Positions 1-64,000 of a stretch of 64,000 nucleotides of DNA are shown here, in pieces. The notes beneath the pieces were generated by a model. That model saw only the letters and a list, made by a program, of their open reading frames with translations, did not search any database and had not been told where the DNA came from. Source of the DNA: Myxococcota bacterium (lineage in GTDB: Bacteria > Myxococcota_A > UBA9160 > PR03). The position numbers and the translations under genes are program-made. The DNA is taken from assembly GCA_035506135.1 (NCBI GenBank), contig DATJPY010000044.1, positions 1,528 through 65,527 of the forward strand, in the 5' to 3' direction. The number at the start of each line of letters is the position of its first letter. Position 1 is the stretch's first letter.

Positions 1-709
1 TCCAGCGCAGCGCGCCGCTGCGCACGTCGTACGCGCGCACCACGCCGCGCGGCGCGTCGACCCGCTGGTTGTCGCCGATGGCCGAGCCCACGATCACCAG
101 GCCGCCGATCACCGTGGGCGGCGACGAGATCGTGTAGTCCCACGCGTGGAGCTCACCGACGCCCTTGCGCAGATCGACCTCGCCGCGCTCGCCGAACGAT
201 TCGCAGCGGCGTCCGGTGGCGGCGTCGATCGCGTAGAGCTTCGACTCGACGGTGGCCGCGAAGATGCGCCGGCGGCAAGGCGCTGCGTCGGGCGCCGTCT
301 CGTCGAGCCAGCTCGCGACGCCGCGCGACGTGTACTCCGGGTAGTGCCCCGCGGCGACCGTCGCATCGAAGCGCCAGCGCTCGGCCCCCGTCTCGGGATC
401 GAGCGCGAGCACGCGGCCGAGCGGCGTCGGCAATACCAGGAGCCCGTCGACCAGGATCGGCGTCGCCTCGAACGTGCTGTGCGCAGGCGGCGGCGGAACC
501 GCGTCGAAGTCGCCCGTGCGGACCTTCCAGGCGACGGTGAGCTGCTGCACGTTCTCGCGCCGGATCTGGTCGAGCGGCGACCAGCGGCTGCCGCCGTCGT
601 CGCCCCCATACACGGGCCAGTCGCTCCGCGTCGCGTCGCTGGCGCGTGCGGACGCGCCGGCGGCGAGCGCCAGCGCGGTGACGAGCGGGATCGCGACGTG
701 TCGGTTCAC
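1..709 (-). CDS. PQQ-dependent (quinoprotein) dehydrogenase, N-terminal part; the gene runs off the left edge of the window
   Basis: My own translation of the minus strand from GTG (709-707) gives VNRHVAIPLVTALALAAGASARA (signal peptide). It continues DWPVYGGDDGGSRWSPLDQI..LTVAWKVRTGD..ATPILVDG..LYAIDAATG..WDYTISSPPTVIGGLVIVGSAIGDN, which is typical of glucose/quinate-type PQQ beta-propellers. GGAGG lies just upstream. The gene is absent from the ORF track because it is open at the window edge. Confidence 0.75.
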   Translation of the reverse strand, partial: MNRHVAIPLVTALALAAGASARASDATRSDWPVYGGDDGGSRWSPLDQIRRENVQQLTVAWKVRTGDFDAVPPPPAHSTFEATPILVDGLLVLPTPLGRVLALDPETGAERWRFDATVAAGHYPEYTSRGVASWLDETAPDAAPCRRRIFAATVESKLYAIDAATGRRCESFGERGEVDLRKGVGELHAWDYTISSPPTVIGGLVIVGSAIGDNQRVDAPRGVVRAYDVRSGALRW

Positions 710-1428
710 CGGTCCTCCGGGGTGCGCGGTGCGTCGGGCACGAGGCTCGCGACGAGGAGCGCGACGACGCCCTCGCGCGCGGCCTCCTCGTCGCCGAACA
801 GGCTGGGATCGAGATCGCCGTGGCGATGGCGCGCGAAGTAGACCACCGCCTCGGCGAGGAAGCGCGCCGCGACCCACGGCTCTGCGGCGCGGCGGAGCTG
901 GCCTTCCGCCATGCGGCGCTCGAGGTAGCGGGTCAGGCGCGCGAAGAAAGCGCGCCGCTGCTCGACGAAGTAGAGCTCGTAGAGCTCGGGCAGATCGATC
1001 GCCGAGCGCTCCATCACGGTCGCGGGCCCGCGCGTGCGCGCGATCTGGTCGTAGAGCTCGCGGACGACGCCCTCGAGCTCGGCGCGCGCATCGGCCGTGC
1101 GCCGGCGGGCGAGGGCGGCTGCGAGCGCCGGGAGGTGGAAGCCCGCGGCGAGCTGCTCGCGCAGCCGGCGCTCGGCCTCGGCCGGCGCGGGAGCACGAAC
1201 GGGCAGGCGGGCCGGCTCCGGCGTCGCGGCCTCGCCGCCGCCGCCGCCGATCACCCAATGGAACAGCGCCCCCTTGCTCTCGAAGTACTGGTAGAGCGTG
1301 CCGGGGGACACGCCGAGCTCGCGCGCGACGTCGGTCATGCGCGCGCGGCGGAGGCCTCGCGCGGCGAACACGCGCAGGGCCGCGGTCCGGATCTGGTCGA
1401 GGCGGCCAGCCGGCCGGCGTCGGGCCAT
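706..1428 (-). CDS. TetR/AcrR family transcriptional regulator
   Basis: ORF 706..1428. The N-terminal HTH is RLDQIRTAALRVFAARGLRRARMTDVARELGVSPGTLYQYFESKGALF. Its TGA stop overlaps the GTG start of the downstream PQQ dehydrogenase (GTGA at 706-709). Confidence 0.9.
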   Translation of the reverse strand: MARRRPAGRLDQIRTAALRVFAARGLRRARMTDVARELGVSPGTLYQYFESKGALFHWVIGGGGGEAATPEPARLPVRAPAPAEAERRLREQLAAGFHLPALAAALARRRTADARAELEGVVRELYDQIARTRGPATVMERSAIDLPELYELYFVEQRRAFFARLTRYLERRMAEGQLRRAAEPWVAARFLAEAVVYFARHRHGDLDPSLFGDEEAAREGVVALLVASLVPDAPRTPEDR

Positions 1429-1444
1429 GTCGCGAGTGTCCGAT

Positions 1445-1469
1445 AAATGAATGATCGAGTCAATTATTT
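1445..1469. promoter_or_regulatory. imperfect palindrome AAATGAATGA-N5-TCAATTATTT in the tetR/ammonia-lyase divergent gap (candidate TetR operator / promoter island)
   Basis: aaatgaatgatcgagtcaattattt. The 10-bp arms match at 8/10 when reverse-complemented. It is an AT-rich island in otherwise GC-rich DNA, 17 nt from the tetR ATG. Confidence 0.35.
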
Positions 1470-1470
1470 T

Positions 1471-2664
1471 ATGAACGCGCCGCGGCGGCTACGGTTGGCC
1501 TCCTCGGAGAAGCACGTGGGGCGTATCCGGTTTTCGAGAAGCGAGGTGCGGCGCGCGGCGTTCGGTCCGCCGCCGCGGGGACCCCTCGACTTCCACCGCG
1601 GTCTGCCCGGCTATGCGCCGAGCCCCGTCCGCGCCGCGCCGCGGCTCGCCGAGCGCCTCGGGCTCGCGCGGGTCTGGGTGAAGGACGAGTCGTCGCGTCT
1701 CGGGCTCCCGTCCTTCAAGATCCTCGGCGCTTCGTGGGCGACAGGGCGTGCGCTCGCCGCGCGGCTCGGCCTCGACGCGCGGAGCGCCCCGTCGCTCGCT
1801 GCGCTGCGCGACGGCGTCCCCGGGCTCGGGCTCGTCGCGGCCACGGACGGCAATCACGGACGCGCCGTGGCACGGGTCGCCCGCTGGCTCGGCCTTCCCG
1901 CCGCCATCTATGTGCCGGCGGGCACGGCGGCGGCGCGCATCCGTGCGATCGCGGAGGAGGGCGCGCGCGTGATCGAGGTCGATGGCAGCTACGACGAGAC
2001 GGTGGAGCGGGCGGCGGCCGCGCAGGACGCGCGCTCGATCCTGATCCAGGACCATGCGTGGCCCGGCTTCGAGGAGGTTCCGCGCTGGGTGATCGAGGGC
2101 TACGCGACGATCTTCTGGGAGGCGGACCGGCAGCTCGCGGACGAGCCCCGCCTCGATCTGGTGCTGGTCCAGGTGGGCGTCGGCGCGCTCGCCGCCGCCG
2201 CGGTCGATCACTACCGCCGGCCGGATCTCGCCGCGCGTCCCGCGCTCGCCAGCGTCGAGCCGACCGGCGCCGCGTGCGCGCTCGCATCGATCGAGGCCGG
2301 ACGCATCGTGACGGTGCCGGCCGGCGCGCACTCGTCGATCATGGCGGGCCTGAACTGCGGCACGCCCTCCAGCGTCGCCTGGCCCGCGCTCGAAGGAGGC
2401 ATCGACGTCTTCCTGGCGGTCGACGACGAGCGGTCTCGCGAGGGCGTGCGCGCGCTCGCGGAGGACGGGATCGTGTCGGGCGAGTCGGGTGCCGCCGGCG
2501 CTGCGGGCCTGCTCGAGCTGCTCGAGAGCCCGGAGGCCGGAGCCGCGCGCAAGCGGCTCGGCCTCGACCGGGACGCGCGCGTGCTGCTGATCTCGACCGA
2601 AGGGGCGACCGATCCCGCGCTGTGGCAGCGCATCGTGGGACGCGCGCCGGAGCGCGCGGCGTGA
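1471..2664 (+). CDS. diaminopropionate ammonia-lyase-like PLP enzyme (tryptophan-synthase-beta fold)
   Basis: Frame of ORF 1447..2664. Motifs: FHRGLPGYAPSPV..VWVKDESSRLGLPSFKILGASWA (PLP lysine) and ATDGNHGRAVA. I prefer ATG 1471 (MNAPRR) because ATG 1447 lies inside the AT-rich operator-like island only 19 nt from the tetR start. Confidence 0.7.
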   Translation: MNAPRRLRLASSEKHVGRIRFSRSEVRRAAFGPPPRGPLDFHRGLPGYAPSPVRAAPRLAERLGLARVWVKDESSRLGLPSFKILGASWATGRALAARLGLDARSAPSLAALRDGVPGLGLVAATDGNHGRAVARVARWLGLPAAIYVPAGTAAARIRAIAEEGARVIEVDGSYDETVERAAAAQDARSILIQDHAWPGFEEVPRWVIEGYATIFWEADRQLADEPRLDLVLVQVGVGALAAAAVDHYRRPDLAARPALASVEPTGAACALASIEAGRIVTVPAGAHSSIMAGLNCGTPSSVAWPALEGGIDVFLAVDDERSREGVRALAEDGIVSGESGAAGAAGLLELLESPEAGAARKRLGLDRDARVLLISTEGATDPALWQRIVGRAPERAA

Positions 2665-3470
2665 CCGCGCGTCTCGAGCTGTCGCCCGAGCATCCGCACG
2701 TGGCGGTCGTCACGATCGATCGCCCCGAGCGCGCCAACGCGCTCGACCCGCCGACGCTGCGCGCGCTCGCGGGCTGCTGGCGCCGCATCGCCGAGGATCC
2801 CGACATCCGCTGCGCCGTGCTGACCGGGTCGGGCGAGCGGGTCTTCTGCTCGGGCATGGACCTGCGCACCACGATCCCGGCATCGCAGCGCCTGGCGCGC
2901 GGCGAGACCATCGACCCGGACGACTTCGCCGGTCTGCGCGACGCGGCGACCGCCGTGCTGGCCGGCTTCGACCTCGCGACCCCGCTCGTCTGTGCGATCA
3001 ACGGCCACTGCCGCGCCGTCGGCCTCGACCTGATGCTCGCGAGCGAGCTGCGCTACGCGGTGCCGGAGGCGACCTTCGCGCTCGAGGAGGTCGCGCGCGG
3101 TCTCTATCCGACCGGGAATGCGACGGTCCTGCTGCCGCGCCAGGTCGGCTGGGTACACGCCATGGATCTGCTCCTCACCGCTCGGCCGATCCCGGCCGGG
3201 CGTGCGGCCGAGATCGGGCTGGTGAACGAGGTCGTATCGCGCGCGGACCTCCTGCCGCGCGCGCTCGCCGCCGCCGAAGCGATCGCCGGGAATGCGCCGC
3301 TGGCCGTGCGCGAGACGCGTCGCGGCGTGCGCGAGCTGCTGGCGCTCCCGCTCGACGAGGCGTATCGGCGGCAGGAAGAGCTCGGCCGTCCGCTCCGCCG
3401 CACCGACGACGCGCGCGAGGGCGCGCGCGCATTCCTCGAGAAGCGCAGGCCGCGCTGGACGGGTCAGTGA
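2661..3470 (+). CDS. enoyl-CoA hydratase/isomerase (crotonase) family protein
   Basis: In-frame part of ORF 1734..3470 starting at GTG 2661 (GTGA overlap with the upstream stop). Sequence: VAVVTIDRPERANALD..VLTGSGERVFCSGMDL..AINGHCRAVGLDL..REGARAFLEKRRPRW. Confidence 0.85.
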   Translation: MTARLELSPEHPHVAVVTIDRPERANALDPPTLRALAGCWRRIAEDPDIRCAVLTGSGERVFCSGMDLRTTIPASQRLARGETIDPDDFAGLRDAATAVLAGFDLATPLVCAINGHCRAVGLDLMLASELRYAVPEATFALEEVARGLYPTGNATVLLPRQVGWVHAMDLLLTARPIPAGRAAEIGLVNEVVSRADLLPRALAAAEAIAGNAPLAVRETRRGVRELLALPLDEAYRRQEELGRPLRRTDDAREGARAFLEKRRPRWTGQ

Positions 3471-3474
3471 GCGG

Positions 3475-4482
3475 TCAACGTCCGAAGATCTCCAGCATCG
3501 CGTCCAGGTTGGTGCGCACGCGCTCGGGCGAGGCGCCGACGGTCGCGGCGTACAGCAGCGGCTCATCGGTGAGCTCGCGCCACTGCGCGAGCCGGTCGCG
3601 CGCCTCGTCCGGAGGGCAGGCGATGGCGATCTCGTCGACGAGCGCGTCCGGGATCGCCTCGGCCATGGCGCGCACGTCGAAGCGCGCGAGCGCGGCGCGG
3701 CACGCGGCGCCGACCTCGGGCATGCCGTGGAACGCCAGGACCGTGTGGTAGACCGAGACGGTGAAGTAGAAGCCGATCTGGCTCTTCGCGTCGCGCAGCG
3801 CGAGAGCTCGATCGCGCTGGAGCGAGCACATCACGTACGGCGCCAGGCGGCAGCTTCCGGGCGCGCGCCCCGCGGCCGCCTCGGCCGCGCGCAGCCACGG
3901 CAGCGTGCGCTCGCGGTGCCAGCGCCGCGACGCGATCGGGTGACCCACCAGGGCGTCGGCCGTCGAGCCCGCGGCGTCCACCATCCGGCGGTTCACGCCC
4001 GCGACCCAGATCGGGAGCGACGGGCGCGCGGCGCCGGGGCGCGCGAACACCGGGATCGACAGCTTCCAGAACTCGCCGTCGAAGCGGAAGCCACCGCCGC
4101 GGGCGGCTGCGAACATCGCCCGCAGCAGGCGCACCAGCTCCGCCATCCGCGCGGCGGGCCGGGAGAACGGGACACCGAACCACTCCTCGTTCATCCGCCG
4201 CGTGCCGCTGCCCAGACCGAGCACCATGCGGCCGCCGGAGAGCTCGTCGAGGTCGAGGGCCGCGGTGCCGTGCAGGATGGGTGAGCGGGTGAATGCGTTC
4301 GCGATGCCCGTGCCGAGGCAGATGCGCTGCGTCGCCTCCGCGATCGCGCCGAGGATCGCGAAGCCGTGCTGGTTGAAGAACTCGACGCTGAAGACGGAGT
4401 CGAATCCCGCTGCCTCCGCCCGCCGCGCCAGCTCGACGTTGGCGCGTGCTCCTCCTCCGGTGAGGATCAGCCCGATCGGCAC
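3475..4482 (-). CDS. luciferase-like monooxygenase (LLM) class flavin/F420-dependent oxidoreductase
   Basis: Frame of ORF 3475..4575. GTG at 4482 is preceded by AGGAGG. Sequence: VPIGLILTGGGARANVELARRAEAAGFDSVFSVEFF..GRMVLGLGSGTRRMNEEWFG. The cofactor (FMN or F420) cannot be told from the sequence. Confidence 0.8.
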   Translation of the reverse strand: MPIGLILTGGGARANVELARRAEAAGFDSVFSVEFFNQHGFAILGAIAEATQRICLGTGIANAFTRSPILHGTAALDLDELSGGRMVLGLGSGTRRMNEEWFGVPFSRPAARMAELVRLLRAMFAAARGGGFRFDGEFWKLSIPVFARPGAARPSLPIWVAGVNRRMVDAAGSTADALVGHPIASRRWHRERTLPWLRAAEAAAGRAPGSCRLAPYVMCSLQRDRALALRDAKSQIGFYFTVSVYHTVLAFHGMPEVGAACRAALARFDVRAMAEAIPDALVDEIAIACPPDEARDRLAQWRELTDEPLLYAATVGASPERVRTNLDAMLEIFGR

Positions 4483-4534
4483 GCGACTCCTCCTGCGGCC
4501 GCCTCGACGATGCGGGCGGCGGTTCGGACGCGGA

Positions 4535-5167
4535 TCATCCGGCCACCGTCGACGCCAGCAGGAGCTGCGCGCCAAAGTAGAGCGGCAGGCCCCAGAGCTT
4601 GTTCGAGAAGCTCTTGGCGACGAAGCGCTCGCGCGCCACCGCGAGATCGGAGAGGTAGAAGGCGGCTGCGCCGAGCGCGATCGCCCGGCGCGGCTCGTGG
4701 CCCACGGTGCCGAACGCGCACACCAGCATGCCGGAGATCACGACGAGGTACGCGAGCACCGGCCGCTGCAAGCGGACCGGGACGTGCGGGAAGATCGAGC
4801 GCAGCGCCAGCAGGCTGGCCGGCAGCACGGCGAGCGCCGCGATCAGGCAGGCCGAGATGTCGAGACCGCGCACGGCGAAGGCGATGGCGTAGGCGACGTG
4901 GCCGAGCAGGAAGCTCACCAGCCCGGCGAGGAACGCGACGTGCGCACCGCGCGGGATCAGCAATACGTCCCCGAGCGCCGCGAGCAGGAGGCCGCCGAGG
5001 AGCCAGGTGCCGTACCCCGAGTCGAGCGCGCCCGCCGCGAGCGCGGCGGCGACGAAGCCGGCCGACGCGAGGGGCTTCGCGATCCAGACGCCGGGTCGCC
5101 AGCCGAAGCGCTCGGCGACCAGCAGCGCGGCGGTGGCGGCGACCGTGAGCGCGGCGAAGGGAAGCAC
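4535..5167 (-). CDS. YhhN family membrane protein (lysoplasmalogenase family)
   Basis: C-terminal 210 aa of ORF 4535..5989, from GTG 5167, 11 nt after the DUF1295 stop. It is polytopic: LLGGLLLAALGDVLLI..AFLAGLVSFLLGHVAYAIAF..AAAFYLSDLAVARERF. The start codon is uncertain. Confidence 0.7.
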   Translation of the reverse strand: MLPFAALTVAATAALLVAERFGWRPGVWIAKPLASAGFVAAALAAGALDSGYGTWLLGGLLLAALGDVLLIPRGAHVAFLAGLVSFLLGHVAYAIAFAVRGLDISACLIAALAVLPASLLALRSIFPHVPVRLQRPVLAYLVVISGMLVCAFGTVGHEPRRAIALGAAAFYLSDLAVARERFVAKSFSNKLWGLPLYFGAQLLLASTVAG

Positions 5168-5178
5168 GGGCGCCGAGT

Positions 5179-5976
5179 CTATCGGAGCGGGGTGCGGCGC
5201 GGCGGCCGGGGGACGAAGCGGCTGGTCCGCTCGGCGTACGCGCGATAGCCGGGGCGCGTGCGCACGAGCGAGCGCTCGAGCAGCGGGACGCCCGACACGC
5301 GAACCAGGAGGAACGTCATCAGCATGGGGCTCGGCAGCGTCCAGCGGCCGGCTCGGGTCGAAGCTGCCACCGCGAAGATCCCCCACCAGGCGAGCGCATC
5401 GCCGAAGTAGTTCGGGTGGCGGGTGTAGCGCCAGAGCCCGCGGTCCATCACCTGCCCGCGGCTGGTCGGGTCCGCGCGGAAGCGCGCGAGCTGCCAGTCG
5501 CCCACGGATTCGAAGAAGAGCCCGGTCGCCCAGAGCGCGGCGCCGATCGCGTCGAGGGCGCCGAGCCCCGCGGCGGCGGGCCGCAGCAGCGCCACCTGGA
5601 CCGGCAGCGAGACGATCCACATCAGCGCCGCCTGCAGCCCGAACACGGTCCAGAGGCTCACGCGCGCGAAGCGCTCGCCGTGCCGCCGACGCATCGCTGC
5701 GTAGCGAGGATCCTCGCCCCGCCCGCGGTTGCGCCAGCCGAGGTGGGCGCCGAGCCGCAGACCCCAGAGCGCGGTCATCGCGAGGAGCAGCGCGCCGCGC
5801 GCGCCGGGCGCCGGCGCCCCGGCGTACGTAATCGCCGCGATGGCGGCGAATCCCGGCCCCCAGTAGACGTCGACGAGGCTCGCGTCGCGCCGCCGCAGGC
5901 TCACCTGCCAGAGCGCGAAGAAGACCGCCGCGTTCCAGACGGCCGTCGCAGCGAGGCCCGCGGCGAGGGACATCAA
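5179..5976 (-). CDS. DUF1295 / steroid 5-alpha-reductase-like membrane protein
   Basis: ORF 5179..5976. Multi-pass membrane protein with the C-terminal signature RGLWRYTRHPNYFGDALAWWGIF. Confidence 0.8.
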   Translation of the reverse strand: MMSLAAGLAATAVWNAAVFFALWQVSLRRRDASLVDVYWGPGFAAIAAITYAGAPAPGARGALLLAMTALWGLRLGAHLGWRNRGRGEDPRYAAMRRRHGERFARVSLWTVFGLQAALMWIVSLPVQVALLRPAAAGLGALDAIGAALWATGLFFESVGDWQLARFRADPTSRGQVMDRGLWRYTRHPNYFGDALAWWGIFAVAASTRAGRWTLPSPMLMTFLLVRVSGVPLLERSLVRTRPGYRAYAERTSRFVPRPPRRTPLR

Positions 5977-6036
5977 GCCGCTCCCGCACCCCGGCGCGCT
6001 CCCGGCGGCTCGGCGATCACGGGCTCGGCGCCCCCT

Positions 6037-6933
6037 TCACGCGGCCGCGCCGCGCAGCGAGAGCAGGGCCACCTTGCGCTCGATCCCGTCGATGTCGGCC
6101 AGCAGCGCCGAGCCGCGCGGAAGCGCGACCGCAGCCGCTCCCGGCCCGCCGACCCAGAGCTCGACGGACGCGGGCATCAGCCGGCGCAGCGCGTCCAGCG
6201 CGAGGGCCACCGGTGCCCCGTCGCGCTGACAGACGCCGAGCGCGACGGCGGCTGCGCCGAGCGCGTCGGCCGCCTGCGCCACCTCGGCGACGGGAAGATC
6301 GGGCCCCAGGTAGATCGCCCGTCCGCCCGCGTCGACGGCGGCTACCGCCGCCATCAGGACGCCCAGCTCGTGGCGCTCGCCCGGAGGTGTGGTGAAGAGG
6401 ATCGGCGACATCTGGGCGGCGGCGTTCGTCGGACGCAAGACGCTGCCGAGCAGAGTGCGCAGGAGCGCGCTCGCGAGGTGCTCGGATGCGGCACAGAGCG
6501 CGCCGTCCTCCCAGCGCCGACCGATCTCGTTCAGCAGCGGTGAGGCGACGCACCGCGCGAAGCGCGCGCCGCCGAGCGCGGAGAGCTGCAGCCCGAGGAG
6601 TCGCTCGGCATCGGCCGCATCGAGTCGGTCGAGCGCCTCGAGGATCGCCGCGAGCGGCGCGGTCGGTGCAGCAGGAGCCAGCGCGGCGCGCCGATCGAGC
6701 TCGTCGTCCTCCAGTCGCGCGATGTCGCCGATCGGGTGGCCGGCAGCCACCGCGGCGCGCAGGCGCTGCAGGCGGATCACGTCGGCCTCGCGGTAGCGGC
6801 GCGTGCCGCCGTCGGTACGCAGCGGTCGCACCGCGCCATAGCGGCGCTCCCACGCGCGCAGGACGTGCGCGGAGAGGCCCGTGAGCCGGACGACCGCTCC
6901 CACGGAGTAGGTGGGCTCCTGCTCGCGGGTCAT
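6037..6933 (-). CDS. carH: MerR-family, B12-binding CarH/LitR-type light-responsive repressor
   Basis: ATG 6933 within ORF 6037..7323. It has a MerR HTH (YSVGAVVRLTGLSAHVLRAWERRYG). It has the Wx9EH motif (RWEDGALCAASEH) of the CarH four-helix bundle, the ExHxxG cobalamin-binding motif (GERHELG) and a later GG motif (LWVGGPG). Confidence 0.85.
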   Translation of the reverse strand: MTREQEPTYSVGAVVRLTGLSAHVLRAWERRYGAVRPLRTDGGTRRYREADVIRLQRLRAAVAAGHPIGDIARLEDDELDRRAALAPAAPTAPLAAILEALDRLDAADAERLLGLQLSALGGARFARCVASPLLNEIGRRWEDGALCAASEHLASALLRTLLGSVLRPTNAAAQMSPILFTTPPGERHELGVLMAAVAAVDAGGRAIYLGPDLPVAEVAQAADALGAAAVALGVCQRDGAPVALALDALRRLMPASVELWVGGPGAAAVALPRGSALLADIDGIERKVALLSLRGAAA

Positions 6934-6961
6934 CGGCCGAGAATGCTCGGCAGGGAAAGTG

Positions 6962-6984
6962 CTGTCAAGCAAATATATCGACAG
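6962..6984. promoter_or_regulatory. inverted repeat CTGTCAA-N9-TCGACAG in the AT-rich carH/phr intergenic island; candidate CarH operator spanning two back-to-back -35 boxes
   Basis: The sequence ctgtcaagcaaatatatcgacag is one of very few AT-rich stretches in the window. The left arm read on the minus strand is a perfect TTGACA (6968-6963), with CATTCT 17 nt downstream and then 6 nt to the carH ATG. The right arm on the plus strand is TCGACA (6978-6983), with TATCCT at 7002-7007 and then 8 nt to the phr ATG. tatatcgacag fits the CarH direct-repeat pattern nAnnTnnACAn once. Confidence 0.45.
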
Positions 6985-7015
6985 CGAATTACAACGGGCT
7001 CTATCCTGCCCGGAG

Positions 7016-8482
7016 ATGGCGACCGCCTCCGCCCGCCGAGAGCAGGTCATCCACTGGTTCCGGAGCGATCTGCGGCTCGGCGACAACCGCGCGTTGGCGG
7101 CCGCGGCGTCCCGCGCCGACGCCCTGGCTCTGGTCTTCGTCCTCGACGACCGCCTGCTCCACGGCGACGCGGTCGGCCCGCCGCGGCGGCGCTTCCTCGT
7201 TCGATCGCTCGTGTCCCTGGCCACCTCGCTCGCAGCGCGCGGCCATCGCCTGCGGATCCACCGCGGTGACCCGGTCGCCGTGGTGCCGGCGCTCGCCCGC
7301 GCGCTGCGCGCCGATCGCATCACCTGGAATCGCGACGACGGCGCCTACGCGAGGCGCCGCGACGCCGCGGTGCGTGCCGCCGCCGCGCGCGATGGCGTCG
7401 CGGTGGAGGAGCACAAGGACCGGGTCGTGTTCGAGAGCGGCGAGCTTCGCACGCGTGCGGGCGACGCCTTTCGCGTTTATACACCGTTCCGCAACGCCTG
7501 GTGGGCGCGCTTCCGGGAGGAGCCCCAGGAGCCCCTTGGGCCGCTGCGCCTGCCGGAGCCGCTGACGGACGACGGGCTGGGGCCGGGCGAGCCGCTCGCC
7601 GACACCGAAGAGGATCCGGCCGAGCTGCCGCCCGCGGGCGAGGCCGCCGCGCTGCGACGGCTCGAGCGCTTCCTCGCCGGCCCGGCGTGGACCTACGCCG
7701 AGCGGCGCGATCGCCCCGACCTCGACGGCACCTCGCGCCTCTCGCCACACCTCCGATTCGGCGCCATCTCGATCCGCCGCTGCGTCCACCGCGCGCTCGA
7801 TCGGATGCGCGAGGAGCCGCGCGCAGCGCCCGGCCTCCGCCGATGGCTCGACGAGCTGGTGTGGCGCGAGTTCTATCACGCGGTGCGCACCGAGCACCCG
7901 GACCTGCGGCGGCGCGCGCTGCGCCGCGAGCTCGACGGGCTCGCCTGGGAGGAGGACCCGGTAGGGTTCGAGGCCTGGTGCCGCGGCCGCACCGGCTTTC
8001 CCTTCGTCGACGCCGCGATGCGCCAGCTCGCCGCCACGGGCTGGATCCACAACCGGGCCCGCATGGTGGCGGCCAGCTTCCTGACGAAGGACCTCGGCAT
8101 CGACTGGCGTCGCGGCGAGCGCTTCTTCATGCAGCGCCTGGTGGACGGCGATCCGGCGAGCAACGCGGGTGGCTGGCAGTGGGCGGCGTCGACGGGCACC
8201 GATGCCCAGCCCTGGTTCCGAGTCTTCCATCCCGTGCGCCAGGGCGAGCGCTTCGATCCGGAGGGCCGCTACGTGCGCCGCTTCGTGCCGGAGCTGCGCG
8301 CATGCGACGATCGGTTCGTGCAGCGCCCGTGGGAGGCGGTGCCCGCAGTGCGCGGATACCCTCGTCCCATCGTCGACCACGCGGCGCGGCGGCTGGCGGC
8401 GCTGCGCCGCTTCGAGGCGCTGCGCGCGAGGGCGGGGAGGCGGCATGGGCGCAGACCGTCGTGCGGGCCCGCGTCTTCCTGA
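7016..8482 (+). CDS. phr: deoxyribodipyrimidine (CPD) photolyase, class I
   Basis: ATG 7016 within ORF 6911..8482. Sequence: VIHWFRSDLRLGDNRAL..TSRLSPHLRFG..WREFY..GWIHNRARMVAASFL..DGDPASNAGGWQWAASTG. Confidence 0.95.
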   Translation: MATASARREQVIHWFRSDLRLGDNRALAAAASRADALALVFVLDDRLLHGDAVGPPRRRFLVRSLVSLATSLAARGHRLRIHRGDPVAVVPALARALRADRITWNRDDGAYARRRDAAVRAAAARDGVAVEEHKDRVVFESGELRTRAGDAFRVYTPFRNAWWARFREEPQEPLGPLRLPEPLTDDGLGPGEPLADTEEDPAELPPAGEAAALRRLERFLAGPAWTYAERRDRPDLDGTSRLSPHLRFGAISIRRCVHRALDRMREEPRAAPGLRRWLDELVWREFYHAVRTEHPDLRRRALRRELDGLAWEEDPVGFEAWCRGRTGFPFVDAAMRQLAATGWIHNRARMVAASFLTKDLGIDWRRGERFFMQRLVDGDPASNAGGWQWAASTGTDAQPWFRVFHPVRQGERFDPEGRYVRRFVPELRACDDRFVQRPWEAVPAVRGYPRPIVDHAARRLAALRRFEALRARAGRRHGRRPSCGPASS

Positions 8483-9452
8483 GCAGCGCCTGCTCGGGCC
8501 GGACGCGGCGCCGATCCGGATCGGTGTCTCCGCGTGCCTGCTCGGGCGCGAGGTCCGCTGGGACGGCGGTCACCGGCGCGACTCCTTCCTGGTCGACGAG
8601 CTCGGCCCCTACGTGGCGTGGGTGCCGGTGTGTCCGGAGGTCGAGCTCGGCATGGGCGTGCCGCGCGAGACGGTGCGTCTCGTCGCGCGCGGCGGCGGCG
8701 TGCGGCTGCTCGCCGAGCGGGGCGGCGTCGACCACAGCGACGCGATGCGCGCCTGGGCGCGGCGCCGGCTGCGCGAACTCGCGGCGCTCGAGCTCTCCGG
8801 CTACGTGCTGAAGAAGGACTCCCCGAGCTGCGGCCTCGAGCGCGTTCCGGTCTGGAACGCGAGCGGCCGGCCGGAGCGGCGCGGACGCGGCGTCTTCGCC
8901 GAGGCGCTGCTCGAGGCGTGCGAGGCGCTGCCGGTCGAGGACGAGGACCGGCTGCGCGACGCGCGCCTGCGCGAGAACTGGATCGAGCGGATCTTCGCCT
9001 ACCGCAGGCTCCGCTCGTTCTTCGACGGACCCTGGACGCCGCGCCGGCTCGCCGCCTTCCACGCCGCGCACGAGCTCCAGCTCCGGGCGCACGCGCCCGC
9101 TGCCCACCGCGCGCTCGGAAGGCTGGTCGCCCGGGCCGGATCGCTCCCGCGCGCCGCCGCGCGCCGTACCTACGAGCTTGGCTTCATGGCGGCGCTGCGC
9201 CGCCCGGCCAGCGCGGCGCGACACGTCGAGGTGTTGAAGCGCGCGGTCGCGCGCTTCCGCGGCCGGCTCGACCCGGCCGGACGCCGTGCGCTGCTCGCGT
9301 CGATCGACGACTACCGGGCGGGTCGCGTGCCGCTGGTGGTTCCGATCGCGCTGGTGCGGCACCACGTCACGCGGCTTGCCCTCGACGAGCTGGCGGGGCA
9401 GGTCTACCTGCAGCCGCACGCGATGGAGCTGATGCTCCGCAATAGGGTGTAG
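8445..9452 (+). CDS. ybgA: YbgA-family protein (DUF523 + DUF1722)
   Basis: ATG 8445 (GGGGAGG upstream) within ORF 8169..9452. DUF523 motif: IRIGVSACLLGREVRWDGG..CPEVELGMGVPR. The C-terminal helical DUF1722 part follows. This ATG is the only canonical start upstream of the conserved motif, which gives a 38-nt overlap with phr. Confidence 0.85.
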   Translation: MGADRRAGPRLPEQRLLGPDAAPIRIGVSACLLGREVRWDGGHRRDSFLVDELGPYVAWVPVCPEVELGMGVPRETVRLVARGGGVRLLAERGGVDHSDAMRAWARRRLRELAALELSGYVLKKDSPSCGLERVPVWNASGRPERRGRGVFAEALLEACEALPVEDEDRLRDARLRENWIERIFAYRRLRSFFDGPWTPRRLAAFHAAHELQLRAHAPAAHRALGRLVARAGSLPRAAARRTYELGFMAALRRPASAARHVEVLKRAVARFRGRLDPAGRRALLASIDDYRAGRVPLVVPIALVRHHVTRLALDELAGQVYLQPHAMELMLRNRV

Positions 9453-9465
9453 GACCCGGGCCGGG

Positions 9466-9927
9466 CTAGTTCATCGGTCCCAGGCCCTGGCGCGGATCGA
9501 GCCGCATGATCTTCGGCTCGCCCATCAGCCCGCGGAACAGTCCGATGGCGGCGTCCGAGAAGCCGTACTTCTGCCGGAACACCTCGGTGACGTCGTCGAT
9601 CACGACCGGATCGGTGATGCGCGTTGCGCGGAGCGGATAGTCGCGTCCGGCGATGCGCACCACGACGTCGGGGTTGCGCTCGACGTTGGCGCCCCAGTGC
9701 GTGCCGCCGGTGCGGATGTAGCCCTCGCCCTTGTTCACCGCGAGCCAGATCGTGGTGGTGCGGGTGCTGCCGTCCTCGTTGGTGCTGAGGATCTCGATGG
9801 TGTCGACGTCCGCCACCTGGCTCCAGTTGACGGGGTGGGCGCGCGCGGGCGCGGCGGCGAGGCACAGCGCGGCAATGGCCGCGGCCACGCGGGCGCGCGC
9901 TGCGAGGGCGCGAAGGGCTCGCGGCAT
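9466..9927 (-). CDS. secreted hypothetical protein (possible split-barrel, DUF385/PNPOx-like fold)
   Basis: ATG 9927 (GGAGG upstream) within ORF 9466..9993. Signal peptide: MPRALRALAARARVAAAIAALCLAAAPARA. The mature part TTIWLAVNKGEGYIRTGGTHWGANVERNPDVVVRIAGRDY loosely recalls deazaflavin-dependent nitroreductase-like barrels. The function call is weak. Confidence 0.55.
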   Translation of the reverse strand: MPRALRALAARARVAAAIAALCLAAAPARAHPVNWSQVADVDTIEILSTNEDGSTRTTTIWLAVNKGEGYIRTGGTHWGANVERNPDVVVRIAGRDYPLRATRITDPVVIDDVTEVFRQKYGFSDAAIGLFRGLMGEPKIMRLDPRQGLGPMN

Positions 9928-10019
9928 CGGCAATCCTCCCCCGGGCGAGCATACAAGAACGGGCGCACCGCGCGGGTGTCGGCGCGGTACCATCCGGCAC
10001 CCCCGAGAAGGAGTCTTGC

Positions 10020-11528
10020 ATGGCCGCCGCCGCGATTCCGCTGCGCGAAGAGGTGTCGAGCTTCCTGAGGCGCCCGCGCCCGATGCTGATCGGAGGGCGC
10101 TGGGTCGAAGCGGCCTCGGGGAGGAGCTTCGAGACGCTCGATCCCGCCACGGGCGAGACCCTCGCGCGGGTGGCGGAGGGCGACAGCCAGGACGTCGAGC
10201 GAGCGGTCGCCGCGGCGCGGCGGGCGTTCGAGGGGCCGAGCTGGCGCGGCATCACGCCGGCCGAGCGCGGCCGCCTGCTGATGCGGCTCGCCGACGCGGT
10301 GGAGGCGCACGCCGACGAGCTCGCGCAGCTCGAGTCGCTCGACAACGGGAAGCCCGTGGCGGTGGCGCGAGGCGCGGACCTCCCGCTCGCCGCCGACTGC
10401 CTGCGCTACTACGCGGGTTGGGCGACCAAGATCGAGGGCGAGACGATCCCGGTGTCGGTGCCGTTCGCGCCGGGCGCGCGCTTCCTCAACTACACGCTGC
10501 GCGAGCCGATCGGCGTGGTCGGCCAGATCATCCCGTGGAACTTCCCGCTGTTGATGGCGGCGTGGAAGCTCGGCCCCGCGCTGGCGGCGGGCTGCACCGT
10601 GGTGCTGAAGCCCGCCGAGCAGACGCCGCTCTCGGCGCTCCGCCTCGGCGAGCTGGTGCAGGAGGTCGGCTTCCCGGATGGCGTCGTCAACATCGTCACC
10701 GGGTTCGGCGAGACCGCGGGCGCTGCGCTCGCTGCGCACCCCGGAGTCGACAAGGTCGCCTTCACCGGGTCGACCGAGGTCGGGCGCCTGATCGTGCGCG
10801 CCGCGGCCGGCAACCTGAAGAAGGTGTCGCTCGAGCTGGGCGGCAAGTCGCCCAACATCGTGCTGCCCGACGCCGACCCCGCGGCGGTCGCCGAGGGCGC
10901 CGCCGGCGCGATCTTCTTCAACCACGGCCAGTGCTGCTGCGCCGGCTCGCGGCTCTACGTCCACCGGAGCCTGTTCGACGACGTGGTCGACGAGGTCTGC
11001 GCGCGCGCTCGCTCGATCAAGGTCGGGCCCGGGATGAGCCCCGACACCGAGATGGGTCCGCTGGTGTCCGACGAGCAGTACCGGCGCGTTACCGGCTACA
11101 TCGAGTCGGGGCAGCGCGACGGCGCGCGCACCCTGATCGGCGGCGGCCGGCCCGCGGCGCTGCGGCGCGGCTACTTCGTCGAGCCCACGGTCTTCACCGA
11201 CACCGACCACTCGATGGCGGTGGTGCGGGAGGAGATCTTCGGGCCCGTGCTGACGGCGATGCCGTGGGACGACCTCGACGACCTGGTGCGCCAGGCCAAC
11301 GACACCATCTACGGGCTCGCGGCCGGCGTGTGGACCCGCGACGTCGCAAGCGCGCACCGGCTCGCCGCCGGGCTGCGCGCGGGAACGGTCTGGGTCAACT
11401 GCTACAACGTCTTCGATGCCGCCGCTCCCTTCGGCGGCTACAAGCAGTCGGGCTGGGGCCGCGAGATGGGCCACCACGCGCTGCAGCTCTACACCGAGGT
11501 GAAGAACGTCTGGGTGAACCTCGCGTAG
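10020..11528 (+). CDS. NAD(P)+-dependent aldehyde dehydrogenase
   Basis: ORF 10020..11528. Motifs: FTGSTEVG, LELGGKSP, and catalytic Cys in FFNHGQCCCAGSR. AAGGAG lies upstream. Confidence 0.95.
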   Translation: MAAAAIPLREEVSSFLRRPRPMLIGGRWVEAASGRSFETLDPATGETLARVAEGDSQDVERAVAAARRAFEGPSWRGITPAERGRLLMRLADAVEAHADELAQLESLDNGKPVAVARGADLPLAADCLRYYAGWATKIEGETIPVSVPFAPGARFLNYTLREPIGVVGQIIPWNFPLLMAAWKLGPALAAGCTVVLKPAEQTPLSALRLGELVQEVGFPDGVVNIVTGFGETAGAALAAHPGVDKVAFTGSTEVGRLIVRAAAGNLKKVSLELGGKSPNIVLPDADPAAVAEGAAGAIFFNHGQCCCAGSRLYVHRSLFDDVVDEVCARARSIKVGPGMSPDTEMGPLVSDEQYRRVTGYIESGQRDGARTLIGGGRPAALRRGYFVEPTVFTDTDHSMAVVREEIFGPVLTAMPWDDLDDLVRQANDTIYGLAAGVWTRDVASAHRLAAGLRAGTVWVNCYNVFDAAAPFGGYKQSGWGREMGHHALQLYTEVKNVWVNLA

Positions 11529-11572
11529 TCTGTCGAACTTCGCTCGGCTCCGCAGACTTCGCCTCGCTGCGC

Positions 11573-11598
11573 GGAGGCCGACTCTCGAGTCGGCCTCC
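11573..11598. terminator. GC-rich hairpin between convergent genes (candidate bidirectional terminator)
   Basis: ggaggccgac-tctcga-gtcggcctcc has a 10-12 bp perfect stem followed by ttt. It lies between the aldehyde dehydrogenase stop (11528) and the WS/DGAT stop (11601). The T-tract is short. Confidence 0.5.
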
Positions 11599-11600
11599 TT

Positions 11601-13034
11601 TCAGCGCGCCGGGGCGGGAAGCTTCACCTCGGCGACCTCGCACAGCTCCGCGAAGTTCCGCTCGATCGCCACGGCGAAGTCGTGCAGGTCCGGGACCAGG
11701 TCCCAGTCCGAGACGAAACCCCAGTGCAGCCGGCCGGCGTAGCTGAACAGCGCCACGCCGAGGCTCTGGTGGGTGAGCAGGTTGAGCATCGGATACGTCT
11801 CGAGCACGCGCGCGCCGAGCAGGTAGAGCGGAACCTGCGGGCCCGGCACGTTGGTGACGACCAGGTTCGCCGCGCGGTTGCGGTAGGCCATGCGCGACGC
11901 GAGCGAGAGCAGCGTCGGGACGGTCCACTCGGCGACCGCGGCGAGCACGCCGGCGCCCATCGCCTGCTTCGACTCCTTGAGCCGCGCGGTGATCTCGCAG
12001 GTGAGAGCGAGCCGGCGGCGCGGGTTGGTCTCGCCCGTCGGCAGGCTGGCTGCCCAGAGCGCGATCTGGTTGCCCGTGGTTCCGCGCGCGCTGGCCGCCC
12101 GGACGCTGACCGGCACCATCGCGCGGAGATCCAGGGTGCGCTGGGCGCTGCGCGGAACGCCGCGCTGCTCCAGGAAGTCGCCGAGGGCGCCCGCCACGAT
12201 GGCGAGGACCACGTCGTTCACGGTGCCGCCCAGCCGGTCTTTCACCGCCTTCACGGGCCGAAGGTCGAGCGTGGTCCAGTCGAAGCGGCGATGCGGGCCG
12301 AGCTCGCGGTTGAGCGGCGTCTCGGAGGCGGCGCTGAGGCCGGCCGCCAACGTCTCGCCGAGCGCCGCGACCTGCTCGCGTACACGCGACAGCGTCGCAC
12401 CCGGGCTCCGCGCGGCGCCCGCGAGCGCGCGCGCCGCGGTGAACGGCATTCCGAGCCGCCGCTGCAGCTCGCCGGTGGCGATCTCCCAGGCGCTCGGGGT
12501 GGGCTCGGGCAGCCAGGCCGGCGGCTCCGGGACCGTCTCGTCGGGCGCCGGCGAGAGCAGCATGCTCAGCAGGTCGACGCCGGCGATGCCGTCGATCATG
12601 CAGTGGTGGGTCTTGGAGATCAGCGCCGCGCGATCGCCCTCGAGGCCCTCGACGATCCACAGCTCCCAGAGCGGCTTTCCAGGGTCGAGCCGCTGCGACA
12701 GGATGCGCGCGGCCAGCCGCTTGAGCTGCCGCTCGTCGCCCGGGCGCGGCAGGGCCGTGTGACGGACGTGGTAGTGCAGGTTGAAGCGGTCGTCGTCGAT
12801 CCAGACCGGGTGGTTCTCGATCGGGATCCAGGCGAGGCGCTGCCGGTAGCGCGGGATGCGGTGGAGCCGCGCGCCGACGTAGCTCCGAACGCGATCGGCG
12901 TCGAGCCCGCCGTCCTCGTTGCGGAGCGGGCCCGTCTCGAGGAGCAGCACGGCGCCGACGTGCTGCGGGTAGCGCTCGTCCTCGAAGTCCAGGAAGGTGC
13001 GGTCGAGGGCGGAGAGGCGTTCGTAGCGGGCCAA
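11601..13034 (-). CDS. wax ester synthase / acyl-CoA:diacylglycerol acyltransferase (WS/DGAT)
   Basis: ORF 11601..13034. Active-site motif HHCMIDGIAGVDL (HHxxxDG). TTG start with AGGAGG 7 nt upstream. Confidence 0.9.
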   Translation of the reverse strand: MARYERLSALDRTFLDFEDERYPQHVGAVLLLETGPLRNEDGGLDADRVRSYVGARLHRIPRYRQRLAWIPIENHPVWIDDDRFNLHYHVRHTALPRPGDERQLKRLAARILSQRLDPGKPLWELWIVEGLEGDRAALISKTHHCMIDGIAGVDLLSMLLSPAPDETVPEPPAWLPEPTPSAWEIATGELQRRLGMPFTAARALAGAARSPGATLSRVREQVAALGETLAAGLSAASETPLNRELGPHRRFDWTTLDLRPVKAVKDRLGGTVNDVVLAIVAGALGDFLEQRGVPRSAQRTLDLRAMVPVSVRAASARGTTGNQIALWAASLPTGETNPRRRLALTCEITARLKESKQAMGAGVLAAVAEWTVPTLLSLASRMAYRNRAANLVVTNVPGPQVPLYLLGARVLETYPMLNLLTHQSLGVALFSYAGRLHWGFVSDWDLVPDLHDFAVAIERNFAELCEVAEVKLPAPAR

Positions 13035-13089
13035 CGGAGGACCTCCTGCCGCGCGCGGTCCGAGCCGATGCTAGCGCTGCCGGCGGCGG

Positions 13090-13500
13090 CTACGCCGGTT
13101 GGAAGAAGGGCACCGCGGCGGTGTCCGAGACGCGCTCGAAGGCGACGGACACCGGCAGGTCGAGGGCGAGGTGCCCGGGCGCGAGGCCGCGCAGGCCGCT
13201 CACCAGCCGCACGCCCTCCTCCATCTCGACCACGACGACCGCGTACGGCGTCGCCCCCGCGAACGGCGGGAAGGGGGCCTGGTGGGTCACGGTCCACGAG
13301 AACACGCGCCCGCGTCCGGACGAGGGGCTCCAGCTCCAGGCGTCCGATCCGCATGACGCGCAGATGTGTCGCGGCAGGTGGCGCCAGGCGCCGCAGTCCG
13401 TGCAGCGCTGGAAGGAGAGGCGCCCGCGCGCGCACTCGGCGTAGAACTGCGCGGCCAGCTCGTCGATCTCGCTGGAGAGGATGGGCGTGACCTGTCCCAC
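13090..13500 (-). CDS. Zn-ribbon/OB-fold DUF35 protein (thiolase partner subunit)
   Basis: ORF 13090..13500. Four-Cys ribbon CTDCGAWRHLPRHICASCGS followed by an OB-fold region. It lies 3 nt downstream of the thiolase-like gene. Confidence 0.85.
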   Translation of the reverse strand: MGQVTPILSSEIDELAAQFYAECARGRLSFQRCTDCGAWRHLPRHICASCGSDAWSWSPSSGRGRVFSWTVTHQAPFPPFAGATPYAVVVVEMEEGVRLVSGLRGLAPGHLALDLPVSVAFERVSDTAAVPFFQPA

Positions 13501-13503
13501 GGA

Positions 13504-14688
13504 TCAGCGCCCCCGCCGCAGGATCGCGATCGAGCCGTCCCCGAAGTCGCCCCAGCCGGTGACGAGCCCGAGCTCCGCGTCCTTCACCTGGGCGGCGCCC
13601 GCCTCGCCGCGGAGCTGGCGGGTGGCCTCGATCAGGTGATTGATGCCCCAGACGTGCGCCTGGGAGAGCAGGCCGCCGTGCGTGTTCATCGGCAGCTCGC
13701 CGCCGAGCTCGATGCGGCCTCCCTTCACGAAGTCGCCGCTCTCGCCGCGGGCGCAGAGCCCGAGCGCCTCGAGCTGCAGCAGCACGACGTAGGTGAAGCA
13801 GTCGTAGATCTGGAGGAAGTCGACCTCGGACGCGCGGATGCCGGCCATCGCGAGGGCGCGCGGCGCGGCGAAGGAGAGCCCGATGCGGAACGGGTCGCGG
13901 CGCGCCGCGATGTCGTCGGCGGGGTAGGGGTGGCCCTCGGCGGCGGCGACCAGCACCACCGGCGGACGCGCCAGATCGCGCGCCCGCTCGGCGCTCGTCA
14001 CCAGCACGGCGCCCGCGCCGTCCGTCTCGAGGCAGCAGTCGTAGAGCCGGAACGGCTCCGAGATCCAGCGCGCGGACAGGTACTGCTGCAGCGTGAGCGG
14101 GCGCCCCCGCATCAGCGCGCGCGGGTTGTGCTGGGCGTGGGCGCGGCACGCCAGCGCCACGGCGCCCATCGATTCCGGCTCGATTCCGTACATCTTCATG
14201 TGTCGCGTCGCCAGCCAGGCGTAGAACTGTACCGGCGAGACGGCGCCGTACGGCAGGTAGAAGTCCCGTACCGTATGGGTCATGGCGTTCAGGCCGAGCG
14301 GCGACCGCCGCGGGCGCGCGCCCGGCTTCGGGCGGATCGCGCTGTAGCCGTTCCAGCCGAGCACGATCAGCACGTGGCGCGCGACGCCGGTCGCCACCGC
14401 CATGGCCGCGCTCTGCAGCGCCGCGGTCGGGCTTGCGCCACCCATGCTCACGGTCGCGGCGTAGCGCAGCTCCTCGATCCCGAGGTTCGCGGCGAGCTCC
14501 TCGGCGGTGGTCTCGATGGGCGGCGGGACGAGGCCGTCGACGTCGCGCGGCGAGAGGCCCGCGTCGGCGATGGCGCCGCGCGCGGCCTCGAGCATGAGCT
14601 GGGCCGCGCTGCGGTCGGAGCCGCGGACGTAGTCGGTCTCGCCGATCCCGGCGATGGCGGCGCGCTCGCGGATCGAGGACTCGCTCAC
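13504..14688 (-). CDS. SCP-x/Ltp-type thiolase-like protein
   Basis: C-terminal 394 aa of ORF 13504..16827, from GTG 14688 (GTGA overlap with the hydrolase stop). Sequence: [64 protein letters not shown]. Confidence 0.85.
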
Positions 14689-15572
14689 GAGGGGCGCCCC
14701 AGCTCGCGCAGGAATGCGAGCACCGCGTCGGTGAAGCGGTCGTTGCGGTCCCCGGCGACCATGTGTCCGGCGCCGCGCACGTCGACGAACCGGGCCTTCG
14801 GCGCGAGCTCGAGGAAGTGCCGCGCGCCCTGCTCGGAGAGGAGGTCCGAGAGCCGGCCGCGCACGAGCAGCGTCGGGACGCGCAGCCGGCGCGCGGCGGC
14901 CTCCATGCGATCGCCCTCCTGGCCCGGCCGCGGCCCGTGTCCCGGCTGCAGGAAGAGGGGATCCCAATGCCAGCGCCAGCGCCCGTCGTCGCCGCGGCGC
15001 AGGTTCTTCGCGAGCCCCGAGAGATCGCTCGGCCGCTCGCGGTGCGGCAGGTAGGCGGCGACCGCGTCGGCGGCCTCGTCGAGGCTTGCGAAGCCCTCGG
15101 GCCGTGCCTGCATGAAGGAGATGATCCGCATCGCGCCCTCGGGCTCGATGCGCACCGCGATGTCGACCAGGACGAGCGCGCGGCTGATCGAGCGCTCCGA
15201 CTCTGCCTCGGCGAGCAGCGCGGTGATGCCGCCGAGCGACGCGCCCACCAGCACCGGCGGCGCGGTGAGCTGCGCAACCACCGCGCGCAGGTCCGCGACG
15301 AAGGCGTCGACGCTGTAATCGCCGCGCGCGTCCCAGCCGCTGTCGCCGTGGCCGCGCAGGTCGAGCGCGACGGCGTACCAGCCCTCGCGCGCGAGCGCGG
15401 CGGCCGTGCCGCCCCACGCGTGGCGCGTCTGACCGCCGCCGTGGAGCAGCAGAACGGGCGGCGCTGAGGGATCTCCCCACGCGTCGGCGTGGAGCGCGAG
15501 GCCGTCGCGCCCGGCGAGCTCCCACCGCGCGACCGGCGGGTCGCTCGGGGACTGCGGGCTGGGCTCGGCCAT
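14685..15572 (-). CDS. alpha/beta-fold hydrolase
   Basis: ATG 15572 (GAGGAG upstream) within ORF 14685..15668. Oxyanion motif [13 protein letters not shown] and nucleophile elbow GASLGG. Confidence 0.85.
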
Positions 15573-15648
15573 GCGGCTCCTCGCTCGGGCGCGCGGCGTA
15601 GATAGCCGCGCCTCGGGTATCGTGCCAGCAACAGGCGGAGGCGTGGGC

Positions 15649-16467
15649 ATGGGAAGGCTCGACAGCAAGGTGGCGCTGGTGACGGGCGGCGCGAGCGGGA
15701 TCGGCGCGGCAACGGTGCGGCGCTTCGCGCGCGAAGGCGCGCGCGTCGTGATCGTGGATCTGCAGGACGCACTCGGCGAGGCGCTCGCCGAGGAGCTCGG
15801 AGCCGCGACCGTCTACCAGCGCGCCGATGTGTCGCGCGAGGCGGACGTCGTCGCCGCCGTCGACCGCGCCGTCGACCAGTTCGGGCGGCTCGACGTCTGC
15901 TTCAACAATGCCGGGCTCGGGGGCGTCACCGGTCCGATCGCCGAGATCCCGGCGGCCGAGTTCGATACGACCGTGGGCGTGCTGCTGCGCGGTGTCTTCC
16001 TCGGGATCAAGCACGCGGCGCGCGTGATGCTGCCGCAGCGCGCGGGCAGCATCCTGAGCACCGCGAGCGTCGCGGGCCTGCAGGCCGGCTTCGGCCCGCA
16101 CGTCTACAGCGCCTGCAAGGCGGCCGTCGTGCACCTGACCCGATCGGTGGCGATGGAGCTCGGCGAGCGCGGCGTTCGCGTGAACTGCATCTGCCCCGGC
16201 GGCATCGTGACCCCCCTCCTTACCCGCGGCTTCGCGGGCATGGCGGGCGGCGAGGATCTCGTGAAGGGCTTCCTCGCGTCCGCACAACCGATCCGCCGCG
16301 CCGGACTTCCGGACGACATCGCGGAGGCTGCTCTGTTTCTGGCGAGCGACGCGTCGAGCTTCGTGAACGGGCACGCGCTCGTGGTGGACGGCGGCCTCAC
16401 CGGCGGGCGCCAGTGGTCGACGATGCCGGAGGCGATCCGCACCTACCGGCCCGAGGGCGGCCCCTGA
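15649..16467 (+). CDS. SDR family oxidoreductase
   Basis: ATG 15649 within ORF 15571..16467. Motifs: [26 protein letters not shown]. Confidence 0.9.
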
Positions 16468-16515
16468 TGCGGTAACGTCCCGGGCGGGGGAAGTCGGCGC
16501 CTCGAGAGGATTCAC

Positions 16516-17748
16516 ATGTCCCAGGCCTTCCCGCCGCCCGGCGCGTTCCCGCCTCCGCAGCTCCTCGCCGACCCGTATCCCTTCTACGCCGCGCTCCGCG
16601 CGAGCCAGCCGGTGTTCCGCCTGCCGGTGGGCGAGAGCAGCGCTCCCGGGGTCTGGCTGCTCACGCGGCACGCGGACGTCCACGCCGTGCTGCGCGACGC
16701 GCGCTTCTCGGCCGATCGCCGCCGCGCGCGCATCGTCCGCGAGAACATCGACCGGCTCGCGATCGGCATGGCGCTCGGCGAGGAAGGCGGGCTGCGCACC
16801 ATGCTGGTCATGGACCCGCCCGATCACACCCGCGTGCGCGGCCTGGTGAGCAAGGCCTTCACCCCGCGCCGCGTCGCCGCCCTGCGCCCGCGCATCGAGC
16901 AGATCATCGACGAGCTGCTCGCCGAGCCGGCGGCGCGCGGATCGATGGACGTGATGGCGGACTTCGCCGCGCCGCTGCCGGCGATCGTGATCGCCGAGCT
17001 GCTAGGCGTGCCGGCCGAGGACCACCGCGAGTTCCGGCAGTGGTCGAGCGAGCTGGTCTCGCTCGTGGGCTCCGCCAATCCACTGGAGATCCGCGAGCGG
17101 TTCGAGAAGGCGCTCGGCCGCATCCTCGACTACCTGCGCGGCGTGATCGCCGAGCGGCGGCGCGCGCCGGCCGACGACCTGATCAGCGGCATGATCGAGG
17201 CGCAGGAGGAGCGCGACGCGCTCTCCGACGTCGAGCTGCTCGCCACCAGCAACCTGCTGCTGCTCGCGGGCCACGAGACCACCACCAACCTGATCGGCAA
17301 CGGCACGCTCGCGCTGCTGCGGCACCCCGACGAGCTCGCGCGCCTGCGCGCCGACCACGCGCTCCTGCCGGACGCGATCGAGGAGCTGCTGCGCTACGAC
17401 AGCCCCGTACAGGCGACCGTGCGCGTCGCGACGCAGGACGCCGAGGTCGGCGGCCAGAAGATCCCGGCCGAGGCGCTGGTCATCGTGGGGATCGGGGCGG
17501 CGAACCGCGACCCCGCGGTCTTCCGCGACCCGGATCGCCTCGACCTCGCGCGCGGCGGCAACCACCACCTCTCGTTCGGTCTCGGCGTGCACTTCTGCCT
17601 CGGCGCGTCGCTGGCGCGCCTCGAGGCCGAGCTCGCCTTCGGTGCGCTGCTCGAGCGCTTCCCACGCCTCGACCTCGCCACCGAAGCGGTCTCGCATCGC
17701 GCGAACCTGATCCTGCGCGGGCTCACCGCGCTGCCGGTGCGCTGCTGA
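16516..17748 (+). CDS. cytochrome P450
   Basis: ORF 16516..17748. I-helix [18 protein letters not shown] (ExxR), and heme loop [15 protein letters not shown]. No ferredoxin or reductase gene is adjacent. Confidence 0.95.
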
Positions 17749-17800
17749 GCGAGGCCGGAGGCGCGGGCTCCACTCCAGGGCTTCCGAGGAAGAGGCTGCG

Positions 17801-19270
17801 ATGAGCCCGATCGACCTCGTGATTCGCGGCGCGACCCTCTACGACGGGACGGGTGCTCCACCGCGTCGCGCCGACGTCGCACTGGCCGGCGATCGGATCG
17901 CAGCGGTCGGTGATCTCCCCGCGCCTGCCGACGCGCGCGACCTCGACGCGCGCGGCCTCGCGCTCGCGCCGGGCTTCATCGACGTCCACACGCACGACGA
18001 CTTCGCCGCCGTCCTCCACCCCGCGATGGGATTCAAGGTGCAGGGGGGCGTCACCACCGTGGTGGTCGGCAACTGTGGGATGAGCGCCGCGCCGTGGGGC
18101 GTCGCGCGGGCGATGGCGCAGGCGTTCCATCCCGGCGCCGCGCTGCCCGCGTGGGAGGGCTTCGCCGGCTACCTCGCCCACCTCGATGCGGAGCCGGCGA
18201 GCTGCAACGTGGCCGCGCTGGTCGGGCACGGCACCGCGCGCGCGGCGGCGATGGGCGGCGACGCGCGCGCGCCGACGCGCGCCGAGCTCGATCGGATGCG
18301 CGGCATCGTGCGCGAGGGGCTCGAGGCCGGCTGCTTCGGCCTGTCGACGGGGCTCGTCTACGAGCCCGGCCGCCACGCCGCGACCGACGAGATCGTGGCG
18401 CTCGCGCGCGTGCTCGCGGGAAGCGGCGCGCTCTACGCCACGCACATGCGCGACGAGGGGAGCGGGCTCCTCGACTCGGTGCAGGAGGCGATCGAGATCG
18501 GCGAGCGCGCCGGCGTGCCGGTGCAGATCTCGCACCACAAGGCGGCGGGTCGCGAGGCGTGGGGCCTCGTGCGCGAGTCCCTGCGGATGATCGAGCAGGC
18601 GCGCGCGCGCGGGCTCGACGTGACCGCCGATCAGTATCCCTACACCGCGGGAAGTACGGTGCTGGCCGCGGTCGTGGCCAACGCCGAGCGCTTCGGGCGC
18701 GCCGACGAGGCGGCGGTGGTGATCGCGTCGGCGCCCGGCCACCCCGCGTGGGAGGGCCGCTCGCTGGCGGAGCTCGGAGCGGCGTGGGACATGCCCGGGA
18801 TCGAGGCCGCCCGGCGTATCCTCGACGCGGAGGGGTTCTCGGCGACCGTGGTCATGCACAGCATGGACGAGGGCGACGTGCAGACGGTGATGCGTCACCC
18901 GACCACGATGATCGGCTCGGACGGGATCCCGACGCTGGCGGGCAAGCCGCACCCGCGGCTCTACGGGACCTTCGCGCGCGTGCTCGGCCACTACGCGCGC
19001 GACCTCGGCCTCTTCCCGCTCGAGGAGGCGGTCCACCGCATGACCGGGCTCGCGGCGCGCAAGTTCGGGATGCGCGACCGCGGGGTGGTGCGCGAGCAGG
19101 CCTTCGCCGATCTCGTGCTCTTCGACCCGGACGGGATCGCCGACGTGGCGACTTACGCGGATCCGCACCATCCGCCGGCCGGGGTCGAGCGCGTCTGGGT
19201 GAACGGGGTGTGCGTCGTCGAGCGTGGCGCGCACACGGGGGCCCGGCCTGGTCGCGCGTTGCGGCGCTGA
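17801..19270 (+). CDS. N-acyl-D-amino-acid deacylase (D-aminoacylase) family amidohydrolase
   Basis: ORF 17801..19270. Sequence: DLVIRGATLYDGTG..APGFIDVHTHDD..ATHMRDEG..QISHHK. Confidence 0.85.
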   Translation: MSPIDLVIRGATLYDGTGAPPRRADVALAGDRIAAVGDLPAPADARDLDARGLALAPGFIDVHTHDDFAAVLHPAMGFKVQGGVTTVVVGNCGMSAAPWGVARAMAQAFHPGAALPAWEGFAGYLAHLDAEPASCNVAALVGHGTARAAAMGGDARAPTRAELDRMRGIVREGLEAGCFGLSTGLVYEPGRHAATDEIVALARVLAGSGALYATHMRDEGSGLLDSVQEAIEIGERAGVPVQISHHKAAGREAWGLVRESLRMIEQARARGLDVTADQYPYTAGSTVLAAVVANAERFGRADEAAVVIASAPGHPAWEGRSLAELGAAWDMPGIEAARRILDAEGFSATVVMHSMDEGDVQTVMRHPTTMIGSDGIPTLAGKPHPRLYGTFARVLGHYARDLGLFPLEEAVHRMTGLAARKFGMRDRGVVREQAFADLVLFDPDGIADVATYADPHHPPAGVERVWVNGVCVVERGAHTGARPGRALRR

Positions 19271-19310
19271 CCCGGTCGCGCCCGCTCTCTCGACGCCCTG
19301 CGCGCCGATC

Positions 19311-19326
19311 TGTAACGTGTTTCAAA
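19311..19326 (+). promoter_or_regulatory. AT-rich element TGTAACGTGTTTCAAA upstream of the SDR/LLM operon (CRP/FNR-like half-sites TGTAA-N6-TCAAA, or a promoter element)
   Basis: This is the only AT-rich stretch in the 71-nt gap 19271-19341. It ends 4 nt before the AGGAGG of the gene starting at 19342. Each half-site matches TGTGA-N6-TCACA at 4 of 5 positions. Confidence 0.25.
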
Positions 19327-19341
19327 TCCGAGGAGGCGAGC

Positions 19342-20106
19342 ATGGGCGGTGGACTGGTCGACGGCAAGGCCGCGCTCGTGACGGGCGGCGCCTCCGGGAT
19401 CGGTCGCGCCACGGCGCTCGCACTCGCTCGCGAGGGCGCGCGCGTGCTGGTGGCGGACCGCGATGCCGCCGGCGCCGAGGCGGTGGCGAAGGCGATCTCC
19501 GAGTCGCGCGGGACGGCGCGCGCCGTGCGCTGCGACGTGGCCCGGGCGGACGAGGTCGAGGCCATGGTGCGGGCCGCCCTCGACGCCTTCGGCCGACTCG
19601 ATTGCGCGGTGAACGCCGCCGGGATCCTCGGCGCACCGGGCCCGCTGCACGAGCTCGCACCCGAGCAGTGGGAGCAGACGCTGGCGGTGAACCTGACGGG
19701 CATGTTCCTGTGCCTGCGGTACGAGCTCCGCGCGATGCGCGCGCAGCGAGCCGGCGCCATCGTCAACGTGTCGTCGGGGGCCGGCGTGCTGGGCACGCCC
19801 TTCCTCGGCCCCTACGCCGCCTCGAAGCACGGCATCCTCGGTCTCACCAAGACGGCGGCGCTCGAGAACGCGCGCGACGGCGTGCGCGTGAACGCGATCT
19901 GCCCCGGGTCGACCGACACGCCGATGCTGCAGGGCTTCATGGCGAGCTCGGCGGAGGCGCGCAAGATGATCCTCGCCACGGCGCCGAGCGGCCGGCTCGG
20001 CACGCCGGAGGAGATCGCCGAGGCAGCGCTCTGGCTGTGCTCCGACCGCGCCTCCTACGTGAGCGGAGAATCGATGCTGGTCGACTTCGCCGCGGTGTCG
20101 CGCTGA
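19342..20106 (+). CDS. SDR family oxidoreductase (FabG-like)
   Basis: ATG 19342 with AGGAGG upstream. Motifs: [26 protein letters not shown]. Confidence 0.9.
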   Translation: MGGGLVDGKAALVTGGASGIGRATALALAREGARVLVADRDAAGAEAVAKAISESRGTARAVRCDVARADEVEAMVRAALDAFGRLDCAVNAAGILGAPGPLHELAPEQWEQTLAVNLTGMFLCLRYELRAMRAQRAGAIVNVSSGAGVLGTPFLGPYAASKHGILGLTKTAALENARDGVRVNAICPGSTDTPMLQGFMASSAEARKMILATAPSGRLGTPEEIAEAALWLCSDRASYVSGESMLVDFAAVSR

Positions 20107-20120
20107 GGGGACCGGTCGAG

Positions 20121-20987
20121 GTGAAGTTCGTCGTCCCCACCGCCTTCAGCCCGCCGGCGCACTTCTGCGCCATGGCCCGCGCGGCCGAGGAGGCCGGCTG
20201 GGACGCGATCGCCATCTCCGACCACGTGGCGCATCCCGAGCGCATCACGTCGCCCTATCCCTACACGAAGGACGGATCGATCCGGTGGACCGAGTCGACG
20301 GCATGGCCGGACCCCTGGGTCTCGATCGGCGCGATGGCCGCCGCGACCTCGCGCCTGCACTTCGTGACGAACATCTTCGTCCTGGCGCTGCGCAACCCGT
20401 TCCTCGCCGCCAAGGCCATCGCCACCGCTGCGGCGCTCTCGGAGGATCGCGTGGCCGTCGGCGTCGGGGTCGGCTGGATGCGGGAGGAGTTCGAGCTCGC
20501 CGGGCAGGACTTCGCCACGCGCGGCCGCCGCACCGACGAGATGATCGAGGTGATGCGGAAGCTCTGGAGCGGCGGCTACGTCGAGCACCGCGGCCGCTTC
20601 TACGAGTTCGGACGCGTGCGCATGCTGCCCGCGCCCGGCGCGCCCGTGCCGATCTACGGCGGCGGCCTGTCGGAGCCGGCGCTGCGGCGCGCGGCGCGTC
20701 TCGACGGCTGGATCTCGGACATCCACAGCACCGCGGAGCTGCGCGACATCGCGGCCGTGCTGCGCCGCCATCGGGCCGAGCAGGGGCGGGCGGATGCGCC
20801 CTTCGCGCTGGTGGCGGCGTGCTCGGACGCCTTCGACGCCGACGGGATCCGCCGGCTCGCGGATGCGGGCGTGACGCACTACGCGACGGCGCCGTGGCTC
20901 TTCTACGGCGGCTCGTGGGATTCGCTTCAGGACAAGGTCGACGGCATGCGGCGCTTCGCGGACCAGGTGATCGCGAAGCTGCGCTGA
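20121..20987 (+). CDS. LLM class (luciferase-like) F420/flavin-dependent oxidoreductase
   Basis: GTG 20121 in the frame of ORF 19224..20987. Sequence: VKFVVPTAFSPP..AEEAGWDAIAISDHV..RVAVGVGVGWMREEFE..EVMRKLWSG. Confidence 0.8.
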   Translation: MKFVVPTAFSPPAHFCAMARAAEEAGWDAIAISDHVAHPERITSPYPYTKDGSIRWTESTAWPDPWVSIGAMAAATSRLHFVTNIFVLALRNPFLAAKAIATAAALSEDRVAVGVGVGWMREEFELAGQDFATRGRRTDEMIEVMRKLWSGGYVEHRGRFYEFGRVRMLPAPGAPVPIYGGGLSEPALRRAARLDGWISDIHSTAELRDIAAVLRRHRAEQGRADAPFALVAACSDAFDADGIRRLADAGVTHYATAPWLFYGGSWDSLQDKVDGMRRFADQVIAKLR

Positions 20988-20997
20988 AGGGGGTCGG

Positions 20998-21747
20998 ATG
21001 CGCCGGTTCGAGGACAAGGTGGTGCTGATCACGGGCGCGGCGTCCGGGATCGGGCGCGCCTGCGCGCTCAAGCTGGCCGAGGAGGGTGCTCGGCTCGCGC
21101 TCGGGGACGTGCAGGCCGAGGGGCTCGAGGCGACCGCCAAGCAGGTGCGCGAGCTCGGCGCCGCGTGCGAGACGCAGTTCGCGGACGTCGCCGACGAGGC
21201 CTCGGTGCGCGCGCTCGTCTCCGGCGCGGCGTCCCACTACGGCCGGCTCGACGTGCTGTGCAACGTGGCCGGCATCCTGCGCTTCGATCACACCCACGAG
21301 CTCGCGCTCGCCGACTGGAGCCGCGTCCTCGCCGTGAACCTGACGGGGACCTTCCTGATGTGCCGCGAGGCGATCCCGCACCTGCTCGCCGCGCGCGGGA
21401 ACGTGATCAACATCGCCTCGACCGCAGGGCTGCGCGGGCATCCGTGGACGGCGGCCTACTCGGCGTCGAAGGGCGGCGTGATCGCGCTCACCTGCGGCAT
21501 CGCGATCGAGTACGCGAAGCAGGGCCTGCGCGCCAACGCGATCTGCCCGGGCAGCATCGAGACGCCGATCACGCAGGCCTTCCAGGTGCCGTCGGGCGCC
21601 GACCCCAAGCTGGTTCGCCGCATGATGCCGATCACCGGATTCGCCGGGCCCGAGAAGGTGGCGACGGCGGTCGCCTTCCTGGCGTCGGACGAGGCCTCGC
21701 ACATCACGGGCGAGACGCTCCGCATCGACGGCGGAGCGCTGTCGTGA
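20998..21747 (+). CDS. SDR family oxidoreductase
   Basis: ORF 20998..21747. Motifs: KVVLITGAASGIGRA, NVAG, YSASKGG. Confidence 0.9.
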   Translation: MRRFEDKVVLITGAASGIGRACALKLAEEGARLALGDVQAEGLEATAKQVRELGAACETQFADVADEASVRALVSGAASHYGRLDVLCNVAGILRFDHTHELALADWSRVLAVNLTGTFLMCREAIPHLLAARGNVINIASTAGLRGHPWTAAYSASKGGVIALTCGIAIEYAKQGLRANAICPGSIETPITQAFQVPSGADPKLVRRMMPITGFAGPEKVATAVAFLASDEASHITGETLRIDGGALS

Positions 21748-22529
21748 GCGGTCTGCTCGGCGGACGCGTCGCGATCGTCTCCGGCATCGGGCCCGGCATG
21801 GGGCGCGACATCTCGCTCGCGCTCGCGCGCGAGGGCGCCGACCTGGTGCTGGCGGCGCGCACCGAGGCGAAGCTCGCCGAGGTGGCCGCGGAGGTCCGCG
21901 CGGCGGGCCGGCGCGCGCTGGCCGTGCCCGCCGACATCACCCGGCCCGAGGATTGCCAGCGGCTGGTCGAGCGCGCGCGCGGCGAGCACGGCCGCATCGA
22001 CGTGCTCGTGAACAACGCCTTCCAGATGGGCGGCTTCGTGCCGCTCGAGCGGGCGACCGCCGACGACTGGCGCCGCCCGATCGAGGTCAATCTGATCGGC
22101 TCGATGCAGCTCACGCGCGAGGTGATCCCGGTGATGAAGGCGCAGGGCCGGGGCTCGATCGTGATGATCAACTCGATGGTGGTGCGCGACGTCCTCCCCC
22201 AGATGGGCACCTACGCCGCCTCGAAGGCCGCCCTGCTCGCGGCGACGCAGGGGCTGGCGCGCGAGCTCGGCGGCGGGGGCATCCGCGTCAACTCGGTGGT
22301 GCCGGGCTACATCTGGGGGCCCTCGCTGCAGGCGTACTTCGCGCATCAGGCGAAGCAGCGCGGCGTCGACGCGCAGGTGGTCTACGACGAGGTCGCCGCC
22401 CAGACCGCGTTGCACCACATCCCGACGTCCGAGGAGATCGCCGACGCCGTCGTGTTCTTCGCCTCCGACCTGTCGCGCGTCATCACCGGCCAATCGCTCG
22501 ACGTGAACGGCGGCCACGTGTTCCACTGA
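21744..22529 (+). CDS. SDR family oxidoreductase
   Basis: GTG 21744 (GTGA overlap). Motifs: RVAIVSGIGPGMGRD, NNAF, YAASKAA. Confidence 0.85.
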   Translation: MSGLLGGRVAIVSGIGPGMGRDISLALAREGADLVLAARTEAKLAEVAAEVRAAGRRALAVPADITRPEDCQRLVERARGEHGRIDVLVNNAFQMGGFVPLERATADDWRRPIEVNLIGSMQLTREVIPVMKAQGRGSIVMINSMVVRDVLPQMGTYAASKAALLAATQGLARELGGGGIRVNSVVPGYIWGPSLQAYFAHQAKQRGVDAQVVYDEVAAQTALHHIPTSEEIADAVVFFASDLSRVITGQSLDVNGGHVFH

Positions 22530-23323
22530 TGGCGATGCTGGACGGCCAGCGCGCAATCGTCACCGGCGGCGCCTCGGGGATCGGGCTGGCGACGGCGCGG
22601 CGCATGCTCGAGGCCGGCGCACGCGTCGCGCTGGTCGACGTCGACGCCGAGAAGGTCGAGGCGGCCGGGCGCGAGCTCCGCGCGCCGGCCTTTGTCGCCG
22701 ACGTCGCCGACGCCGCCGCGCTCGACGCCGCCTTCGCGGCCGCGGCCGACGCGATGGGCGGGCTCTCGATCCTCTTCAACAATGCCGGGGCGGGGCAGGT
22801 CTCGCCGCTCCACCGCTATGCGCCCGAGGCGGTCGAGCGGCTGCTCGACGTGAACCTGATCGGGGTCTACAACGGCCTGCGCGCGGCGATCCCGCGCATG
22901 CTGGAGGGTGGAGGGGGCGCGATCGTCAACAACGCCTCCGGCAGCGGCGTACAGCCGACGCGCGGCGAGGCGCCGTACTCGGCGGCCAAGGCCGGCGTGA
23001 TCGCGCTCACCCGGAGCGCGGCGCTCGAGTACGGCCCGCGCATCCGGGTCAACTGCGTGTCGCCGGGCGTCGTCCGCACGCCCCTGTCCGAGGCGCTCTT
23101 CCGCGTGCCGCGGCTGCTCGATCCGCTGCTCGAGGCCATCCCGGCGGGCCGCACCGGCACGCCCGAGGACGTCGCCGACGTGGTCGTCTTCCTGTGCTCG
23201 CCCGGGGCGGGATTCGTGACCGGCCAGAACCTCCTGATCGACGGCGGGCTCTCGCTGGTCGGCGGCGGCATCGATCGGGTGCTGCGCGAGATGATGGCGG
23301 CGATGGAGCGGCGCCGGGTTTGA
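22529..23323 (+). CDS. SDR family oxidoreductase
   Basis: ATG 22529 (TGATG junction). Motifs: [25 protein letters not shown]. Confidence 0.9.
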   Translation: MAMLDGQRAIVTGGASGIGLATARRMLEAGARVALVDVDAEKVEAAGRELRAPAFVADVADAAALDAAFAAAADAMGGLSILFNNAGAGQVSPLHRYAPEAVERLLDVNLIGVYNGLRAAIPRMLEGGGGAIVNNASGSGVQPTRGEAPYSAAKAGVIALTRSAALEYGPRIRVNCVSPGVVRTPLSEALFRVPRLLDPLLEAIPAGRTGTPEDVADVVVFLCSPGAGFVTGQNLLIDGGLSLVGGGIDRVLREMMAAMERRRV

Positions 23324-23355
23324 CGGCCCCGGGGCCGCGGGATACGAAGCCTCCC

Positions 23356-24534
23356 ATGTCCGACGCTGCCTTCGACGCGCTCGAGGTCGGGCGCCTGCGC
23401 CGCCGGCGCGGCGAGAAGTGGGCGCTCTACGGCCCGGACGTCCTGCCGGCCTGGGTCGCCGAGATGGACTTCCCGCTGGCGGAGCCGGTGCGGCGCGCGG
23501 TCGAGCAGGCGCTCTCGCTCGACGACCTCGGCTATCCGCTGCACCCGCGGCCGAACGAGCTGCCCGCGCTCTTCGCCGAGCGGATGCAGGCGCGCTTCGG
23601 CTGGCGGCCGGACCCACATCGGGTCGAGGTGATCGCGGACGTCGTGCAGGGGATCTACGTCGCGCTGACCCAGCTCGCGGCGCCCGGCGAGGGCGTCGTG
23701 GTCCAGACGCCGATCTATCCGCCGTTCCTCGAGGCGGTCGCCGAGACCGGGCGCCGGCTCGTCGAGAATCCGCTTGCTCGGACGGGTCGTTACGAGATCG
23801 ACCTCGAGCAGCTCCGCAGCGCGCTCGATCCGCACACGCGAATCCTGCTCCTGTGCAACCCGCACAACCCGAGCGGCCGCGTGCTCGAGCGCCGCGAGCT
23901 CGAGGCGCTCGCCGAGATCGCGCTCGCGCAGCGCCTCGTGGTGGTGGCCGACGAGATCCACGCCGACCTGGTGCATGGGCCGCGCCGCCACGTTCCGTTC
24001 GCGTCGCTCGGCCCCGAGGTGGAGACGCGCACGGTCACGCTGACCTCGGCGACCAAGGCCTTCAACATCCCGGGGCTGCGCTGCGCGGTCGCCCACTTCG
24101 GCAGCGGCGAGCTGCACCACCGCTTCCTCGGCGTGCCGCGGGCCGCGCGCGGCGGGCTCGGCGCGCTCGGCCAGGCCGCGACGCTGGCGGCCTGGCGCGA
24201 GGGCGAGCCCTGGCTGGAGCGCGTGCTGGCCTATCTCGCCGGCAACCGGGACCGCGTGGCGCGCTTCGTCGCCGAGCGACTGCCGGGCGTCGTGCACGTC
24301 GCGCCCGAGGCGTCCTACCTGGCCTGGCTCGACTGCACGGCCCTCCAGCTCGAACCGACGCCCCAGCGCTTCTTCCTGGCGCACGCGCGCGTGGCGCTCT
24401 CTCCCGGCGAGAGCTTCGGGCGACCGGGCGCCGGCTTCGCGCGGCTCAACTTCGGCACCTCGCGCGCGATCCTGGACGAGATCCTCGAGCGCCTCGCCGG
24501 CGCGCTGCGCGGGCGTGATAGGATCCGCGCGTGA
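23356..24534 (+). CDS. MalY/PatB-type PLP aminotransferase-fold C-S beta-lyase
   Basis: ATG 23356 in the frame of ORF 23194..24534. Sequence: [41 protein letters not shown]-lysine context [13 protein letters not shown]. Confidence 0.8.
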
Positions 24535-25742
24535 GCCTCTGCATCCGCGATCCCGAGCTGTTCGGCGTGACGGCGACGAGCGCGACGCTCTGCTTTCGCG
24601 TCGAGGACGGTGCGGGCTCCGTCGAGGCACCGGCGCGCATCCGGCTCGACGGCGAGGTGCGGGCCGTGTCGGAGGGATCCGGGACGCGCCACGTCCGCCT
24701 CGAGGGGCTCGAGCCCGACACGCGCTACCGGATCGACGTCGAGATCGACGGCGCGGAGCCGATCGCAGCCGATCGCTACTTCCCCGAGGCGCTGCGCACG
24801 CTGCCCGCTCCGCGAGCAGCCTGCACGGCGCGCTTTGCGACGATGAACGACCTCCACTTCGGCGAGCCGCGCTTCGGAGGGAGGCTCACCGAGGACCACG
24901 AGTACGGCGACGAGGAGCCGGGCTTTCCGCTGATCCGCGCCGAGGACACCGAGGTGCCCTACTGGCGCAGCATGAACGACGACGCGATCGCCGAGATCAA
25001 CGCGGCCGGCGTCGACGCCGCCGTGATCAAGGGCGACATCGCCGACCGCGGACGGCCCGAGCAGTTCGGCTGGGCGCGCGAGTCCTTCGCCCGGCTGCGC
25101 GCGCCGCACCACGCCTTCCTCGGCAACCACGACTACTACGGGCGCCAGGAAGGCCACTCGGTCGACGGCTATGCGCTGCTCGGACAGGCGCCCGCGCCGC
25201 GCGTGATCGAGCTCGGCGGCTGGCGCCTGGTGCTGCTGGAGACGGCCGAGCCGGGGGACCACCACGGCGTGTTCGGCGACGATCGGATGGGATGGCTGGC
25301 GCAGACGCTCGCCGGGACGCGCGAGACGAGCACGCCGACGCTCCTGCTGATGCACCACCAGCCGGTCCCGCCCGAGCATCGCGACAGCTACCCGAACACG
25401 ATCGGAATGCTGCCGGAGCACTCGCTTCCCTTCTTCGACCTGATCGGTGCGAACCCGCAGGTAAAGGGGGTCCTGATCGGGCACACGCACCGCAATCGCG
25501 TCCGCCGCTATCGCGCCTCCGGCGCGGCGCCGTTCGTCGAGGTGAACTGCACGAAGGACTACCCGGGAGGCTGGGCGCACTACGAGCTCTTCGAGGACGG
25601 CAGCTTCCGGCAGGAGGTGCGCCGCACGGCGAGCCCGCGCGCGCTGGCGCATTCGACCCGCTGCCGCGAGTGCTTCCGGGGCTTCTATCGGGACTTCGCG
25701 CTCGGCTCGCTCGAGGAGCGGAGCTTCGTCGCGGGTGGCTGA
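24531..25742 (+). CDS. calcineurin-like metallophosphoesterase with N-terminal beta-sandwich
   Basis: ORF 24531..25742 (GTG start, GTGA overlap). Motifs: [34 protein letters not shown]. Confidence 0.85.
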
Positions 25743-27129
25743 CCTCGACCCGACCGCGGCGTCTGCGAGCGCATTGGCCCGCGCCGTTCGCGAGCGCCGC
25801 GTGTCGTCGGCCGAGCTGGTCGACGCCTGCCTGGCGCGCATCGAGCGCGTCAACCCCGCGCTGAACGCGGTCGTGGCGGTGTGTCCGGAGCGGGCGCGCC
25901 GCGAGGCCGAGGTCGCCGACGCCGAGGTCGCGCGCGGCGCCCTGCGCGGCCCGCTGCACGGCGTGCCGATCACGATCAAGGACTCGCTCGACGTCGCCGG
26001 GCTGGTGTCGACCTGGGGCACGCGCGGGCGCGCGGGCTTCGTGCCCGCGGCGGACGCGACGGTGGTCGCACGGCTGCGCGCTGCCGGCGCGATCGCGCTC
26101 GGGAAGACCAACACGCCCGAGCTGACGATGGGGTTCGAGACGAACAACCGGGTCTACGGTCGCACCCGCAACCCGTACGATCCGGCGCGCACGCCGGGCG
26201 GCAGCAGCGGGGGCGCCGCGGCCATCGTTGCGGCCGGCGGCGCGCCGCTGGACCTCGGGAGCGACACGGGCGGCAGCATCCGGCTGCCGGCGCACTTCTG
26301 CGGTGTCGCGGGCCTGCGCCCCACCAGCGGGCGCGTCCCGCGCACCGGTCACGCGATCGGGCCCGGAGGCGCCGCCGACGCGCTGACGCAGATCGGCCCG
26401 ATCGCGCGGCGGGTCGAGGACCTCGCGTTGGCGCTGCGGCTGATCGCCGGACCGGACGGGTGCGATCCCTTCGTCGCACCGGTTCCGCTCGGCGATCCGA
26501 CCGGCGTCGAGCTCTCGGGCCTGCGCGTGGCGCTCCTGGTCGACAACGGCATCGCAAAGCCGGATCCCGCCGTGGAGGCCACCGTGCGCGCCGCCGCCGG
26601 CGCGCTTGCCGAGGCGGGCGCGCGGGTCGAGGAGCGCCGGCTCCCGGGTATCGAGGAGACGCTCGATCTCTTCATGCGCGTGGTCGTGATCGACGGCGGC
26701 ATCGACATCCGCCAGCTCCTCGCTCGATGCGGCACCGCGCTCGAGGAGAGCCCGCTCGCCGGCCTCGCGCAGCTCCCTGCGCCGTCGGGCGACGAGCGGG
26801 TGCGGATCGTCGCGCGGTGGGACGCCCTCCGCGCGCGGCTCCTCGCGTGGACGCAGGACTGGGACCTCGTCGTCTCGCCGGCGAACGCGCACGCCGCGCT
26901 CCGGCACGGCGAGAGCGACGCGCGCATCCCGGCCTTCAGCTACACCATGACGTGGAACCTCGCGGGCTGGCCTTGTGTCGTGGTGCGCGCGGGCTCGTCG
27001 CCCGAAGGACTGCCGATCGGCGCGCAGCTCGTGGCGCCGCCGTGGCGCGAGGACGTGGCTCTGGCCGCCGCCGCGCGCGTGGAGGCGGTGCTCGGCGGCT
27101 GGCGGCCGCCCGCGCAAGGGCCGGGATGA
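25735..27129 (+). CDS. amidase-signature (AS) family amidase
   Basis: ORF 25735..27129. Sequence: [43 protein letters not shown]. 8-nt overlap with the upstream gene. Confidence 0.9.
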
Positions 27130-27578
27130 GCCCGCTCGCGCGGCTCTCGCTCTGGGCGATGGGCGCGTTCTACCTGCTCGCGGGTCTCAACCATTTTCGA
27201 GATCCGGCGTTCTATCTGCCTATGATGCCGACGTACCTCCCGGCCCACCGGGAGCTGGTGGAGCTCTCCGGGGTTGCCGAGTTCGCGCTCGGGCTCGCGC
27301 TGCTGGTGGTCGGCGCCGCGGCTCCGCGGCTGCGCCGCGCGGCCGCTTGGGGCGTGATCGCGCTGCTGCTGGCGATCTTCCCCGCGAACCTCCACGTCGC
27401 CCTGCACGACGTCCCGATCGGCGGGCGCAGCGAGGGCCTCGGCGTCTGGAACTGGGTGCGGCTTCCTTTCCAGGCCGTGCTGATCGCCTGGGCGTGGCTC
27501 TACACGCGGCGCCCACCGGCGCAGGGACCCAGCCCGCGCGCCCTGCGCGGTGCACCGGCCGAGCCGGCGGCGGAATGA
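27126..27578 (+). CDS. DoxX-like small integral membrane protein
   Basis: ATG 27126 (ATGA overlap). It has four hydrophobic segments: LWAMGAFYLLAGLNHF..ELSGVAEFALGLALLV..WGVIALLLAIFPANLHVAL. Confidence 0.7.
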   Translation: MSPLARLSLWAMGAFYLLAGLNHFRDPAFYLPMMPTYLPAHRELVELSGVAEFALGLALLVVGAAAPRLRRAAAWGVIALLLAIFPANLHVALHDVPIGGRSEGLGVWNWVRLPFQAVLIAWAWLYTRRPPAQGPSPRALRGAPAEPAAE

Positions 27579-28423
27579 GCGAGCGCTTCGTCGTCGTAAC
27601 CGGCGCGTCGACCGGCATCGGGCGCACCACGGCGCTCGGCCTCGACCGCGAGGGCTATCGCGTGTTCGCCGGCGTGCGGCGCGCGCAGGACGCCGACACG
27701 CTCAAGGCCGACGCCTCCCCGCGCCTGACGCCGCTCTCGCTCGACGTGACCGACGCCGCGAGCCGCGAGGCGGCGGTGCGACGGGTCGCGGAGGCGGCCG
27801 GCGGGGAGGGGCTCCACGGCCTCGTCAACAACGCGGGCATCGTCGTCGCCAGTCCGGTCGAATTCCTCGATCTCGGCGCGCTGCGGCGGCAGCTCGAGGT
27901 GAACGTGGTGGGCCTGGTCGCCGTGACGCAGGCGTTCCTCCCGCTGCTGCGCGCGGCCCGCGGGCGAATCGTGCACATCGGCTCCTCGAGCGGCTACATC
28001 GCCGCGCCGCTGATGGCGCCCTATTCCGCATCGAAGTATGCCGTCGAGGCCATCGCCGACGCGATGCGCCGCGAGCTGGCAGGCTCGGGTGTCGCCGTAT
28101 CCCTGGTCGAGCCCGGGGCGATCGCGACCCCGATCTGGGACAAGGGTGTCGAGATGGGCGACGAGCTGGTGAGGACACTCCCGCCGCAGGCCATCGATTT
28201 CTACGGCGAGCGCATCGAGCGACTCCGGGCCTACGCGCGGAAGGCGCCCGCGCAGGCGATCCCGCCCGAGCGCGTCGCCGAGGCCGTGCGCCACGCCCTC
28301 GCGGCGCCGCGCCCTCGCACGCGCTATCGGGTGGGCGCCGACGCCAGGAGCGGCTGGTGGCTCTCGCGCCTGCTTCCCGATCGAGCCATGGACTGGCTGC
28401 TCGAGCGCCTGACGCAAGCCTAG
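27575..28423 (+). CDS. SDR family oxidoreductase (classical, with C-terminal extension)
   Basis: ATG 27575 (ATGA overlap). Motifs: RFVVVTGASTGIGRT, NNAG, YSASKYA. Confidence 0.9.
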   Translation: MSERFVVVTGASTGIGRTTALGLDREGYRVFAGVRRAQDADTLKADASPRLTPLSLDVTDAASREAAVRRVAEAAGGEGLHGLVNNAGIVVASPVEFLDLGALRRQLEVNVVGLVAVTQAFLPLLRAARGRIVHIGSSSGYIAAPLMAPYSASKYAVEAIADAMRRELAGSGVAVSLVEPGAIATPIWDKGVEMGDELVRTLPPQAIDFYGERIERLRAYARKAPAQAIPPERVAEAVRHALAAPRPRTRYRVGADARSGWWLSRLLPDRAMDWLLERLTQA

Positions 28424-29778
28424 GCGGCCCTTCGCACCGCGTCGTCGATCGCGCGCGGGAGCGCGCTGGCGATGAGATCGATCTCCTCCGGCTCGATCGT
28501 GAAGGGCGGCCCGAGCACGAGGACGTCGCGCGCGGCGCCCGACCCACCCGGGTAGAAGAAGACGCCGTGTCCGAGGCCGGCCCCGACCGCGCGTGCGGTG
28601 ACGTGCGCCTCGCTCGGGAATGGCTCGCGCGTGGCGCGGTCGCGCACCAGCTCGACGCCGATCAGGAGCCCGAGGCCCCTCACCTCGGCGACATGCGGAT
28701 GCGTTGCGAGCGCCTCGCGCAGCCGCCCCAGCAGCTCCTCGCCGACGCGCGCCGCGCGCTCGACGAGCGCCTCCCGCTCGAGGATGTCGAGCACGGCGAG
28801 GGAGGCGGCACAGGCCGCCGGGTGGGCGCCGTAGGTGAAGAACATGAAGTCGTCCCCGCGCGCGGCGATCGGAGCCATCACCTCCTCGCGCGCGAACACG
28901 CCGCCCATCGGCGCGTAGCCGCCCGTGAGCCCCTTGCCGCCGACCAGGATGTCGGGCACGACGCCCCAGTGATCGACGGCAAAGCGCCGCCCGGTGCGCC
29001 CGAAGCCGGTCATCACCTCGTCGGCGATCAGGAGGACGCCGTGCCGGCGGCAGATCTCGGCCAGGCGCGGCCAGTAGTCGTCGGGCGGCACGAGCGCGCC
29101 CGCCGTCGAGCCGACCACCGGCTCCGCGATCACCGCCGCCACGCTCTCGGGTCCTTCGGCGACGATCCGCTCCTCGATCGCGTCCACGCACGCGACGCCG
29201 CAGCCGGGGCGCTCGAGGCCGAGCGGGCAGCGCAGGCAGTAGCACGCCGGCGCCTTCGGGAGATCGAGCAGGAGCGGGTCGAGGCCCGCGCGGCGCTTGG
29301 CGTGTGCGCCGACCGCGAGCGCCGCGAGCGTGGCGCCGTGATACGAGAGGTCGCGCCCCAGGATCTTCCAGCGCTCCGCGTGCCCCGCCGCGACGTGGTG
29401 TTGGCGTGCGAGGCGGATGGCGGCGTCGACCGATTCGGAGCCGCCGCTGGTGAGCGCAACCCGCGAGAGCCCCGGCGGCAGCCAGCGGTCGACGAGGCGC
29501 TCCACCAGCGCGACGCGTTCCTCGGTGGCGAAGGGCGGCACGACGTAGTCGATGCGCTCGAGCGCGCTCGCCATCGCCCGAGCCACCTCGGCCCGCCCGT
29601 GCCCGACGTTGGCGACGATCGCCCCTCCCGCGGCGTCGAGGATGCGCCGGCCGTCGGGGAGGATCAGCCACGCGCCCTCGGTACGCGCCACCGCCAGCGG
29701 TGCCGCGGCGCCGGGCACGAAGGCGAAGCGGCGGGCGCGCCCCGGGTCCGCGGCAGCGTGGGTGACGGGACCGGCCAC
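28420..29778 (-). CDS. class III (omega-type) PLP aminotransferase
   Basis: GTG 29778 in the frame of ORF 28420..30315. Sequence: TSGGSESVD..LIADEVMTGFGRTG..VGGKGLTGGYAPMG, with the Cys-rich insert CYCLRCPLGLERPGCGVAC seen in this subfamily. The start codon is uncertain. Confidence 0.85.
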   Translation of the reverse strand: MAGPVTHAAADPGRARRFAFVPGAAAPLAVARTEGAWLILPDGRRILDAAGGAIVANVGHGRAEVARAMASALERIDYVVPPFATEERVALVERLVDRWLPPGLSRVALTSGGSESVDAAIRLARQHHVAAGHAERWKILGRDLSYHGATLAALAVGAHAKRRAGLDPLLLDLPKAPACYCLRCPLGLERPGCGVACVDAIEERIVAEGPESVAAVIAEPVVGSTAGALVPPDDYWPRLAEICRRHGVLLIADEVMTGFGRTGRRFAVDHWGVVPDILVGGKGLTGGYAPMGGVFAREEVMAPIAARGDDFMFFTYGAHPAACAASLAVLDILEREALVERAARVGEELLGRLREALATHPHVAEVRGLGLLIGVELVRDRATREPFPSEAHVTARAVGAGLGHGVFFYPGGSGAARDVLVLGPPFTIEPEEIDLIASALPRAIDDAVRRAA

Positions 29779-29826
29779 GGCGCGGCATGATAGCGACGGC
29801 CCGCGGGGCCGGCGGGGAGGACTGGA

Positions 29827-30534
29827 TTGAGCGAGGGCACGGCGCGGCGGCGGCAGCTGGTGGAGCGGGTCCCGCTGTTCGCGCGGCTCGCTCCGGCCCA
29901 GCTCGACACGCTGACCAGCGTCACCACGACCCGCCGGCTCGCCGCGCGCGAGGAGCTGTTCCACAAGGGCGACCCGGCGGCGCAGGTCTACGTCGTCGCG
30001 AGCGGCCGTCTCAAGGTCGCGACCACGTCGACCCGCGGCGACGACGTGACCTTCAACCTGCTCGGCGAGGGCGAGGTCGTGGGCGAGCTCCCGCTGCTCA
30101 CTGGCGGGCGCCGAACCGGAACGGTGTCGGCTCTCGAGCCGAGCGAGCTGCTCGTGCTCGAGCGGCGCGACTTCCTGCGCTTCCTGCGCGAGCAGCCCGA
30201 GGCTGCGAGCGCGCTGCTGGTCGTGCTGGCGGAGCGCCTGGTGCGCATCAGCGAGTTCGTCGAGGACACCATCTTCCTGAAGCTGCCGGCGCGCCTGGCG
30301 AAGAAGCTCCTGCACCTCGCCGAGAGCTACGGCGAGGAGGGCCAGGATGGCACGCTGCTCCAGCTCCGGCTCTCGCAGGGAGAGCTGGCGGACCTGGTCG
30401 GCGCCAGCCGCGAGAGCATCAACAAGCAGATCCGCGCCTGGACGGAGGAGGGCGTGGTGCGCATGGAGCGCGGCTCGATCACGATCCTCCGCCGCGCGAC
30501 CCTCGAGCAGCTCGCGGGGCTGGTCGCGACTTAG
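29827..30534 (+). CDS. Crp/Fnr family transcriptional regulator
   Basis: ORF 29827..30534 (TTG start). cNMP-binding domain: PLFARL..LFHKGDPAAQVYVVASGRLKV..GEGEVVGELPLL. C-terminal HTH: SQGELADLVGASRESINKQIRAW. Confidence 0.9.
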   Translation: MSEGTARRRQLVERVPLFARLAPAQLDTLTSVTTTRRLAAREELFHKGDPAAQVYVVASGRLKVATTSTRGDDVTFNLLGEGEVVGELPLLTGGRRTGTVSALEPSELLVLERRDFLRFLREQPEAASALLVVLAERLVRISEFVEDTIFLKLPARLAKKLLHLAESYGEEGQDGTLLQLRLSQGELADLVGASRESINKQIRAWTEEGVVRMERGSITILRRATLEQLAGLVAT

Positions 30535-30596
30535 GTGCGTCCTGCCGAGCGCCTCGGGCTTGGCGGACGGGCGCGGGCGCGATACCCACCGGCCCC

Positions 30597-31394
30597 GTGC
30601 GTGCCCTCCTGCTGGCGCTCCTTCTCGTCGTCCCCGGTCTCGCCCACGCCGGCGAGGTGGAGCTTCCCGCTGGCGACGAGGTGGTGCGGCGCGTGAACCA
30701 GCGCGACGACGGCCGCTGGGTCTCGCGGACGATGGCCATGGAGCTGACGGAGAAGGACGGCTCCGTGCGCGCTCGCCTCACGCGCTCGTTCCGCCGCGAC
30801 TTCGGCGACGGGCGCCGCTCGGTGGTCTTCTTCGAGGACCCGCCGAACCTGAAGGGCACGGCGCTCCTGAGCTTCGACTACGCGGAGCCGAAGCGGCAGG
30901 ACGACCAGTGGCTCTACCTCCCCGAGCTGCGCCGCTCGCGCCGGATCGCGACCTCCGAGCGCGGGCGCGCCTTCCTCGGCACCGACTTCTCCTACGACGA
31001 CATGCGCAAGGAGACCAAGCTCAGCCCCTACGACTACCGCTGGCGGACGGTCGGGACGGAGGAGGTCGACGGGCGGCCCTGCTGGGTGCTGGAGGCCACC
31101 GCGGTGGACGACGCCACCGCGCGCGAGCTGGGCTACGGGCGGCTCCGCGTGCGCATCGACGCCGAGCTCTGGCTGCCGCGCCTGGCCGAGTACTGGACGC
31201 CGGCGGGCGAGCTGCTGAAGACGATCCGGCTCACCGGGATCGAGGCCGTGCAGGGGATCTGGACGCCGCACCGGGTCGAGGCGGCAGCGGCCTCGGGCCA
31301 CCGCACCGCGCTCACCTTCCGCGACATCGACTACCAGCACGAGGTTCCCGAGGGCCTGTTCGACGAGTCCGCGCTGGCGCACGGGCCGCCATGA
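30597..31394 (+). CDS. LolA-like outer-membrane lipoprotein-sorting family protein
   Basis: GTG 30597 in the frame of ORF 29787..31394. Signal peptide VRALLLALLLVVPGLAHA, then DQWLYLPELRRSRRI..FLGTDFSYDDM, typical of this family. Confidence 0.65.
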   Translation: MRALLLALLLVVPGLAHAGEVELPAGDEVVRRVNQRDDGRWVSRTMAMELTEKDGSVRARLTRSFRRDFGDGRRSVVFFEDPPNLKGTALLSFDYAEPKRQDDQWLYLPELRRSRRIATSERGRAFLGTDFSYDDMRKETKLSPYDYRWRTVGTEEVDGRPCWVLEATAVDDATARELGYGRLRVRIDAELWLPRLAEYWTPAGELLKTIRLTGIEAVQGIWTPHRVEAAAASGHRTALTFRDIDYQHEVPEGLFDESALAHGPP

Positions 31395-31447
31395 GCGCTT
31401 GCGGCGAACGCGCTACGATCCGGGCTCCTCGCGAAGAGGGGTGAGTC

Positions 31448-31693
31448 ATGGCCGCGCTTCGCTCCAGGTTCGCTCGCGGCAGCCTCGCAATCGCGCTCGT
31501 GGCGCTGTTCAGTGGTGCGCCGGCGCGCGCCGACGAGCACGATCCCACCGAGGCGGGCAACCCGGTTCGCATCTTGGCGTACGTGCTTCATCCGGTTGGC
31601 GTCGCGTTCGACTATCTCGTCATGCGACCGGCGCACTGGCTGGTAAACCGAGAGCCCTTCCGCACGATCTTCGGTCACGAAGACGACCTCTGA
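31448..31693 (+). CDS. small secreted hypothetical protein (81 aa)
   Basis: ORF 31448..31693. Signal peptide SLAIALVALFSGAPARA and a conserved-looking core NPVRILAYVLHPVGVAFDYLVMRPAHW. Codon bias is weaker than in its neighbours. Confidence 0.55.
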   Translation: MAALRSRFARGSLAIALVALFSGAPARADEHDPTEAGNPVRILAYVLHPVGVAFDYLVMRPAHWLVNREPFRTIFGHEDDL

Positions 31694-31739
31694 TCGGGCG
31701 CTTTCGATCGATTCGAGGCTGTTCGCGATCGTCGAAGCA

Positions 31740-31755
31740 GGGTATGATCCTTGCA
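31740..31755 (+). promoter_or_regulatory. candidate promoter in front of lptC: either a sigma70 -10 TATGAT (31743-31748) giving a leaderless mRNA, or a sigma54 -24/-12 element (gGGtAtG-N4-TTGCA)
   Basis: The sequence is gggtatgatccttgcATG. GG and GC have exact sigma54 spacing with a full TTGCA. Alternatively, TATGAT lies 6 nt before the ATG. No convincing -35 is present. Confidence 0.3.
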
Positions 31756-32282
31756 TGGGCAGGTTACTGCGCGCCATCCGCTCGATGCACGGCCCCGTCG
31801 CCCGCACCCTCGTGGGCGGCGCCGCGCTTGCGCTCGCCAGCACCGCCTCGGCCGTTCCTCCGATGCAGCTCTCGCGCATGACCTTCGTCTCGTCGGAGGG
31901 TGGATTCACCGACCTCACGGTCGTTGCGGACGCCGCGCAGGTCGACATGCAGGGCAACAAGGCGCAGCTCGACCGCGTGCACGCCCTCTGGGCGGCGAGC
32001 AACGGGCAGAACAGCCTCGACATCGTCTGCGAGCGGGGCGAGTTCGATCTCTCGACCAACGACTTCGTGGCGATCGGCAGCGTGCACGGCGTGCTCGGCG
32101 ACGGCCGGCGCTTCGAGAGCCCGTGGATGAAGTACGACCACGCCAAGGGCGTCGCCTATACCGATGCGCCCGTCTCGATCCTCGATGCGGGGCGCACGCT
32201 GAAGGGCGGTGGATTCCGCTACCGCATCCACGACGGGAAGCTTCGGCTCACCTCCGGCGCTTCGGTGGTGGACCCGCCGTGA
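31755..32282 (+). CDS. lptC: LptC-like LPS export protein
   Basis: ORF 31755..32282. It has an N-terminal anchor/signal and a small beta-rich periplasmic domain. Its position directly upstream of lptA-lptB-rpoN matches the conserved cluster. The start could be ATG 31785. Confidence 0.6.
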   Translation: MGRLLRAIRSMHGPVARTLVGGAALALASTASAVPPMQLSRMTFVSSEGGFTDLTVVADAAQVDMQGNKAQLDRVHALWAASNGQNSLDIVCERGEFDLSTNDFVAIGSVHGVLGDGRRFESPWMKYDHAKGVAYTDAPVSILDAGRTLKGGGFRYRIHDGKLRLTSGASVVDPP

Positions 32283-33115
32283 GGGCCCGCACGTGGGGAG
32301 GGGTTGCGTGCGCGGTCGCGATCGCATCGCCGCTCGCCTGGGCGGCGGTGCGCGCCGCCGAGCCCTCGAGTGACGGCGCAGTTTCGCCGAAGACGGTGAT
32401 GACCCGGGACGCCGCCGAAGAGCGCGCGGCAACGGAGGGGACCGCCGTGGGCGCCGCGTCCGCCGTGCCCGAAGCAGGGCGCCCTGCGCCTGGCCCTCCG
32501 GTTCATGAGGATCGTCCTCTCACGCTCGCTGCCGAGGCCCCGGCGCGCGACGTTGCGGCCCCGCCTCCGGCTGCGCCGGCCCCGGCCGGCGCGCAAGCCG
32601 TGGCCGGCACCGTGGCGTCCCCGAAGAAGGGCAACAAGGCTGCAAAGAGCGACGCCGGCAAGAGCGGAACCGGCGGCCTGCCCGGCGGATCGAGCGACAA
32701 GCCGCTCGCGATCCGCTCGGACGAGCTCGAGGCCGTCGAGGAGTCCGGCACGCGCAATCTGCTCTTCCAGCGCAACGTCCACGTCGAGCAGGGCGACCTC
32801 GTCGTGAACTCGGACCGCCTCGAGGCGCACTATCCTCCCGGCGCCAACCAGCCCGACCGGCTCGTCGCGACCGGCCACGTGCGGATCAAGCAGAAGGATC
32901 GCGTGCTGACCTGCCAGAGCGCCACCTACTACCAGGGCGAGGAGCGGCTGGTGTGCGTCGGCGACGCCGATCTGCTGAGCGGCAACGACCGCGTCCGCGG
33001 CGACCAGATCGAGATCTTCACCTCGCAGAATCGCATGAAGGTGCTCGGGCGCGCGGTCGTGAACGTGACGCCCGAGCAGAATCCCGAGCCGAAGAAGGCG
33101 GAGGCGACGCCGTGA
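32279..33115 (+). CDS. lptA: LptA/OstA-family periplasmic LPS transport protein with a long low-complexity N-terminal spacer
   Basis: GTG 32279 (GTGA overlap). A signal peptide is followed by about 110 aa of Ala/Pro/Gly-rich sequence. The OstA fold then follows: PLAIRSDELEA..LLFQRNVHVEQGDLVVNSDRLEAHY..ATGHVRIKQKDRVLTCQSATYY. Confidence 0.75.
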   Translation: MRARTWGGVACAVAIASPLAWAAVRAAEPSSDGAVSPKTVMTRDAAEERAATEGTAVGAASAVPEAGRPAPGPPVHEDRPLTLAAEAPARDVAAPPPAAPAPAGAQAVAGTVASPKKGNKAAKSDAGKSGTGGLPGGSSDKPLAIRSDELEAVEESGTRNLLFQRNVHVEQGDLVVNSDRLEAHYPPGANQPDRLVATGHVRIKQKDRVLTCQSATYYQGEERLVCVGDADLLSGNDRVRGDQIEIFTSQNRMKVLGRAVVNVTPEQNPEPKKAEATP

Positions 33116-33843
33116 CCCGGCCGCTCCTGTCGGCGCAGGGTCTGCGCAAGCGCTACGGCGATCGCGAGGTGGTCTGCGGCATCGACGTCACGGTGTCGGC
33201 CGGGGAGGTGGTCGGCCTGCTTGGTCCCAACGGCGCCGGCAAGACCACCACCTTCAACATGATGGTCGGCGGGGTGCGCCCGAGCGCCGGCCGCGTGTTC
33301 CTCGACACCCGCGAGATCACCGACCTGCCGATGTTCCGGCGCGCGCGCCTCGGGATCACCTACCTGCCGCAGGAGCCCTCGATCTTCCGGCGCCTGTCGG
33401 TCGCGGACAACCTGAACGCGATCCTGGAGACGGTGGAGCGGAGCCCGGCGCTGCGGCGCGAGCGGCTGCACGAGCTCCTGCAGGAGCTCGGACTGCTCGG
33501 CAAGGCGCACCTGCGCGGTGCCTCGCTCTCGGGCGGCGAGCGGCGGCGGGTCGAGGTCGCCCGCGCCCTGGTGCTCGATCCGAAGTTCATGCTGCTCGAC
33601 GAGCCGTTCTCGGGGATCGACCCGATCGCGGTGATCGAGATCCAGAAGGTGGTCGAGCAGCTCCGCGGGCGCGGCATCGGGATCATCGTCACCGACCACA
33701 ACGTGCGCGAGGCGCTCTCGATCTGCGACCGCGCCTACATCATCAAGGACGGAAGCATCCTGCGCGAAGGAACTCCGAACGAGATCGCCACGGACCCGAC
33801 GGTTCGCGAGATCTACCTCGGAGAGAACTTCCAGCTGGGCTGA
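33112..33843 (+). CDS. lptB: LPS export ABC transporter ATP-binding protein LptB
   Basis: GTG 33112 (GTGA overlap). Motifs: GLLGPNGAGKTTTF, YLPQEPSIFRRLSV, LSGGERRRVEVARAL, LLDEPFSGIDP. Confidence 0.95.
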   Translation: MTRPLLSAQGLRKRYGDREVVCGIDVTVSAGEVVGLLGPNGAGKTTTFNMMVGGVRPSAGRVFLDTREITDLPMFRRARLGITYLPQEPSIFRRLSVADNLNAILETVERSPALRRERLHELLQELGLLGKAHLRGASLSGGERRRVEVARALVLDPKFMLLDEPFSGIDPIAVIEIQKVVEQLRGRGIGIIVTDHNVREALSICDRAYIIKDGSILREGTPNEIATDPTVREIYLGENFQLG

Positions 33844-33850
33844 TCGAAAA

Positions 33851-35320
<1,470 letters not shown>

Positions 35321-35343
35321 CCTGCGCGCGGCCGGGGGCGGTC

Positions 35344-35808
35344 ATGAAGATCACCGACATTCTGGTCCGGGACGCCGTGGTGCTCGACCTCTCGAGTCGC
35401 GCCAAGCGGGACGTGCTGGCGGAGATGGCGAAGGCGCTCGCGGCGGCCGAGCCCGGGGTGGACGAGGCGCACCTGCTCGAGGTCCTGGTCGAGCGCGAGC
35501 GGCTGCAGAGCACCGGGATCGGCGAGGGCGTCGCGATTCCGCACGGCAAGCTGCAGGGGATCACGCGCCTGCTCGCCTCCTGCGCGCGAAGCCGCAGCGG
35601 CGTCGACTTCGACTCGATCGACGGCCAGCCGACCTACCTGTTCTTCCTGCTCGTGGTGCCCGAGAACTCGGGTGGCCAGCATCTGAAGGCGCTCGCACGC
35701 ATCTCCCGATTCTTCCGCGACGCGAGCTTCCGCAAGCGCCTCCTCGAGGCCGGCAGCCGGGACGAGGTGTGCCGGGCCATCGAGGAGGAAGACGTCAAGT
35801 TGGCGTGA
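35344..35808 (+). CDS. ptsN: PTS EIIA-Ntr
   Basis: ATG 35344. Sequence: ILVRDAVVLDL..RERLQSTGIGEGVAIPHGK (phospho-His)..YLFFLLVVPE. Confidence 0.9.
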   Translation: MKITDILVRDAVVLDLSSRAKRDVLAEMAKALAAAEPGVDEAHLLEVLVERERLQSTGIGEGVAIPHGKLQGITRLLASCARSRSGVDFDSIDGQPTYLFFLLVVPENSGGQHLKALARISRFFRDASFRKRLLEAGSRDEVCRAIEEEDVKLA

Positions 35809-36326
35809 CGGCAAGGGCCCACGGAGCGCTCGTCGACGTCGAAGGCGTCGGCGTGCTGCTCCTGGGGCCGAGCGGCATCGGCAAGAGCGAGTGCGCGCTC
35901 GAGCTGGTGCGCCGCGGACACCGGCTGGTGGCGGACGACGTCGTGGTGCTCGAGCGCGGCGCGGACGGCGCTCTGCACGGACACACCCCCGAGCTGATCC
36001 GACACCACATGGAGCTGCGCGGCGTCGGGATCGTCTACGTCCCCGACCTGTTCGGGCCCGACGCGGTGCGCGACGCGGTGGAGGTCGGCCTGGTCTGCCG
36101 GCTGGCCGAGTGGCGGCCCGAGCTCGAGGTCGAACGGGTCGGGCTCGAGCGCCCGGTCGAGGAGTGGGACGGGGTTCCGTTGCCGGCCCTGCTCCTGCCC
36201 GCGCGTCCGGCGGGCTCCCTGGCGACGCTGGTCGAGGTCGCCGTGCGGGACCACCTGCTGCGCCGCAGGGCGCTACCCGCGGCGCGCCGGCTCGATGCCC
36301 GCCTGCGCGGGGAGGTCGAGCCGTGA
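35805..36326 (+). CDS. hprK: HPr kinase/phosphorylase, short form (catalytic C-terminal domain only)
   Basis: GTG 35805 (GTGA overlap with ptsN). P-loop GVLLLGPSGIGKSE lies about 20 aa from the start. Signature HMELRGVGIVYV. The product is about 173 aa, so there is no room for the N-terminal domain. Confidence 0.85.
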   Translation: MTARAHGALVDVEGVGVLLLGPSGIGKSECALELVRRGHRLVADDVVVLERGADGALHGHTPELIRHHMELRGVGIVYVPDLFGPDAVRDAVEVGLVCRLAEWRPELEVERVGLERPVEEWDGVPLPALLLPARPAGSLATLVEVAVRDHLLRRRALPAARRLDARLRGEVEP

Positions 36327-37192
36327 GCGCCGCCGAGACGCGGGTCGTCTTCGTGAGCGGGCTCTCCGGGAGCGGTCGGACGACCGCGATGGGCGCGCTC
36401 GAGGACCTCGGCTTCTACTGCGTCGACAACCTGCCGCCGCAACTGATCGAGCAGTTCGTCGACCTGTGCGCCAAGGCGAGCCCACCGATCCGCCGGGTCG
36501 CGCTGGCGCTCGACGCGCGCGAGGCCGTCTTCCTGAAGGGCTTCCCGGCGGTGGTCGGCGCGATCCGGGCCGGCGGCGCGCGGGTCGAGGTGCTGTTCCT
36601 CGACTGCGCGGACCAGGTGCTCGTGAACCGCTACCGCGAGACCCGGCGCGTCCACCCGCTGGCGCCCGCCGGGACGGTCGAGCAGGGCATCGAGCGCGAG
36701 CGCGCGCTGCTCGAGGACGTCGCGCGGCTCGCGGACTGGTCGCTCGACACGTCACAGCTCAACATCCACCAGCTCCGCGAGGCGGTCGTGCGACGCGTCA
36801 CCGGGGAAGGGCGTCGCGCCGTCGTGAACCTGGTGTCGTTCGGCTACCGCTACGGCGTCCCCGCCGCCGCGGAGCTGCTGTTCGACGTCCGCTTCCTGCC
36901 CAACCCCCACTTCGAGCCCGCGCTCCGGTCGCGCAGCGGCCTGGACGCCGAGGTCGCCGACTTCGTGCTGAAGGACGACCGCACCCAGGAGCTGCTGGCG
37001 CGGCTGCGCGAGTTCCTCGGCTGGCTGCTCGGGCTCTACGACTCCGAGGGCAAGGCGTACCTCGCGATCGGCATCGGGTGCACCGGGGGCCGGCACCGCT
37101 CGGTCGCGGTCGCCGCTGCGCTCGCCGAGGGGCTGCGCGCCCGCGGCCGCGAGGTCAACGTCGAGCACCGAGACGCGGAAAAGGAAGGGTGA
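36323..37192 (+). CDS. rapZ: RNase adapter protein RapZ (YhbJ)
   Basis: GTG 36323 (GTGA overlap). Sequence: VVFVSGLSGSGRTTAMGALEDLGFYCVDNLP..FGYRYG..DVRFLPNPHF..IGCTGGRHRSV. Confidence 0.95.
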   Translation: MSAAETRVVFVSGLSGSGRTTAMGALEDLGFYCVDNLPPQLIEQFVDLCAKASPPIRRVALALDAREAVFLKGFPAVVGAIRAGGARVEVLFLDCADQVLVNRYRETRRVHPLAPAGTVEQGIERERALLEDVARLADWSLDTSQLNIHQLREAVVRRVTGEGRRAVVNLVSFGYRYGVPAAAELLFDVRFLPNPHFEPALRSRSGLDAEVADFVLKDDRTQELLARLREFLGWLLGLYDSEGKAYLAIGIGCTGGRHRSVAVAAALAEGLRARGREVNVEHRDAEKEG

Positions 37193-37193
37193 G

Positions 37194-37598
37194 ATGTCCG
37201 TCGTGATCGTGACGCATTACCGGCTCGGCGAGGTGTTCCTCCAGGCGCTGCGCCTGATCGTCCCCGACGCGCCGGAGTTCCAGGCGGTCTCGATCGACCC
37301 CAAGCAGTCGGTCGACGAGATGCGCGAGCTGATTGCCACGGCGCTGCGGCGCGCAGACCGCGGCGAGGGCGTGCTGGTGCTGACCGATATGTTCGGCGGC
37401 ACGCCCTCGAACATGGCGCTCTCGTTCCTCGAGGAGCACCGCGTCGAGGTCGTGACGGGTCTCAACCTGCCGATGCTGATCAAGCTGGCGACGATGCCCG
37501 AGAAGAAGCCGCTCGAGGAGCTCGCGACGTTCATCAAGGACTACGGGCAGCGCAACATCCGGGTCGCGAGCGAGATCCTGCCGGAAGGGAAGCGGTGA
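37194..37598 (+). CDS. PTS EIIA component, mannose/fructose family
   Basis: ORF 37194..37598. Sequence: SVVIVTHYRLGE (phospho-His)..VLVLTDMFGGTPSN..VVTGLNLPMLIK. Confidence 0.9.
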   Translation: MSVVIVTHYRLGEVFLQALRLIVPDAPEFQAVSIDPKQSVDEMRELIATALRRADRGEGVLVLTDMFGGTPSNMALSFLEEHRVEVVTGLNLPMLIKLATMPEKKPLEELATFIKDYGQRNIRVASEILPEGKR

Positions 37599-37918
37599 GC
37601 GGAGCCACCGTCTGCGAGGAGTTCACCGTGCGCCGCGAGCTCGGGCTGCACGCGCGGCCCGCGGGGCGCTTCGTCTCGCTCGCCGCCCGATTCCAATCGG
37701 AGATCCAGGTGGCTCGGGCGGGAAGCGGCGACGACTGGGTGAGCGGGCGCAGCGTGCTGTCGCTGCTCTCGCTCGGGGCGACGCGCGGCACGCGCCTCCG
37801 CGTGCGCGCGGTCGGCCCCGACGCCGGCGAGGCGGTGGCCGCGCTCGGGGCGCTGATCGAGGAGCTGGAGGAGCCCGCGCTCGGCGATGTCGCGGCCGGG
37901 CGGGAGCGGCCGCGGTGA
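37595..37918 (+). CDS. ptsH: phosphocarrier protein HPr/NPr
   Basis: ORF 37595..37918 (GTGA overlap). Active-site His in ELGLHARPAG. Regulatory Ser context SGRSVLSLLSLGA. Confidence 0.9.
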   Translation: MSGATVCEEFTVRRELGLHARPAGRFVSLAARFQSEIQVARAGSGDDWVSGRSVLSLLSLGATRGTRLRVRAVGPDAGEAVAALGALIEELEEPALGDVAAGRERPR

Positions 37919-39687
37919 GCGAGCCGGGCGGCGCGGAGCTGTGGGGCGTCGCCGCCTCGCCCGGGATCGCGATCGGTCGTGTGCACCTGCTCCGCCGCGA
38001 GGCGCTCGCGGTGCCCGAGCGCTCGCTCCCGGTGGCTCAGGTCGCTGACGAGGTCGAGCGACTGCGCGCAGCCGCCGCGCACGCGCGGAGCCGGCTCGAG
38101 CGGATCCATCGCTCGGTGTCGGGGCTCGAGCTCGCCGACGCCATCTTCCGCCCGCAGCTCCTGATCCTGGAGGACCCGCAGCTCCTCGAGGATGCCGCGC
38201 GCCACATCCGCGAGCGGCGGATCAATGCGGAGTGGGCGCTGCGGATCGAGCAGGACCGGCTCACCGCGCGCTTCGACGCCATGCAGGACAGCTACCTGCG
38301 CGAGCGGCGGGCCGACGTGGACTTCGCGCTGCGCCAGCTCCTGCTGAGCCTGCTCGGGCGCGAGCCCGAGGAGGTCGGTGCCCTCGACGGGCCCACCATC
38401 GTGGTGGCGCACGACCTGTCGCCCGCGGAGACCGCGCAGCTCGACCGGGTGCGGGTCGTCGCGCTCGCGACCGACGCCGGCGGCCGCACGTCCCACGCGG
38501 TGATCATGGCCAACTCGCTCGGCATCCCCGCGGTGGTGGGTCTCGAGGGGATCACGCGCGCGGCGCGCCAGGGCGATCCGGCGATCGTCGACGGGCGCGC
38601 CGGTCAGGTCTGGCTTCGGCCGCCCGCGTCCGTCGTGCGGCGCTACGCGGCGCGGGCGCGCCAGGAGCAGGTCCGCGAGCGCGCGCTGATGCGCTGCGCC
38701 GACCTGCCGTCGGAGACCCGCGACGGCCGCGCGGTCGAGCTGCGTGCGAACATCGAGCGCGCCGACGACCTGACGGCCGTCCGCTCGCACGGCGCCCGCG
38801 GCGTGGGCCTGTTCCGCACCGAGTTCCTGTTCATGAACCGCGCCGAGATGCCGCACGAGGAGGATCAGGTGCAGCAGTACGCGGCGGTGCTGGCCGGCGT
38901 GGCGCCGTGGCCCGCCGCGATCCGCACCGTCGACCTCGGCGGCGAGAAGCTCCCGCTGGCTGGCCTCCGCGGCCTCGAGGCCAACCCCGCCCTCGGCCTG
39001 CGGGGCGTGCGGCTGGCGGCGCGCGGCGGGTCGTCGCTCTACGCCGCGCAGCTCCGCGCGATGCTGCGCGCGAGCCCTGCCGGTCGACTCCGCATCCTGC
39101 TCCCGCTGGTGACCGGCGTCGACGAGGTGGTCGAGGTTCGCCAGGCGATCGCCGAGCTGCGGGGTGAGCTCGAGGCCGAGGGGCGCCCGGTGGCCGAGCG
39201 GATCGAGCTCGGCGTCGTCGTCGAGACGCCGGCCGCGGTGGCGATCGTCGACCTGCTCGCGCGCGAGGTCGACTTCTTCTCGATCGGGACCAACGACCTG
39301 ATCCAGTACACCGTCGCCGTGGACCGCGGCAACGAGGCGGTGGCCTACCTCTACGACGCGGGACACCCGGCCGTGCTGCGCGCGATCCGCGCGGTGGTCG
39401 AGCAGGCCCACGCCGCGCAGCGGCCGGTCGGCGTCTGCGGGGAGATGGCCGGCGACCCGCTCTACACGCTGCTCCTCGTGGGGCTCGAGGTCGACGAGCT
39501 CTCGATGAACGCACCCGCCATTCCGCGCGTGAAGCGGATCGTGCGGGAGATCGACCAGCCCGAGGCGCGCGCGCTGGCGAGCGCGCTCCTGCGCCTGCGC
39601 ACCGCCGCCGAGGTCGGCGAGGCGCTGCGCAAGGAGATGCGGCGCCGCTTCCCCGACGAGTTTGAGCCGGACTCGCGAGTCCCGTAG
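37915..39687 (+). CDS. ptsI: phosphoenolpyruvate-protein phosphotransferase (PTS enzyme I)
   Basis: ORF 37915..39687 (GTGA overlap). Sequence: GGRTSHAVIMANSLGIPAVVG (phospho-His)..GVGLFRTEFLF..FFSIGTNDLIQY..CGEMAGDP. Confidence 0.95.
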   Translation: MSEPGGAELWGVAASPGIAIGRVHLLRREALAVPERSLPVAQVADEVERLRAAAAHARSRLERIHRSVSGLELADAIFRPQLLILEDPQLLEDAARHIRERRINAEWALRIEQDRLTARFDAMQDSYLRERRADVDFALRQLLLSLLGREPEEVGALDGPTIVVAHDLSPAETAQLDRVRVVALATDAGGRTSHAVIMANSLGIPAVVGLEGITRAARQGDPAIVDGRAGQVWLRPPASVVRRYAARARQEQVRERALMRCADLPSETRDGRAVELRANIERADDLTAVRSHGARGVGLFRTEFLFMNRAEMPHEEDQVQQYAAVLAGVAPWPAAIRTVDLGGEKLPLAGLRGLEANPALGLRGVRLAARGGSSLYAAQLRAMLRASPAGRLRILLPLVTGVDEVVEVRQAIAELRGELEAEGRPVAERIELGVVVETPAAVAIVDLLAREVDFFSIGTNDLIQYTVAVDRGNEAVAYLYDAGHPAVLRAIRAVVEQAHAAQRPVGVCGEMAGDPLYTLLLVGLEVDELSMNAPAIPRVKRIVREIDQPEARALASALLRLRTAAEVGEALRKEMRRRFPDEFEPDSRVP

Positions 39688-39720
39688 ACTCCCGCGCCCT
39701 GCCGCTGGGAGGAGACATCC

Positions 39721-40887
39721 ATGGCCGTCCGCACGCTCTTCACCTCCGAGTCGGTGTCGATGGGCCACCCGGACAAGATGTGCGATCAGATCTCGGACGC
39801 GGTGCTCGACGCGCTGCTCGAGCAGGACCCGCGCTCGCGCGTCGCGTGCGAGACGCTGACCAAGACCGGCTTCATCGTGCTGGCCGGCGAGATCACCACC
39901 AGCGCGCGCGTCGAGTACGAGAAGCTCGCGCGCGAGGTGGTCCGCGACATCGGCTACACGGACTCGGCGATGGGCTTCGACGCCGACTCGTGCGGCGTGC
40001 TGGTCGCGCTCGGCCAGCAGTCGCAGGACATCGCGCAGGGCGTGTCGGAAGGGGAGGGGCTCCACAAGGAGCAGGGCGCCGGCGATCAGGGGATGATGTT
40101 CGGCTACGCCTGCGACGAGACACCGGAGCTGATGCCCGCGCCGATCCGGCTGGCGCACAAGCTGATCGAGTCGCATCGCGAGCATCTCGAATCCGGGACG
40201 CTCGGCTACCTGCGACCCGACGCGAAGTCCCAGGTCACGGTCGAGTACGCAGCGGACGGAGCGCCGAGGCGCATCGACACGGTGGTGCTGTCGACGCAGC
40301 ACGCGCCGGACGTCGGCTACGACAAGCTCCGGAAGGACGTGATCGACCAGATCATCCGGCCGACCCTGCCCGACGGCTGGCTCGACGCCGACACCGTCTT
40401 CCACGTGAACCCGACCGGCCGCTTCGTCGTGGGCGGCCCGATGGGCGATGCCGGGCTCACCGGCCGCAAGATCATCGTCGACACCTACGGCGGGATGGGG
40501 CGGCACGGCGGCGGCGCCTTCTCCGGCAAGGATCCCACCAAGGTCGACCGCAGCGCCGCGTACGCCGCCCGCTGGGTGGCCAAGAACCTGGTGCGGGCGC
40601 GCATCGCCACGCGCTGCGAGGTGCAGCTCGCCTACGCGATCGGCGTGGCCGAGCCGGTCTCGATCCGCATCGACACCTTCGGCACCAGCCGCCTCGACGC
40701 GGGCCAGCTCGACCGGCTGGTTCGCAGGCACTTCGACCTGACGCCCAAGGGCATCATCGACGGCCTGCGGCTGCGGCGCCCGATCTACCGCGCCACCTCC
40801 TACCACGGCCACTTCGGTCGCGAGAACCAGGGGTTCACCTGGGAGGAGACGCCGAAGGCCGAGGCACTGGCCCGGGACGCGCGCTAG
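39721..40887 (+). CDS. metK: S-adenosylmethionine synthetase
   Basis: ORF 39721..40887. Sequence: [53 protein letters not shown] lies upstream. Confidence 0.98.
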
Positions 40888-40944
40888 GAGCGGCCCCGCG
40901 GGTTGCTTGCGCCCCCGGTAGCTCCGTGCCATACCCCCGGCGCG

Positions 40945-42123
40945 ATGCGGTGGGGGGCGGCACGCACCGCGGCGGCGCGCTGTGCGGCGCTCGCGGTCGG
41001 GGTGGGCTGTTCGCTGGCGGCTCTCGCAGGGCCGGCGTCGGCCGCCACCGTGCGCGTGCTGCTGCTCGACCGCCGCGAATCGGTGCAGATCGAGAGCGCG
41101 GGCCGGGTGATCGAGGTGCGGACCGGTCGCGGCGGGCTGCGGGCCGACGACGGGGATGCGGAGCTCGAGGCCCTGCGAAATGGCGGCCGCCGGCTGCGCT
41201 TCGAGGGTCCGGGCCCGCAGCGGGTGGACGGCAGGCGCTATCGCGGCGCGATCGAGATCCTGGAGCGATCGGAGGGGATCCGCGTGGTGAACGAGGTGCC
41301 GCTCGAGGCGTACGTCGCCGGGACGCTCCTGGGCGAGGTCGGAGCGGACTGGGGCGCGGCGGTCCTCGAGGCCCAGGCCGTGGCGACGCGCAGCTACGCG
41401 CTCCACCGGCGCGCGCACGCCGCCGACCGCGGCGCCCGCGACTTCGACGTCGAATCGGGGACGCTGGGGCAGGTCTATCTCGGCATGGACGGCGAGAGCC
41501 CCGTGACGTGGGGCGCGGTCGACGCCACGCGCGGCGAGGTGCTGACCTTCGGCGGCGAGGCGATCCTCGCCGCCTTCCACGGGACCTCCGGAGGCTGGAC
41601 CGCGAGCGCTGCGGAGGTGTGGGGCGAGCCGGTGTCCTACCTCGTGAGCCAGCCGGTCGCCGGCGAGGAGGCGTCGCCCGACACCTACTGGCGAGAGACC
41701 GTCTCCGCCGGCGATCTCGCGTCAGCGCTCGCCGCCGCGGGTCGTCCGGTGGGACGGGTGCGCTCGGTCGAGGTCGCCAACCGCACCGCGAGCGGGCGCT
41801 GTGCGGCGGTCCGGATCGAGGGGAGCCGCGCTGCCGTCGAGATCAGCGGTGAGGCGCTGCGCCGGCTGCTCGGCGAGTCGCGCATCCGGAGCACGCTCTT
41901 CGCCGTGCGCGCGAGCCCCGACGGGTTCGCGTTCGTCGGCTCCGGGCGCGGGCACGGCGTCGGGATGAGCCAGTGGGGCGCGCGGGTGATGGCCGAGCGC
42001 GGAGCCGACTATCGAGCGATCCTGCGGCACTTCTATCCGGGGGCCGAGCTGCGGCGCCCGGCGATCGAGGACGCGCGAGCACCCGCGGAGCGAGCCGTGG
42101 CCTCGGGCGCAGGAGGTTCGTGA
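40945..42123 (+). CDS. SpoIID/LytB domain protein
   Basis: ATG 40945 within ORF 40903..42123 (whose own start is TTG). It has a signal peptide. Sequence: LEAYVAGTLLGEV..VLEAQAVATRSYAL..FHGTSGGWTASAAEVWG..GHGVGMSQWGA. Confidence 0.85.
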   Translation: MRWGAARTAAARCAALAVGVGCSLAALAGPASAATVRVLLLDRRESVQIESAGRVIEVRTGRGGLRADDGDAELEALRNGGRRLRFEGPGPQRVDGRRYRGAIEILERSEGIRVVNEVPLEAYVAGTLLGEVGADWGAAVLEAQAVATRSYALHRRAHAADRGARDFDVESGTLGQVYLGMDGESPVTWGAVDATRGEVLTFGGEAILAAFHGTSGGWTASAAEVWGEPVSYLVSQPVAGEEASPDTYWRETVSAGDLASALAAAGRPVGRVRSVEVANRTASGRCAAVRIEGSRAAVEISGEALRRLLGESRIRSTLFAVRASPDGFAFVGSGRGHGVGMSQWGARVMAERGADYRAILRHFYPGAELRRPAIEDARAPAERAVASGAGGS

Positions 42124-42469
42124 TGGGAGTGCTTCCCGCCGTCGTGCTGCTGCAGGCCGCCCCCGACGCGCAGGCGCCCTCGCCGATCGGCTTCCTGCTG
42201 CCGATGGCCGCGATCTTCCTCATCTTCTACTTCCTGATGATCCGCCCGCAGAATCGGCGCCAGCGCGACCACGAGGACATGCTGAAGGGCCTCGAGCGCG
42301 GCGACCGCGTGGTGACCTCGGGGGGTGTGCACGGCACCGTGGTCGGCCTTGCGGACGACGTGCTCACGCTCGAGATCGCAGTGGCGGGCAAGGAGCGGGT
42401 GCGCGTGAAGGTCGACCGGCCGCGCATCGAGCGGCTGGTGGAGAAGGGCAAGGGAGGCGAGCCGGCGTC

Positions 42470-42473
<4 letters not shown>
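42123..42473 (+). CDS. yajC: preprotein translocase subunit YajC
   Basis: ATG 42123 (TGATG junction, GGAGG upstream). Sequence: LLPMAAIFLIFYFLMIRPQNRRQRDHEDMLKGLERGDRVVTSGGVHGTVV. Confidence 0.9.
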
Positions 42474-44059
<1,586 letters not shown>

Positions 44060-44068
44060 GAGGCCGCC

Positions 44069-45088
44069 GTGCCGATCGAGATCATCCCGCCGGGCACCAA
44101 CTTCGATTTCATCGGCAAGTGGAAGTGGTGCGTGGCCGCATCGCTCGCCGTCCTCCTCGCCGGAGCGCTCGCGATCCCGGTGCGCGGCCTGCGCTGGGGC
44201 ATCGACTTCGCTGGCGGGATCGAGCTGCAGGTGCACTTCGGCGAGGGCGTCGCCGTCGACGAAGGCAAGATCCGCGGTGCGGTCGCCGATCTCGGGCTCG
44301 GCGAGACCAGCGTGGTGCGCTTCGGCGAGGCCGGGCACGAGACCTACGAGATCCGCTTCGCGGGCGCCCAGACCGAGTCGGACGAGTCGCGTCAGGGCCA
44401 GCTCGTCGACCGCATCCAGGCCGCCCTCGCCGAGAAGATCGGGAAGGTCGAGGTCGACCGCGTCGACTTCGTCGGGCCCAAGGTGGGCGCCGACCTCCGC
44501 CGCGACGGCATCAAGGCCTTCACGATTGCCTTCGCGCTGATCCTGGTCTACATCGCGTTCCGCTTCACCTTCCAGTTCGCGCCTGGCGCGGTCGTCGCGC
44601 TGGTCCACGACGTCTTCGTGGCATGTGCGGTGTGGATCCTGCTCGGACAGGAGTTCGACCTGCAGGTGCTGGCGGCGCTGCTCGGAATCGCCGGCTACAG
44701 CCTGAACGACACCATCATCGTCTACGACCGGATCCGCGAGATGATGGGTGTGCACACCTCGCAAGATCTGCCCGACGTGATCAACCGCAGCGTCAACCAG
44801 ACCCTGTCGCGGACCATCCTGACCTCGGGCATCACGATGCTCGCCGTGCTGGCGCTGCTGCTGGTCGGCGGTCCGGTGATCCGGCCCTTCGCCGCGGTGA
44901 TGGCGATCGGGATCCTGGTCGGGACCTACTCGTCGATCTACATCGCGGCGCCGATCATGCTGCTGCTCGAGCGGCGCTTCGGCGCCGCCAAGACCAGCTC
45001 GACGCCGAGCCGGCCGGGCGCGGCGGGCAAGGGCTCCGGGAAGTCGGGAAAGCGCGACGCCAAGGGCGCGCGCGCGGCGCGGGCCTGA
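44069..45088 (+). CDS. secF: protein translocase subunit SecF
   Basis: ORF 44069..45088 (GTG start, AGGAGG upstream). Sequence: FDFIGKWKW..GIDFAGGIELQV..GYSLNDTIIVYDRIRE. Confidence 0.95.
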   Translation: MPIEIIPPGTNFDFIGKWKWCVAASLAVLLAGALAIPVRGLRWGIDFAGGIELQVHFGEGVAVDEGKIRGAVADLGLGETSVVRFGEAGHETYEIRFAGAQTESDESRQGQLVDRIQAALAEKIGKVEVDRVDFVGPKVGADLRRDGIKAFTIAFALILVYIAFRFTFQFAPGAVVALVHDVFVACAVWILLGQEFDLQVLAALLGIAGYSLNDTIIVYDRIREMMGVHTSQDLPDVINRSVNQTLSRTILTSGITMLAVLALLLVGGPVIRPFAAVMAIGILVGTYSSIYIAAPIMLLLERRFGAAKTSSTPSRPGAAGKGSGKSGKRDAKGARAARA

Positions 45089-45106
45089 GCGCCGGCGCCG
45101 TCCCCG

Positions 45107-45688
45107 CTAGGGCAGCGCCTTCTTCTCGCCGGACAGCGCGAGCGAGGGGCCGCTCGGCTGCGGCGTGGCGACGCCGGCCTTCTTGGTCCCCATCTCGATC
45201 GAGCCGTTCACGACTGCGCCCTCCGCCACGACCAGGCGCGGCGCGGACACGTCGCCGTTCACCAGGCCGGTCGCCTGGATCTCGATGCGCTCCGTGGCGC
45301 TCACGTTGCCGGTGACCTTCCCCACGACGACGACCGTCTTGGCGTGCACCTCGGCCGAGCAGCTCCCGTTGGCGCCGATCGTGAGCTGGTTGTTCGGGAG
45401 GTCGACCCTCCCTTCGATGTGGCCCTCGATGACGAGGTCCTCGTTGCCGCTGAGGTCGCCCTTCAGCGTGATCGACTTCCCGATGTTCGCCATGTTCTCC
45501 CCCCCAGCGACCGCAGTCGCATGGCTCGGCTTGCTCAGAATCGGCGGATTGGGCACGGGCCGGCTCCTCTCGACGGCCGCGCCGGCGACCGGATCCCGGG
45601 CGACGGGCGCCTCGCGCGGAGCCGGAGCCTCGAAGGGCTCGGGCTCCTCCTTGCCGTCCTTCCGTCTGCCACGATCGAACAGGCTCAC
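45107..45688 (-). CDS. bactofilin (polymer-forming cytoskeletal protein)
   Basis: ORF 45107..45688. It has a Pro-rich N-terminus followed by the beta-helical repeat core: TLKGDLSGNEDLVIEGHIEGRVDLPNNQLTIGANGSCSAEVHAKTVVVVGKVTGNVSATERIEIQATGLVNGDV. Confidence 0.9.
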   Translation of the reverse strand: MSLFDRGRRKDGKEEPEPFEAPAPREAPVARDPVAGAAVERSRPVPNPPILSKPSHATAVAGGENMANIGKSITLKGDLSGNEDLVIEGHIEGRVDLPNNQLTIGANGSCSAEVHAKTVVVVGKVTGNVSATERIEIQATGLVNGDVSAPRLVVAEGAVVNGSIEMGTKKAGVATPQPSGPSLALSGEKKALP

Positions 45689-45717
45689 GCGTCGTCCCCC
45701 CCGCGAGCGCGGGCAGT

Positions 45718-47427
45718 CTACCGCAGCGGCGCCGCGTCTTCGACGATGATGTGATCGCGGGCCAGGATGGTGCCCTGGGCGCGGTCCAGCTCCGTGATCG
45801 AGTTGTGATAGACCTGCTGCGCCGCGATCTTCTGCTGCTCCGCCTGCACCAGGTCCTGCTCCCGGAGCAGCACGTCGAAAGGGGTGGACTCGCCATACTC
45901 GAGCCGCACCCGCTCGGCGCGCAGCTGCTCGGTGGCTGCGACGACCGCGCGGTCGGCGGCCTCGATGCCCTCGACCGCGGCGAGCAGGTTGCGGGAGGCG
46001 CGACGGATGTCCGAGATGATCTGCTGCTCGAGCCGGTGCAATGAGGTCTCCGAGCGGCGCAGCTCCAGGGCCGCCTTCTGGTAGTCGGCGCGCGGCGACA
46101 CGTTCCCGAGCGGGATCGAGAAGATGCCCTGCACGGTAAAGCTTCGCGGGGCGCGGGGGGTGAAGAAGTCGTCGTTGGCATCGGTCCAGTGCTTCCCGAT
46201 GACCCCCGGGACGGGGCAGGGGGTACCCGGCGGCCCGGTGAAGTTGAGGCAGTCCGGGCTCAGCCGGCCGGCCAGGCCGTTGTTCGAGAAGCTCGCGACC
46301 GTGTCGAGCTGGGGCAGCCGCTGGTTGCTGGCGTAGCGGAGCTGCACGGTGCGGCTGTCGACCTGGCGCTTGGCCGCCGCGATCTCCGGGCGGGTGGCGA
46401 GCGCCCGGTCGGTGGCGCCCTGGGGATCGACCTCGCGAACGGGCATGTCCTCCGGCGAGTCGGTGGGCTCGACGTCCAGGCGGGTCGTCGGCCCGAGGTA
46501 GGGACCGAGCACGTTGTCGATCAGGGCGTCCTGGATGTTGCGCTCGGCGGCATCCGCGGTGATCAGGCGGAAGTCGCGGTCGGCGACGCCGGCCTCCGCC
46601 TGGACGACCTCCACCCTCGAGACCACGCCCACGTCGAACTGCGCCTTGGTCTGCTCGAGCAGCGCCTTCGCGGTATCGAGGCTCTTCTGCGCGACGCGCG
46701 TGTTCTCCTGCGCGGCGACCAGCGCCCAGTAGCTGTTCTCGGTCGCCGCGACCTGGTCCATCAGCTTGGCGGCGAAGGTGTCGCGCGAGGCGTCGAGGCC
46801 GATCTGCGAGAGGCGCACCTGGGTCCAGGCGTCGCCCCAGAGGAGACCGCGCAGCAGCGGGATCTGGAGCGTGGCCAGGAAGGCGGTGGTGAACTGCGGC
46901 GAGAGCACCTGGATGCGGTTGTCGGTCTCCTCCGACATGCCCGAATAGGAGGCCGAGTAGGACCCGCCGATCACGGGGATCGCGCCGCGCACGCCGCCCT
47001 CGGCGTGGTCGGTCTGGTCGTGCAGCAGGATCGAGCCGACGATCGTGCTCGCCGTGGGCGTCTGGGTGTCGGTGTGACCGCCGTCGGCGAAGAGGCGCGG
47101 GTCATACACGCCCCAGCTCGACTTGAGCGTCTGCTCCGCGACCAGCGGATCGAAACGCTCGAGCTCGATGTCGAGATTGTTGGTCACCGAGAGCCGGACC
47201 GCGTCGAGCAGGCCGAGCTTGAGCGTGCCGTCGGTCGGGGCGGGCCCCGGCGTCGGCGGGGCGACAGAGGTCGGCGTCGGGGCGGTCGCGCTCGCGGGCG
47301 TGCCGGCGGCGGCCCGCTGCGAGGGCGGAGGCTTCGAATAGGCGGCCGCGGACGCAGAGCCCGCTCTCGCGGGCTGGGTCGGCGCCACCAGCGCGGCGAC
47401 GGCGAGCCAGACCAGCGCTCGTCGCAT
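45718..47427 (-). CDS. TolC-family outer membrane efflux protein with a Pro/Ala/Thr-rich N-terminal linker
   Basis: ATG 47427 (GGAGG upstream) within ORF 45718..48420. Signal peptide MRRALVWLAVAALVAPTQPARA, then about 50 aa of PAT-rich sequence. Two OEP repeats follow (LGLLDAVRLSVTNNLDIE.., ..LEYGESTPFDVLLREQDLVQAEQ). Confidence 0.85.
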   Translation of the reverse strand: MRRALVWLAVAALVAPTQPARAGSASAAAYSKPPPSQRAAAGTPASATAPTPTSVAPPTPGPAPTDGTLKLGLLDAVRLSVTNNLDIELERFDPLVAEQTLKSSWGVYDPRLFADGGHTDTQTPTASTIVGSILLHDQTDHAEGGVRGAIPVIGGSYSASYSGMSEETDNRIQVLSPQFTTAFLATLQIPLLRGLLWGDAWTQVRLSQIGLDASRDTFAAKLMDQVAATENSYWALVAAQENTRVAQKSLDTAKALLEQTKAQFDVGVVSRVEVVQAEAGVADRDFRLITADAAERNIQDALIDNVLGPYLGPTTRLDVEPTDSPEDMPVREVDPQGATDRALATRPEIAAAKRQVDSRTVQLRYASNQRLPQLDTVASFSNNGLAGRLSPDCLNFTGPPGTPCPVPGVIGKHWTDANDDFFTPRAPRSFTVQGIFSIPLGNVSPRADYQKAALELRRSETSLHRLEQQIISDIRRASRNLLAAVEGIEAADRAVVAATEQLRAERVRLEYGESTPFDVLLREQDLVQAEQQKIAAQQVYHNSITELDRAQGTILARDHIIVEDAAPLR

Positions 47428-47527
47428 CAGTCCTCCCCCTCCACAACGGACGCGGCAGCACGGTAGCCTTCCCGCTCCCGCGATCAACGATCCGCGTCCG
47501 GGGCCCGAAGGGCTATCCTGCGCCGCC

Positions 47528-48235
47528 ATGCGCATCGCCGCTCTGGTACTCGCAGCGGGCCGCGGCGAGCGCCTCGGCGCGAGGCTCCCCAAGGCCCTGC
47601 TCGCGCTGGCCGGTCGCCCGCTTCTGCTCCACGCGATCGAGGCGCTGGGCGCCTGTGCCGAGCTCGAGGCGATCGTCCCGGTCGTGCCCTCCGCGGAGCT
47701 CGCGCGCTGCGCCGAGCTGGTGCGCGATCGCCCGCGCGTGTGGGCCCCCGTCGCGGGCGGTGCCGAGCGCCAGGACTCGATGCGCGCCGGGCTGGCGGCG
47801 CTGCCCCCGGACGTCGAGCTGGTGGCGGTCCACGACGCCGCGCGCCCGCTGGTTCGGCCCGGCGACGTGTCGGCGGTCGTCGCCGCGGCGCGCGACCACG
47901 GCGCGGCGCTCCTCGCCGTTCCGCTGCGCGACACGCTCAAGCGGGTGCGCGACGGCCAGGTCGCCGAGACGCTCCCGCGAGTCGCCTGCTGGGCGGCCCA
48001 GACACCGCAGGTATTTCGCGCCGATTGGCTCCGCGAGGCGCTCGCCAAGGCCGAGGCGGACGGCTTCCAGGGCACCGACGACGCGCAGCTCGTCGAGCGC
48101 CTCGGCATCGCGGTGCGCGTCGTCGAGGGCGATCCCCGCAACCTCAAGATCACCTGGCCGGAGGACCTGGAGATCGCGGAGGCGCTGCTGGCGCAGCAGG
48201 CCCGGCGGCGCACGCAGGAGGCTGCGACGCGGTGA
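47528..48235 (+). CDS. ispD: 2-C-methyl-D-erythritol 4-phosphate cytidylyltransferase
   Basis: ORF 47528..48235. Sequence: ALVLAAGRGERLG..PKALLALAGRPLL..VAVHDAARPLV..TDDAQLVE. Confidence 0.95.
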   Translation: MRIAALVLAAGRGERLGARLPKALLALAGRPLLLHAIEALGACAELEAIVPVVPSAELARCAELVRDRPRVWAPVAGGAERQDSMRAGLAALPPDVELVAVHDAARPLVRPGDVSAVVAAARDHGAALLAVPLRDTLKRVRDGQVAETLPRVACWAAQTPQVFRADWLREALAKAEADGFQGTDDAQLVERLGIAVRVVEGDPRNLKITWPEDLEIAEALLAQQARRRTQEAATR

Positions 48236-48732
48236 CGGCGCCCCGCATCGGACATGGCATCGACGCCCACCGCCTGGCTCCGGGCCGGCCGCTCTGGCTG
48301 GGCGGGGTGCGGGTGCCCTACGAGCGCGGTCTCGAGGGCCACTCGGACGGCGACGCGCTGCTCCACGCGGTCGCGAGCGCGCTCCTCGGCGCGCTCGGCG
48401 ACGGCGACCTCGGCACCCACTTCCCGTCGTCGGACCCCGCCTGGGCCGGCGCGGCGAGCGGCACGCTCGTGGCCCGCGTCCTCGAGCGCGTGCGCGCGCG
48501 CGGCCTGGTCGTCGCCAACCTGGACGCGACGGTGATCGCCGAGCAGCCCCGCCTGGCGCCGCTGCGCGCAGCGATGGTCGAGTCGATCGCCAAGCTCCTC
48601 GGGGTTCCGCTCGAACGCGTGAACGTGAAGCTCACGAGCCCGGACGGCCTCGGCGCGATCGGCCGGGCGGATGGCATCGCAGCGCAGGCGGTCGTGCTGC
48701 TGGTCGAGGCCGCCGACGCAGGCGGCGGGTGA
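48232..48732 (+). CDS. ispF: 2-C-methyl-D-erythritol 2,4-cyclodiphosphate synthase
   Basis: GTG 48232 (GTGA overlap). Sequence: RIGHGIDAHRL..LEGHSDGDALLHAV..GDLGTHFPSSDP. Confidence 0.95.
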   Translation: MTAPRIGHGIDAHRLAPGRPLWLGGVRVPYERGLEGHSDGDALLHAVASALLGALGDGDLGTHFPSSDPAWAGAASGTLVARVLERVRARGLVVANLDATVIAEQPRLAPLRAAMVESIAKLLGVPLERVNVKLTSPDGLGAIGRADGIAAQAVVLLVEAADAGGG

Positions 48733-50138
48733 CGGCCGTGGCGGATCTCGTGCTGTACAACACGCGCACCCGGCGCAAGGAGCGCTTCGAGCCGCTCGAG
48801 CCGGGCCACGCGCGCGTCTACTCGTGCGGGCCCACCGTCTACGCGCCGCAGCACATCGGGAACCTGCGCCCCTACGTGTTCGCCGACCTGCTGAAGCGCG
48901 CGCTGCGCGCCGAGGGCCTGCGCGTCACGCACGTGATCAACATCACCGACGTCGGGCACCTCACCGACGACGCCGACGCCGGCGAGGACAAGATGGAGCG
49001 CGCCGCGGCGCGCGCGGGCCGCACGGCGACCGAGATCGCCGCGATCTACGCCGAGCAGTGGCTGCGCGACCGGCGCCGGCTGCGCTGCCTGGAGGCGGAG
49101 GTCTACTGCAGGGCCACGGAGCACATTCCGCAGCAGATCGCGCTCGCGAAGCGCCTCGAGGCGAAGGGGTACACGTATCGGCTGGAGGACGGCCTCTACT
49201 TCGACACCTCGAAGTTCCCGCGCTACGCCGAGCTCGCCCGCCTCGACCTGGCGGGGCAGGAGGCCGGCGCGCGGATCGGCGACGTGCCCGGCAAGCGCAA
49301 CCCGCAGGACTTCGCGCTGTGGAAGCGGGCCGCAGCCGACGTCCGGCGCCAGCAGGAGTGGGACGCGCCGTGGGGCCGCGGCTTCCCGGGTTGGCATCTG
49401 GAGTGCTCGGCGATGAGCATCGAGTACCTCGGCCCGACCTTCGACATCCACACCGGCGGAGTCGACCACATCGCTGTGCACCACACCAACGAGATCGCCC
49501 AGAGCGAGTGCGCGCTCGACGTGCATCCGTGGGTGCGCTTCTGGATGCACTGCGAGTTCCTCGAGCTCGGCGGCGAGAAGCTCTCCAAGTCGAAGGGCCA
49601 TACGCTGGTGCTCGACGACCTGCTCGAACGCGGGATCGATCCGCTCGCCTATCGGTACTTCCTGCTGCAGGCCCACTATCGGCAGCAGCAGCACTTCGGC
49701 TTCGAGGAGCTCGAGGCGGCCGCCACCGGCCACCGCCGCCTGCTCGCGCACGCGGCCGAGGTCTCCGGCGCCGCGGGGGACCCCGACCCGTCGCGCACGG
49801 CCCCGCTCGCCGAGCGCCTCCGCGCCGCCGTGCGCGACGACCTCAACACGCCGCGCGCGCTGGCGGTGGTGTGGGAGGTGGCGCGCAGCGCGGCGCTGGC
49901 GCCGGCGGACCGGCGCGCGCTGTTCGAGGCCGCCGACGAGCTGCTCGCGCTCGGACTGCGGGACGCGCGCCCGGCCGAGGCGGCGTCCGACCCGCGCATC
50001 GACGGGCTCGTGGCCGAGCGCGAGGCCGCTCGCCGTGCGCGCGACTTCGCGCGCGCGGACGACATCCGCGACCGGCTGGCCGCCGAGGGCATCGATATCG
50101 AAGATACCCCGCAAGGCCCGCGCTGGAGGCGGCGATGA
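48729..50138 (+). CDS. cysS: cysteine--tRNA ligase
   Basis: GTG 48729 (GTGA overlap; GTG 48738 is an alternative start). Sequence: [31 protein letters not shown] (HIGH)..[19 protein letters not shown] (KMSKS). Confidence 0.95.
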
Positions 50139-50220
50139 GGCGGTGCCGAGCGTGCGGGCCGCGCAGCGAGCCGCAGGCGAGCGAAGCTCATCCGATGGGT
50201 CCGCGGTGGAGCCGGGTGGA

Positions 50221-52221
<2,001 letters not shown>

Positions 52222-52223
52222 GC

Positions 52224-52292
52224 CCGTCGGGCGATACGCGTCGAGCCGTCCGGGCGATACGCGTGGAGCCCTCCGGACGATAAACTCGCCGG
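52224..52292. repeat. three tandem 23-bp units in the uvrB-uvrC spacer
   Basis: Units are ccgtcgggcgatacgcgtcgagc, cgtccgggcgatacgcgtggagc and cctccggacgataaactcgccgg. Units 1 and 2 match at 19/23; units 2 and 3 match at 14/23. The shared core is CGG(G/A)CGATA. The repeat ends 1 nt before the uvrC GTG. Confidence 0.8.
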
Positions 52293-52293
52293 C

Positions 52294-54198
52294 GTGGCGG
52301 GTCGCGAGTCGGAGACGGCGTTCGAGGAGCGGATCGAGAGCCTGCCCACCGGCCCGGGCGTCTATCTCTTCAAGAACGCGCGCGGGCGGGTGCTGTACGT
52401 GGGCAAGGCGCAGAACCTGCGCTCGCGGGTGCGCTCCTACCTGCGCGCGGGCGGCGACGGGCGCATCCGCGTTGCGCCGATGGTCGAGCAGGCCGCCGAC
52501 GTCGAGGTCGTGGTTACCCCGTCGGTCAAGGACGCGCTGCTGCTCGAGAACGAGCTGATCAAGCGCCACAAGCCGCCGTTCAACGTGCGGCTTCGCGACG
52601 ACAAGCAGTATCTCGGCCTGCGCCTCGACGCGCGCGAGTCGTGGCCGCGCCTCACGCCCGTGCGACGCTTCCGCGAGGACGGTGCGGCGTACTTCGGGCC
52701 CTACACCTCGAGCCAGTCGCTGCGCGACGCGGTCTCGAACCTGCGGCGCATCTTCCCGCTCCGCTCGTGCAGCGATCCGGTGTTCCGCGACTACGCGCGC
52801 CGCGGCCGCCCGTGCATCGAGTACGAGATGAAGCGCTGCCTCGGCCCGTGCTGCGGCCTGATCGGGACCGCCGCCTACGCCGAGCTGGTCGAGGGCACGG
52901 CGCTCTTCCTGCGCGGCCGCTCGGACGAGCTGCTGCGGGAGCTGCGGCAGGGCATGGACAAGGCGGCCGAGGAGGAGCGCTTCGAGGACGCGGCGCGGCT
53001 GCGCGATCGCATCGCGGCGGTCGAGCAGACGGTGGCGCGCCAGCAGATCGTCGCCGAGCGCGCAGTCGACCGCGACGCCTTCGGCCTCGCGCGGCGCGGC
53101 GGCGAGGTCGAGGTCGCCGTCCTCCACGTGCGCGCCGGACGCGTGGTCGGCCACGGGAGCTGGTCGTTCTCCGAGGTCCAGCTCGACGACGCGGAGGCGC
53201 TGGGCTCGTTCCTCGGTCAGTACTACGGCGCCCCGGATCGCCCGCCAGCGCGCGAGGTCCTGGTGCCGCTCGAGCCGGCGGACGGCAGCGCCCTCGCGGA
53301 GCTGCTGGCCGAGCGCGCCGGGCGCCGCGTCTCGCTGCGCATCCCGCAGCGGGGCCCCCTGCGCGAGCTGGTGGCCATGGCGGACGCGAACGCCTCGCTG
53401 CGTCTGGCCCAGCGCGTCGACGCGCGCGAGAGCGTCACCGCCGCCCTCGCGGAGCTGCAGGAGCGGCTCGGGCTGGCCCGGCTGCCGCGCCGCATCGAGT
53501 GCTACGACGTCTCGACGCTCGGCGGCGCGCTCGCGGTCGCGAGCCGCGTGGCGTTCGAGGACGGGCGCCCCGACAAGTCCGGCTATCGGCGCTACCGGAT
53601 CCGCGAGGCGCCGGGCGGCGACGACGTGGCCTGTCTGCGCGAGGTGATCCAGCGGCGGCTCGGGCGCCGCGCTGCCGAGCCGCTCCCGGACCTGCTGATG
53701 GTCGACGGCGGCAAGGGACAGGTGGGCGTGGTGAGCGCGGCGCTGCGCGACGCCGGCGTGACACAGGACGTGGTCGGCATCTCGAAGGAGCGCGACGACG
53801 CGGCGGCGACCGCGATCTCCCCGCGCGCGCCGCGCGTTCGCCGCAGCGGCGGCCTCAAGGCGGAGCGGCTCCACCTTCCCGGCCGCAAGGATCCCGTGCT
53901 GCTGCCTGCGAGCTCGTCGGCGCTGCTCCTGCTGCAGCGCGTGCGCGACGAAGCGCATCGCTTCGCGATCGAGTTCCAGCGCCAGCTCCGGCAGCGCGCG
54001 AACCTGACGTCGATCCTCGAGGAGGTCCCCGGCATCGGGCCCGGCAAGCGGCGCGCACTGCTGCGCGAGCTCGGCTCGCTGCGCGCGGTGCGCGAGGCGG
54101 ACGAGGCGCAGCTCGCCGGTGTGGGCGGGGTTTCGGCCGAGGACGCGCGGCGCATCCGCCGCTTCTTCGACGCCCTCGGCGACGCTGCACCGCGCTGA
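52294..54198 (+). CDS. uvrC: excinuclease ABC subunit C
   Basis: ORF 52294..54198 (GTG start). GIY-YIG domain: GVYLFKNARGRVLYVGKAQNLRSRV..ENELIKRHKPPFN. UVR domain: FEDAARLRDRI. C-terminal (HhH)2: VPGIGPGKRRALL. Confidence 0.95.
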   Translation: MAGRESETAFEERIESLPTGPGVYLFKNARGRVLYVGKAQNLRSRVRSYLRAGGDGRIRVAPMVEQAADVEVVVTPSVKDALLLENELIKRHKPPFNVRLRDDKQYLGLRLDARESWPRLTPVRRFREDGAAYFGPYTSSQSLRDAVSNLRRIFPLRSCSDPVFRDYARRGRPCIEYEMKRCLGPCCGLIGTAAYAELVEGTALFLRGRSDELLRELRQGMDKAAEEERFEDAARLRDRIAAVEQTVARQQIVAERAVDRDAFGLARRGGEVEVAVLHVRAGRVVGHGSWSFSEVQLDDAEALGSFLGQYYGAPDRPPAREVLVPLEPADGSALAELLAERAGRRVSLRIPQRGPLRELVAMADANASLRLAQRVDARESVTAALAELQERLGLARLPRRIECYDVSTLGGALAVASRVAFEDGRPDKSGYRRYRIREAPGGDDVACLREVIQRRLGRRAAEPLPDLLMVDGGKGQVGVVSAALRDAGVTQDVVGISKERDDAAATAISPRAPRVRRSGGLKAERLHLPGRKDPVLLPASSSALLLLQRVRDEAHRFAIEFQRQLRQRANLTSILEEVPGIGPGKRRALLRELGSLRAVREADEAQLAGVGGVSAEDARRIRRFFDALGDAAPR

Positions 54199-54245
54199 GC
54201 GCGGCGCCGTCAAGGCGCCGGAGCGGCCTGCCGATCCGACGAGGG

Positions 54246-55121
54246 ATGACGCTGCGGCGCGCCCTCGTCTGCACGCTCGCGCTCGTTGCCGGCTGGCTGC
54301 CGCCTGCTGCGGCCGAGGTCTACCGCTGGACCGACGCGCAGGGCGAGGTGCACTACAGCGGCGACCTCGCCGAGGTGCCTCCGGACCAGCGCGACGCCGC
54401 GCGCGGCGCCGCGCCGTCGATGGGTGCGAATCGCGTCCAGACGTACAGCGCGCCGCCTGCCTCGCCGCAGCCGGCGCGCCCGCGCTCCGCCGATGCGGAG
54501 ACGAGTCCGGCGCGCGTGCACCGGATTCCGGTCCAGCGCGGCGCGGCGGGCATGATCGTGATGGTCCAGCTCAACGGCCGCGCCGTCGCGCCGTTCCTGG
54601 TCGACACGGGCGCCAGCTACGTGCTGGTTCCCCAGTCGCTTGCCGACGAGATCGGCGTCAAGGTGGGACCCGACACGCGGAAGATGCGCTTCGCGACCGC
54701 CAACGGGGTGGTGGAGCAGCCCATCGTGATGCTCGACTCGGTCGAGCTCGGCGACGCGCGCGCGGACGAGGTGCCCGCGAGCATCTCGCCCTCGCTCGGC
54801 ATCGGGCTGCTCGGCCTCTCCTTCTTCAACCGCTTCACCTACCAGATCGACGCGGCGGCCGGCCTGCTGACGCTCACCGAGAACGATCTCGCCGAGAGCG
54901 GCGGGATCCTCGGCGGGCGCAGCGAGGGGCAGTGGCGCGGCGAGTTCATGGGCCTGCGCGTGCGCCTCGCGGAGCTCGAGGCGCGCCGCGATGCGACGCC
55001 GCCGAACCACTCCCGGCAGCTCGATCGCCTCGATCAGGAGCACGCCGCGCTCGAGCGCCAGATCGAGACGCTGGACGCCGAGGCGGACCGCGCGCGCGTG
55101 CCGGACGCCTGGCGCCGCTGA
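54246..55121 (+). CDS. DUF4124 + retropepsin-like (clan AA) aspartic protease + C-terminal coiled coil
   Basis: ATG 54246 in the frame of ORF 52641..55121. It has a signal peptide or anchor. DUF4124-like: VYRWTDAQGEVHYSG. Protease core: MIVMVQLNGRAVAPFLVDTGASYVLVP..IGLLGLSFFNRF. The tail is helical and heptad-like. Confidence 0.7.
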   Translation: MTLRRALVCTLALVAGWLPPAAAEVYRWTDAQGEVHYSGDLAEVPPDQRDAARGAAPSMGANRVQTYSAPPASPQPARPRSADAETSPARVHRIPVQRGAAGMIVMVQLNGRAVAPFLVDTGASYVLVPQSLADEIGVKVGPDTRKMRFATANGVVEQPIVMLDSVELGDARADEVPASISPSLGIGLLGLSFFNRFTYQIDAAAGLLTLTENDLAESGGILGGRSEGQWRGEFMGLRVRLAELEARRDATPPNHSRQLDRLDQEHAALERQIETLDAEADRARVPDAWRR

Positions 55122-55241
55122 GGGCGCGGTAGCGGACTTCCCAGAATGGGGAGACCGGCGCCCTCGTCGGTGTGGCGGGGCGCCTGCCGCGCCGCGTCGC
55201 GTCGCGCCCCGTGGCATCGATCTTGCTCCCTCCGGGCCTCG

Positions 55242-55616
55242 ATGCGCATCCGCCCCCGCAGCGATCCGCACGAGCGCCGCGAGCGCGCGCGAATCCGCCT
55301 CGACCTCGAGCGGCTCGGCGTCGCGGACGAGCTGCGGGACGAGCTCTCGCGCCGCCTCGAGGCGCTCTCGAACAATCTCTCGGAGGACGCCTACGATGCC
55401 GCCCTCGCCGGCGTGGCGCTGGCGGACGCGCTCCACCGCGAGGGCGCCGAGGCGCAGCGGCATCGGGCACGCGACCTGGGCGAGATCCAGCGCCTGCTCG
55501 GCGCATTCTCCGAGGAGATGCGCAAGCTCGATGAGGCGCTCCAGATCCTCTCGACCTACGTCCAGCGCATGCGCTCGCGCACGCGCGTCGTCGAGCGCCC
55601 CAAGCTGATGCACTGA
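55242..55616 (+). CDS. hypothetical all-helical protein (124 aa)
   Basis: ATG 55242 within ORF 55146..55616. GC3 bias is very strong from 55242 onward. I recognise no family. The first 32 codons of the ORF (Cys/Trp/Arg-rich) look non-coding. No SD is present. Confidence 0.5.
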   Translation: MRIRPRSDPHERRERARIRLDLERLGVADELRDELSRRLEALSNNLSEDAYDAALAGVALADALHREGAEAQRHRARDLGEIQRLLGAFSEEMRKLDEALQILSTYVQRMRSRTRVVERPKLMH

Positions 55617-55789
55617 TCCTGCAGCGCGCCTGGGTCGGGAGCGCGCGGCGCGGCTCGCGTCGCCGGCGGGCCGGTGCCGCGATATCCTCGCACCCACTCC
55701 GCGGTCCCGCGGCAGATCGGCGCATCGGCTTCTTCGGCGACTTCTTCGGCGTACTCGGCAGCTTCCTCGGCCAGCTCGGCCTCGCGCAG

Positions 55790-58126
55790 GTGCTCGCGAT
55801 CCTGGCGGCCGACCGCGACGTCGTGTCGGGCGCGGCGCTCTCGAAGCTCGCCGCGATCGGCATCGCGCTGGCGCTCGCCGGGCGGTCGCGCGCGGGCCGT
55901 CGGCTGGCGGCGGCGCTCGCGTTGGGCGCCGCCTCGGCGTTCGGCCTCGCCGAACGGCTCGATGAGGCGTCGCGCCACGTGCCGGCCGCGCCGCTCGAGG
56001 CGACGCTCGAGGCCACGGTGACGCGCGCCGCGCCCCTTCCGGGTGCCGTCGAGCTCGACCTCGCCGGGGTGCGCGCCGTCGGAGGCGAGGGACCGCTGCC
56101 GCCGCGCCTGCGGCTGCGCGCACCGATCGAGGGCGTGCACGATGCGAGGACTCCGCCGTTCGCGTCCGTGCTCCCCGGCGATCGGCTGCGCCTGCGCGCG
56201 CGGCTGCGCCCCTTCGAGGAGCGCGCGAATCCGGGAGGCCGGGGTCGCGCGCGCGATCTCGCGCGGATCGGCATCGCGACGATGGCCGCGCCGGTCCATC
56301 CGGATCTCGTCGTGCGTCTGCCCGACGGCGAGCGCATCCGTCCGCTGGCCGCGCTCCATCGATTCCGCGCGCGCGCCGGCGCGCGGCTCGCGGCCGAAGG
56401 GGAGGGTGGCGAGCTGCTCCGCGCGCTCGCGCTCGGAGACCGCGGCGGCCTCGAGCGGCCTTCCATCGACGCATTCCGCAGCCTCGGGCTCACGCATCTC
56501 CTCTCGGTGTCGGGGGTCCATCTGGCGCTGGCGGGAGCGCTCTTCTACCGGATCGCGCGGCGCGCGCTCCTGCGCTCGCGGCGCTCGGTCGATCCGCGGC
56601 GACCCGCGCTGCTGCTCGCGGCCGGCGCCGCCGGCGGCTACGCGCTGCTCGCGGGCTGGGACGTCCCGGTCCGCCGCTCGCTCGTCATGCTGATCGGCCT
56701 CGCGCTCTCGTTCGCGGCCCGGCGCTCGGTCCAGCGCGGCGCGCCGCTGCTCGGAGCCGCCGTGCTGGTCCTCGCGTTCGATCCCGAGGCGCTCTTCGAC
56801 GCCGGAGCGCAGATGTCGTTCGGCGCGAGCGCGGCGCTGGTGGCGGGGTCGAGCCGGGCGTCGAGCGGCGCCGGGGAGCCGGCGCGCTGGGGACGCGCCC
56901 GGCGCTGGCTCGCCGAGATGCTCCAGGCGGGTGCCGTCGCGAACGCCGCCACGGCCCCGATCGCGGCGAGCGCGATCGGGGTGCTCTCGCCCTGGGCGCT
57001 CGCCGCCAACCTGGCAGCGATCCCGTGGACCGAGCTGGCGCTCCTGCCGTGCGCGCTCGTCGCCGCGCTGGCGGCCGGACTCGCGCCCGACGCGAGGGTG
57101 AGCGGGCTCCTGCTGCGCGCCTCGGCGGCCGTCGCTGCCGCGTCGCTCGAGGGGCTTCGGCGCACCGCCGCCGCGCTCCCCGATGCCTGGACCGCGTCGC
57201 CCGGAGCGGCCGCCGTGGCGGCCGCGCTGCTCGCCGCGCTCCTGCTCGTGCGCGTGCGCGGCACGATCCGCCGCTGTGTCGGGTCGCTCGCGATCACGCT
57301 CGCCCTCGCGCTCGCGCCACCGGCGCGCATCGACCCCGCTCCGCCGCGGCTCGTGAGCCTCGATGTCGGGCAGGGCGACGCGGCCGTCGTGCAGGGCCGC
57401 TCCGCGGCGCTCTTGATCGACGGCGGCCCCGCCGTCCCGGGCGGACGCGACCTCGGCGAGTCGGTGGTGCTGCCGGCGCTGCGCGCGCTCGGCGTGCGCC
57501 GCCTCGACCTGGTGGTCGCCAGCCACGGCGACCTCGACCATCGCGGCGGGCTTCCGGCCGTGGTGCGCGCGCTGCCGGTCGGCCGGGTCTGGCTCCCCTT
57601 CGGTGGGCTTCGCGACCCCGCGTTCGAGGCGCTGATCGAGATCGCACGCGCGCGCGGCGTCGCGGTCGAGGAGCGCGGAGCGGGCTCGGCCGCCGCGCAG
57701 CTCGGCGACCTCCGCGTGACACCGCTCTGGCCGCCGCCGGACGAGGCCGCGAGCGGCGGCCCCGGACGCCGCAACGACCGCTCGCTCACGGTGCGCGTCG
57801 ATGCGGCGGGCCGCGGCCTCCTCTTTCCCGGCGACATCGAGGCGGGCGCGGAGGCGCGGCTCGTCGCCTCCGGCGCGCTGCTCCGCGCGGACGTGCTGAA
57901 GCTCCCGCACCACGGCAGCCGCACCTCGTCCTCCGCGCGACTCCTCGACGCCGTCGACGGCGGAGTGGCGATCGTGTCGGCGCCGCGCTGGAGCCGCTTC
58001 GGCATGCCGCATCCCGAGGTCGTCGCGCGCGTCGCGGGGGACGGCTACGCCGTGTGGTGGACGGGGCGCGACGGCGCGGTGCTGATCGGGCTCGATCCGC
58101 GCCTCTGGGTCCGGGGGTGGCGCTGA
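55790..58126 (+). CDS. comEC: DNA internalization competence protein ComEC/Rec2 (with metallo-beta-lactamase domain)
   Basis: ORF 55790..58126. It has a polytopic competence domain (LTHLLSVSGVHLALAGALF..) and a C-terminal MBL domain (LVSLDVGQGDAAVV..ASHGDLDHRGG..LKLPHHGSRTSS). The true N-terminus may lie upstream (see findings). Confidence 0.9.
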   Translation: MLAILAADRDVVSGAALSKLAAIGIALALAGRSRAGRRLAAALALGAASAFGLAERLDEASRHVPAAPLEATLEATVTRAAPLPGAVELDLAGVRAVGGEGPLPPRLRLRAPIEGVHDARTPPFASVLPGDRLRLRARLRPFEERANPGGRGRARDLARIGIATMAAPVHPDLVVRLPDGERIRPLAALHRFRARAGARLAAEGEGGELLRALALGDRGGLERPSIDAFRSLGLTHLLSVSGVHLALAGALFYRIARRALLRSRRSVDPRRPALLLAAGAAGGYALLAGWDVPVRRSLVMLIGLALSFAARRSVQRGAPLLGAAVLVLAFDPEALFDAGAQMSFGASAALVAGSSRASSGAGEPARWGRARRWLAEMLQAGAVANAATAPIAASAIGVLSPWALAANLAAIPWTELALLPCALVAALAAGLAPDARVSGLLLRASAAVAAASLEGLRRTAAALPDAWTASPGAAAVAAALLAALLLVRVRGTIRRCVGSLAITLALALAPPARIDPAPPRLVSLDVGQGDAAVVQGRSAALLIDGGPAVPGGRDLGESVVLPALRALGVRRLDLVVASHGDLDHRGGLPAVVRALPVGRVWLPFGGLRDPAFEALIEIARARGVAVEERGAGSAAAQLGDLRVTPLWPPPDEAASGGPGRRNDRSLTVRVDAAGRGLLFPGDIEAGAEARLVASGALLRADVLKLPHHGSRTSSSARLLDAVDGGVAIVSAPRWSRFGMPHPEVVARVAGDGYAVWWTGRDGAVLIGLDPRLWVRGWR

Positions 58127-58187
58127 GGGCGCGGTCGCAGCAGCTGGCGCTTGGAGCGGAACTCCGCCTCGATTACGCTGGCGGCCG

Positions 58188-59270
58188 ATGGCGGATCCCA
58201 GGCCGGCCGCGCCGCCGCCCGAGCTGATCGACGTGCGCCCCGACGAGCGCTTCGACGAGGCGCGCCTCGCCGGCTTGCTGCGCGGCCGCCTCGAGGGCTC
58301 CGACGCGCCCCTGGTCGTCCGCCAGTTCGGCGGCGGCCACGCGAACCTGACCTACCTGCTGCGCTTCGGCGACGGCCCGCAGACGCGCGAGTACGTGCTG
58401 CGCCGGCCTCCGCTCGGCCCGGTGGCGCCCGGCTCGCACGACATGTCGCGCGAGCACCGCGTGCTCGCCGTGCTCTGGCGGGCGTTCCCGCTGGCGCCGC
58501 GGTCGTACCTCTACTGCGACGACGCGTCGGTGATCGGCGCGCCGTTCTTCGTGATGGAGCGCCGTCACGGGGTGGTGGTGCGCGGCGGCATCCCGCCCGA
58601 GTTCGGCGGCGGCCGCGACGCGGTCGCCAACCGCAAGCTCTCCGAGGTGGTGGTGGACGTGCTCGCCGACTTCCACGCGGTCGACGCGGCGCGCGCCGGG
58701 CTCGGCGACCTGGGCCGCCCGGAGGGCTTCCTCCAGCGGCAGGTGCAGGGCTGGAGCGAGCGCTGGGAGCGCTCGCGCGTCGAGCCGAATCCGCTCGCGG
58801 ACGAGCTCCAGCGCTGGCTGCTCGACAATCTTCCGGTGTCCCCCGCGCCGACCCTGCTGCACAACGACTGGCGCCTCGACAACATGGCCGTGGCCTCCGA
58901 CGACCCCGGCCGCTGCGTCGCCGTGTACGACTGGGACATGTGCACGCGTGGCGATCCGCTCGCGGACCTCGGCACCGTGCTCGCGGTCTGGTACGAGCCC
59001 GACGAGGTGCCCTCGACGCTGAATCCGATGCCGACGACCACGGCCGGATTCCTGTCGCGCGCCGAAGCGGGCAAGCGCTACGCGGAGCGCAGCGGGCGCG
59101 ACGTGGGTGCGCTCCCCTACTACCTGGTGTTCGGCACGTTCAAGATGGCCGTCGTGCTCCAGCAGATCTACGTCCGCTTCCACCGCGGCCAGACCCAGGA
59201 CCAGCGCTTCGCGGGGATGGGAGAGGGCGCCCGCTCGCTGTTCCGCCTCGCCGACGCGCGGCGCCCCTGA
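58188..59270 (+). CDS. APH-fold phosphotransferase, ACAD10/11 N-terminal-kinase-like
   Basis: ORF 58188..59270. Sequence: VRQFGGGHANLTYLLRFG..EYVLRRPPLGPVAPGSHDMSREHRVL..ASVIGAPFFVMERRHG..LLHNDWRLDNM..VYDWDMCTRGDPLADL. Confidence 0.85.
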   Translation: MADPRPAAPPPELIDVRPDERFDEARLAGLLRGRLEGSDAPLVVRQFGGGHANLTYLLRFGDGPQTREYVLRRPPLGPVAPGSHDMSREHRVLAVLWRAFPLAPRSYLYCDDASVIGAPFFVMERRHGVVVRGGIPPEFGGGRDAVANRKLSEVVVDVLADFHAVDAARAGLGDLGRPEGFLQRQVQGWSERWERSRVEPNPLADELQRWLLDNLPVSPAPTLLHNDWRLDNMAVASDDPGRCVAVYDWDMCTRGDPLADLGTVLAVWYEPDEVPSTLNPMPTTTAGFLSRAEAGKRYAERSGRDVGALPYYLVFGTFKMAVVLQQIYVRFHRGQTQDQRFAGMGEGARSLFRLADARRP

Positions 59271-59313
59271 GCGCGAGCCGGATGCGGTAGGCTCCGCCCC
59301 GAGAGGAGCCCCC

Positions 59314-60543
59314 ATGGCCATCGACTTCAGCTTCCCCGAGGAGATCGAGCTCGTGCGCCGTCGCGTGCGGGACTTCATCGACAAGGTGGTGCGCCCGGCC
59401 GAGCAGGAGATCGAGGCCCACGAGGGCGAGCGCAAGGTGCTCGTCGAGCAGGTGATCCGGATGCGCAAGGCCGCACAGGAGTGGGGCCTCTGGCTGCCGC
59501 ACATGCCGGAGGAGTACGGGGGCATGGGGCTCGGGCACGTCGCGATGGCCGCGGTCTCGGCGGAGGCCGCCAAGTCCCGCTTCGGCCCGTTCGCGCTGAA
59601 CGCGCAGGCGCCCGACGAGGGCAACATGCACACGCTCCTGCACTGGGGCACCCCCGAGCAGAAGCAGAGGTACCTGCGCCCGCTCTGCGAGGGCCGCGCC
59701 CGCTCGTGCTTCGCGATGACCGAGCCCGAGGTCGCCGGCTCGGATCCCACGCTGATCCAGACGCGCGCGGTCGACCGCGGCGACCACTGGGAGATCAACG
59801 GACACAAGTGGTTCATCTCGGGCGCACACGGCGCGAACTTCGCGATCCTGATCGCGCGCACCGAGGACGACCCCGAGGTCCCGCAGGCGACCAACACCGC
59901 GTTCCTGGTCGACGTCCCGAGCGACGGCTGGGAGGTCGTCCGCGACATCCACACCATGAGCGGTCCGAGCCACAACCACTGCGAGATCCGCATCCGCGAC
60001 CTGCGCGTGCCGGCGGACGCCGTGCTCGGCGGGCGCGGGAACGGACATCGGCTCGGCCAGTACCGGCTCGGTCCCGCGAGGCTGGCGCACTGCATGCGCT
60101 GGATCGGGCAGGCCGAGATCGCGCTCAACATGACGATCGACCGCGCGCTCAAGCGCTTCGCGCACGGCTCGCTGCTGGCGGAGAAGCAGGGGATCCAGTG
60201 GATGATCGCGGACAGCACGATGGAGCTCTACCAGTGCAAGCTGATGGTGCTGCACGCCGCCTACCGGATCGACCGCGGCGACGACTTCAAGAGCGAGGTC
60301 TCGATGGCCAAGCACTTCGTCGCGAACGCGCTGAACCGCATCATCGACCGCGCGGTCCAGGTCCACGGCGCGCTCGGCTACTCGACCGACACCCCGCTGG
60401 CGCACATGGCGACCCAGGCGCGCTGGGCGCGCTTCGCCGACGGCGCCGACGAGGTGCACCAGTGGCGCATCGCGCAGCGCGCCATCGAGGCCTACACGAG
60501 GACGGGGAGCGTCACCAGCGCGGCCGGCGATCTGCCGCTCTGA
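59314..60543 (+). CDS. acyl-CoA dehydrogenase, FadE2/ACAD10-11-like subfamily
   Basis: ATG 59314 (GAGGAG upstream) in the frame of ORF 59107..60543. Sequence: CFAMTEPEVAGSDPT..HKWFISGA..RLGPARLAHCMRWIGQAE..IDRAVQVHGALGYSTDTPLAHM..RFADGADEVH. Confidence 0.9.
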   Translation: MAIDFSFPEEIELVRRRVRDFIDKVVRPAEQEIEAHEGERKVLVEQVIRMRKAAQEWGLWLPHMPEEYGGMGLGHVAMAAVSAEAAKSRFGPFALNAQAPDEGNMHTLLHWGTPEQKQRYLRPLCEGRARSCFAMTEPEVAGSDPTLIQTRAVDRGDHWEINGHKWFISGAHGANFAILIARTEDDPEVPQATNTAFLVDVPSDGWEVVRDIHTMSGPSHNHCEIRIRDLRVPADAVLGGRGNGHRLGQYRLGPARLAHCMRWIGQAEIALNMTIDRALKRFAHGSLLAEKQGIQWMIADSTMELYQCKLMVLHAAYRIDRGDDFKSEVSMAKHFVANALNRIIDRAVQVHGALGYSTDTPLAHMATQARWARFADGADEVHQWRIAQRAIEAYTRTGSVTSAAGDLPL

Positions 60544-60587
60544 CCCGCGCGCCCGCGGCGCGCCGGCGGGGTCAGGGGGGGAGGACC

Positions 60588-61799
60588 GTGACCGGCGACC
60601 GCCTCGTCACGCGCCCGTTCGTGCTCTGCTCGGCCGCCAACTTCCTGCAGGCGCTGGCCTTCAACTTCTATCTCCATCTGCCCGGCTTCCTGCACGAGCT
60701 CGGCGCCGGCGAGGTGCAGATCGGCGTGCTGTCGGCCGTGACCGCCGTGGCGGCGATCGCCGTGCGCCCGCCGCTCGGCCGCGCCATGGACCTGCGCGGC
60801 CGGCGGCCGCTGGTGTGGGCGGCGGGGGCGCTCAACGTCGGTGTATGCCTGCTCTATCTCACGATCGACTCGCTCGGGCCCTGGGTGTACGCGGTGCGGG
60901 TGGTGCACGGGCTCGCGGAGGCGACGCTCTTCACGGTGCTGTTCACGATCGCGGCCGACTGGGTGCCCGCGAGCCGCCGCACCGAGGGGCTCGCGCTCTA
61001 CAGCGCGACCGGCATGCTCCCGATCTCGCTCGGCGGCGTGCTCGGCGACGCGATCCTGGCGCGGGGCAGCTACGAGGCGCTGTTCCTGGCCTCCTCCGCG
61101 GCGGCGGGTGCGTCGTTCCTCTGCTCGCTCCCGCTCGAGGAGCATCCGCGCCCGCCGCTTCGCGCGGGCGAGCGGCGCGGGCGCTTCGCCGCCGTGCTCG
61201 CGCAGCGCGAGCTGGCGCCGCTCTGGTTCCTCGGCACCGTGTTCGGCATCGTGCTGACCGGCGTCTTCGTGTTCGTGAAGCGCTTCGCGATGGAGACGCA
61301 GGTCGCGAGCGTGGGCGCCTTCTTCACGGCCTACACCGGAGCGGCGATCTCGGTGAGGGTGGTCGGCGGCCGGCTCCCGGACCGCGTCGGGCCGAAGCGC
61401 GTGCTGCTGCCGGCGCTGGCGACGCTCATCGGCGGGCTCGCGTTCCTGGCGATCGCGCGCAGCGCGCGCGAGGTGCTCGCCGCCGGCGTCCTCTGCGGCG
61501 TGGGCCACGGCTTCACCTATCCGATCCTCTCGTCGCTGGCGGTGAGCCGCGCGCGCGAGCTCGACCGCGGCACCGCGATCGCGATCCTGACGTCGCTCCC
61601 GGACGTCGGCGCGCTGGTCGGAGCGCCGCTGCTCGGCTGGATCCTCGAGCGCGGCGGCTTCGGCGCGATGTTCGGCGCCGCCGCGGCGATGTTCGCCCTC
61701 GGGAGCGCCGTCTTCGTCGGCTGGGATCGGCGCGCCGACCGGGCGGAGCGTGCCGTGGCGGGGACGGCCGACTCGCAGAAGCCCGCCGCGGCGCCGTGA
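60588..61799 (+). CDS. MFS transporter
   Basis: GTG 60588 (GGGAGG upstream) in the frame of ORF 59481..61799. About 12 hydrophobic segments. The loop motif GRAMDLRGRRP lies between TM2 and TM3. Confidence 0.85.
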   Translation: MTGDRLVTRPFVLCSAANFLQALAFNFYLHLPGFLHELGAGEVQIGVLSAVTAVAAIAVRPPLGRAMDLRGRRPLVWAAGALNVGVCLLYLTIDSLGPWVYAVRVVHGLAEATLFTVLFTIAADWVPASRRTEGLALYSATGMLPISLGGVLGDAILARGSYEALFLASSAAAGASFLCSLPLEEHPRPPLRAGERRGRFAAVLAQRELAPLWFLGTVFGIVLTGVFVFVKRFAMETQVASVGAFFTAYTGAAISVRVVGGRLPDRVGPKRVLLPALATLIGGLAFLAIARSAREVLAAGVLCGVGHGFTYPILSSLAVSRARELDRGTAIAILTSLPDVGALVGAPLLGWILERGGFGAMFGAAAAMFALGSAVFVGWDRRADRAERAVAGTADSQKPAAAP

Positions 61800-61866
61800 G
61801 GCGCGGAACGCGGAGCCGCGCGAGGGCCATCCGCTAGACTGCGTCGCCCGTCGACGCGGAGGAGCC

Positions 61867-62376
61867 ATGGCCGAGTTCGAGTTCCCGGTCGAGCGCACGG
61901 CGATCCTCGACTTCGCCGCCGCGCTCGGCGAGACGAATCCGATCTACTGGGACGAGGCGCGCGCGCGGGCGACGCCGCTCGGCGGCGTGATCGCCCCGCC
62001 GACCTTCGCCGTCACCTCGGCCCACTGGAACCCGAGCCACGCCTTCCGCGGCGTGCGCCGGATCCCCGCGCCTGCGCCGGGCGGCGCCGACGAGGCGCAG
62101 GGCGAGCGCGCGGGCCGGGCGCGAGGCGAGGGCGGGCCCGCCAACCTGAGCCGCGTGCTGCACGGCGAGCAGCGCTTCGTCTACCACCAGGCGATTCGCC
62201 CCGGCATGCGGCTGCGCGTCGCGATGAAGCCCGGGCGGAGCTGGGAGAAGGAGGGCAAGCGCGGCGGCAAGCTCCGCATGAGCGAGACGATCTCGGAGTA
62301 CCGCGACGAGCAGGGCCAGCTCGTGGTGACGGCGATCAGTGTCGGAATCGTCACCGAGAAGGCGGTCGAGTCGTGA
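61867..62376 (+). CDS. MaoC N-terminal-type hot-dog dehydratase subunit
   Basis: ATG 61867 (GGAGGAG upstream). Sequence: FEFPVERTAILDFAAALGETNPIYWDE..VIAPPTF..VLHGEQRFVYH. Confidence 0.75.
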   Translation: MAEFEFPVERTAILDFAAALGETNPIYWDEARARATPLGGVIAPPTFAVTSAHWNPSHAFRGVRRIPAPAPGGADEAQGERAGRARGEGGPANLSRVLHGEQRFVYHQAIRPGMRLRVAMKPGRSWEKEGKRGGKLRMSETISEYRDEQGQLVVTAISVGIVTEKAVES

Positions 62377-62798
62377 CTGGCGCCGCGCGGCTGCGCGCCG
62401 CGGACCTGGCGGTCGGCCAGGTCCGCGAGGCGGTGGTGGTGGAGAGCCTCTCGCGCACGCAGATCGTGATGTATGCCGGTGCGTCGGGTGACTTCAATCC
62501 GATCCACCACGACGAGGAGTTCGCCACCCGCGCGGCCGGCTATCCCTCCGTCTTCGCGCACGGCATGCTCTCGATGGGGCTCACCGGCCGGCTGCTGACG
62601 GACTGGCTCGGCGATGGCGTGCTGCGCGAGTTCGGCGTCCGCTTCGTGCGGCAGGTCTGGCCGGGCGACACGCTCACCGCGAAGGGGACGGTCACCTCGA
62701 TCGGACCCGACGGGCGGGTCGCGATCGAGCTCGTCACCACCAACCAGCGTGGCGAGCCGGTGGTCGCGGGCGACGCCGTCGCAGTGCTGCCGGCCTGA
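62373..62798 (+). CDS. MaoC-like (R)-specific enoyl-CoA hydratase hot-dog subunit
   Basis: ORF 62373..62798 (GTGA overlap). Sequence: YAGASGDFNPIHHDEEFA..GYPSVFAHGMLSMG. Confidence 0.85.
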   Translation: MTGAARLRAADLAVGQVREAVVVESLSRTQIVMYAGASGDFNPIHHDEEFATRAAGYPSVFAHGMLSMGLTGRLLTDWLGDGVLREFGVRFVRQVWPGDTLTAKGTVTSIGPDGRVAIELVTTNQRGEPVVAGDAVAVLPA

Positions 62799-62808
62799 GA
62801 CGGTCCGG

Positions 62809-64000
62809 ATGAGCACGCTGCGGGAGCGGGTCGACGACCTGGCTGCGCGCAAGGGGCGCGCCGCCGAGATGGGCGGCGCCGAGCGCATCGCCAGGCAGCA
62901 CGCGCGCGGCAAGCTGACCGCCCGCGAGCGCATCGCGCTCCTGCTCGACGGCGGCGCCTTCGACGAGCTAGGCATCCTGGGCAAGCAGCCGGGGGTGGAC
63001 TCGCCGGCGGACGCCGTCGTGTGCGGCTTCGGGAAGATCGACGGCCGGCCCGCTTGTGTCGCGGCCTACGACTTCACCGTGCTCGGCGGATCGATGGGGC
63101 CGACCGGCGAAGCGAAGGTGGCACGGCTGCGCGAGCTCGTCCTGCGCCACCGCATGCCGATCGTCTGGCTGGTCGACTCCGGCGGGGCGCGGATCGGCGG
63201 CGGAGGGATGGGCGGCGGCGGCGCCGCCGACGAGGAGAGCGGCGCCTCGACCTTCGCCGAGACCGGGGCCCTGTTTCGCGAGCAGGTGATCCTTTCCGGT
63301 GTCGTTCCGCAGGTGGCGGCGATGGTGGGGCCCGGCGCGGCGGGCACGGCCTACATCCCGGGCCTCGCCGACTTCGTCCCGATGGTGAAGGGCACCTCGT
63401 CGATGGCGCTCGGCGGGCCCTACCTGGTCAAGGCCGCCGTCGGCGAGGACGTCTCGGAGGAGGATCTGGGCGGCTCGAAGGTGCACTGCGAGCTCTCCGG
63501 CGTCGCCGACCTCGAGGTGGCCGACGACGCGGCCTGCATGGAGGTGATCCGCAGCTACCTGTCGTTCCTGCCGAGCCACTGCGAGGAGCCCCCGCCGCGC
63601 CGGCCCTGCGACGACCCGATCGAGCGCAGCGACGAGGCGCTGCTCGATCTGGTGCCCGACAACCCGCGCCGGGCCTACGACATGCGCAAGCTGCTCGCGA
63701 TCCTGGCCGATCGCGGCGAGGTGTTCGAGCTGAAGCCTCGCTTCGCGCGCAACCTGATCACGGCCTTCGTGCGGCTCGGCGGCCGGCCGCTCGGCGTGGT
63801 CGCCAACAACCCGATGTTCCTGGGGGGCGTGCTCGACATCGACAGCGCCGACAAGGCGGCCAAGTTCGTCGAGATCTGCGACGCCTTCGGCGTTCCGCTG
63901 CTCTTCGTGCAGGACACGCCGGGCTTCGTGATCGGCTCCAAGGTCGAGCGGGCCGGCATCATTCGCCACGGCGCCAAGATGCTCCACTACGTGTCGGCGG
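62809..64000 (+). CDS. acyl-CoA carboxylase carboxyltransferase (beta) subunit; 3-prime end lies beyond the window
   Basis: My own translation from ATG 62809: MSTLRERVDDLAARKG..RQHARGKLTARERIALLLDGGAFDELG..VAAYDFTVLGGSMG..PIVWLVDSGGARI..PQVAAMVGPGAAGTAYIPGL..GVVANNPMFLGGVLDIDSADKAAKFVEICDAFGVPLLFVQDTPGF. It is not in the ORF track because it is open at the edge. Confidence 0.9.
   Translation, partial: MSTLRERVDDLAARKGRAAEMGGAERIARQHARGKLTARERIALLLDGGAFDELGILGKQPGVDSPADAVVCGFGKIDGRPACVAAYDFTVLGGSMGPTGEAKVARLRELVLRHRMPIVWLVDSGGARIGGGGMGGGGAADEESGASTFAETGALFREQVILSGVVPQVAAMVGPGAAGTAYIPGLADFVPMVKGTSSMALGGPYLVKAAVGEDVSEEDLGGSKVHCELSGVADLEVADDAACMEVIRSYLSFLPSHCEEPPPRRPCDDPIERSDEALLDLVPDNPRRAYDMRKLLAILADRGEVFELKPRFARNLITAFVRLGGRPLGVVANNPMFLGGVLDIDSADKAAKFVEICDAFGVPLLFVQDTPGFVIGSKVERAGIIRHGAKMLHYVSA

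Follow-up and report, generated by a model that had tools for sequence, protein, structure and literature searches.

CarH photoreceptors of Thermus thermophilus, Myxococcus xanthus and Bacillus megaterium combine a MerR wHTH with an RxWERRY motif, a four-helix bundle with a Wx9EH motif and a Rossmann B12 domain with a histidine ligand. These AdoCbl-dependent repressors are encoded back to back with an operon induced by light, and the operator lies over a -35 element. Overlap of CarH operators with -35 elements, and their control of divergent promoters, has been described in Myxococcales (PMC9304148). The CarH operators characterised so far consist of 11-bp direct repeats in tandem, and in cultured Myxococcales carH lies next to crt genes (PMC9304148). 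LitR of Pseudomonas putida/mendocina (PplR1/PmlR) belongs to the same MerR-type family. These class II LitRs have the four-helix bundle only, and a LOV partner senses light. Pseudomonas LitR controls phrB-litR-rudS and fatty-acid-modifying genes from a palindromic operator of the TGTACA-N12-... type (PMC9758184, PMC11417400). Among the regulon members are ufaM and an FAD oxidoreductase (PMC9758184). RudS is a tRNA 4-thiouridine (s4U) desulfidase, and LitR-controlled phrB-litR-rudS light operons are known (PMC11417400).

Photo-oxidative stress also induces lipid-modifying enzymes, as in the sigmaE-ChrR regulon of Rhodobacter sphaeroides (RSP1087-1091 with ufaD and ufaO; ufaM) and the ChrR/MerR blue-light regulon of Vibrio cholerae (PMC7380195; PMC5241685). 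For the latter, photolyase induction was demonstrated. In M. xanthus, singlet-oxygen signalling is mediated by plasmalogens (PMC9131029). This pathway uses CarF, CarR, CarQ, CarA and CarS and is limited to Cystobacterineae (PMC9131029, PMC9304148). TMEM86A/B, Legionella Lpg1991 and Mycobacterium tuberculosis Rv1401 of the YhhN family are lysoplasmalogenases, with no reported light regulation or operon link to a photoreceptor.

Gene layout

The carH locus of an uncultured soil myxobacterium, located in a 64-kb stretch of DNA (the window), represents a known kind of light-response locus in bacteria. carH, a DUF1295 gene, yhhN and an LLM-class oxidoreductase gene are divergent from phr and a rudS-like gene (Table 1). 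The gene positions, gaps and 38-nt phr/rudS overlap of the initial annotation were all reproduced by an independent GC3-based gene call and Pfam searches. carH and DUF1295 are separated by 60 nt (63 nt with the ATG at 5973 as start), DUF1295 and yhhN by 11 nt, and yhhN and the LLM gene by 52 nt. A consensus scan detected no terminator-like site from carH to yhhN and no promoter-like site in the gaps. Pfam revealed an aldehyde dehydrogenase gene 0.6 kb past rudS. Other neighbours in the window are of a steroid/lipid catabolism type: a ChsH2-like protein, a thiolase, a P450 and SDRs.

Table 1. Genes and candidate regulatory sites of the carH locus (window coordinates).
Feature	Position	Strand	Remarks
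LLM-class oxidoreductase gene	3475-4482	-	Bac_luciferase 5e-58
yhhN	4535-5167	-	210 aa; PF07947 9.4e-34
DUF1295 gene	5179-5976	-	265 aa; Pfam DUF1295 2.7e-75
carH	6037-6933	-	298 aa; MerR_1, B12-binding_2, B12-binding
Putative carH promoter	6940-6968	-	-35 TTGACA (6968->6963), 17-nt spacer, -10 CATTCT (6945->6940)
Candidate CarH operator	6963-6983		Palindrome TGTCAA-N9-TCGACA (TGTC-N13-GACA)
Putative phr promoter	6978-7007	+	TCGACA, 18 nt, TATCCT
phr	7016-8482	+	488 aa; DNA_photolyase + FAD_binding_7
rudS-like gene	8445-9452	+	335 aa; DUF523 + DUF1722

CarH photoreceptor

Sequence, motifs and predicted fold characterise the regulator as a CarH/class I LitR-type AdoCbl photoreceptor, in agreement with its initial annotation. 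Pfam matched MerR_1 (1.7e-15), B12-binding_2 (5e-6) and B12-binding (2.7e-5), the last with 24.4 bits under the gathering score of 32.1. The NCBIfam CarH equivalog scored 155 bits and thus under the curated threshold of 400. T. thermophilus CarH (5c8d) aligned to residues 8-286 (E = 5.5e-34) with 34% identity over the full length. The AF2 model (pLDDT 88) had 5C8D and 5C8E, the Thermus structures, as top PDB folds. The Wx9EH motif (W141-x9-E151-H152; WEDGALCAASEH) and the ExHxxG...GG motif (E186-R-H188-E-L-G191) are intact at the sites where they had first been noticed, and an RxWERRY motif is present as R26-A-W-E-R-R-Y32. In the alignment with T. thermophilus CarH, the motif residues correspond to W131/E141/H142/H177. 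The histidine ligand is kept, with H188 at the place of H177. W141, E151, H152 and H188 are invariant across 18 homologues.

There are two small differences from Thermus CarH. Gly233 stands in place of the serine of the B12-motif element SxT/V, which reads GxC here. The residue after the tryptophan is a glutamate, whereas Thermus CarH has the histidine of the bis-His adduct. A Thermus-type bis-His photoproduct thus cannot form in the same way.

Candidate operator and promoters

The palindrome between carH and phr is a candidate CarH operator, as suggested by its layout. The inverted repeat was detected as GCTGTC/GACAGC. The operator consensus TGTCNANNTNNTTNNTTGACA has one occurrence in the window versus 0.04 expected. 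The same element is present in 19 related loci, at 60-150 nt upstream of carH, and the carH -35 TTGACA is always inside the conserved palindrome. Each arm of the palindrome coincides with the -35 hexamer of one of the two divergent promoters. The putative carH -10 is weak, below the reach of the consensus scanner, and was read straight from the sequence. With the carH ATG 6 nt past this -10, a leaderless mRNA is probable. This promoter layout is repeated in the closest relatives, L081 and L082. The putative phr promoter is the only sigma-70-like site in 3300-9700 (shuffled-sequence mean 0.0), and the phr ATG lies 8 nt past its -10. The mode of CarH binding is uncertain: the two TnnACA hexamers of the candidate operator are inverted, unlike the three to four tandem direct repeats of known CarH operators.

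Photolyase-RudS arm

The phr product is identified as a class I CPD photolyase, as initially annotated, by Pfam (DNA_photolyase 1.3e-47, FAD_binding_7 1.6e-80), NCBIfam (PRK10674 6e-122) and PDB matches, with E. coli photolyase 1DNP as best (9e-102), before 1TEZ/1OWL (4e-92). The gene downstream has a GGGGAGG Shine-Dalgarno sequence, and its domains (2-thiour_desulf 7.6e-38, DUF1722 1.3e-24) identify a TudS (DUF523)-DUF1722 fusion, that is, RudS. TudS 6Z92 aligns to the protein, and the SACLLG, CPEV and SPSCG cysteines are conserved. The DUF523/DUF1722 assignment and the overlap with phr in the initial annotation were correct. Its E. coli-type YbgA identity for this gene was dropped: E. coli YbgA is a stand-alone DUF1722 protein, and here TudS is fused.

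Lipid arm and its conservation

The second gene of the carH operon encodes a membrane protein of the steroid-reductase/ICMT/PEMT superfamily, with further Pfam matches to Steroid_dh (weak, 1.6e-6), PEMT and ICMT besides DUF1295. Its neighbourhood is recurrent: of 82 CarH-centred loci, 21 have DUF1295 at a distance of up to 10 kb from carH. The order carH-DUF1295-yhhN is conserved in relatives, namely in 11 of the 82 loci, each of which belongs to the closest Myxococcota clade, and on two further contigs. The operon of this clade reads carH-PlsC-like acyltransferase-SRPBCC lipid-binding protein-DUF1295-DCC1-like thiol oxidoreductase-YhhN, with start/stop overlaps of 4 nt or gaps of 16-31 nt. 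The carH-DUF1295-yhhN(-LLM) genes of the window are, by this comparison, a shortened version of the operon that one clade of uncultured Myxococcota has conserved. The gene order first proposed thus stands, for a reduced version of the operon. The acyltransferase, SRPBCC and DCC1-like genes are absent from the window, and its lipid arm may therefore be decaying. Variation was also present among the relatives: L083 has a truncated DUF1295 (83 aa), L081 and L082 have a photolyase remnant only, and some loci have a GDSL lipase near the carH operon.

The LLM-class (luciferase-like, F420/FMN-type) oxidoreductase gene is possibly the fourth gene of the operon. It has an AGGAGG Shine-Dalgarno sequence and a TIGR03617 match of 198 bits, under the cut-off. 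In L081 and L082 it starts 22 nt after yhhN; in most of the clade it is missing there.

Among the 82 loci, 49 have at least one gene for an acyltransferase, SRPBCC, DUF1295, CFA/CMAS, UfaD-like, UfaO-like (DUF1365) or Chalcone_3 protein. Outside the clade, carH often adjoins DUF1295 and furan/cyclopropane fatty-acid genes. Relatives such as L028, in which DUF1295 is the last gene of the carH operon, have CMAS/UfaM-like, amine-oxidase/UfaD-like and DUF1365 (likely UfaO-type) genes on the flanks of carH. This resembles the sigmaE-ChrR regulon; none of its FuFA genes is present in the window. The light-controlled lipid remodelling proposed in the initial annotation fits this wider neighbourhood. 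Elsewhere, DUF1295 is singlet oxygen-induced in Chlamydomonas (PMC4067076) and repeatedly adjoins heliorhodopsin genes (bioRxiv 10.1101/2021.02.16.431466).

The AF2 model of YhhN has eight helices (pLDDT 94). Eight residues, K31, G66, D67, H90, G166, S173, D174 and Y197, show at least 97% conservation across 120 orthologues, and they are spaced like those on which TMEM86A/B activity depends (PMC11994398). TMEM86A/B, Lpg1991 and Rv1401 belong to the same Pfam family and likewise have eight TM helices and the K/GD/H/G/SD/Y set of residues (PMC11994398). E. coli YhhN matches the protein in its KP, GD and H motifs. The eight residues are family-wide and thus give no pointer to the substrate. The model has a weak likeness to rhodopsin/GPCR bundles (TM-scores 0.4-0.49), a resemblance also remarked on in PMC9052158. 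The link of YhhN to carH is confined to one Myxococcota clade; none of six homologues outside it, including that of Paraliomyxa miuraensis, has light-related neighbours.

Proposed function

The locus probably serves the light response, with a CarH/class I LitR photoreceptor in control of a photo-repair arm and a lipid arm. By analogy with CarH of Thermus, Myxococcus and Bacillus, AdoCbl-loaded CarH oligomers would bind the candidate operator in the dark. PcarH and Pphr stand back to back and have their -35 hexamers in the two arms of this operator, so one bound repressor would shut off both. In light, AdoCbl would be photolysed and CarH would leave the DNA, enabling two probably leaderless transcripts. 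From phr-rudS, the photolyase would repair UV-damaged DNA and RudS would strip photosensitive 4-thiouridine from tRNA. The carH-DUF1295-yhhN transcript, probably extending into LLM, would provide autoregulation and two integral-membrane lipid enzymes. YhhN may hydrolyse a lysolipid accumulating in illuminated membranes, of the vinyl-ether type if the organism has such lipids. DUF1295 may reduce or methylate a lipid double bond or head group.

It is unlikely that YhhN acts as a lysoplasmalogenase on the cell's own plasmalogens and that the carH operon joins the B12 and the plasmalogen/singlet-oxygen branches. The activity of characterised family members, the matching spacing of the eight proposed catalytic residues and the M. 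xanthus signalling would suit this role, as would the retention of yhhN in the carH operon over a clade with CarH identities of 60 to 79%. The relatives' PlsC-like acyltransferase and, in some, GDSL lipase would suit a deacylation/reacylation cycle, and the aldehyde dehydrogenase past rudS is also compatible. But the residues are family-wide, E. coli YhhN shares the KP, GD and H motifs, and the homologues outside the clade are without light-related neighbours. E. coli has YhhN and is not known to make plasmalogens. M. tuberculosis has YhhN but makes no plasmalogens (PMC9052158). Singlet-oxygen cleavage of plasmalogen gives 2-acyl-lysoPE and an aldehyde, not the 1-alkenyl lysolipid of a lysoplasmalogenase, and CarF is reported in Cystobacterineae only (PMC9131029). 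No plasmalogen-synthesis gene was seen in the sequences at hand: a rough PEDS1 probe matched nothing in the window and nothing in 1.5 Mb of loci, a scope too small to speak for whole genomes. The carH-plasmalogen bridge of the initial annotation has YhhN family membership as its sole basis and remains speculation.

DUF1295, yhhN and LLM might merely adjoin carH and have constitutive promoters of their own, without light regulation. In DNA with 75% GC, a consensus scan could overlook promoters lying in the 60-nt and 52-nt gaps, and the gene set behind carH varies among relatives. This is very unlikely in view of gaps without a promoter-like or terminator-like site, the tight spacing from carH through yhhN in relatives and an order held in at least 11 loci despite differing flanking genes. 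The least probable reading is an action of DUF1295 and YhhN on isoprenoid, sterol, hopanoid-like or chromophore-like lipids instead of phospholipids, for example in a light-induced polyene/triterpenoid change. The Steroid_dh, PEMT and ICMT matches, the weak likeness of YhhN to rhodopsin/GPCR bundles and the steroid/lipid catabolism-type neighbours would suit it. The relatives' partners are of a phospholipid type (PlsC-like acyltransferase; FuFA/CFA in more distant loci), and the clade's carH has no adjoining carotenoid, sterol or hopanoid gene.

Comparison with known systems

The predicted CarH-governed locus shares domain architecture, a divergent and presumably light-induced operon and a candidate operator over the -35 element with the Thermus, Myxococcus and Bacillus systems. 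Unlike in those systems, carH here is accompanied by phr, rudS and lipid genes in place of carotenoid genes. The combination of a LitR/CarH-family regulator with photolyase, RudS and membrane-lipid genes resembles Pseudomonas, as does the palindromic form of the candidate operator. Unlike the class II LitRs, the regulator has the full B12 module of class I, and its lipid genes are DUF1295 and yhhN, not ufaM. The sigmaE-ChrR system differs as an ECF sigma/anti-sigma pair that senses singlet oxygen, in place of a B12 photoreceptor. A myxobacterial light response with a possible part for a special membrane lipid recalls the CarF/plasmalogen pathway of M. xanthus; unlike there, CarF, CarR, CarQ, CarA and CarS were not seen at the window locus. 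The lipid arm is part of a wider known theme, the remodelling of membrane lipids by light and singlet-oxygen regulons. The sole feature without an earlier report is a YhhN-family gene inside the light sensor's own operon.

Gene organisation of the locus

The carH locus lies in DNA with a G+C content of about 75%. Genes were mapped by a codon-position gene call and by Pfam, and both agreed with the coordinates of the initial annotation. Since the intergenic gaps (carH/DUF1295 60 nt, DUF1295/yhhN 11 nt, yhhN/LLM 52 nt) and the 38-nt overlap of phr and the rudS-like gene were reproduced as well, the locus map as first described is confirmed. The core of the locus, a CarH/LitR photoreceptor with phr-rudS targets, is ordinary and well described.

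Features of the carH locus and its surroundings in the window
Feature	Position	Strand	Basis or elements
LLM oxidoreductase	3475-4482	-	codon-position gene call + Pfam
YhhN	4535-5167	-	codon-position gene call + Pfam
DUF1295	5179-5976	-	codon-position gene call + Pfam
MerR/B12 regulator (carH)	6037-6933	-	codon-position gene call + Pfam
Candidate operator	6963-6983		21-nt consensus TGTCNANNTNNTTNNTTGACA
carH promoter, putative		-	last six bases of operator TTGACA (-35), 17-nt spacer, CATTCT, 6 nt, ATG
phr promoter, putative		+	TCGACA (-35, other operator arm), 18 nt, TATCCT, ATG 8 nt on
Photolyase (phr)	7016-8482	+	codon-position gene call + Pfam
DUF523+DUF1722 protein (rudS-like)	8445-9452	+	codon-position gene call + Pfam
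DUF2255 gene	9466-9993	-
Aldehyde dehydrogenase	10020-11528	+
Lipid/steroid-type catabolic genes	11601-20106

The CarH photoreceptor

Among light switches, the locus adds a new member to the CarH/LitR class. The 298-aa carH product, identical to an annotated protein of a 'Myxococcota bacterium' MAG, is predicted from sequence, motifs and fold to be an AdoCbl photoreceptor repressor. The N-terminus carries a MerR_1 winged HTH (Pfam 1.7e-15). The recognition helix RxWERRY is present as R26-A-W-E-R-R-Y32; W28-R31 and G33 are invariant in an alignment of CarH homologues. The four-helix bundle exceeds the cut-off of Pfam B12-binding_2 (5e-6). Its Wx9EH motif, W141-x9-E151-H152, pairs in the alignment with W131, E141 and H142 of Thermus thermophilus CarH. 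An intact Wx9EH sets CarH apart from the B12-independent CarA. The Thermus protein is matched over its full length (E = 5e-34), with H188 opposite the cobalt-ligand His177. W141, E151, H152 and H188 are invariant across 18 homologues of 56-74% identity. The Rossmann B12 module reads E186xH188xxG191, x41, G233xC235, x26, GG262; the His and the GG are kept, and Gly233 replaces Ser in the SxT/V element. Apart from this Ser, the protein has all published CarH characters, namely the RxWERRY helix, an intact Wx9EH and D/ExHxxG-x41-SxT/V-x22-27-GG (PMC9304148).

Two models matched below their cut-offs. Pfam B12-binding gave 24.4 bits against 32.1 (E = 2.7e-5), and the NCBIfam equivalog NF052513 (TransRegCarH) gave 155.4 bits against 400 for residues 5-273. 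The latter model appears narrow, given an E-value of 1.7e-45 despite the missed cut-off. We read both misses as divergence from the seed sequences and not as domain loss. The AF2 model (pLDDT 88.2) retrieved the Thermus CarH structures 5C8D/5C8E/5C8F at Foldseek ranks 1-13 in the PDB (E ~1e-18), and its B12-binding half superimposes on them with a TM of 0.76-0.79 and an rmsd of ~3 Å. The CarH/class I LitR identity proposed from the motifs thus stands on matches to all three domain HMMs (MerR, B12-binding_2 and, below cut-off, B12-binding), a kept His ligand and the predicted Thermus CarH fold. One difference concerns the residue after the Wx9EH Trp. Thermus CarH has His132, the source of the bis-His photoproduct, whereas the protein of the window has Glu at residue 142, and its light-state chemistry may therefore differ. 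The residue at this position varies among the aligned homologues (H, Y, E, K, S).

Photolyase and RudS

The photolyase comprises DNA_photolyase and FAD_binding_7 domains (Pfam) and is, judged by its sequence, of the class I CPD type. Its nearest PDB relatives are the enzymes of E. coli (1DNP, 9e-102) and Anacystis (1TEZ/1OWL, 4e-92), with (6-4) photolyases and cryptochromes far behind. The NCBIfam equivalog PRK10674 scored 408 bits, below its cut-off of 506. The overlapping gene, which the initial annotation labelled ybgA, does not encode an E. coli-type YbgA. It encodes instead a TudS desulfidase domain (Pfam 2-thiour_desulf 7.6e-38, residues 26-167) fused to DUF1722 (1.3e-24, residues 211-325). 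In an alignment with TudS (6Z92), the cysteines of SACLLG, CPEV and SPSCG, the expected [4Fe-4S] ligands, are kept. Work published in 2024 characterised such TudS-DUF1722 fusions under the name RudS; the enzyme strips tRNA of 4-thiouridine and makes the UVA-induced growth delay shorter, and its genes are noted in LitR-controlled phrB operons (PMC11417400). The photo-repair arm, phr-rudS divergent from carH, is therefore a known arrangement.

A DUF2255 gene just past rudS has weak matches to F420/PPOX-class families and adjoins the phr/rudS arm throughout the clade, on the opposite strand. The following aldehyde dehydrogenase gene is syntenic in the closest relatives only. Both were rejected as members of the unit, since they are on the other strand or lie outside it.

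Candidate operator and promoters

The carH-phr intergenic region of 82 nt contains a perfect inverted repeat, GCTGTC-N13-GACAGC. The candidate operator consensus has a single occurrence in 64 kb, where 0.04 would be expected, and a search of the window found no second full consensus. The element is also located 5' of carH in 19 related loci. A bare TGTC-N13-GACA at 39755-39775 was rejected as an operator; it lies inside a gene (39721-40887), lacks the AT-rich spacer and is probably due to chance.

The repeats form an inverted pair, TTGACA and TCGACA, overlapping both predicted -35 hexamers. One palindrome thus appears to carry both -35 boxes of the back-to-back promoters, so a bound repressor would silence carH and phr together. 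Both promoters are probably leaderless; that of phr is the sole sigma-70-like promoter detected within 6.4 kb. A third, degenerate repeat is present 10 nt from the pair in some loci only. A repressor acting on both promoters would follow the logic of known CarH operators in Sorangiineae and Nannocystineae, which cover -35 elements and govern divergent promoters (PMC9304148). Characterised CarH operators are tandem 11-bp TnnACA direct repeats, whereas the candidate operator consists of inverted repeats. As a compact element with both -35 boxes, the palindrome might find use in synthetic biology as a small light switch that works in two directions.

The carH operon in related genomes

A species-level scan with one genome per species provided 80 CarH loci; two from metagenome contigs brought the set to 82. 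Among the loci of sufficient length, the nine closest (L001-3, L005-10; CarH 60-65% identical to that of the window) share the layout rudS <- phr <- / -> carH -> PlsC-like acyltransferase -> SRPBCC -> DUF1295 -> (DCC1-like) -> YhhN. The same operon was present on two further contigs. On these two contigs, the genes after carH are joined by 4-nt start/stop overlaps or by gaps of at most ~30 nt. In the nearest relative (L081/L082, CarH 74% identical), the order is carH -> acyltransferase -> DUF1295 -> YhhN -> LLM, and the flanks are syntenic with the window. The order carH-DUF1295-yhhN is thus conserved across the closest clade, with extra genes between.

The acyltransferase, SRPBCC, DCC1-like and furan fatty acid (FuFA) genes had no significant tblastn match anywhere in the 64-kb window. 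Because the first three are absent, the predicted three- or four-gene carH operon of the window is a trimmed version of that of its relatives. No terminator-like sites were found between the genes of this predicted operon. LLM was rejected as a conserved operon member: outside the window, only L081/L082 have it directly behind yhhN, and in L002 it is 3 kb off. Some relatives have signs of decay: only a photolyase remnant lies between rudS and carH in L081 (6821-7240) and L082 (9582-10000), and DUF1295 is cut to 83 aa beside an intact yhhN in L083 (12697-12948, GCA_023384285.1).

Beyond the aldehyde dehydrogenase, the window has a block of lipid/steroid-type catabolic genes encoding a WS/DGAT wax-ester synthase, a ChsH2-like OB-fold protein, a thiolase, an alpha/beta hydrolase, two SDRs, a P450 and an amidohydrolase. 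Synteny with the related loci L081, L082 and L084 extends over much of this block.

A YhhN HMM matched only L001-3, L005-10 and L081/82 among the 82 CarH loci; outside the closest clade, no carH-linked YhhN was found in this set. A literature search linking YhhN with CarH found no co-mention. The unreported element of the locus is a clade-specific one: YhhN has been recruited into the operon of the photoreceptor itself, in relatives along with the acyltransferase, SRPBCC and DCC1-like genes.

YhhN and plasmalogens

The YhhN protein (Pfam PF07947, 9.4e-34) is modelled by AF2 as an eight-helix bundle (pLDDT 93.9, pTM 0.89). A sequence search found no solved YhhN/TMEM86 structure, and the fold search with the model gave only weak GPCR/rhodopsin-like matches (E > 0.3). 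The initial annotation had suggested that YhhN joins the B12 light response to plasmalogens. The residues K31, G66, D67, H90, G166, S173, D174 and Y197 agree with this, as they correspond to K43, G81, D82, H104, G182, S189, D190 and Y213 of TMEM86A/B; the pairing was by motif and spacing, not by direct alignment, and the G-7-S-D-23-Y spacings are identical. Mutation of these eight residues in TMEM86A/B alters lysoplasmalogenase activity, mostly severely (PMC11994398). In 120 orthologues, conservation of each of the eight is 97% or more. However, these residues are common to the whole YhhN family, and the E. coli YhhN sequence can be aligned with the protein at the first three motifs. A representative search yielded 232 YhhN clusters at E <= 1e-30.

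The link to carH is also restricted to one clade. No light-gene link was detected in the neighbourhoods of six homologues from a profile search, which are located among unrelated genes; one, annotated 'lysoplasmalogenase', is from Paraliomyxa miuraensis, and another is from an 11-Mb genome. In P. miuraensis and two other Myxococcota (L086-L088), yhhN (7001-7630) has another setting, conserved among the three, with genes for DUF1684, a DUF938-type methyltransferase and a fusion of MbnB/TglH with HvfC, and no light-related genes were found around it. The plasmalogen desaturase CarF is reported from Cystobacterineae only, and the proposed cleavage product of plasmalogen with singlet oxygen, 2-acyl-lysoPE, is not a lysoplasmalogenase substrate (PMC9131029). 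A rough CarF/PEDS1 probe matched neither the window nor any of 91 loci (1.5 Mb), which tells nothing on whole genomes. Given these points, a plasmalogen bridge through YhhN is improbable and is kept as a reading of low probability, not as the explanation of the operon.

Light and lipid genes near carH

SRPBCC is the commonest CarH neighbour (33 of the 82 CarH-centred loci), followed by photolyase (27), RudS (24), acyltransferase and DUF1295 (21 each), DCC1-like (17) and YhhN (11); CMAS/CFA synthase, amine-oxidase and DUF1365 genes each occur in 11-12. An SRPBCC/Polyketide_cyc-like gene lies directly upstream of carH, divergently, in L045-47, L052-54, L065, L073, L075 and L077-80, distant loci from Gemmatimonadota, Acidobacteriota and Anaeromyxobacteraceae MAGs.

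FuFA-type genes, namely CMAS/UfaM-like, amine-oxidase/UfaD-like, DUF1365 (likely UfaO-type), CFA synthase and Chalcone_3, flank carH in L028 (10001-20859), L016, L024, L026, L030, L035, L043, L049, L058 and L076. L028 has a single string of carH-sigma70-CMAS-amine oxidase-DUF1365-CFA synthase-Chalcone_3-MFS-acyltransferase-SRPBCC-DUF1295. Furan fatty acids are made in the Rhodobacter sigmaE-ChrR singlet-oxygen regulon by amine-oxidase-type UfaD, UfaO and CMAS-type UfaM (PMC7380195); UfaO is likely the DUF1365 protein, judged by protein size. Pseudomonas LitR targets include ufaM and a FAD oxidoreductase (PMC9758184), and blue light induces a CFA synthase gene in Vibrio (PMC5241685). Gene content suggests that FuFA synthesis may be under B12/light control in several uncultured lineages. 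The UfaM/UfaD/UfaO-type cluster (CMAS methylase, amine-oxidase desaturase, DUF1365) is absent from the 64-kb window. In L023, L025, L028 and L034, a full-length RpoD-like sigma-70 gene (regions 1.2, 2, 3, 4) directly downstream of carH hints at a possible light-induced sigma-factor cascade.

Singlet oxygen induces DUF1295 in Chlamydomonas, dependent on SAK1 (PMC4067076), and heliorhodopsin genes are recurrently adjoined by DUF1295, together with a fatty-acid-binding DegV (bioRxiv 10.1101/2021.02.16.431466). Taken as a theme, a light-induced membrane-lipid role of DUF1295 is well supported by these observations together with the FuFA/LitR-type neighbourhoods. In principle such a role is not new. 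With DUF1295 in a singlet-oxygen response, beside heliorhodopsin and at the end of FuFA-type carH operons, a conserved light-lipid role looks worth pursuing. The lipid arm of the locus fits the general theme of lipid remodelling under light and singlet oxygen. In the cultured myxobacteria examined, carH is tied to carotenoid genes (PMC9304148), whereas the uncultured clade combines it with genes for DNA/tRNA photo-repair and membrane lipids.

For the locus as a whole, regulation, binding to the operator and the activity of every enzyme are predictions. A specific proposal would be that, in this clade of uncultured soil Myxococcota, the B12 photoreceptor directly switches on a repair pathway devoted to membrane lipids (acyltransferase, SRPBCC carrier, DUF1295, DCC1-like oxidoreductase and YhhN), that the window keeps the DUF1295-YhhN core and that YhhN acts as a light-induced vinyl-ether or lysolipid hydrolase. 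We consider this full proposal unlikely. DUF1295 and YhhN are families without a settled bacterial physiology, and their predicted co-transcription with a light sensor makes their function testable by a dark/light switch. If true, the proposal would be the first case of a bacterial YhhN enzyme with a physiological role on lipids of its own cell, and it would link B12 photoreception to ether-lipid turnover.

Follow-up and report, generated by a model that had tools for sequence, protein, structure and literature searches.

A composite gene run in uncultured Myxococcota with a conserved nine-gene core behind a putative promoter/operator

A conserved nine-gene core within a thirteen-gene run

The thirteen plus-strand genes at 15649–28423 in the 64,000-nucleotide stretch of Myxococcota DNA analysed here (contig DATJPY010000044.1, hereafter the window) are best read, on comparative sequence evidence, as a composite run in which a conserved core of nine genes (19342–27578) is accompanied by accessory genes. 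We lean, with somewhat more confidence than doubt, towards this core being an NAD(P)/F420-linked operon for catabolism or detoxification that is under the control of a repressor.

The thirteen genes and all of the junctions listed in a preliminary description of the window were reproduced by a third-position GC frame plot and a check of starts and stops (gaps along the run of 48, 52, 71, 14, 10 and 32 nt, in order; overlaps GTGA at 21744, TGATG at 22529, GTGA at 24531, 8 nt at 25735, ATGA at 27126 and ATGA at 27575), and an independent metagenome gene call returned the same genes except for the start of the amidase, which it placed at 25801. The protein identities given in that description for the six short-chain dehydrogenases (SDRs), P450, D-aminoacylase, luciferase-like oxidoreductase (LLM), PatB, Metallophos and Amidase proteins also agree with profile and PDB matches. 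The enzymes are members of ordinary families with unbroken catalytic motifs throughout the block, and the six classical SDRs retain an intact Tyr-x3-Lys at pairwise identities of only 30–45%. The block is found in four other samples at 99–100% identity with zero frameshifts and zero stops, and purifying selection is visible between strains in the pattern of substitutions (80/103 at third codon positions). It should be noted that nearly every gene from 15.6 to 64 kb lies on the plus strand and that 4-nt overlaps are frequent across the window, so co-directionality alone is weak evidence here and the real support for the block as a unit comes from sequence synteny.

Our comparison covered some 45 related loci, every one of them from an uncultured MAG and almost all belonging to Myxococcota. 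The order SDR2–LLM–SDR3–SDR4–SDR5–PatB–metallophosphoesterase (MPE)–amidase–membrane protein is kept at protein identities of 64–82% in nine uncultured Myxococcota lineages, namely that of the window and L006, L008, L009, L011, L012, L014, L040 and L052, and the overlaps among SDR3, SDR4 and SDR5 and between the amidase and membrane protein genes are retained in relatives too. This conservation supports 19342–27578 as a closely packed unit, as opposed to a random series of paralogues. The earlier proposal of a coupled unit is thus supported for these nine genes but not for all thirteen, as an invariant putative promoter/operator lies inside the run and neither SDR1 nor SDR6 is found beside the core in any other lineage; likewise, within 19342–28423 neighbourhood conservation extends to the nine-gene order but not to SDR6, which is lineage-specific.

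The core itself is, on the same comparisons, a mosaic. The MPE–SDR2–LLM triad is found alone in L007, L020, L021, L023, L024, L030 and L047, and outside the core it is usually adjoined by cNMP-binding proteins. In the more distant relative L051, PatB occupies the same chromosomal site by itself, with thiouracil desulfurase/EamA on one side and DUF1329–lptAB–rpoN on the other, which suggests that it is a resident backbone gene that was at the locus before the operon; PatB homologues of similar identity elsewhere are stand-alone genes, as are amidase homologues (59–65% identity) in unrelated contexts. Given this mosaic history, the nine genes need not share one substrate.

An invariant putative promoter/operator upstream of the core

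Between the D-aminoacylase gene and SDR2, and upstream of the core in all nine lineages, lies the element CTCGACG-N15-TGTAACGTGTTTCAA (19289–19325, plus strand), which is invariant while the sequence flanking it varies among lineages. CTCGACG (19289–19295) is unchanged in 8/8 aligned lineages and also in L052, and its 15-nt spacing to the second block is constant in the 8/8. The second block, TGTAACGTGTTTCAA (19311–19325), is equally invariant, occurs a single time in the window (0.04 expected) and exactly once per tier-A locus, each time 5' of SDR2. We read the first block as the -35 of a putative sigma-70-type core promoter (-35 TCGACG, 17-nt spacer, -10 TAACGT), the -10-like TAACGT being held by the second block together with a 14-bp imperfect palindrome, TGTAAC-GT-GTTTCA.

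This palindrome fits the KstR-type pattern TnnAACnnGTTnnA, which has one occurrence in the 64 kb (0.03 expected) and is found almost nowhere else across 612 kb of related loci, and the element agrees with the PsrA box in 9/10 positions (consensus sequences from PMC1995591 for KstR and PMC13104628 for PsrA). From eight specified positions and half-site similarity, we regard it as a putative TetR-family (KstR/PsrA-type) operator covering the -10/start region. The KstR-repressed lipid and cholesterol operons of Mycobacterium likewise have a 14-bp palindrome TnnAACnnGTTnnA over the -10 (Kendall et al. 2007, PMC1995591), and the published KstR operators carry both half-sites, TGTAAC and TGAAAC each being present in experimentally bound sites (PMC1995591). 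The PsrA (TetR family) boxes of Pseudomonas fatty-acid genes are palindromes of the form C/GAAAC-N2-4-GTTTG/C across the promoter (PMC13104628), and a repressor blocking RNA polymerase, which we propose here, would be common to both systems; in contrast to the PsrA system, no psrA-like gene was identified and the genes controlled are not those of beta-oxidation. No TetR gene adjoins the operon in any locus examined, and the only TetR of the window (706–1428) is not KstR-like. The element region had no Rfam match and a fold z-score of 0.56, and is therefore no structured RNA. No terminator was detectable between the D-aminoacylase and SDR2 genes, so read-through from 15649 is possible, and SDR1–P450–D-aminoacylase and SDR6 may be co-transcribed with the core in this way in the window genome.

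Proteins encoded by the core

All nine genes are on the plus strand. SDR2 (19342–20106; Pfam and NCBIfam matches), the first core gene and a member of the triad, shows 73–81% identity in tier A and lies directly 3' of MPE in the tier-B loci. The LLM (20121–20987) belongs to the TIGR03619 (F420_Rv2161c) family (211 bits, cut-off 167), has only remote PDB relatives and is kept in tiers A and B. An F420-type context is also seen in relatives, which have a TIGR03617 LLM (461 bits) and a Ddn/DUF2255-like (F420H2-quinone-reductase-like) gene that is divergent from the core in the same intergenic region; the latter is missing from the corresponding position in the window, and we found no literature on F420 in Myxococcota. 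SDR3 (20998–21747) and SDR5 (22529–23323) were assigned by profile matches, and their overlaps with SDR4 (4 nt and 1–4 nt, respectively) are kept in relatives; SDR4 (21744–22529) is of the PRK07890 subfamily (343 bits, cut-off 258), with the uncharacterised protein 3ucx as its closest PDB match. PatB (23356–24534) is a PatB/MalY-type PLP-dependent beta C-S lyase (TIGR04350, 375 bits, cut-off 340) in which the PLP lysine is present in SATK, with PDB matches to 5z0q, 6qp3 (PatB) and 9k71 (Cys-S-conjugate beta-lyase).

MPE (24531–25742, 403 aa, Pfam Metallophos) has a class-III phosphodiesterase core preceded by an N-terminal beta-sandwich and followed by a C-terminal extension, and its five metal-binding motifs are all invariant across the family. 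Foldseek searches with the predicted structure (pLDDT 88.6) ranked Rv0805 and GpdQ at the top, followed by purple acid phosphatases. In both sequence and structure it is matched best by the Rv0805/Icc/CpdA class III phosphodiesterases and the glycerophosphodiesterase GpdQ, which share the fold and all five motifs, though at only ~21–23% identity; compared with these, MPE has an additional ~100 aa purple-acid-phosphatase-type beta-sandwich at the N-terminus and a conserved C-terminal extension of ~80 aa.

The amidase-signature amidase (25735–27129, Pfam Amidase 9e-111) has K81, S157, S181 and a GGSSGG motif, and its PDB relatives are urethanases, GatA, NylA and FAAH. The start at 25735 is favoured over 25801 because NCBIfam profiles align from residue 5–10 of the long form, and because the amidases of relatives are 461–463 aa in length and start 1–13 nt past the phosphoesterase stop. 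The last core gene (27126–27578) encodes a small hydrophobic, predicted membrane protein of the DoxX/MauE clan. Its earlier DoxX-like label is borne out by orthologues which match the same clan (MauE 4.7e-6, DoxX_2 3e-5) but not by the window protein itself, which falls below threshold against the DoxX profile (E 0.0035); residues 129–150 have no conservation among relatives. The nine-gene core includes no transporter, CoA ligase or thiol transferase that might point to a substrate.

Possible function of the core

In the reading we favour, a dimeric TetR-family repressor would bind the 14-bp palindrome and block the core promoter until freed by a small-molecule ligand, allowing synthesis of one polycistronic core mRNA on which overlapping stop and start codons would couple translation. 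The products would comprise hydrolytic and lyase enzymes as well as soluble redox enzymes, namely SDRs dependent on NAD(P) and LLMs dependent on F420 or flavin. Jointly these would most likely break down or detoxify a small compound, probably hydrophobic, that bears alcohol/ketone and amide groups. The phosphoesterase would have joined the operon along with SDR2 and the LLM, and may well act as a cyclic-nucleotide phosphodiesterase, in which case it would not be a step of the pathway.

It is possible, though we doubt it, that the core is instead a co-expression unit accreted around the resident PatB without a common pathway, in which PatB would be a housekeeping cystathionine/cysteine lyase, the SDRs and LLM general reductases, and MPE a cAMP/cGMP phosphodiesterase resetting a signal sensed by neighbouring cNMP-binding proteins. 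The solitary PatB of L051 and the stand-alone PatB and amidase homologues described above are in keeping with this, as are the closest structures to MPE, Rv0805 and Icc. Furthermore, all 16/16 ORFs with cNMP-binding domains in 42 loci are within 5 kb of MPE, with 0 in the 242 kb beyond; these span 3–4 architectures, but the hits are phylogenetically non-independent. However, MPE fails the equivalog cut-offs of both CpdA (46 vs 225 bits) and SpdA (59 vs 400 bits), and its linkage to SDR2 and the LLM persists in loci with no cNMP protein close by. Gene order and translational coupling have also been held in nine lineages behind one invariant putative operator, which makes accretion without selection for joint expression hard to credit.

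An operon for electrophile, quinone or carbonyl stress, in which several carbonyl-reducing SDRs and F420H2-dependent reductases detoxify quinones or aldehydes, the DoxX-like protein is tied to quinone/thiol redox, and PatB and the amidase process thiol adducts, seems unlikely. DoxX proteins are linked to quinone/thiol stress in Bacillus subtilis (MhqP) and Mycobacterium tuberculosis (DoxX), and the four SDRs with one or two F420-type LLMs, the DoxX/MauE clan match and the divergent Ddn-like gene of relatives would fit such a role, as would the operator, since these regulons typically have TetR-type operators. Nonetheless, the window lacks the Ddn-like gene at that position, genes for a glyoxalase, a dioxygenase, a thiol transferase or a thioredoxin-like protein are absent, the amidase is of the amidase-signature type and not Mca/Bca, and none of these features is diagnostic.

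We consider it improbable that the core serves a steroid or lipid catabolic regulon as an accessory operon governed by a KstR-like repressor, even though the operator fits the KstR core with both half-sites in validated M. tuberculosis sites, and the KstR operons and the window operon are alike in being rich in SDRs, P450s and thiolase-like genes. The window also encodes an Ltp-type thiolase with a ChsH2-type DUF35 protein, an alpha/beta hydrolase, WS/DGAT and an enoyl-CoA hydratase, as well as the P450 and a DUF1295/steroid-reductase-like gene, but these lipid genes lie beyond the borders of the conserved core and are missing from L006 and L052, and the P450 is CYP107-like and not CYP125- or CYP142-specific. 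The ring-cleavage and side-chain core genes were not seen in the window or related loci (KshA, KstD, HsaA-D and FadD3 types), PatB, the phosphodiesterase-like MPE and the amidase of the core have no role in known steroid pathways and no counterparts in KstR operons, and, unlike the mycobacterial KstR operons, this one is hosted by a diderm myxobacterium with no kstR gene nearby.

Cysteine-S-conjugates are processed in the mercapturate pathway, by mycothiol and bacillithiol conjugate amidases and C-S lyases, and in LmbE/LmbF-type steps of lincomycin biosynthesis. The preliminary description had proposed a single thirteen-gene coupled operon for oxidative tailoring followed by mercapturate-like processing (N-acyl-Cys deacylation, then beta-lyase cleavage), which we now find very improbable: an amide hydrolase is indeed encoded near a PLP-dependent beta C-S lyase, the deacylase, amidase and C-S lyase genes share a strand with tight junctions from 19342 on, and the block is intact in every strain sampled, but the deacylase is of the D-specific D-aminoacylase family and is divided from the conserved unit by the conserved putative promoter/operator, SDR1, the P450 and SDR6 are not conserved alongside the core, the amidase is of the amidase-signature and not the LmbE/Mca type, transferases for glutathione, bacillithiol or mycothiol are absent, and PatB appears to be older than the operon at this locus, with homologues of both it and the amidase solo elsewhere.

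Accessory and flanking genes

SDR1–P450–D-aminoacylase (15649–19270, plus strand) is, from its distribution among the related loci, a separate and variable accessory module. SDR1 (15649–16467), a classical short-chain dehydrogenase (Pfam adh_short_C2 3.7e-66), is confined to the window lineage, with no orthologue adjoining the core in any related locus. The cytochrome P450 (16516–17748, Pfam p450) is CYP107/CYP267-like, with the Cys-ligand motif present and PksS, TamI, Vdh, EryF and CYP267B1 as its best PDB matches; it is near the core only in the window lineage and L008, and an orthologue lies beside the deacylase only in L008/L010. The earlier remark that this P450 has no ferredoxin nearby can be extended to the whole 64-kb window, where no ferredoxin-like ORF was found.

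The N-acyl-D-amino-acid deacylase (D-aminoacylase) family amidohydrolase (17801–19270) has full-length homology to the Alcaligenes faecalis DA1 D-aminoacylase (PDB 1m7j, E 6e-115) and to N-acyl-D-glutamate deacylase (3gip), and its metal-ligand motifs HTHDD, GNCG, YATHMRDEG, ISHHK and MIGSDG are identical to those of 1m7j; unlike those of these enzymes, its gene is accompanied by a P450 and an SDR gene, with which it makes up a movable accessory module. It is located 5' of the core in 4/7 lineages, where genes on the opposite strand intervene, and by its distribution it is a frequent yet separable accessory gene. At the other end of the run, SDR6 (27575–28423, plus strand), a classical SDR of PRK06182 type, is an addition specific to the window lineage and adjoins the core in none of the others, its sole relative in the loci being a 59% homologue 8 kb away in L030.

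Both of the 3' flanking genes named previously were confirmed. The class III (omega-type) aminotransferase (28420–29778, minus strand, Pfam Aminotran_3) is convergent with the block and absent in L052, and is a frequent but not constant neighbour, with orthologues at 73–77% identity 3' of the core in L006, L008, L009, L011, L012 and L046. The Crp/Fnr-family regulator (29827–30534, plus strand), identified by a profile match and carrying a cNMP-binding domain, is absent in L006 and L052 and present in L008, L011, L012 and L017.

Gene content and setting of the thirteen-gene run

The window has a G+C content of approximately 74% with spurious long ORFs in all frames, and exactly thirteen plus-strand genes were recovered between 15649 and 28423 using a third-position GC frame plot and an in-frame start and stop codon check. 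These are SDR1 (a short-chain dehydrogenase, 15649–16467), a P450 (16516–17748) and a D-aminoacylase (17801–19270), followed by nine genes at 19342–27578 which we refer to as the core (SDR2, a luciferase-like (LLM) oxidoreductase, SDR3, SDR4, SDR5, PatB, a metallophosphoesterase (MPE, 24531–25742), an amidase and a DoxX/MauE-like membrane protein), and finally SDR6 (27575–28423). All of the junctions listed in a preliminary description of this DNA were reproduced by the in-frame check, with gaps of 48, 52, 71, 14, 10 and 32 nt and overlaps at 21744 (GTGA), 22529 (TGATG), 24531 (GTGA), 25735 (8 nt), 27126 (ATGA) and 27575 (ATGA). Independent calls on the near-identical contigs of four further metagenome samples give the same genes, bar the start of the amidase, which the public call places at 25801, 66 nt downstream of 25735, and this short form would turn the 8-nt overlap with the MPE into a 58-nt gap. 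We retained the start at 25735 because NCBIfam profiles align to the long form from residue 5–10 and the amidases of relatives, which are 461–463 aa in length, start 1–13 nt past the MPE stop codon. None of the thirteen genes has an indel or stop codon amongst the strain variants, and 80 of the 103 substitutions fall at third codon positions, and we therefore conclude that all thirteen are under purifying selection.

Co-directionality alone is weak evidence for an operon, since plus-strand genes make up almost the whole of the region between 15.6 and 64 kb, and overlaps of 4 nt are frequent throughout the window. Next to the block come a class III aminotransferase, which is convergent with it, and a regulator of the Crp/Fnr type. 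Further downstream are lptC–lptA–lptB–rpoN–ptsN–hprK–rapZ and then PTS EI, metK, secDF, cysS, uvrB, uvrC and comEC, which assigns the block to the core chromosome of a diderm; the G+C content is constant across the block. The window itself belongs to a metagenome contig. Relatives that carry a name are MAGs without exception, under the labels Myxococcota, Myxococcales or Deltaproteobacteria.

Synteny defines a conserved nine-gene unit, probably an operon

We used the MPE (403 aa), as the most distinctive protein, to anchor a comparison of 41 loci from a genome-collection scan plus further loci found by exact-protein look-ups, with each locus interval assigned to the best-matching window protein, and this resulted in three tiers. 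In tier A (L006, L008 which is the same as L010, L009, L011, L012, L014, L040 and L052, with L013, L015, L017 and L046 as partial loci) the MPE is 73–80% identical and the order SDR2–LLM–SDR3–SDR4–SDR5–PatB–MPE–amidase–membrane protein is found at 64–82% identity, with recurrent overlaps between SDR3 and SDR4, SDR4 and SDR5, and the amidase and membrane protein. In tier B (MPE 61–70% identical) the only block members are MPE–SDR2–LLM, in that order, usually with a TIGR03617 LLM upstream and an approximately 1020-aa HEAT and cNMP-binding protein downstream, and in tier C the MPE has no other block members alongside. The TIGR03617 LLM (F420_MSMEG_2256; 461 bits) is also directly upstream of the MPE in tier C, and in tier A an extra copy lies between SDR5 and PatB in L008 (7752–8771), L009, L011, L014, L040 and L052 (8913–9929) and is absent from L006, L012 and the window operon. 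An LLM elsewhere in the window (3475–4482, minus strand, 335 aa) was considered as the missing orthologue and set aside as a paralogue, being only 34–40% identical.

The core, in which neighbouring genes overlap or are separated by no more than 32 nt, has kept its order in nine lineages and can be regarded as a probable operon on these grounds. The earlier proposal of a single coupled unit from 19342 onward is borne out, as a conserved and closely packed unit, as far as 27578. The thirteen genes are not one conserved set, as neither SDR1 nor SDR6 adjoins the core in any other lineage. Only L008 and the window lineage have the P450 next to the deacylase, and the D-aminoacylase is found upstream of the core in four of the seven lineages with sufficient flanking sequence, where EamA and a minus-strand gene intervene. 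The aminotransferase and Crp regulator are frequent but not constant neighbours, with both missing in L052. No terminator was detectable between the D-aminoacylase and SDR2, so read-through from the accessory genes may occur; the terminator scan as a whole was uninformative (2 found, 2.3 expected). From comparison of these sequences, 19342–27578 is very probably a nine-gene conserved unit with its own conserved upstream element.

A conserved element upstream of SDR2

Alignment of the sequences preceding SDR2 in eight lineages revealed two invariant blocks in otherwise variable sequence, CTCGACG (19289–19295) and the 15-mer TGTAACGTGTTTCAA (19311–19325), separated by exactly 15 nt; a ribosome-binding site of GGAGG type comes next and then the start codon, and the same bipartite element is present in L052. 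The 15-mer occurs once in the window (0.04 expected) and once in each tier A locus, and not at all in the tier B and C loci. The spacing fits a sigma-70-type promoter (-35 TCGACG, 17-nt spacer, -10 TAACGT), which we infer to be the function of the element. Within the 15-mer is an imperfect palindrome, TGTAAC-GT-GTTTCA. The core of the KstR motif is the 14-bp palindrome TnnAACnnGTTnnA, and the Mycobacterium tuberculosis KstR sites for which binding was shown by experiment include both half-sites (tgtaac and tgaaac) and overlap the -10 (PMC1995591), while the PsrA box is C/GAAAC-N2-4-GTTTG/C (PMC13104628). The sequence TGTAACGTGTTTCA is an exact fit to the KstR core and agrees with the PsrA box at nine of ten positions, and the KstR-type pattern is found once in 64 kb (0.03 expected), with hardly any other occurrence across 612 kb of related loci.

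We read 19289–19325 as a candidate promoter overlapped by a putative TetR-type repressor operator, because no Rfam match was obtained across the whole window and the fold of the SDR2 leader RNA is ordinary (z 0.56); for the same reasons a riboswitch or leader structure was dropped. Sigma-54, CRP and FNR sites were each rejected for the 15-mer by eye and by inference: the GG and GC dinucleotides of sigma-54 are absent, FNR is a poor fit, and a CRP site, despite half-sites matching at 8/10, would be 16 nt from the start codon, a distance incompatible with activation from -41.5 or -61.5. A sigma-70 and terminator consensus scan of 14.5–30.6 kb returned one promoter-like and two terminator-like sites, no more than in shuffled sequences; the hexamers of the conserved element are too degenerate for the scan to have picked it up. 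No TetR gene was found within about 10 kb of the operon in any of the 20-kb loci, and the TetR regulator in the window (706–1428) was rejected as a KstR-, FadR- or PsrA-like protein as the similarity is at the HTH level only.

Across the intergenic region from SDR2, relatives have a small minus-strand Ddn/DUF2255-like gene, and the window instead has the D-aminoacylase on the same strand as SDR2. At approximately 3300–3500 in L009, just upstream of the conserved promoter element, lies a set of repeats in direct and inverted orientation (GGGACGTTCC... and TTGACTTGG..., with their complements), which has the look of a small repeat element that was inserted there. The tier C locus L048 has, at 14110, a second palindrome of this type, TGCAACTCGTTTCA, some 3 kb downstream of a stand-alone MPE, and this may be a further operator for a regulator of the same family.

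Identities of the enzymes

Domain and profile searches upheld the gene identities given previously for the thirteen-gene run, and catalytic motifs are intact in every enzyme of the block. All six SDRs are classical (Pfam E-values of 1e-43 to 1e-67) with the Y-x3-K motif, and five have TG(G/A)(A/S)xGIG as the TGxxxGxG cofactor motif, with the variant SGIGPGMG in SDR4; since they share only 30–45% pairwise identity, we consider them old paralogues rather than recent duplicates. The P450 is CYP107/CYP267-like, and no ferredoxin-like ORF was found in the 64-kb window, where the motif-scan matches were in spurious frames only. The deacylase is homologous over its full length to PDB 1m7j (E 6e-115) with all of the binuclear-site ligand motifs (HxH, Cys, His, His, Asp) aligned and identical, and is by this alignment a true member of the D-aminoacylase (N-acyl-D-amino-acid deacylase) family.

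The core LLM scores 211 bits against TIGR03619 (cut-off 167) and belongs to this family, from which its F420 dependence is a family-level prediction. PatB (375 bits against TIGR04350, cut-off 340; PLP lysine in SATK intact) is a PatB-family C-S lyase by family membership, with predicted lyase activity. The amidase (PF01425, E 9e-111; ITIKDS, GGSSGG and GGSIR present) has the Ser-cisSer-Lys triad and GGSSGG signature of the amidase-signature enzymes, and reached no NCBIfam equivalog cut-off. The membrane protein is hydrophobic and 150 aa in length, and at 17.9 bits falls below the DoxX Pfam gathering score of 26.3; its orthologues match MauE (E 4.7e-6) and DoxX_2 (3e-5), so that its resemblance to DoxX/MauE, as far as profiles indicate, is at the clan level only. 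Predicted F420-type proteins are clustered at these loci (TIGR03619, TIGR03617 and the Ddn/DUF2255-like gene), and are worth checking in the Myxococcota; a literature search on F420 in this phylum found nothing relevant.

The metallophosphoesterase and its cNMP-binding neighbours

The MPE belongs to a large, highly conserved and uncharacterised family, with 521 database matches all of approximately 400 aa (the best 120 of the 521 are at least 68% identical). It has the five metal-binding motifs (DxH, GDxxDR, GNH[DE], H and GHxH), with D107, H109, D169, N199, H200, H275/H276, H318 and H320 invariant, and a Foldseek search with the model (pLDDT 88.6, pTM 0.90) placed Rv0805 (E 1.8e-13) and GpdQ best and the purple acid phosphatases next, with which the MPE shares an N-terminal β-sandwich. 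The motifs and fold assign it to the metallophosphoesterase superfamily with a class III phosphodiesterase fold. Fold and motifs are also shared with CpdA and SpdA, but the MPE is a member of neither by equivalog score (46 bits against the PRK11148 cut-off of 225 for CpdA, and 59 against 400 for SpdA).

All sixteen cNMP-binding-domain ORFs in 42 related loci fall inside the 320 kb examined at 5 kb or less from the MPE, and the 242 kb further away has none. At least three architectures are represented among them: a Crp/Fnr regulator, the protein combining HEAT repeats with a cNMP domain, and a Na/H exchanger that carries a cNMP domain. These neighbours suggest a cyclic-nucleotide substrate for the MPE, although the matches are not phylogenetically independent. 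At ten loci (L007, L016, L018, L020, L021, L028, L030, L033, L043 and L047) the gene after the MPE or the MPE–SDR2–LLM triad encodes the approximately 1020-aa protein, in which HEAT repeats are combined with a cNMP-binding domain at the C-terminus. The repeated linkage of the MPE to an SDR, F420-type LLMs and cNMP-binding proteins provides a concrete lead.

Proposed working and assembly of the operon

The core is a real, conserved and lineage-specific operon, all of its components are from well-known families, and a repressor-controlled operon of catabolic type is a known architecture. We propose that a TetR-type repressor would occlude the core promoter until released by a ligand, when one mRNA would be produced and translated with coupling. 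The redox steps, dependent on NAD(P) and on F420 or flavin, would fall to the SDRs and LLM, with hydrolysis by the amidase and β-elimination by PatB, on a substrate which is probably a small hydrophobic compound, and the MPE might act as a cNMP or metabolite phosphodiesterase. We put this working forward tentatively, as one possibility. We found no described pathway with this gene combination in the literature.

The history of the core bears on this proposal. In L051, identified in a PatB search, a PatB 64% identical to that of the window stands alone at the same chromosomal position (thiouracil desulfurase–EamA–PatB–DUF1329–lptA–lptB–rpoN), and other PatB homologues of similar identity are also stand-alone, some being fused to DUF7700. 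Amidase homologues (59–65%) are likewise found by themselves in unrelated contexts, including a Caldilineaceae MAG, and the MPE–SDR2–LLM triad occurs by itself in tier B; no shared module was seen around the distant amidase homologues (L053–L055) or the DUF7700–PatB protein of L050. From these stand-alone parts it follows that the tier A operon was either built around a resident PatB or cut down to PatB in L051; the triad, three further SDRs, the amidase and the DoxX-like protein came from elsewhere. Such a mosaic history lowers our confidence that the nine proteins share one substrate, and an accreted co-expression unit with no common pathway is a conceivable, if doubtful, alternative.

To return to the proposed repressor-controlled operon, its redox enzymes might be those of an electrophile or quinone stress operon, which we consider unlikely. 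If a KstR- or PsrA-like repressor binds the operator, its ligand would point directly to the substrate. PDB searches with SDR2, SDR4, the LLM and the P450 gave generic matches that indicate no substrate. A steroid or lipid accessory operon seems to us quite improbable. The mercapturate-like pathway of thirteen genes suggested in the preliminary description is very unlikely, as the deacylase is D-type and lies outside the conserved unit beyond the promoter/operator, PatB is a backbone gene, no thiol transferase is present, and of the transferase, N-acetyl-L-Cys deacylase and β-lyase of such processing the core has only the lyase.

A further but improbable reading of the core is an undescribed F420-linked pathway confined to one clade of uncultured soil Myxococcota, in which the MPE would represent a new class-III-phosphodiesterase subfamily with a purple-acid-phosphatase-like N-terminal domain, acting with the SDRs, LLM, amidase and C-S lyase on a lipid-like metabolite with both phosphodiester and amide groups under KstR-like TetR control. 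If true, this would be the first indication of F420-dependent metabolism in the Myxococcota. The nine-gene operon challenges no current concept, and the lineage carrying it is known from metagenomes only. What had been an SDR-rich run is now a defined operon with mapped boundaries, a candidate promoter with an invariant, KstR/PsrA-like candidate operator, a reconstructed assembly history, and an MPE–SDR–LLM triad with a link to cNMP-binding proteins.

Residues 129–150, at the C-terminal end of the membrane protein, are not conserved, and this suggests that the insertion of SDR6 was recent. SDR6 on the plus strand and the class III aminotransferase on the minus strand converge with overlapping stop codons (28420–28423), leaving no intergenic room for terminators between them. 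The DUF7700–PatB proteins (L050 10001–11503, protein P0195, and about 30 other clusters; 61–65% identity to PatB) are 500 aa in length with an N-terminal DUF7700 (PF24777), and are found alone in unrelated contexts.

Other features of the window

A CarH-like MerR/B12-binding regulator (6037–6972, minus strand), which at 155 bits does not reach the cut-off of the CarH model, is divergent from a DNA photolyase (7016–8482) which overlaps a 2-thiouracil desulfurase/DUF1722 gene (8445–9452), and 6037–9452 looks like a light-response module. The photolyase–desulfurase pair is also upstream of the operon in L006 and L052, and relative to these the window has an extra block between the pair and the operon (9466–15572) comprising a DUF2255 gene, an aldehyde dehydrogenase (StyD-like, 683 bits, below the cut-off), WS/DGAT, a ChsH2-type DUF35 protein and an Ltp-type thiolase (the DUF2255 gene and the last three on the minus strand). 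An adjoining minus-strand alpha/beta hydrolase is 70–74% conserved in L006, L014 and L052. In the region 706–2664, the minus-strand TetR regulator and a diaminopropionate ammonia-lyase (PRK08206, 349 bits; cut-off 276) are divergently oriented, an enoyl-CoA hydratase comes after the lyase, and the left edge of the window (2–709) holds a truncated PQQ-dependent dehydrogenase.

Follow-up and report, generated by a model that had tools for sequence, protein, structure and literature searches.

The last part of the window, that is the whole stretch of 64,000 nucleotides analyzed here, raises the question whether an APH-fold kinase and an acyl-CoA dehydrogenase (ACAD)-fold flavoprotein encoded side by side catalyze a phosphorylation-elimination bypass of the type known from LvaA/LvaC and ACAD10/11. 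The two genes open a run of six co-directional genes (58188-64000) that continues with an MFS transporter, a hot-dog pair and a carboxyltransferase (Table 1), the intergenic gaps being 43, 44, 67, -4 and 10 bp. Pfam E-values of 6.5e-41 to 3.5e-107 for the six genes (for the hot-dog pair see Table 1) and third-codon-position GC of 0.92-0.96 identify the frames as real genes and not chance open reading frames of a genome with 74% GC. Open reading frames are present at all positions named in the initial annotation, the peptides quoted there (GGHANLTYLL, YVLRRPP, IGAPFFVMER, RLGPARLAHCMRWIGQAE and ADGADEVH) each occur in the translations, and the GTGA coupling described for the hot-dog pair is real, the GTG start of the MaoC gene overlapping the preceding TGA stop.

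Table 1. Genes and putative functional residues in the terminal part of the window
Feature	Position	Strand	Evidence
APH-fold small-molecule kinase, ACAD10/11-LvaA type, 360 aa	58188..59270	+	Pfam APH 6.5e-41
FAD ACAD-fold enzyme, HCMR/Asp type, 409 aa	59314..60543	+	three ACAD Pfam domains
Arg251...His259-Cys-Met-Arg262 codons (RLGPARLAHCMR), putative phosphate-binding helix	60064..60099	+	HMMER alignment to 8v3u/8v3v
Asp376 codon, in FADGADEVH	60439..60441	+	alignment to ACAD11 and MCAD
MFS_1 transporter, 403 aa	60588..61799	+	Pfam MFS_1 2.8e-45
Hot-dog subunit, FAS1_DH_region/MaoC_N-like, 169 aa	61867..62376	+	Pfam PF13452 2.5e-22
MaoC (R)-specific enoyl-CoA hydratase/dehydratase catalytic subunit, 141 aa	62373..62798	+	Pfam MaoC_dehydratas 2.2e-23
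PccB/AccD5-type acyl-CoA carboxyltransferase	62809..64000 (window end)	+	Pfam Carboxyl_trans 3.5e-107

The kinase carries Arg72 in beta3, Arg88-Glu89 in alphaC, Arg184 (RQV), the catalytic position Asp227 (HNDWR), Asn232 and the metal-binding position Asp248 (DWD), motifs that are kept across the family. Its best solved relatives are 9o56 (1e-101, 48% identity), 3dxp (1e-45) and ACAD11 (5e-41, about 32% identity), followed by matches that are 30 orders of magnitude weaker. Aminoglycoside and homoserine kinases do not occur among the matches to solved structures and the protein groups with neither, in agreement with the proposed assignment to the ACAD10/11 type. D220, N225, R86 and R176, published for kinases of this type, correspond to D227, N232, R88 and R184, and the CoA-contacting arginines are conserved.

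In the ACAD, Arg251, His259 and Arg262 align by HMMER with R626, H634 and R637 of mouse ACAD11, and an Arg/His/Arg helix of this kind has been described in a phosphate-binding role (PMC12440821). Asp376 falls into the column of the catalytic Asp753 of mouse ACAD11 (D753N mutant, 8v3v) and of Glu376 (YEGT) of MCAD. An Asp thus stands where ordinary dehydrogenases have a Glu, and the canonical catalytic Glu arrangement is not retained. Among ACAD orthologues from 83 species (70-89% identical), RLGPARLAHCMRW is invariant (83/83), and 80 carry the Asp motif. Matches to the best solved relatives, 4hr3 and ACAD11 from human (2wbi) and mouse (8v3u), reach 215-224 bits as compared to 157 bits for MCAD; identity amounts to 35-37% with ACAD11 and 4hr3, a pair that itself shares 50%, and to 31% with MCAD. 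In the tree, the protein is placed in clade II, which is sister to the ACAD10/11-LvaC clade and has active-site motifs in common with it; we found no biochemically tested member of clade II. The essential features shown or proposed by Rashan et al. (PMC12440821) include R626, HCMR and D753 in the ACAD and D220, N225, R86 and R176 in the kinase. The idea that the two proteins represent the two halves of ACAD10/11 therefore holds for the superfamily, as judged from the best solved matches, and for all published diagnostic residues. It does not hold in the sense of orthology: 35-37% identity and placement in a sister clade led us to reject the ACAD as an orthologue of LvaC or ACAD10/11.

The levulinate operon lvaABCDE of P. 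putida likewise has separate genes for the APH-fold kinase and the ACAD-fold enzyme. Their products, LvaA(B) and LvaC, together convert 4-hydroxyacyl-CoA via 4-phosphoacyl-CoA into enoyl- or 3-hydroxyacyl-CoA. LvaC shares the catalytic Asp and the R626, H634, R637 cluster with ACAD10/11 (Rashan et al., PMC12440821), and both recur in the window ACAD. Placed by published identities, LvaA and LvaC differ from the window proteins in that LvaC shares 56-62% of its residues with the domains of ACAD10/11 (PMC11342911), as against 35-37% for the window ACAD and ACAD11. Equivalents of LvaB, LvaD (SDR), LvaE (CoA ligase) and LvaR are absent locally, and neither an SDR nor an LvaB-like gene occurs among the 26 window ORFs or the genes called around the cluster. 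Mammalian ACAD10 and ACAD11 (8v3u/8v3v, 2wbi) contain both catalytic modules, and the key residues of each agree with those of the window proteins. In these eukaryotic proteins, however, the modules are fused (kinase N-terminal, ACAD C-terminal) and not encoded by two genes 43 bp apart, ACAD10 carries an extra HAD phosphatase, and the window kinase is only about 32% and the window ACAD about 35% identical to ACAD11. A stand-alone kinase and ACAD, likened to our pair by published description, have been reported from Burkholderia pseudomallei (kinase Q63VL0; Paquay et al., 2024), where the orthologues were able to take the place of the ACAD10 domains in vitro (PMC11342911).

We consider it fairly probable that kinase and ACAD catalyze, in two steps, a bypass like that of LvaA/LvaC and ACAD10/11. 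The reaction, the substrate chain length and what the neighboring genes contribute are inferred: The kinase would use ATP to phosphorylate the 4-hydroxyl group of a 4-hydroxyacyl-CoA, and the FAD enzyme would bind the phosphate through its Arg251/His259/Arg262 helix and eliminate it with Asp376 acting as the base and without net redox change, such that a 2-enoyl-CoA usable by ordinary beta-oxidation would arise.

The neighboring genes fit this scheme to different degrees. The MFS protein does not reach the cut-off of any NCBIfam model. The first hot-dog subunit lacks the catalytic His (GETNPIY at the motif) and exhibits weak matches to HadA, HadC and ChsH1, suggesting that it is probably a non-catalytic partner of the HadA/ChsH type. 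The MaoC subunit contains the hydratase-2 motif YAGASGDFNPIH with Asp40 and His45 and has HadB (4rlj) as its best solved relative, albeit at low similarity (70 bits). Mycobacterial HadAB/HadBC and ChsH1-ChsH2 are likewise encoded by adjacent hot-dog genes with the catalytic Asp/His in one only; the substrates of HadAB are the acyl-ACPs of mycolic acid synthesis. The transporter and the HadAB-like (R)-hydratase with its two subunits are probably part of the kinase/ACAD module and would serve uptake and enoyl-CoA hydration. Of the carboxyltransferase, the first 397 of 525 amino acids lie inside the window and the complete protein is encoded on the same contig (L001:13496-15073). PccB and methylmalonyl-CoA decarboxylase alpha are its best matches (380-446 bits), with propionyl-CoA carboxylase beta (1vrg, 446 bits) ranking first and above the beta subunits of methylcrotonyl- and geranyl-CoA carboxylases; no NCBIfam equivalog cut-off is reached.

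All six genes together with those downstream could also form one operon for uptake, activation, bypass, hydration and carboxylation of hydroxylated or branched acids. The co-directional genes with gaps of 10-67 bp or overlaps agree with this view, and the order APH-ACAD-MFS-MaoC_N-MaoC-CT-M10 is kept in three relatives (L008, L090, L091; proteins 58-94% identical). Furthermore, the breakdown of levulinate and 4-hydroxyvalerate leads to propionyl-CoA (pathway summarized in PMC6692424), on which a PccB-type carboxyltransferase could act. However, when the sequence past position 64000 was inspected as had been proposed, a matrixin-like (M10) gene and then opposite-strand genes followed, and neither a biotin carboxylase/BCCP partner gene for the carboxyltransferase nor a CoA ligase gene was found in these 7 kb or in the scan of 26 window ORFs. 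Genes for the biotin carboxylase partner and for converting the acid to its CoA ester must lie at other loci. In addition, only 6 of 47 related contigs anchored on kinase orthologues contain the carboxyltransferase and 11-12 the MaoC pair, ACAD orthologues occur elsewhere without these neighbors, and no significant promoter or terminator signals were detected at the cluster, the co-transcription of which is putative. Partial synteny is the sole basis for the single uptake and degradation pathway first envisaged, which we regard as unlikely, and the relevance of the carboxyltransferase and the matrixin-like gene to the bypass module is uncertain.

Adjacency of the two genes is not generally conserved across genomes. 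The kinase adjoins the ACAD in about 8% of the 83 ACAD loci, an APH-family ORF lying directly upstream in six, one of them a weak match, and within 10 kb in about 16; conversely, an HCMR-type ACAD is the next gene in 12 of the 47 kinase contigs (26%), in two different orientations. Such figures are in line with a lineage-specific synteny that lacks functional coupling, the highly conserved clade-W ACAD being a stand-alone enzyme with a substrate that the kinase does not supply and that could be another charged or phosphorylated acyl-CoA or an ordinary acyl-CoA. Some 80% of the ACAD loci have no APH-family gene within 10 kb and the loci lack any conserved neighbor, the most widely shared family occurring in at most 14 of 83. 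The two genes are megabases apart in a complete Nonomuraea genome, many relatives miss the ACAD that occupies the interval between kinase and MFS genes in the window, and in others it is replaced by an opposite-strand copy with 60% identity. Synteny in relatives extends to the unrelated ComEC gene upstream of the kinase, and the conserved gene order is therefore in part simple lineage synteny.

Adjacency is facultative, yet it has turned up independently in more than one phylum and with more than one kinase subclade, and natural fusions occur as well. Within the Myxococcota, kinase and ACAD clade are linked in L008 and, in the order APH-MFS-ACAD, in L013, where the MFS gene sits between the two. 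In five Actinomycetota species, a kinase gene of another subclade precedes the ACAD gene by 3-8 bp (L057, L059, L060, L081 and, weakly, L069), with the order SDR-APH-ACAD-SDR in L081. Rhodococcus RHA1 pRHL2 exhibits APH-TetR-SDR-ACAD-SDR and Thermus pTT27 AMP-binding-SDR-ACAD-APH-DUF6285-His phosphatase. In Deinococcus, a kinase of the same clade (46% identical) adjoins an HCMR-type ACAD, and a MaoC hydratase resides inside the Deinococcus and Thermus clusters. Natural fusions join the window-type kinase to an HCMR ACAD (P0153) or to an SDR (P0163). Across different phyla, no fewer than three kinase subclades have come to lie directly beside an ACAD, which by a rough estimate, the family making up well under 1% of genes, should be far above chance. 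Together with the invariant phosphate-binding motif and the fusions, this makes an uncoupled ACAD improbable.

Ether lipid production is known from few bacteria, myxobacteria being one such group, and this counts in favor of a kinase that mainly phosphorylates lipids (1-O-alkylglycerol or monoacylglycerol, stimulated by CoA thioesters) in ether- or membrane-lipid salvage, with the ACAD being independent. The initial annotation had left out the 1-O-alkylglycerol kinase activity published for this clade (PMC13596139). In fact, the residue numbering of 9o56, the closest solved relative, agrees with that of the Caldalkalibacillus thermarum homologue of the ACAD10 kinase domain, reported as an acetyl-CoA-stimulated 1-O-alkylglycerol kinase (Ye et al., bioRxiv, PMC13596139), which shares with the window kinase the beta3 Arg-for-Lys, the alphaC Glu, HxDxK/R, the Asn and DWE/D, with HYDYK and DWE in place of HNDWR and DWD. 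The same authors report chimyl alcohol as a substrate of several prokaryotic homologues and a co-occurrence of the kinase with AGPS (PMC13596139); moreover, its linkage in relatives to MFS (19/47, downstream of the kinase) and matrixin-like genes (21/47) exceeds that to the ACAD (13/47). On the other hand, the B. pseudomallei kinase, selected because it resembles the ACAD10 domains more closely than do the proteins of P. putida, is active in the 4-hydroxyacyl-CoA reaction (PMC11342911), the CoA-contacting arginines are kept, kinases of the same clade adjoin or are fused to HCMR ACADs in Deinococcus and P0153, and no AGPS or other ether-lipid gene is found in the 26 window ORFs or the genes called around the cluster. 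A predominant role in lipid salvage is accordingly very unlikely, and the two activities need not be mutually exclusive.

The split pairs of P. putida, LvaA(B)/LvaC, and of B. pseudomallei are biochemically active in phosphorylation-elimination (PMC11342911). With such bacterial kinase/ACAD pairs already characterized, the pair described here, at the strength given above for the bypass, would add a further member.

The sequence matches of the window's kinase and acyl-CoA dehydrogenase (ACAD) to solved ACAD11 structures are unambiguous. Split bacterial kinase-ACAD pairs are already published and biochemically tested, and phosphorylation-elimination chemistry has been shown for the kinase LvaA and the ACAD LvaC from the levulinate operon (lvaABCDE) of P. 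putida, for proteins from B. pseudomallei and for ACAD10/11 (PMC12440821, PMC11342911).

The six plus-strand genes between 58188 and 64000 (see table) lie exactly where the initial annotation had placed them, as judged from ORF calls, Pfam matches (E-values 6.5e-41 to 3.5e-107) and a third-position GC of 0.92-0.96 in the six frames, and all peptide stretches it quoted were recovered in the translated ORFs. The consecutive spacers measure 43, 44, 67, -4 and 10 bp, which is short enough for co-transcription but no proof of it. Promoter and terminator scans and folding of four intergenic spacers gave no signal above shuffled controls; a GC-rich hairpin 3' of the ACAD stop codon has z = -0.9. None of the six proteins reaches the cut-off of any NCBIfam model, so that no curated name applies to them, and the MFS transporter likewise receives no specific family assignment from NCBIfam. 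The same locus is also found on an ENA contig of 157.9 kb and on three other contigs. The 26 ORFs of the window that were scanned code for housekeeping and various metabolic proteins; a monooxygenase, an aldehyde dehydrogenase, a WS/DGAT protein and a P450 represent lipid and xenobiotic-type genes in the same window. Very long minus-strand antisense ORFs of up to 1341 aa (50188-54213, 54210-56474, 55556-58012 and 58173-60218) are artefacts of the 74% GC content of the window. Long antisense ORFs such as the last of these were rejected as genes on the basis of codon-position GC and overlap with genes that have strong family hits.

Features of the kinase-ACAD locus and of the remaining window (window coordinates; L001 is the contig carrying the locus beyond 64000)
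Feature	Position	Strand	Length and remarks
Luciferase-like monooxygenase	3475-4575	-	elsewhere in window
Aldehyde dehydrogenase	10020-11528	+	elsewhere in window
WS/DGAT wax-ester synthase	11601-13034	-	elsewhere in window
Cytochrome P450	16516-17748	+	elsewhere in window
CysS, UvrB, UvrC, DUF4124/aspartyl-protease protein, small ORF		+	5' of kinase
ComEC	55790-58126	+	5' of kinase
APH-fold phosphotransferase	58188-59270	+	360 aa
Acyl-CoA dehydrogenase (ACAD)	59314-60543	+	409 aa
MFS transporter	60588-61799	+	
FAS1_DH/MaoC_N-like hot-dog protein	61867-62376	+	
MaoC hot-dog protein	62373-62798	+	GTG start overlaps preceding TGA stop
Carboxyltransferase	L001:13496-15073	+	525 aa; runs past window end
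Matrixin-like (Peptidase_M10) ORF	L001:15043-16035		just past window end; overlaps carboxyltransferase stop by 31 bp
NMO, DnaJ/TPR, hypothetical, response regulator with HD domain		-	beyond matrixin-like ORF

The kinase (Pfam APH, 6.5e-41) finds its closest solved relative in PDB entry 9o56 (48% identity, 1e-101), followed by 3dxp (1e-45) and ACAD11 (5e-41); the next matches lie at 1e-11 and 1e-8, and nothing else falls below 1e-3. It is nearer to the ACAD10/11 type than to aminoglycoside or homoserine kinases, as had been proposed, and none of the latter occurs among its solved-structure matches. In HMMER alignments, D227, N232 and D248 (in a DWD motif) correspond to D220 and N225 of the ACAD11 kinase and to D214, N219 and D234 of 9o56. 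An Arg, R72, takes the place of the beta3 Lys, with E89 as the alphaC Glu, and R88, beside E89, and R184, in an RQV segment, match R86 and R176 of ACAD11, which contact CoA (PMC12440821). Both the Arg-for-Lys/alphaC Glu arrangement and the CoA-contacting Arg residues are described features (PMC13596139, PMC12440821). The main rival to a kinase for 4-hydroxyacyl-CoA arises from this same family: according to a preprint of 2025-26, ACAD10-type kinases, several prokaryotic homologues among them, phosphorylate 1-O-alkylglycerols (PMC13596139). The residue numbering of the Caldalkalibacillus thermarum structure described there (R61, E78, D214, K216, N219, D234, E236) matches 9o56 exactly, which would place the closest solved relative of the window kinase among the alkylglycerol kinases. 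The two activities may, however, coexist.

The best solved matches of the ACAD are 4hr3 from Mycobacteroides abscessus, 2wbi (human ACAD11) and 8v3u/8v3v (mouse ACAD11) with 215-224 bits, classical MCAD and SCAD structures following from 157 bits downwards. According to Rashan et al., the ACAD10/11-LvaC type carries a catalytic Asp in place of Glu (D753 in the mouse protein), an HCMR motif (H634...R637) and, ahead of that motif, the Arg R626 (PMC12440821). All of these are present in the window protein. D376, within FADGADEVH, shares its alignment column with the D753N residue of 8v3v and Glu376 of MCAD, and R251 and H259-C-M-R262 match R626, H634 and R637 in the HMMER alignment to ACAD11. The Asp motif is kept in 80 of the 83 orthologues surveyed, and the R...HCMR stretch, RLGPARLAHCMRW, is invariant at all 83 loci. 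The canonical catalytic Glu, named in the initial annotation as evidence against its reading, is thus not present.

The assignment to the ACAD10/11-LvaC type holds for these residues and fails for the phylogenetic position: with 35-37% identity to ACAD11 and 4hr3 and 31% to MCAD, the window ACAD falls outside the ACAD10/11-LvaC clade. For comparison, identity is 50% between ACAD11 and 4hr3, 56-62% between LvaC and the ACAD10/11 domains (PMC11342911), and 56-58% between human ACAD11 and bacterial clade members from a plasmid collection. In a neighbour-joining tree with bootstrap support computed from bipartitions (our trees do not include LvaA, LvaC, ACAD10 and B. pseudomallei sequences, and details of lva are taken from PMC6692424, PMC12440821 and PMC11342911), ACAD11, 4hr3 and proteins from Deinococcus, Cupriavidus and Sphingopyxis form clade I (100%). 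Clade II (77%) unites the window ACAD, its orthologues, a relative of 60% identity and, as distant members, proteins from Thermus thermophilus pTT27 (47%) and Rhodococcus jostii pRHL2 (44%). The Asp is carried by all members of both clades and the R...HCMR stretch by all except Rhodococcus pRHL2 (HGMW) and 4hr3 (HAMR). Judged by sequence, the window ACAD is a cousin of LvaC and ACAD10/11 in a sister clade and not their orthologue. Its narrower orthologue group inside clade II, termed clade W, retains 70-89% identity over 80 species representatives from Myxococcota, Binatia, Acidimicrobiia/Microthrix, Nonomuraea, Hyphomicrobiales/Parvibaculum and others, and this conservation could reflect strong constraint or horizontal transfer. 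We found no biochemically tested member of clade II, and a very conserved and widespread sister clade for which none was found is mildly new.

Linkage of the two genes was surveyed from both sides. Within up to 10 kb each way of 83 ACAD orthologues, an APH-family ORF occurs near the ACAD at about 16 loci and directly upstream of it at six (L008, L057, L059, L060, L081 and, with a weak match, L069); at a further locus, L013, the order is kinase-MFS-ACAD. Unbiased ORF clustering of these 83 loci revealed no conserved partner: the top clusters are those of the ACAD and of shadow ORFs that overlie it in other frames, and no other family is present at more than 14 loci. Such strong conservation across distant phyla, yet with no neighbour family common to more than 14 loci, is unusual for a context-free metabolic gene. 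For the kinase, the survey used 80 metagenome contigs bearing kinases of 65-100% identity, 47 of them with at least 1.5 kb downstream. The next gene encodes an HCMR-type ACAD in 12 of the 47, six on the same strand with 87-94% identity and six on the opposite strand with about 60%; otherwise it encodes an MFS transporter (11), a matrixin-like protein (6), MaoC_N (1) or something else (17). The opposite-strand ACAD at L123:11115-12323 (-) and on five similar contigs is 60% identical, reads RLVDGADEVH and carries the same RLGPARLAHCMRW; its position beside the kinase suggests replacement or inversion at the same place. The complete genome of Nonomuraea gerenzanensis encodes a clade-W ACAD at 2.33 Mb, and its nearest window-like kinase, of 42% identity, is found next to an SDR at 10.55 Mb. 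Given this separation and the few adjacent pairs in both surveys, kinase-ACAD adjacency is facultative.

The expectation that the pair is co-conserved therefore survives in a weakened form: direct adjacency is uncommon (6/83 and 12/47), and linkage recurs across phyla with different kinase subclades. In the kinase tree, window-type kinases are linked to an ACAD in Myxococcota, and a distinct actinobacterial subclade sits 3-8 bp upstream of clade-W ACADs. The gene order is SDR-APH-ACAD-SDR at L081 and APH-TetR-SDR-ACAD-SDR in Rhodococcus. A Thermus lva-like cluster with a divergent kinase reads AMP-binding-SDR-ACAD-APH-DUF6285-histidine phosphatase, and a parallel Deinococcus cluster combines a clade-I ACAD with a kinase 46% identical to that of the window. 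The clusters of Thermus thermophilus HB8 pTT27 (L169, 1988-10128; clade-II ACAD) and Deinococcus radiodurans (L172; clade I) share SDR, MaoC, PaaI thioesterase, ACAD, kinase and histidine phosphatase, the former having an AMP-binding protein and DUF6285 in addition. DUF6285 occupies the place expected for LvaB in L169. A histidine phosphatase is also present in the lva cluster of Pseudomonas citronellolis (PMC6692424). Furthermore, fusions occur among the 50%-identity cluster representatives of the kinase. P0153 (759 aa) joins an N-terminal HCMR ACAD to a C-terminal window-type kinase, the reverse of the domain order in eukaryotic ACAD10/11, while P0163 (608 aa) is a window-type kinase fused to an SDR and P0148 a kinase fused to a membrane domain. 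The recurrent linkage in several phyla and these fusion proteins together give good support to a functional coupling between such kinases and HCMR-type ACADs, clade II included. A sister ACAD clade that lies only sometimes beside the kinase, and a natural fusion in reverse order, are mildly new as well.

The window pair differs from the lva operon in its companions: LvaB, the SDR LvaD and the acyl-CoA synthetase LvaE were found neither in the 10 kb flanking the pair on each side nor among the 26 scanned ORFs of the window, and the 43-bp gap between kinase and ACAD leaves no room for an LvaB-like ORF. The MaoC pair, which had been described as coupled by a GTGA overlap, is borne out by the start/stop overlap and by a hydratase-2 motif, YAGASGDFNPIH, in the second gene, whose product has HadB as its best solved match. 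The first subunit lacks the catalytic His (GETNPIY) and gives only weak HadA/ChsH1 matches. Two adjacent hot-dog genes, only one of them with the hydratase-2 Asp/His motif, are the arrangement seen in HadAB and ChsH1-ChsH2, that of (R)-specific hydratases made of two subunits. The Thermus and Deinococcus clusters contain single MaoC genes. The carboxyltransferase is PccB-like (446 bits to the propionyl-CoA carboxylase beta subunit 1vrg, above methylcrotonyl- and geranyl-CoA carboxylase beta subunits). The initial annotation had suggested looking beyond 64000 for biotin carboxylase/BCCP and CoA ligase genes; both are absent from the downstream genes, where the matrixin-like ORF, NMO, DnaJ/TPR, hypothetical and response regulator genes follow, as well as from the 26 window ORFs scanned, and a partner that would make this a biotin-dependent acyl-CoA carboxylase locus was accordingly not found in either set.

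Downstream of the kinase in the 47 contigs, a matrixin-like gene occurs in 21, an MFS gene in 19, the MaoC pair in 11-12 and the carboxyltransferase gene in 6; as many of the contigs are short, these are minimum figures. Only the nearest relatives (L008, L090, L091) preserve the whole gene order. Many related contigs (L089-L156) also have ComEC (48-80% identity) upstream of their kinase orthologue, so that part of the conserved gene order reflects lineage synteny and does not speak for a shared function. With this caveat, conservation beside the kinase makes the MFS transporter and the two-subunit hydratase probable module members; the carboxyltransferase and the matrixin-like gene are at most candidates. 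The matrixin-like gene, the commonest downstream of the kinase, gives only a weak Pfam match and no match to a solved structure, and is treated as a syntenic neighbour.

The residues, family membership and linkage of the pair were all observed in the present analysis, and we infer the reaction, the chain length of the substrate and the roles of the neighbours. By analogy with LvaA/LvaC, it is rather likely that the window kinase and ACAD perform phosphorylation followed by phosphate elimination. The kinase would phosphorylate a 4-hydroxyacyl-CoA; the ACAD would hold the phosphate with R251, H259 and R262, and D376 and FAD would eliminate it to yield a 2-enoyl-CoA, from which the HadAB-like hydratase could form an (R)-3-hydroxyacyl-CoA. 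It appears quite improbable that the window kinase is a bacterial 1-O-alkylglycerol kinase also genetically tied to a phosphate-eliminating ACAD, the substrate of the clade-II enzyme then being a phosphorylated acyl-CoA that derives from lipid and is distinct from the known 4-phosphoacyl-CoAs. If this were true, an ether-lipid-producing myxobacterial lineage would already unite the two activities that are at present in dispute for mammalian ACAD10.

If the assignment to phosphorylation and phosphate elimination is true, the kinase-plus-ACAD route for 4-hydroxy acids extends to Myxococcota and to a second ACAD clade, which is widespread and very conserved and spans Myxococcota, Binatia, Acidimicrobiia, Nonomuraea and some Alphaproteobacteria. 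The practical gain is one of annotation, since the present names are merely 'acyl-CoA dehydrogenase family protein' and 'phosphotransferase family protein'. The clade could also be a simple bacterial test bed for the question whether the substrates of ACAD10-type kinases are 4-hydroxyacyl-CoAs, alkylglycerols or both.
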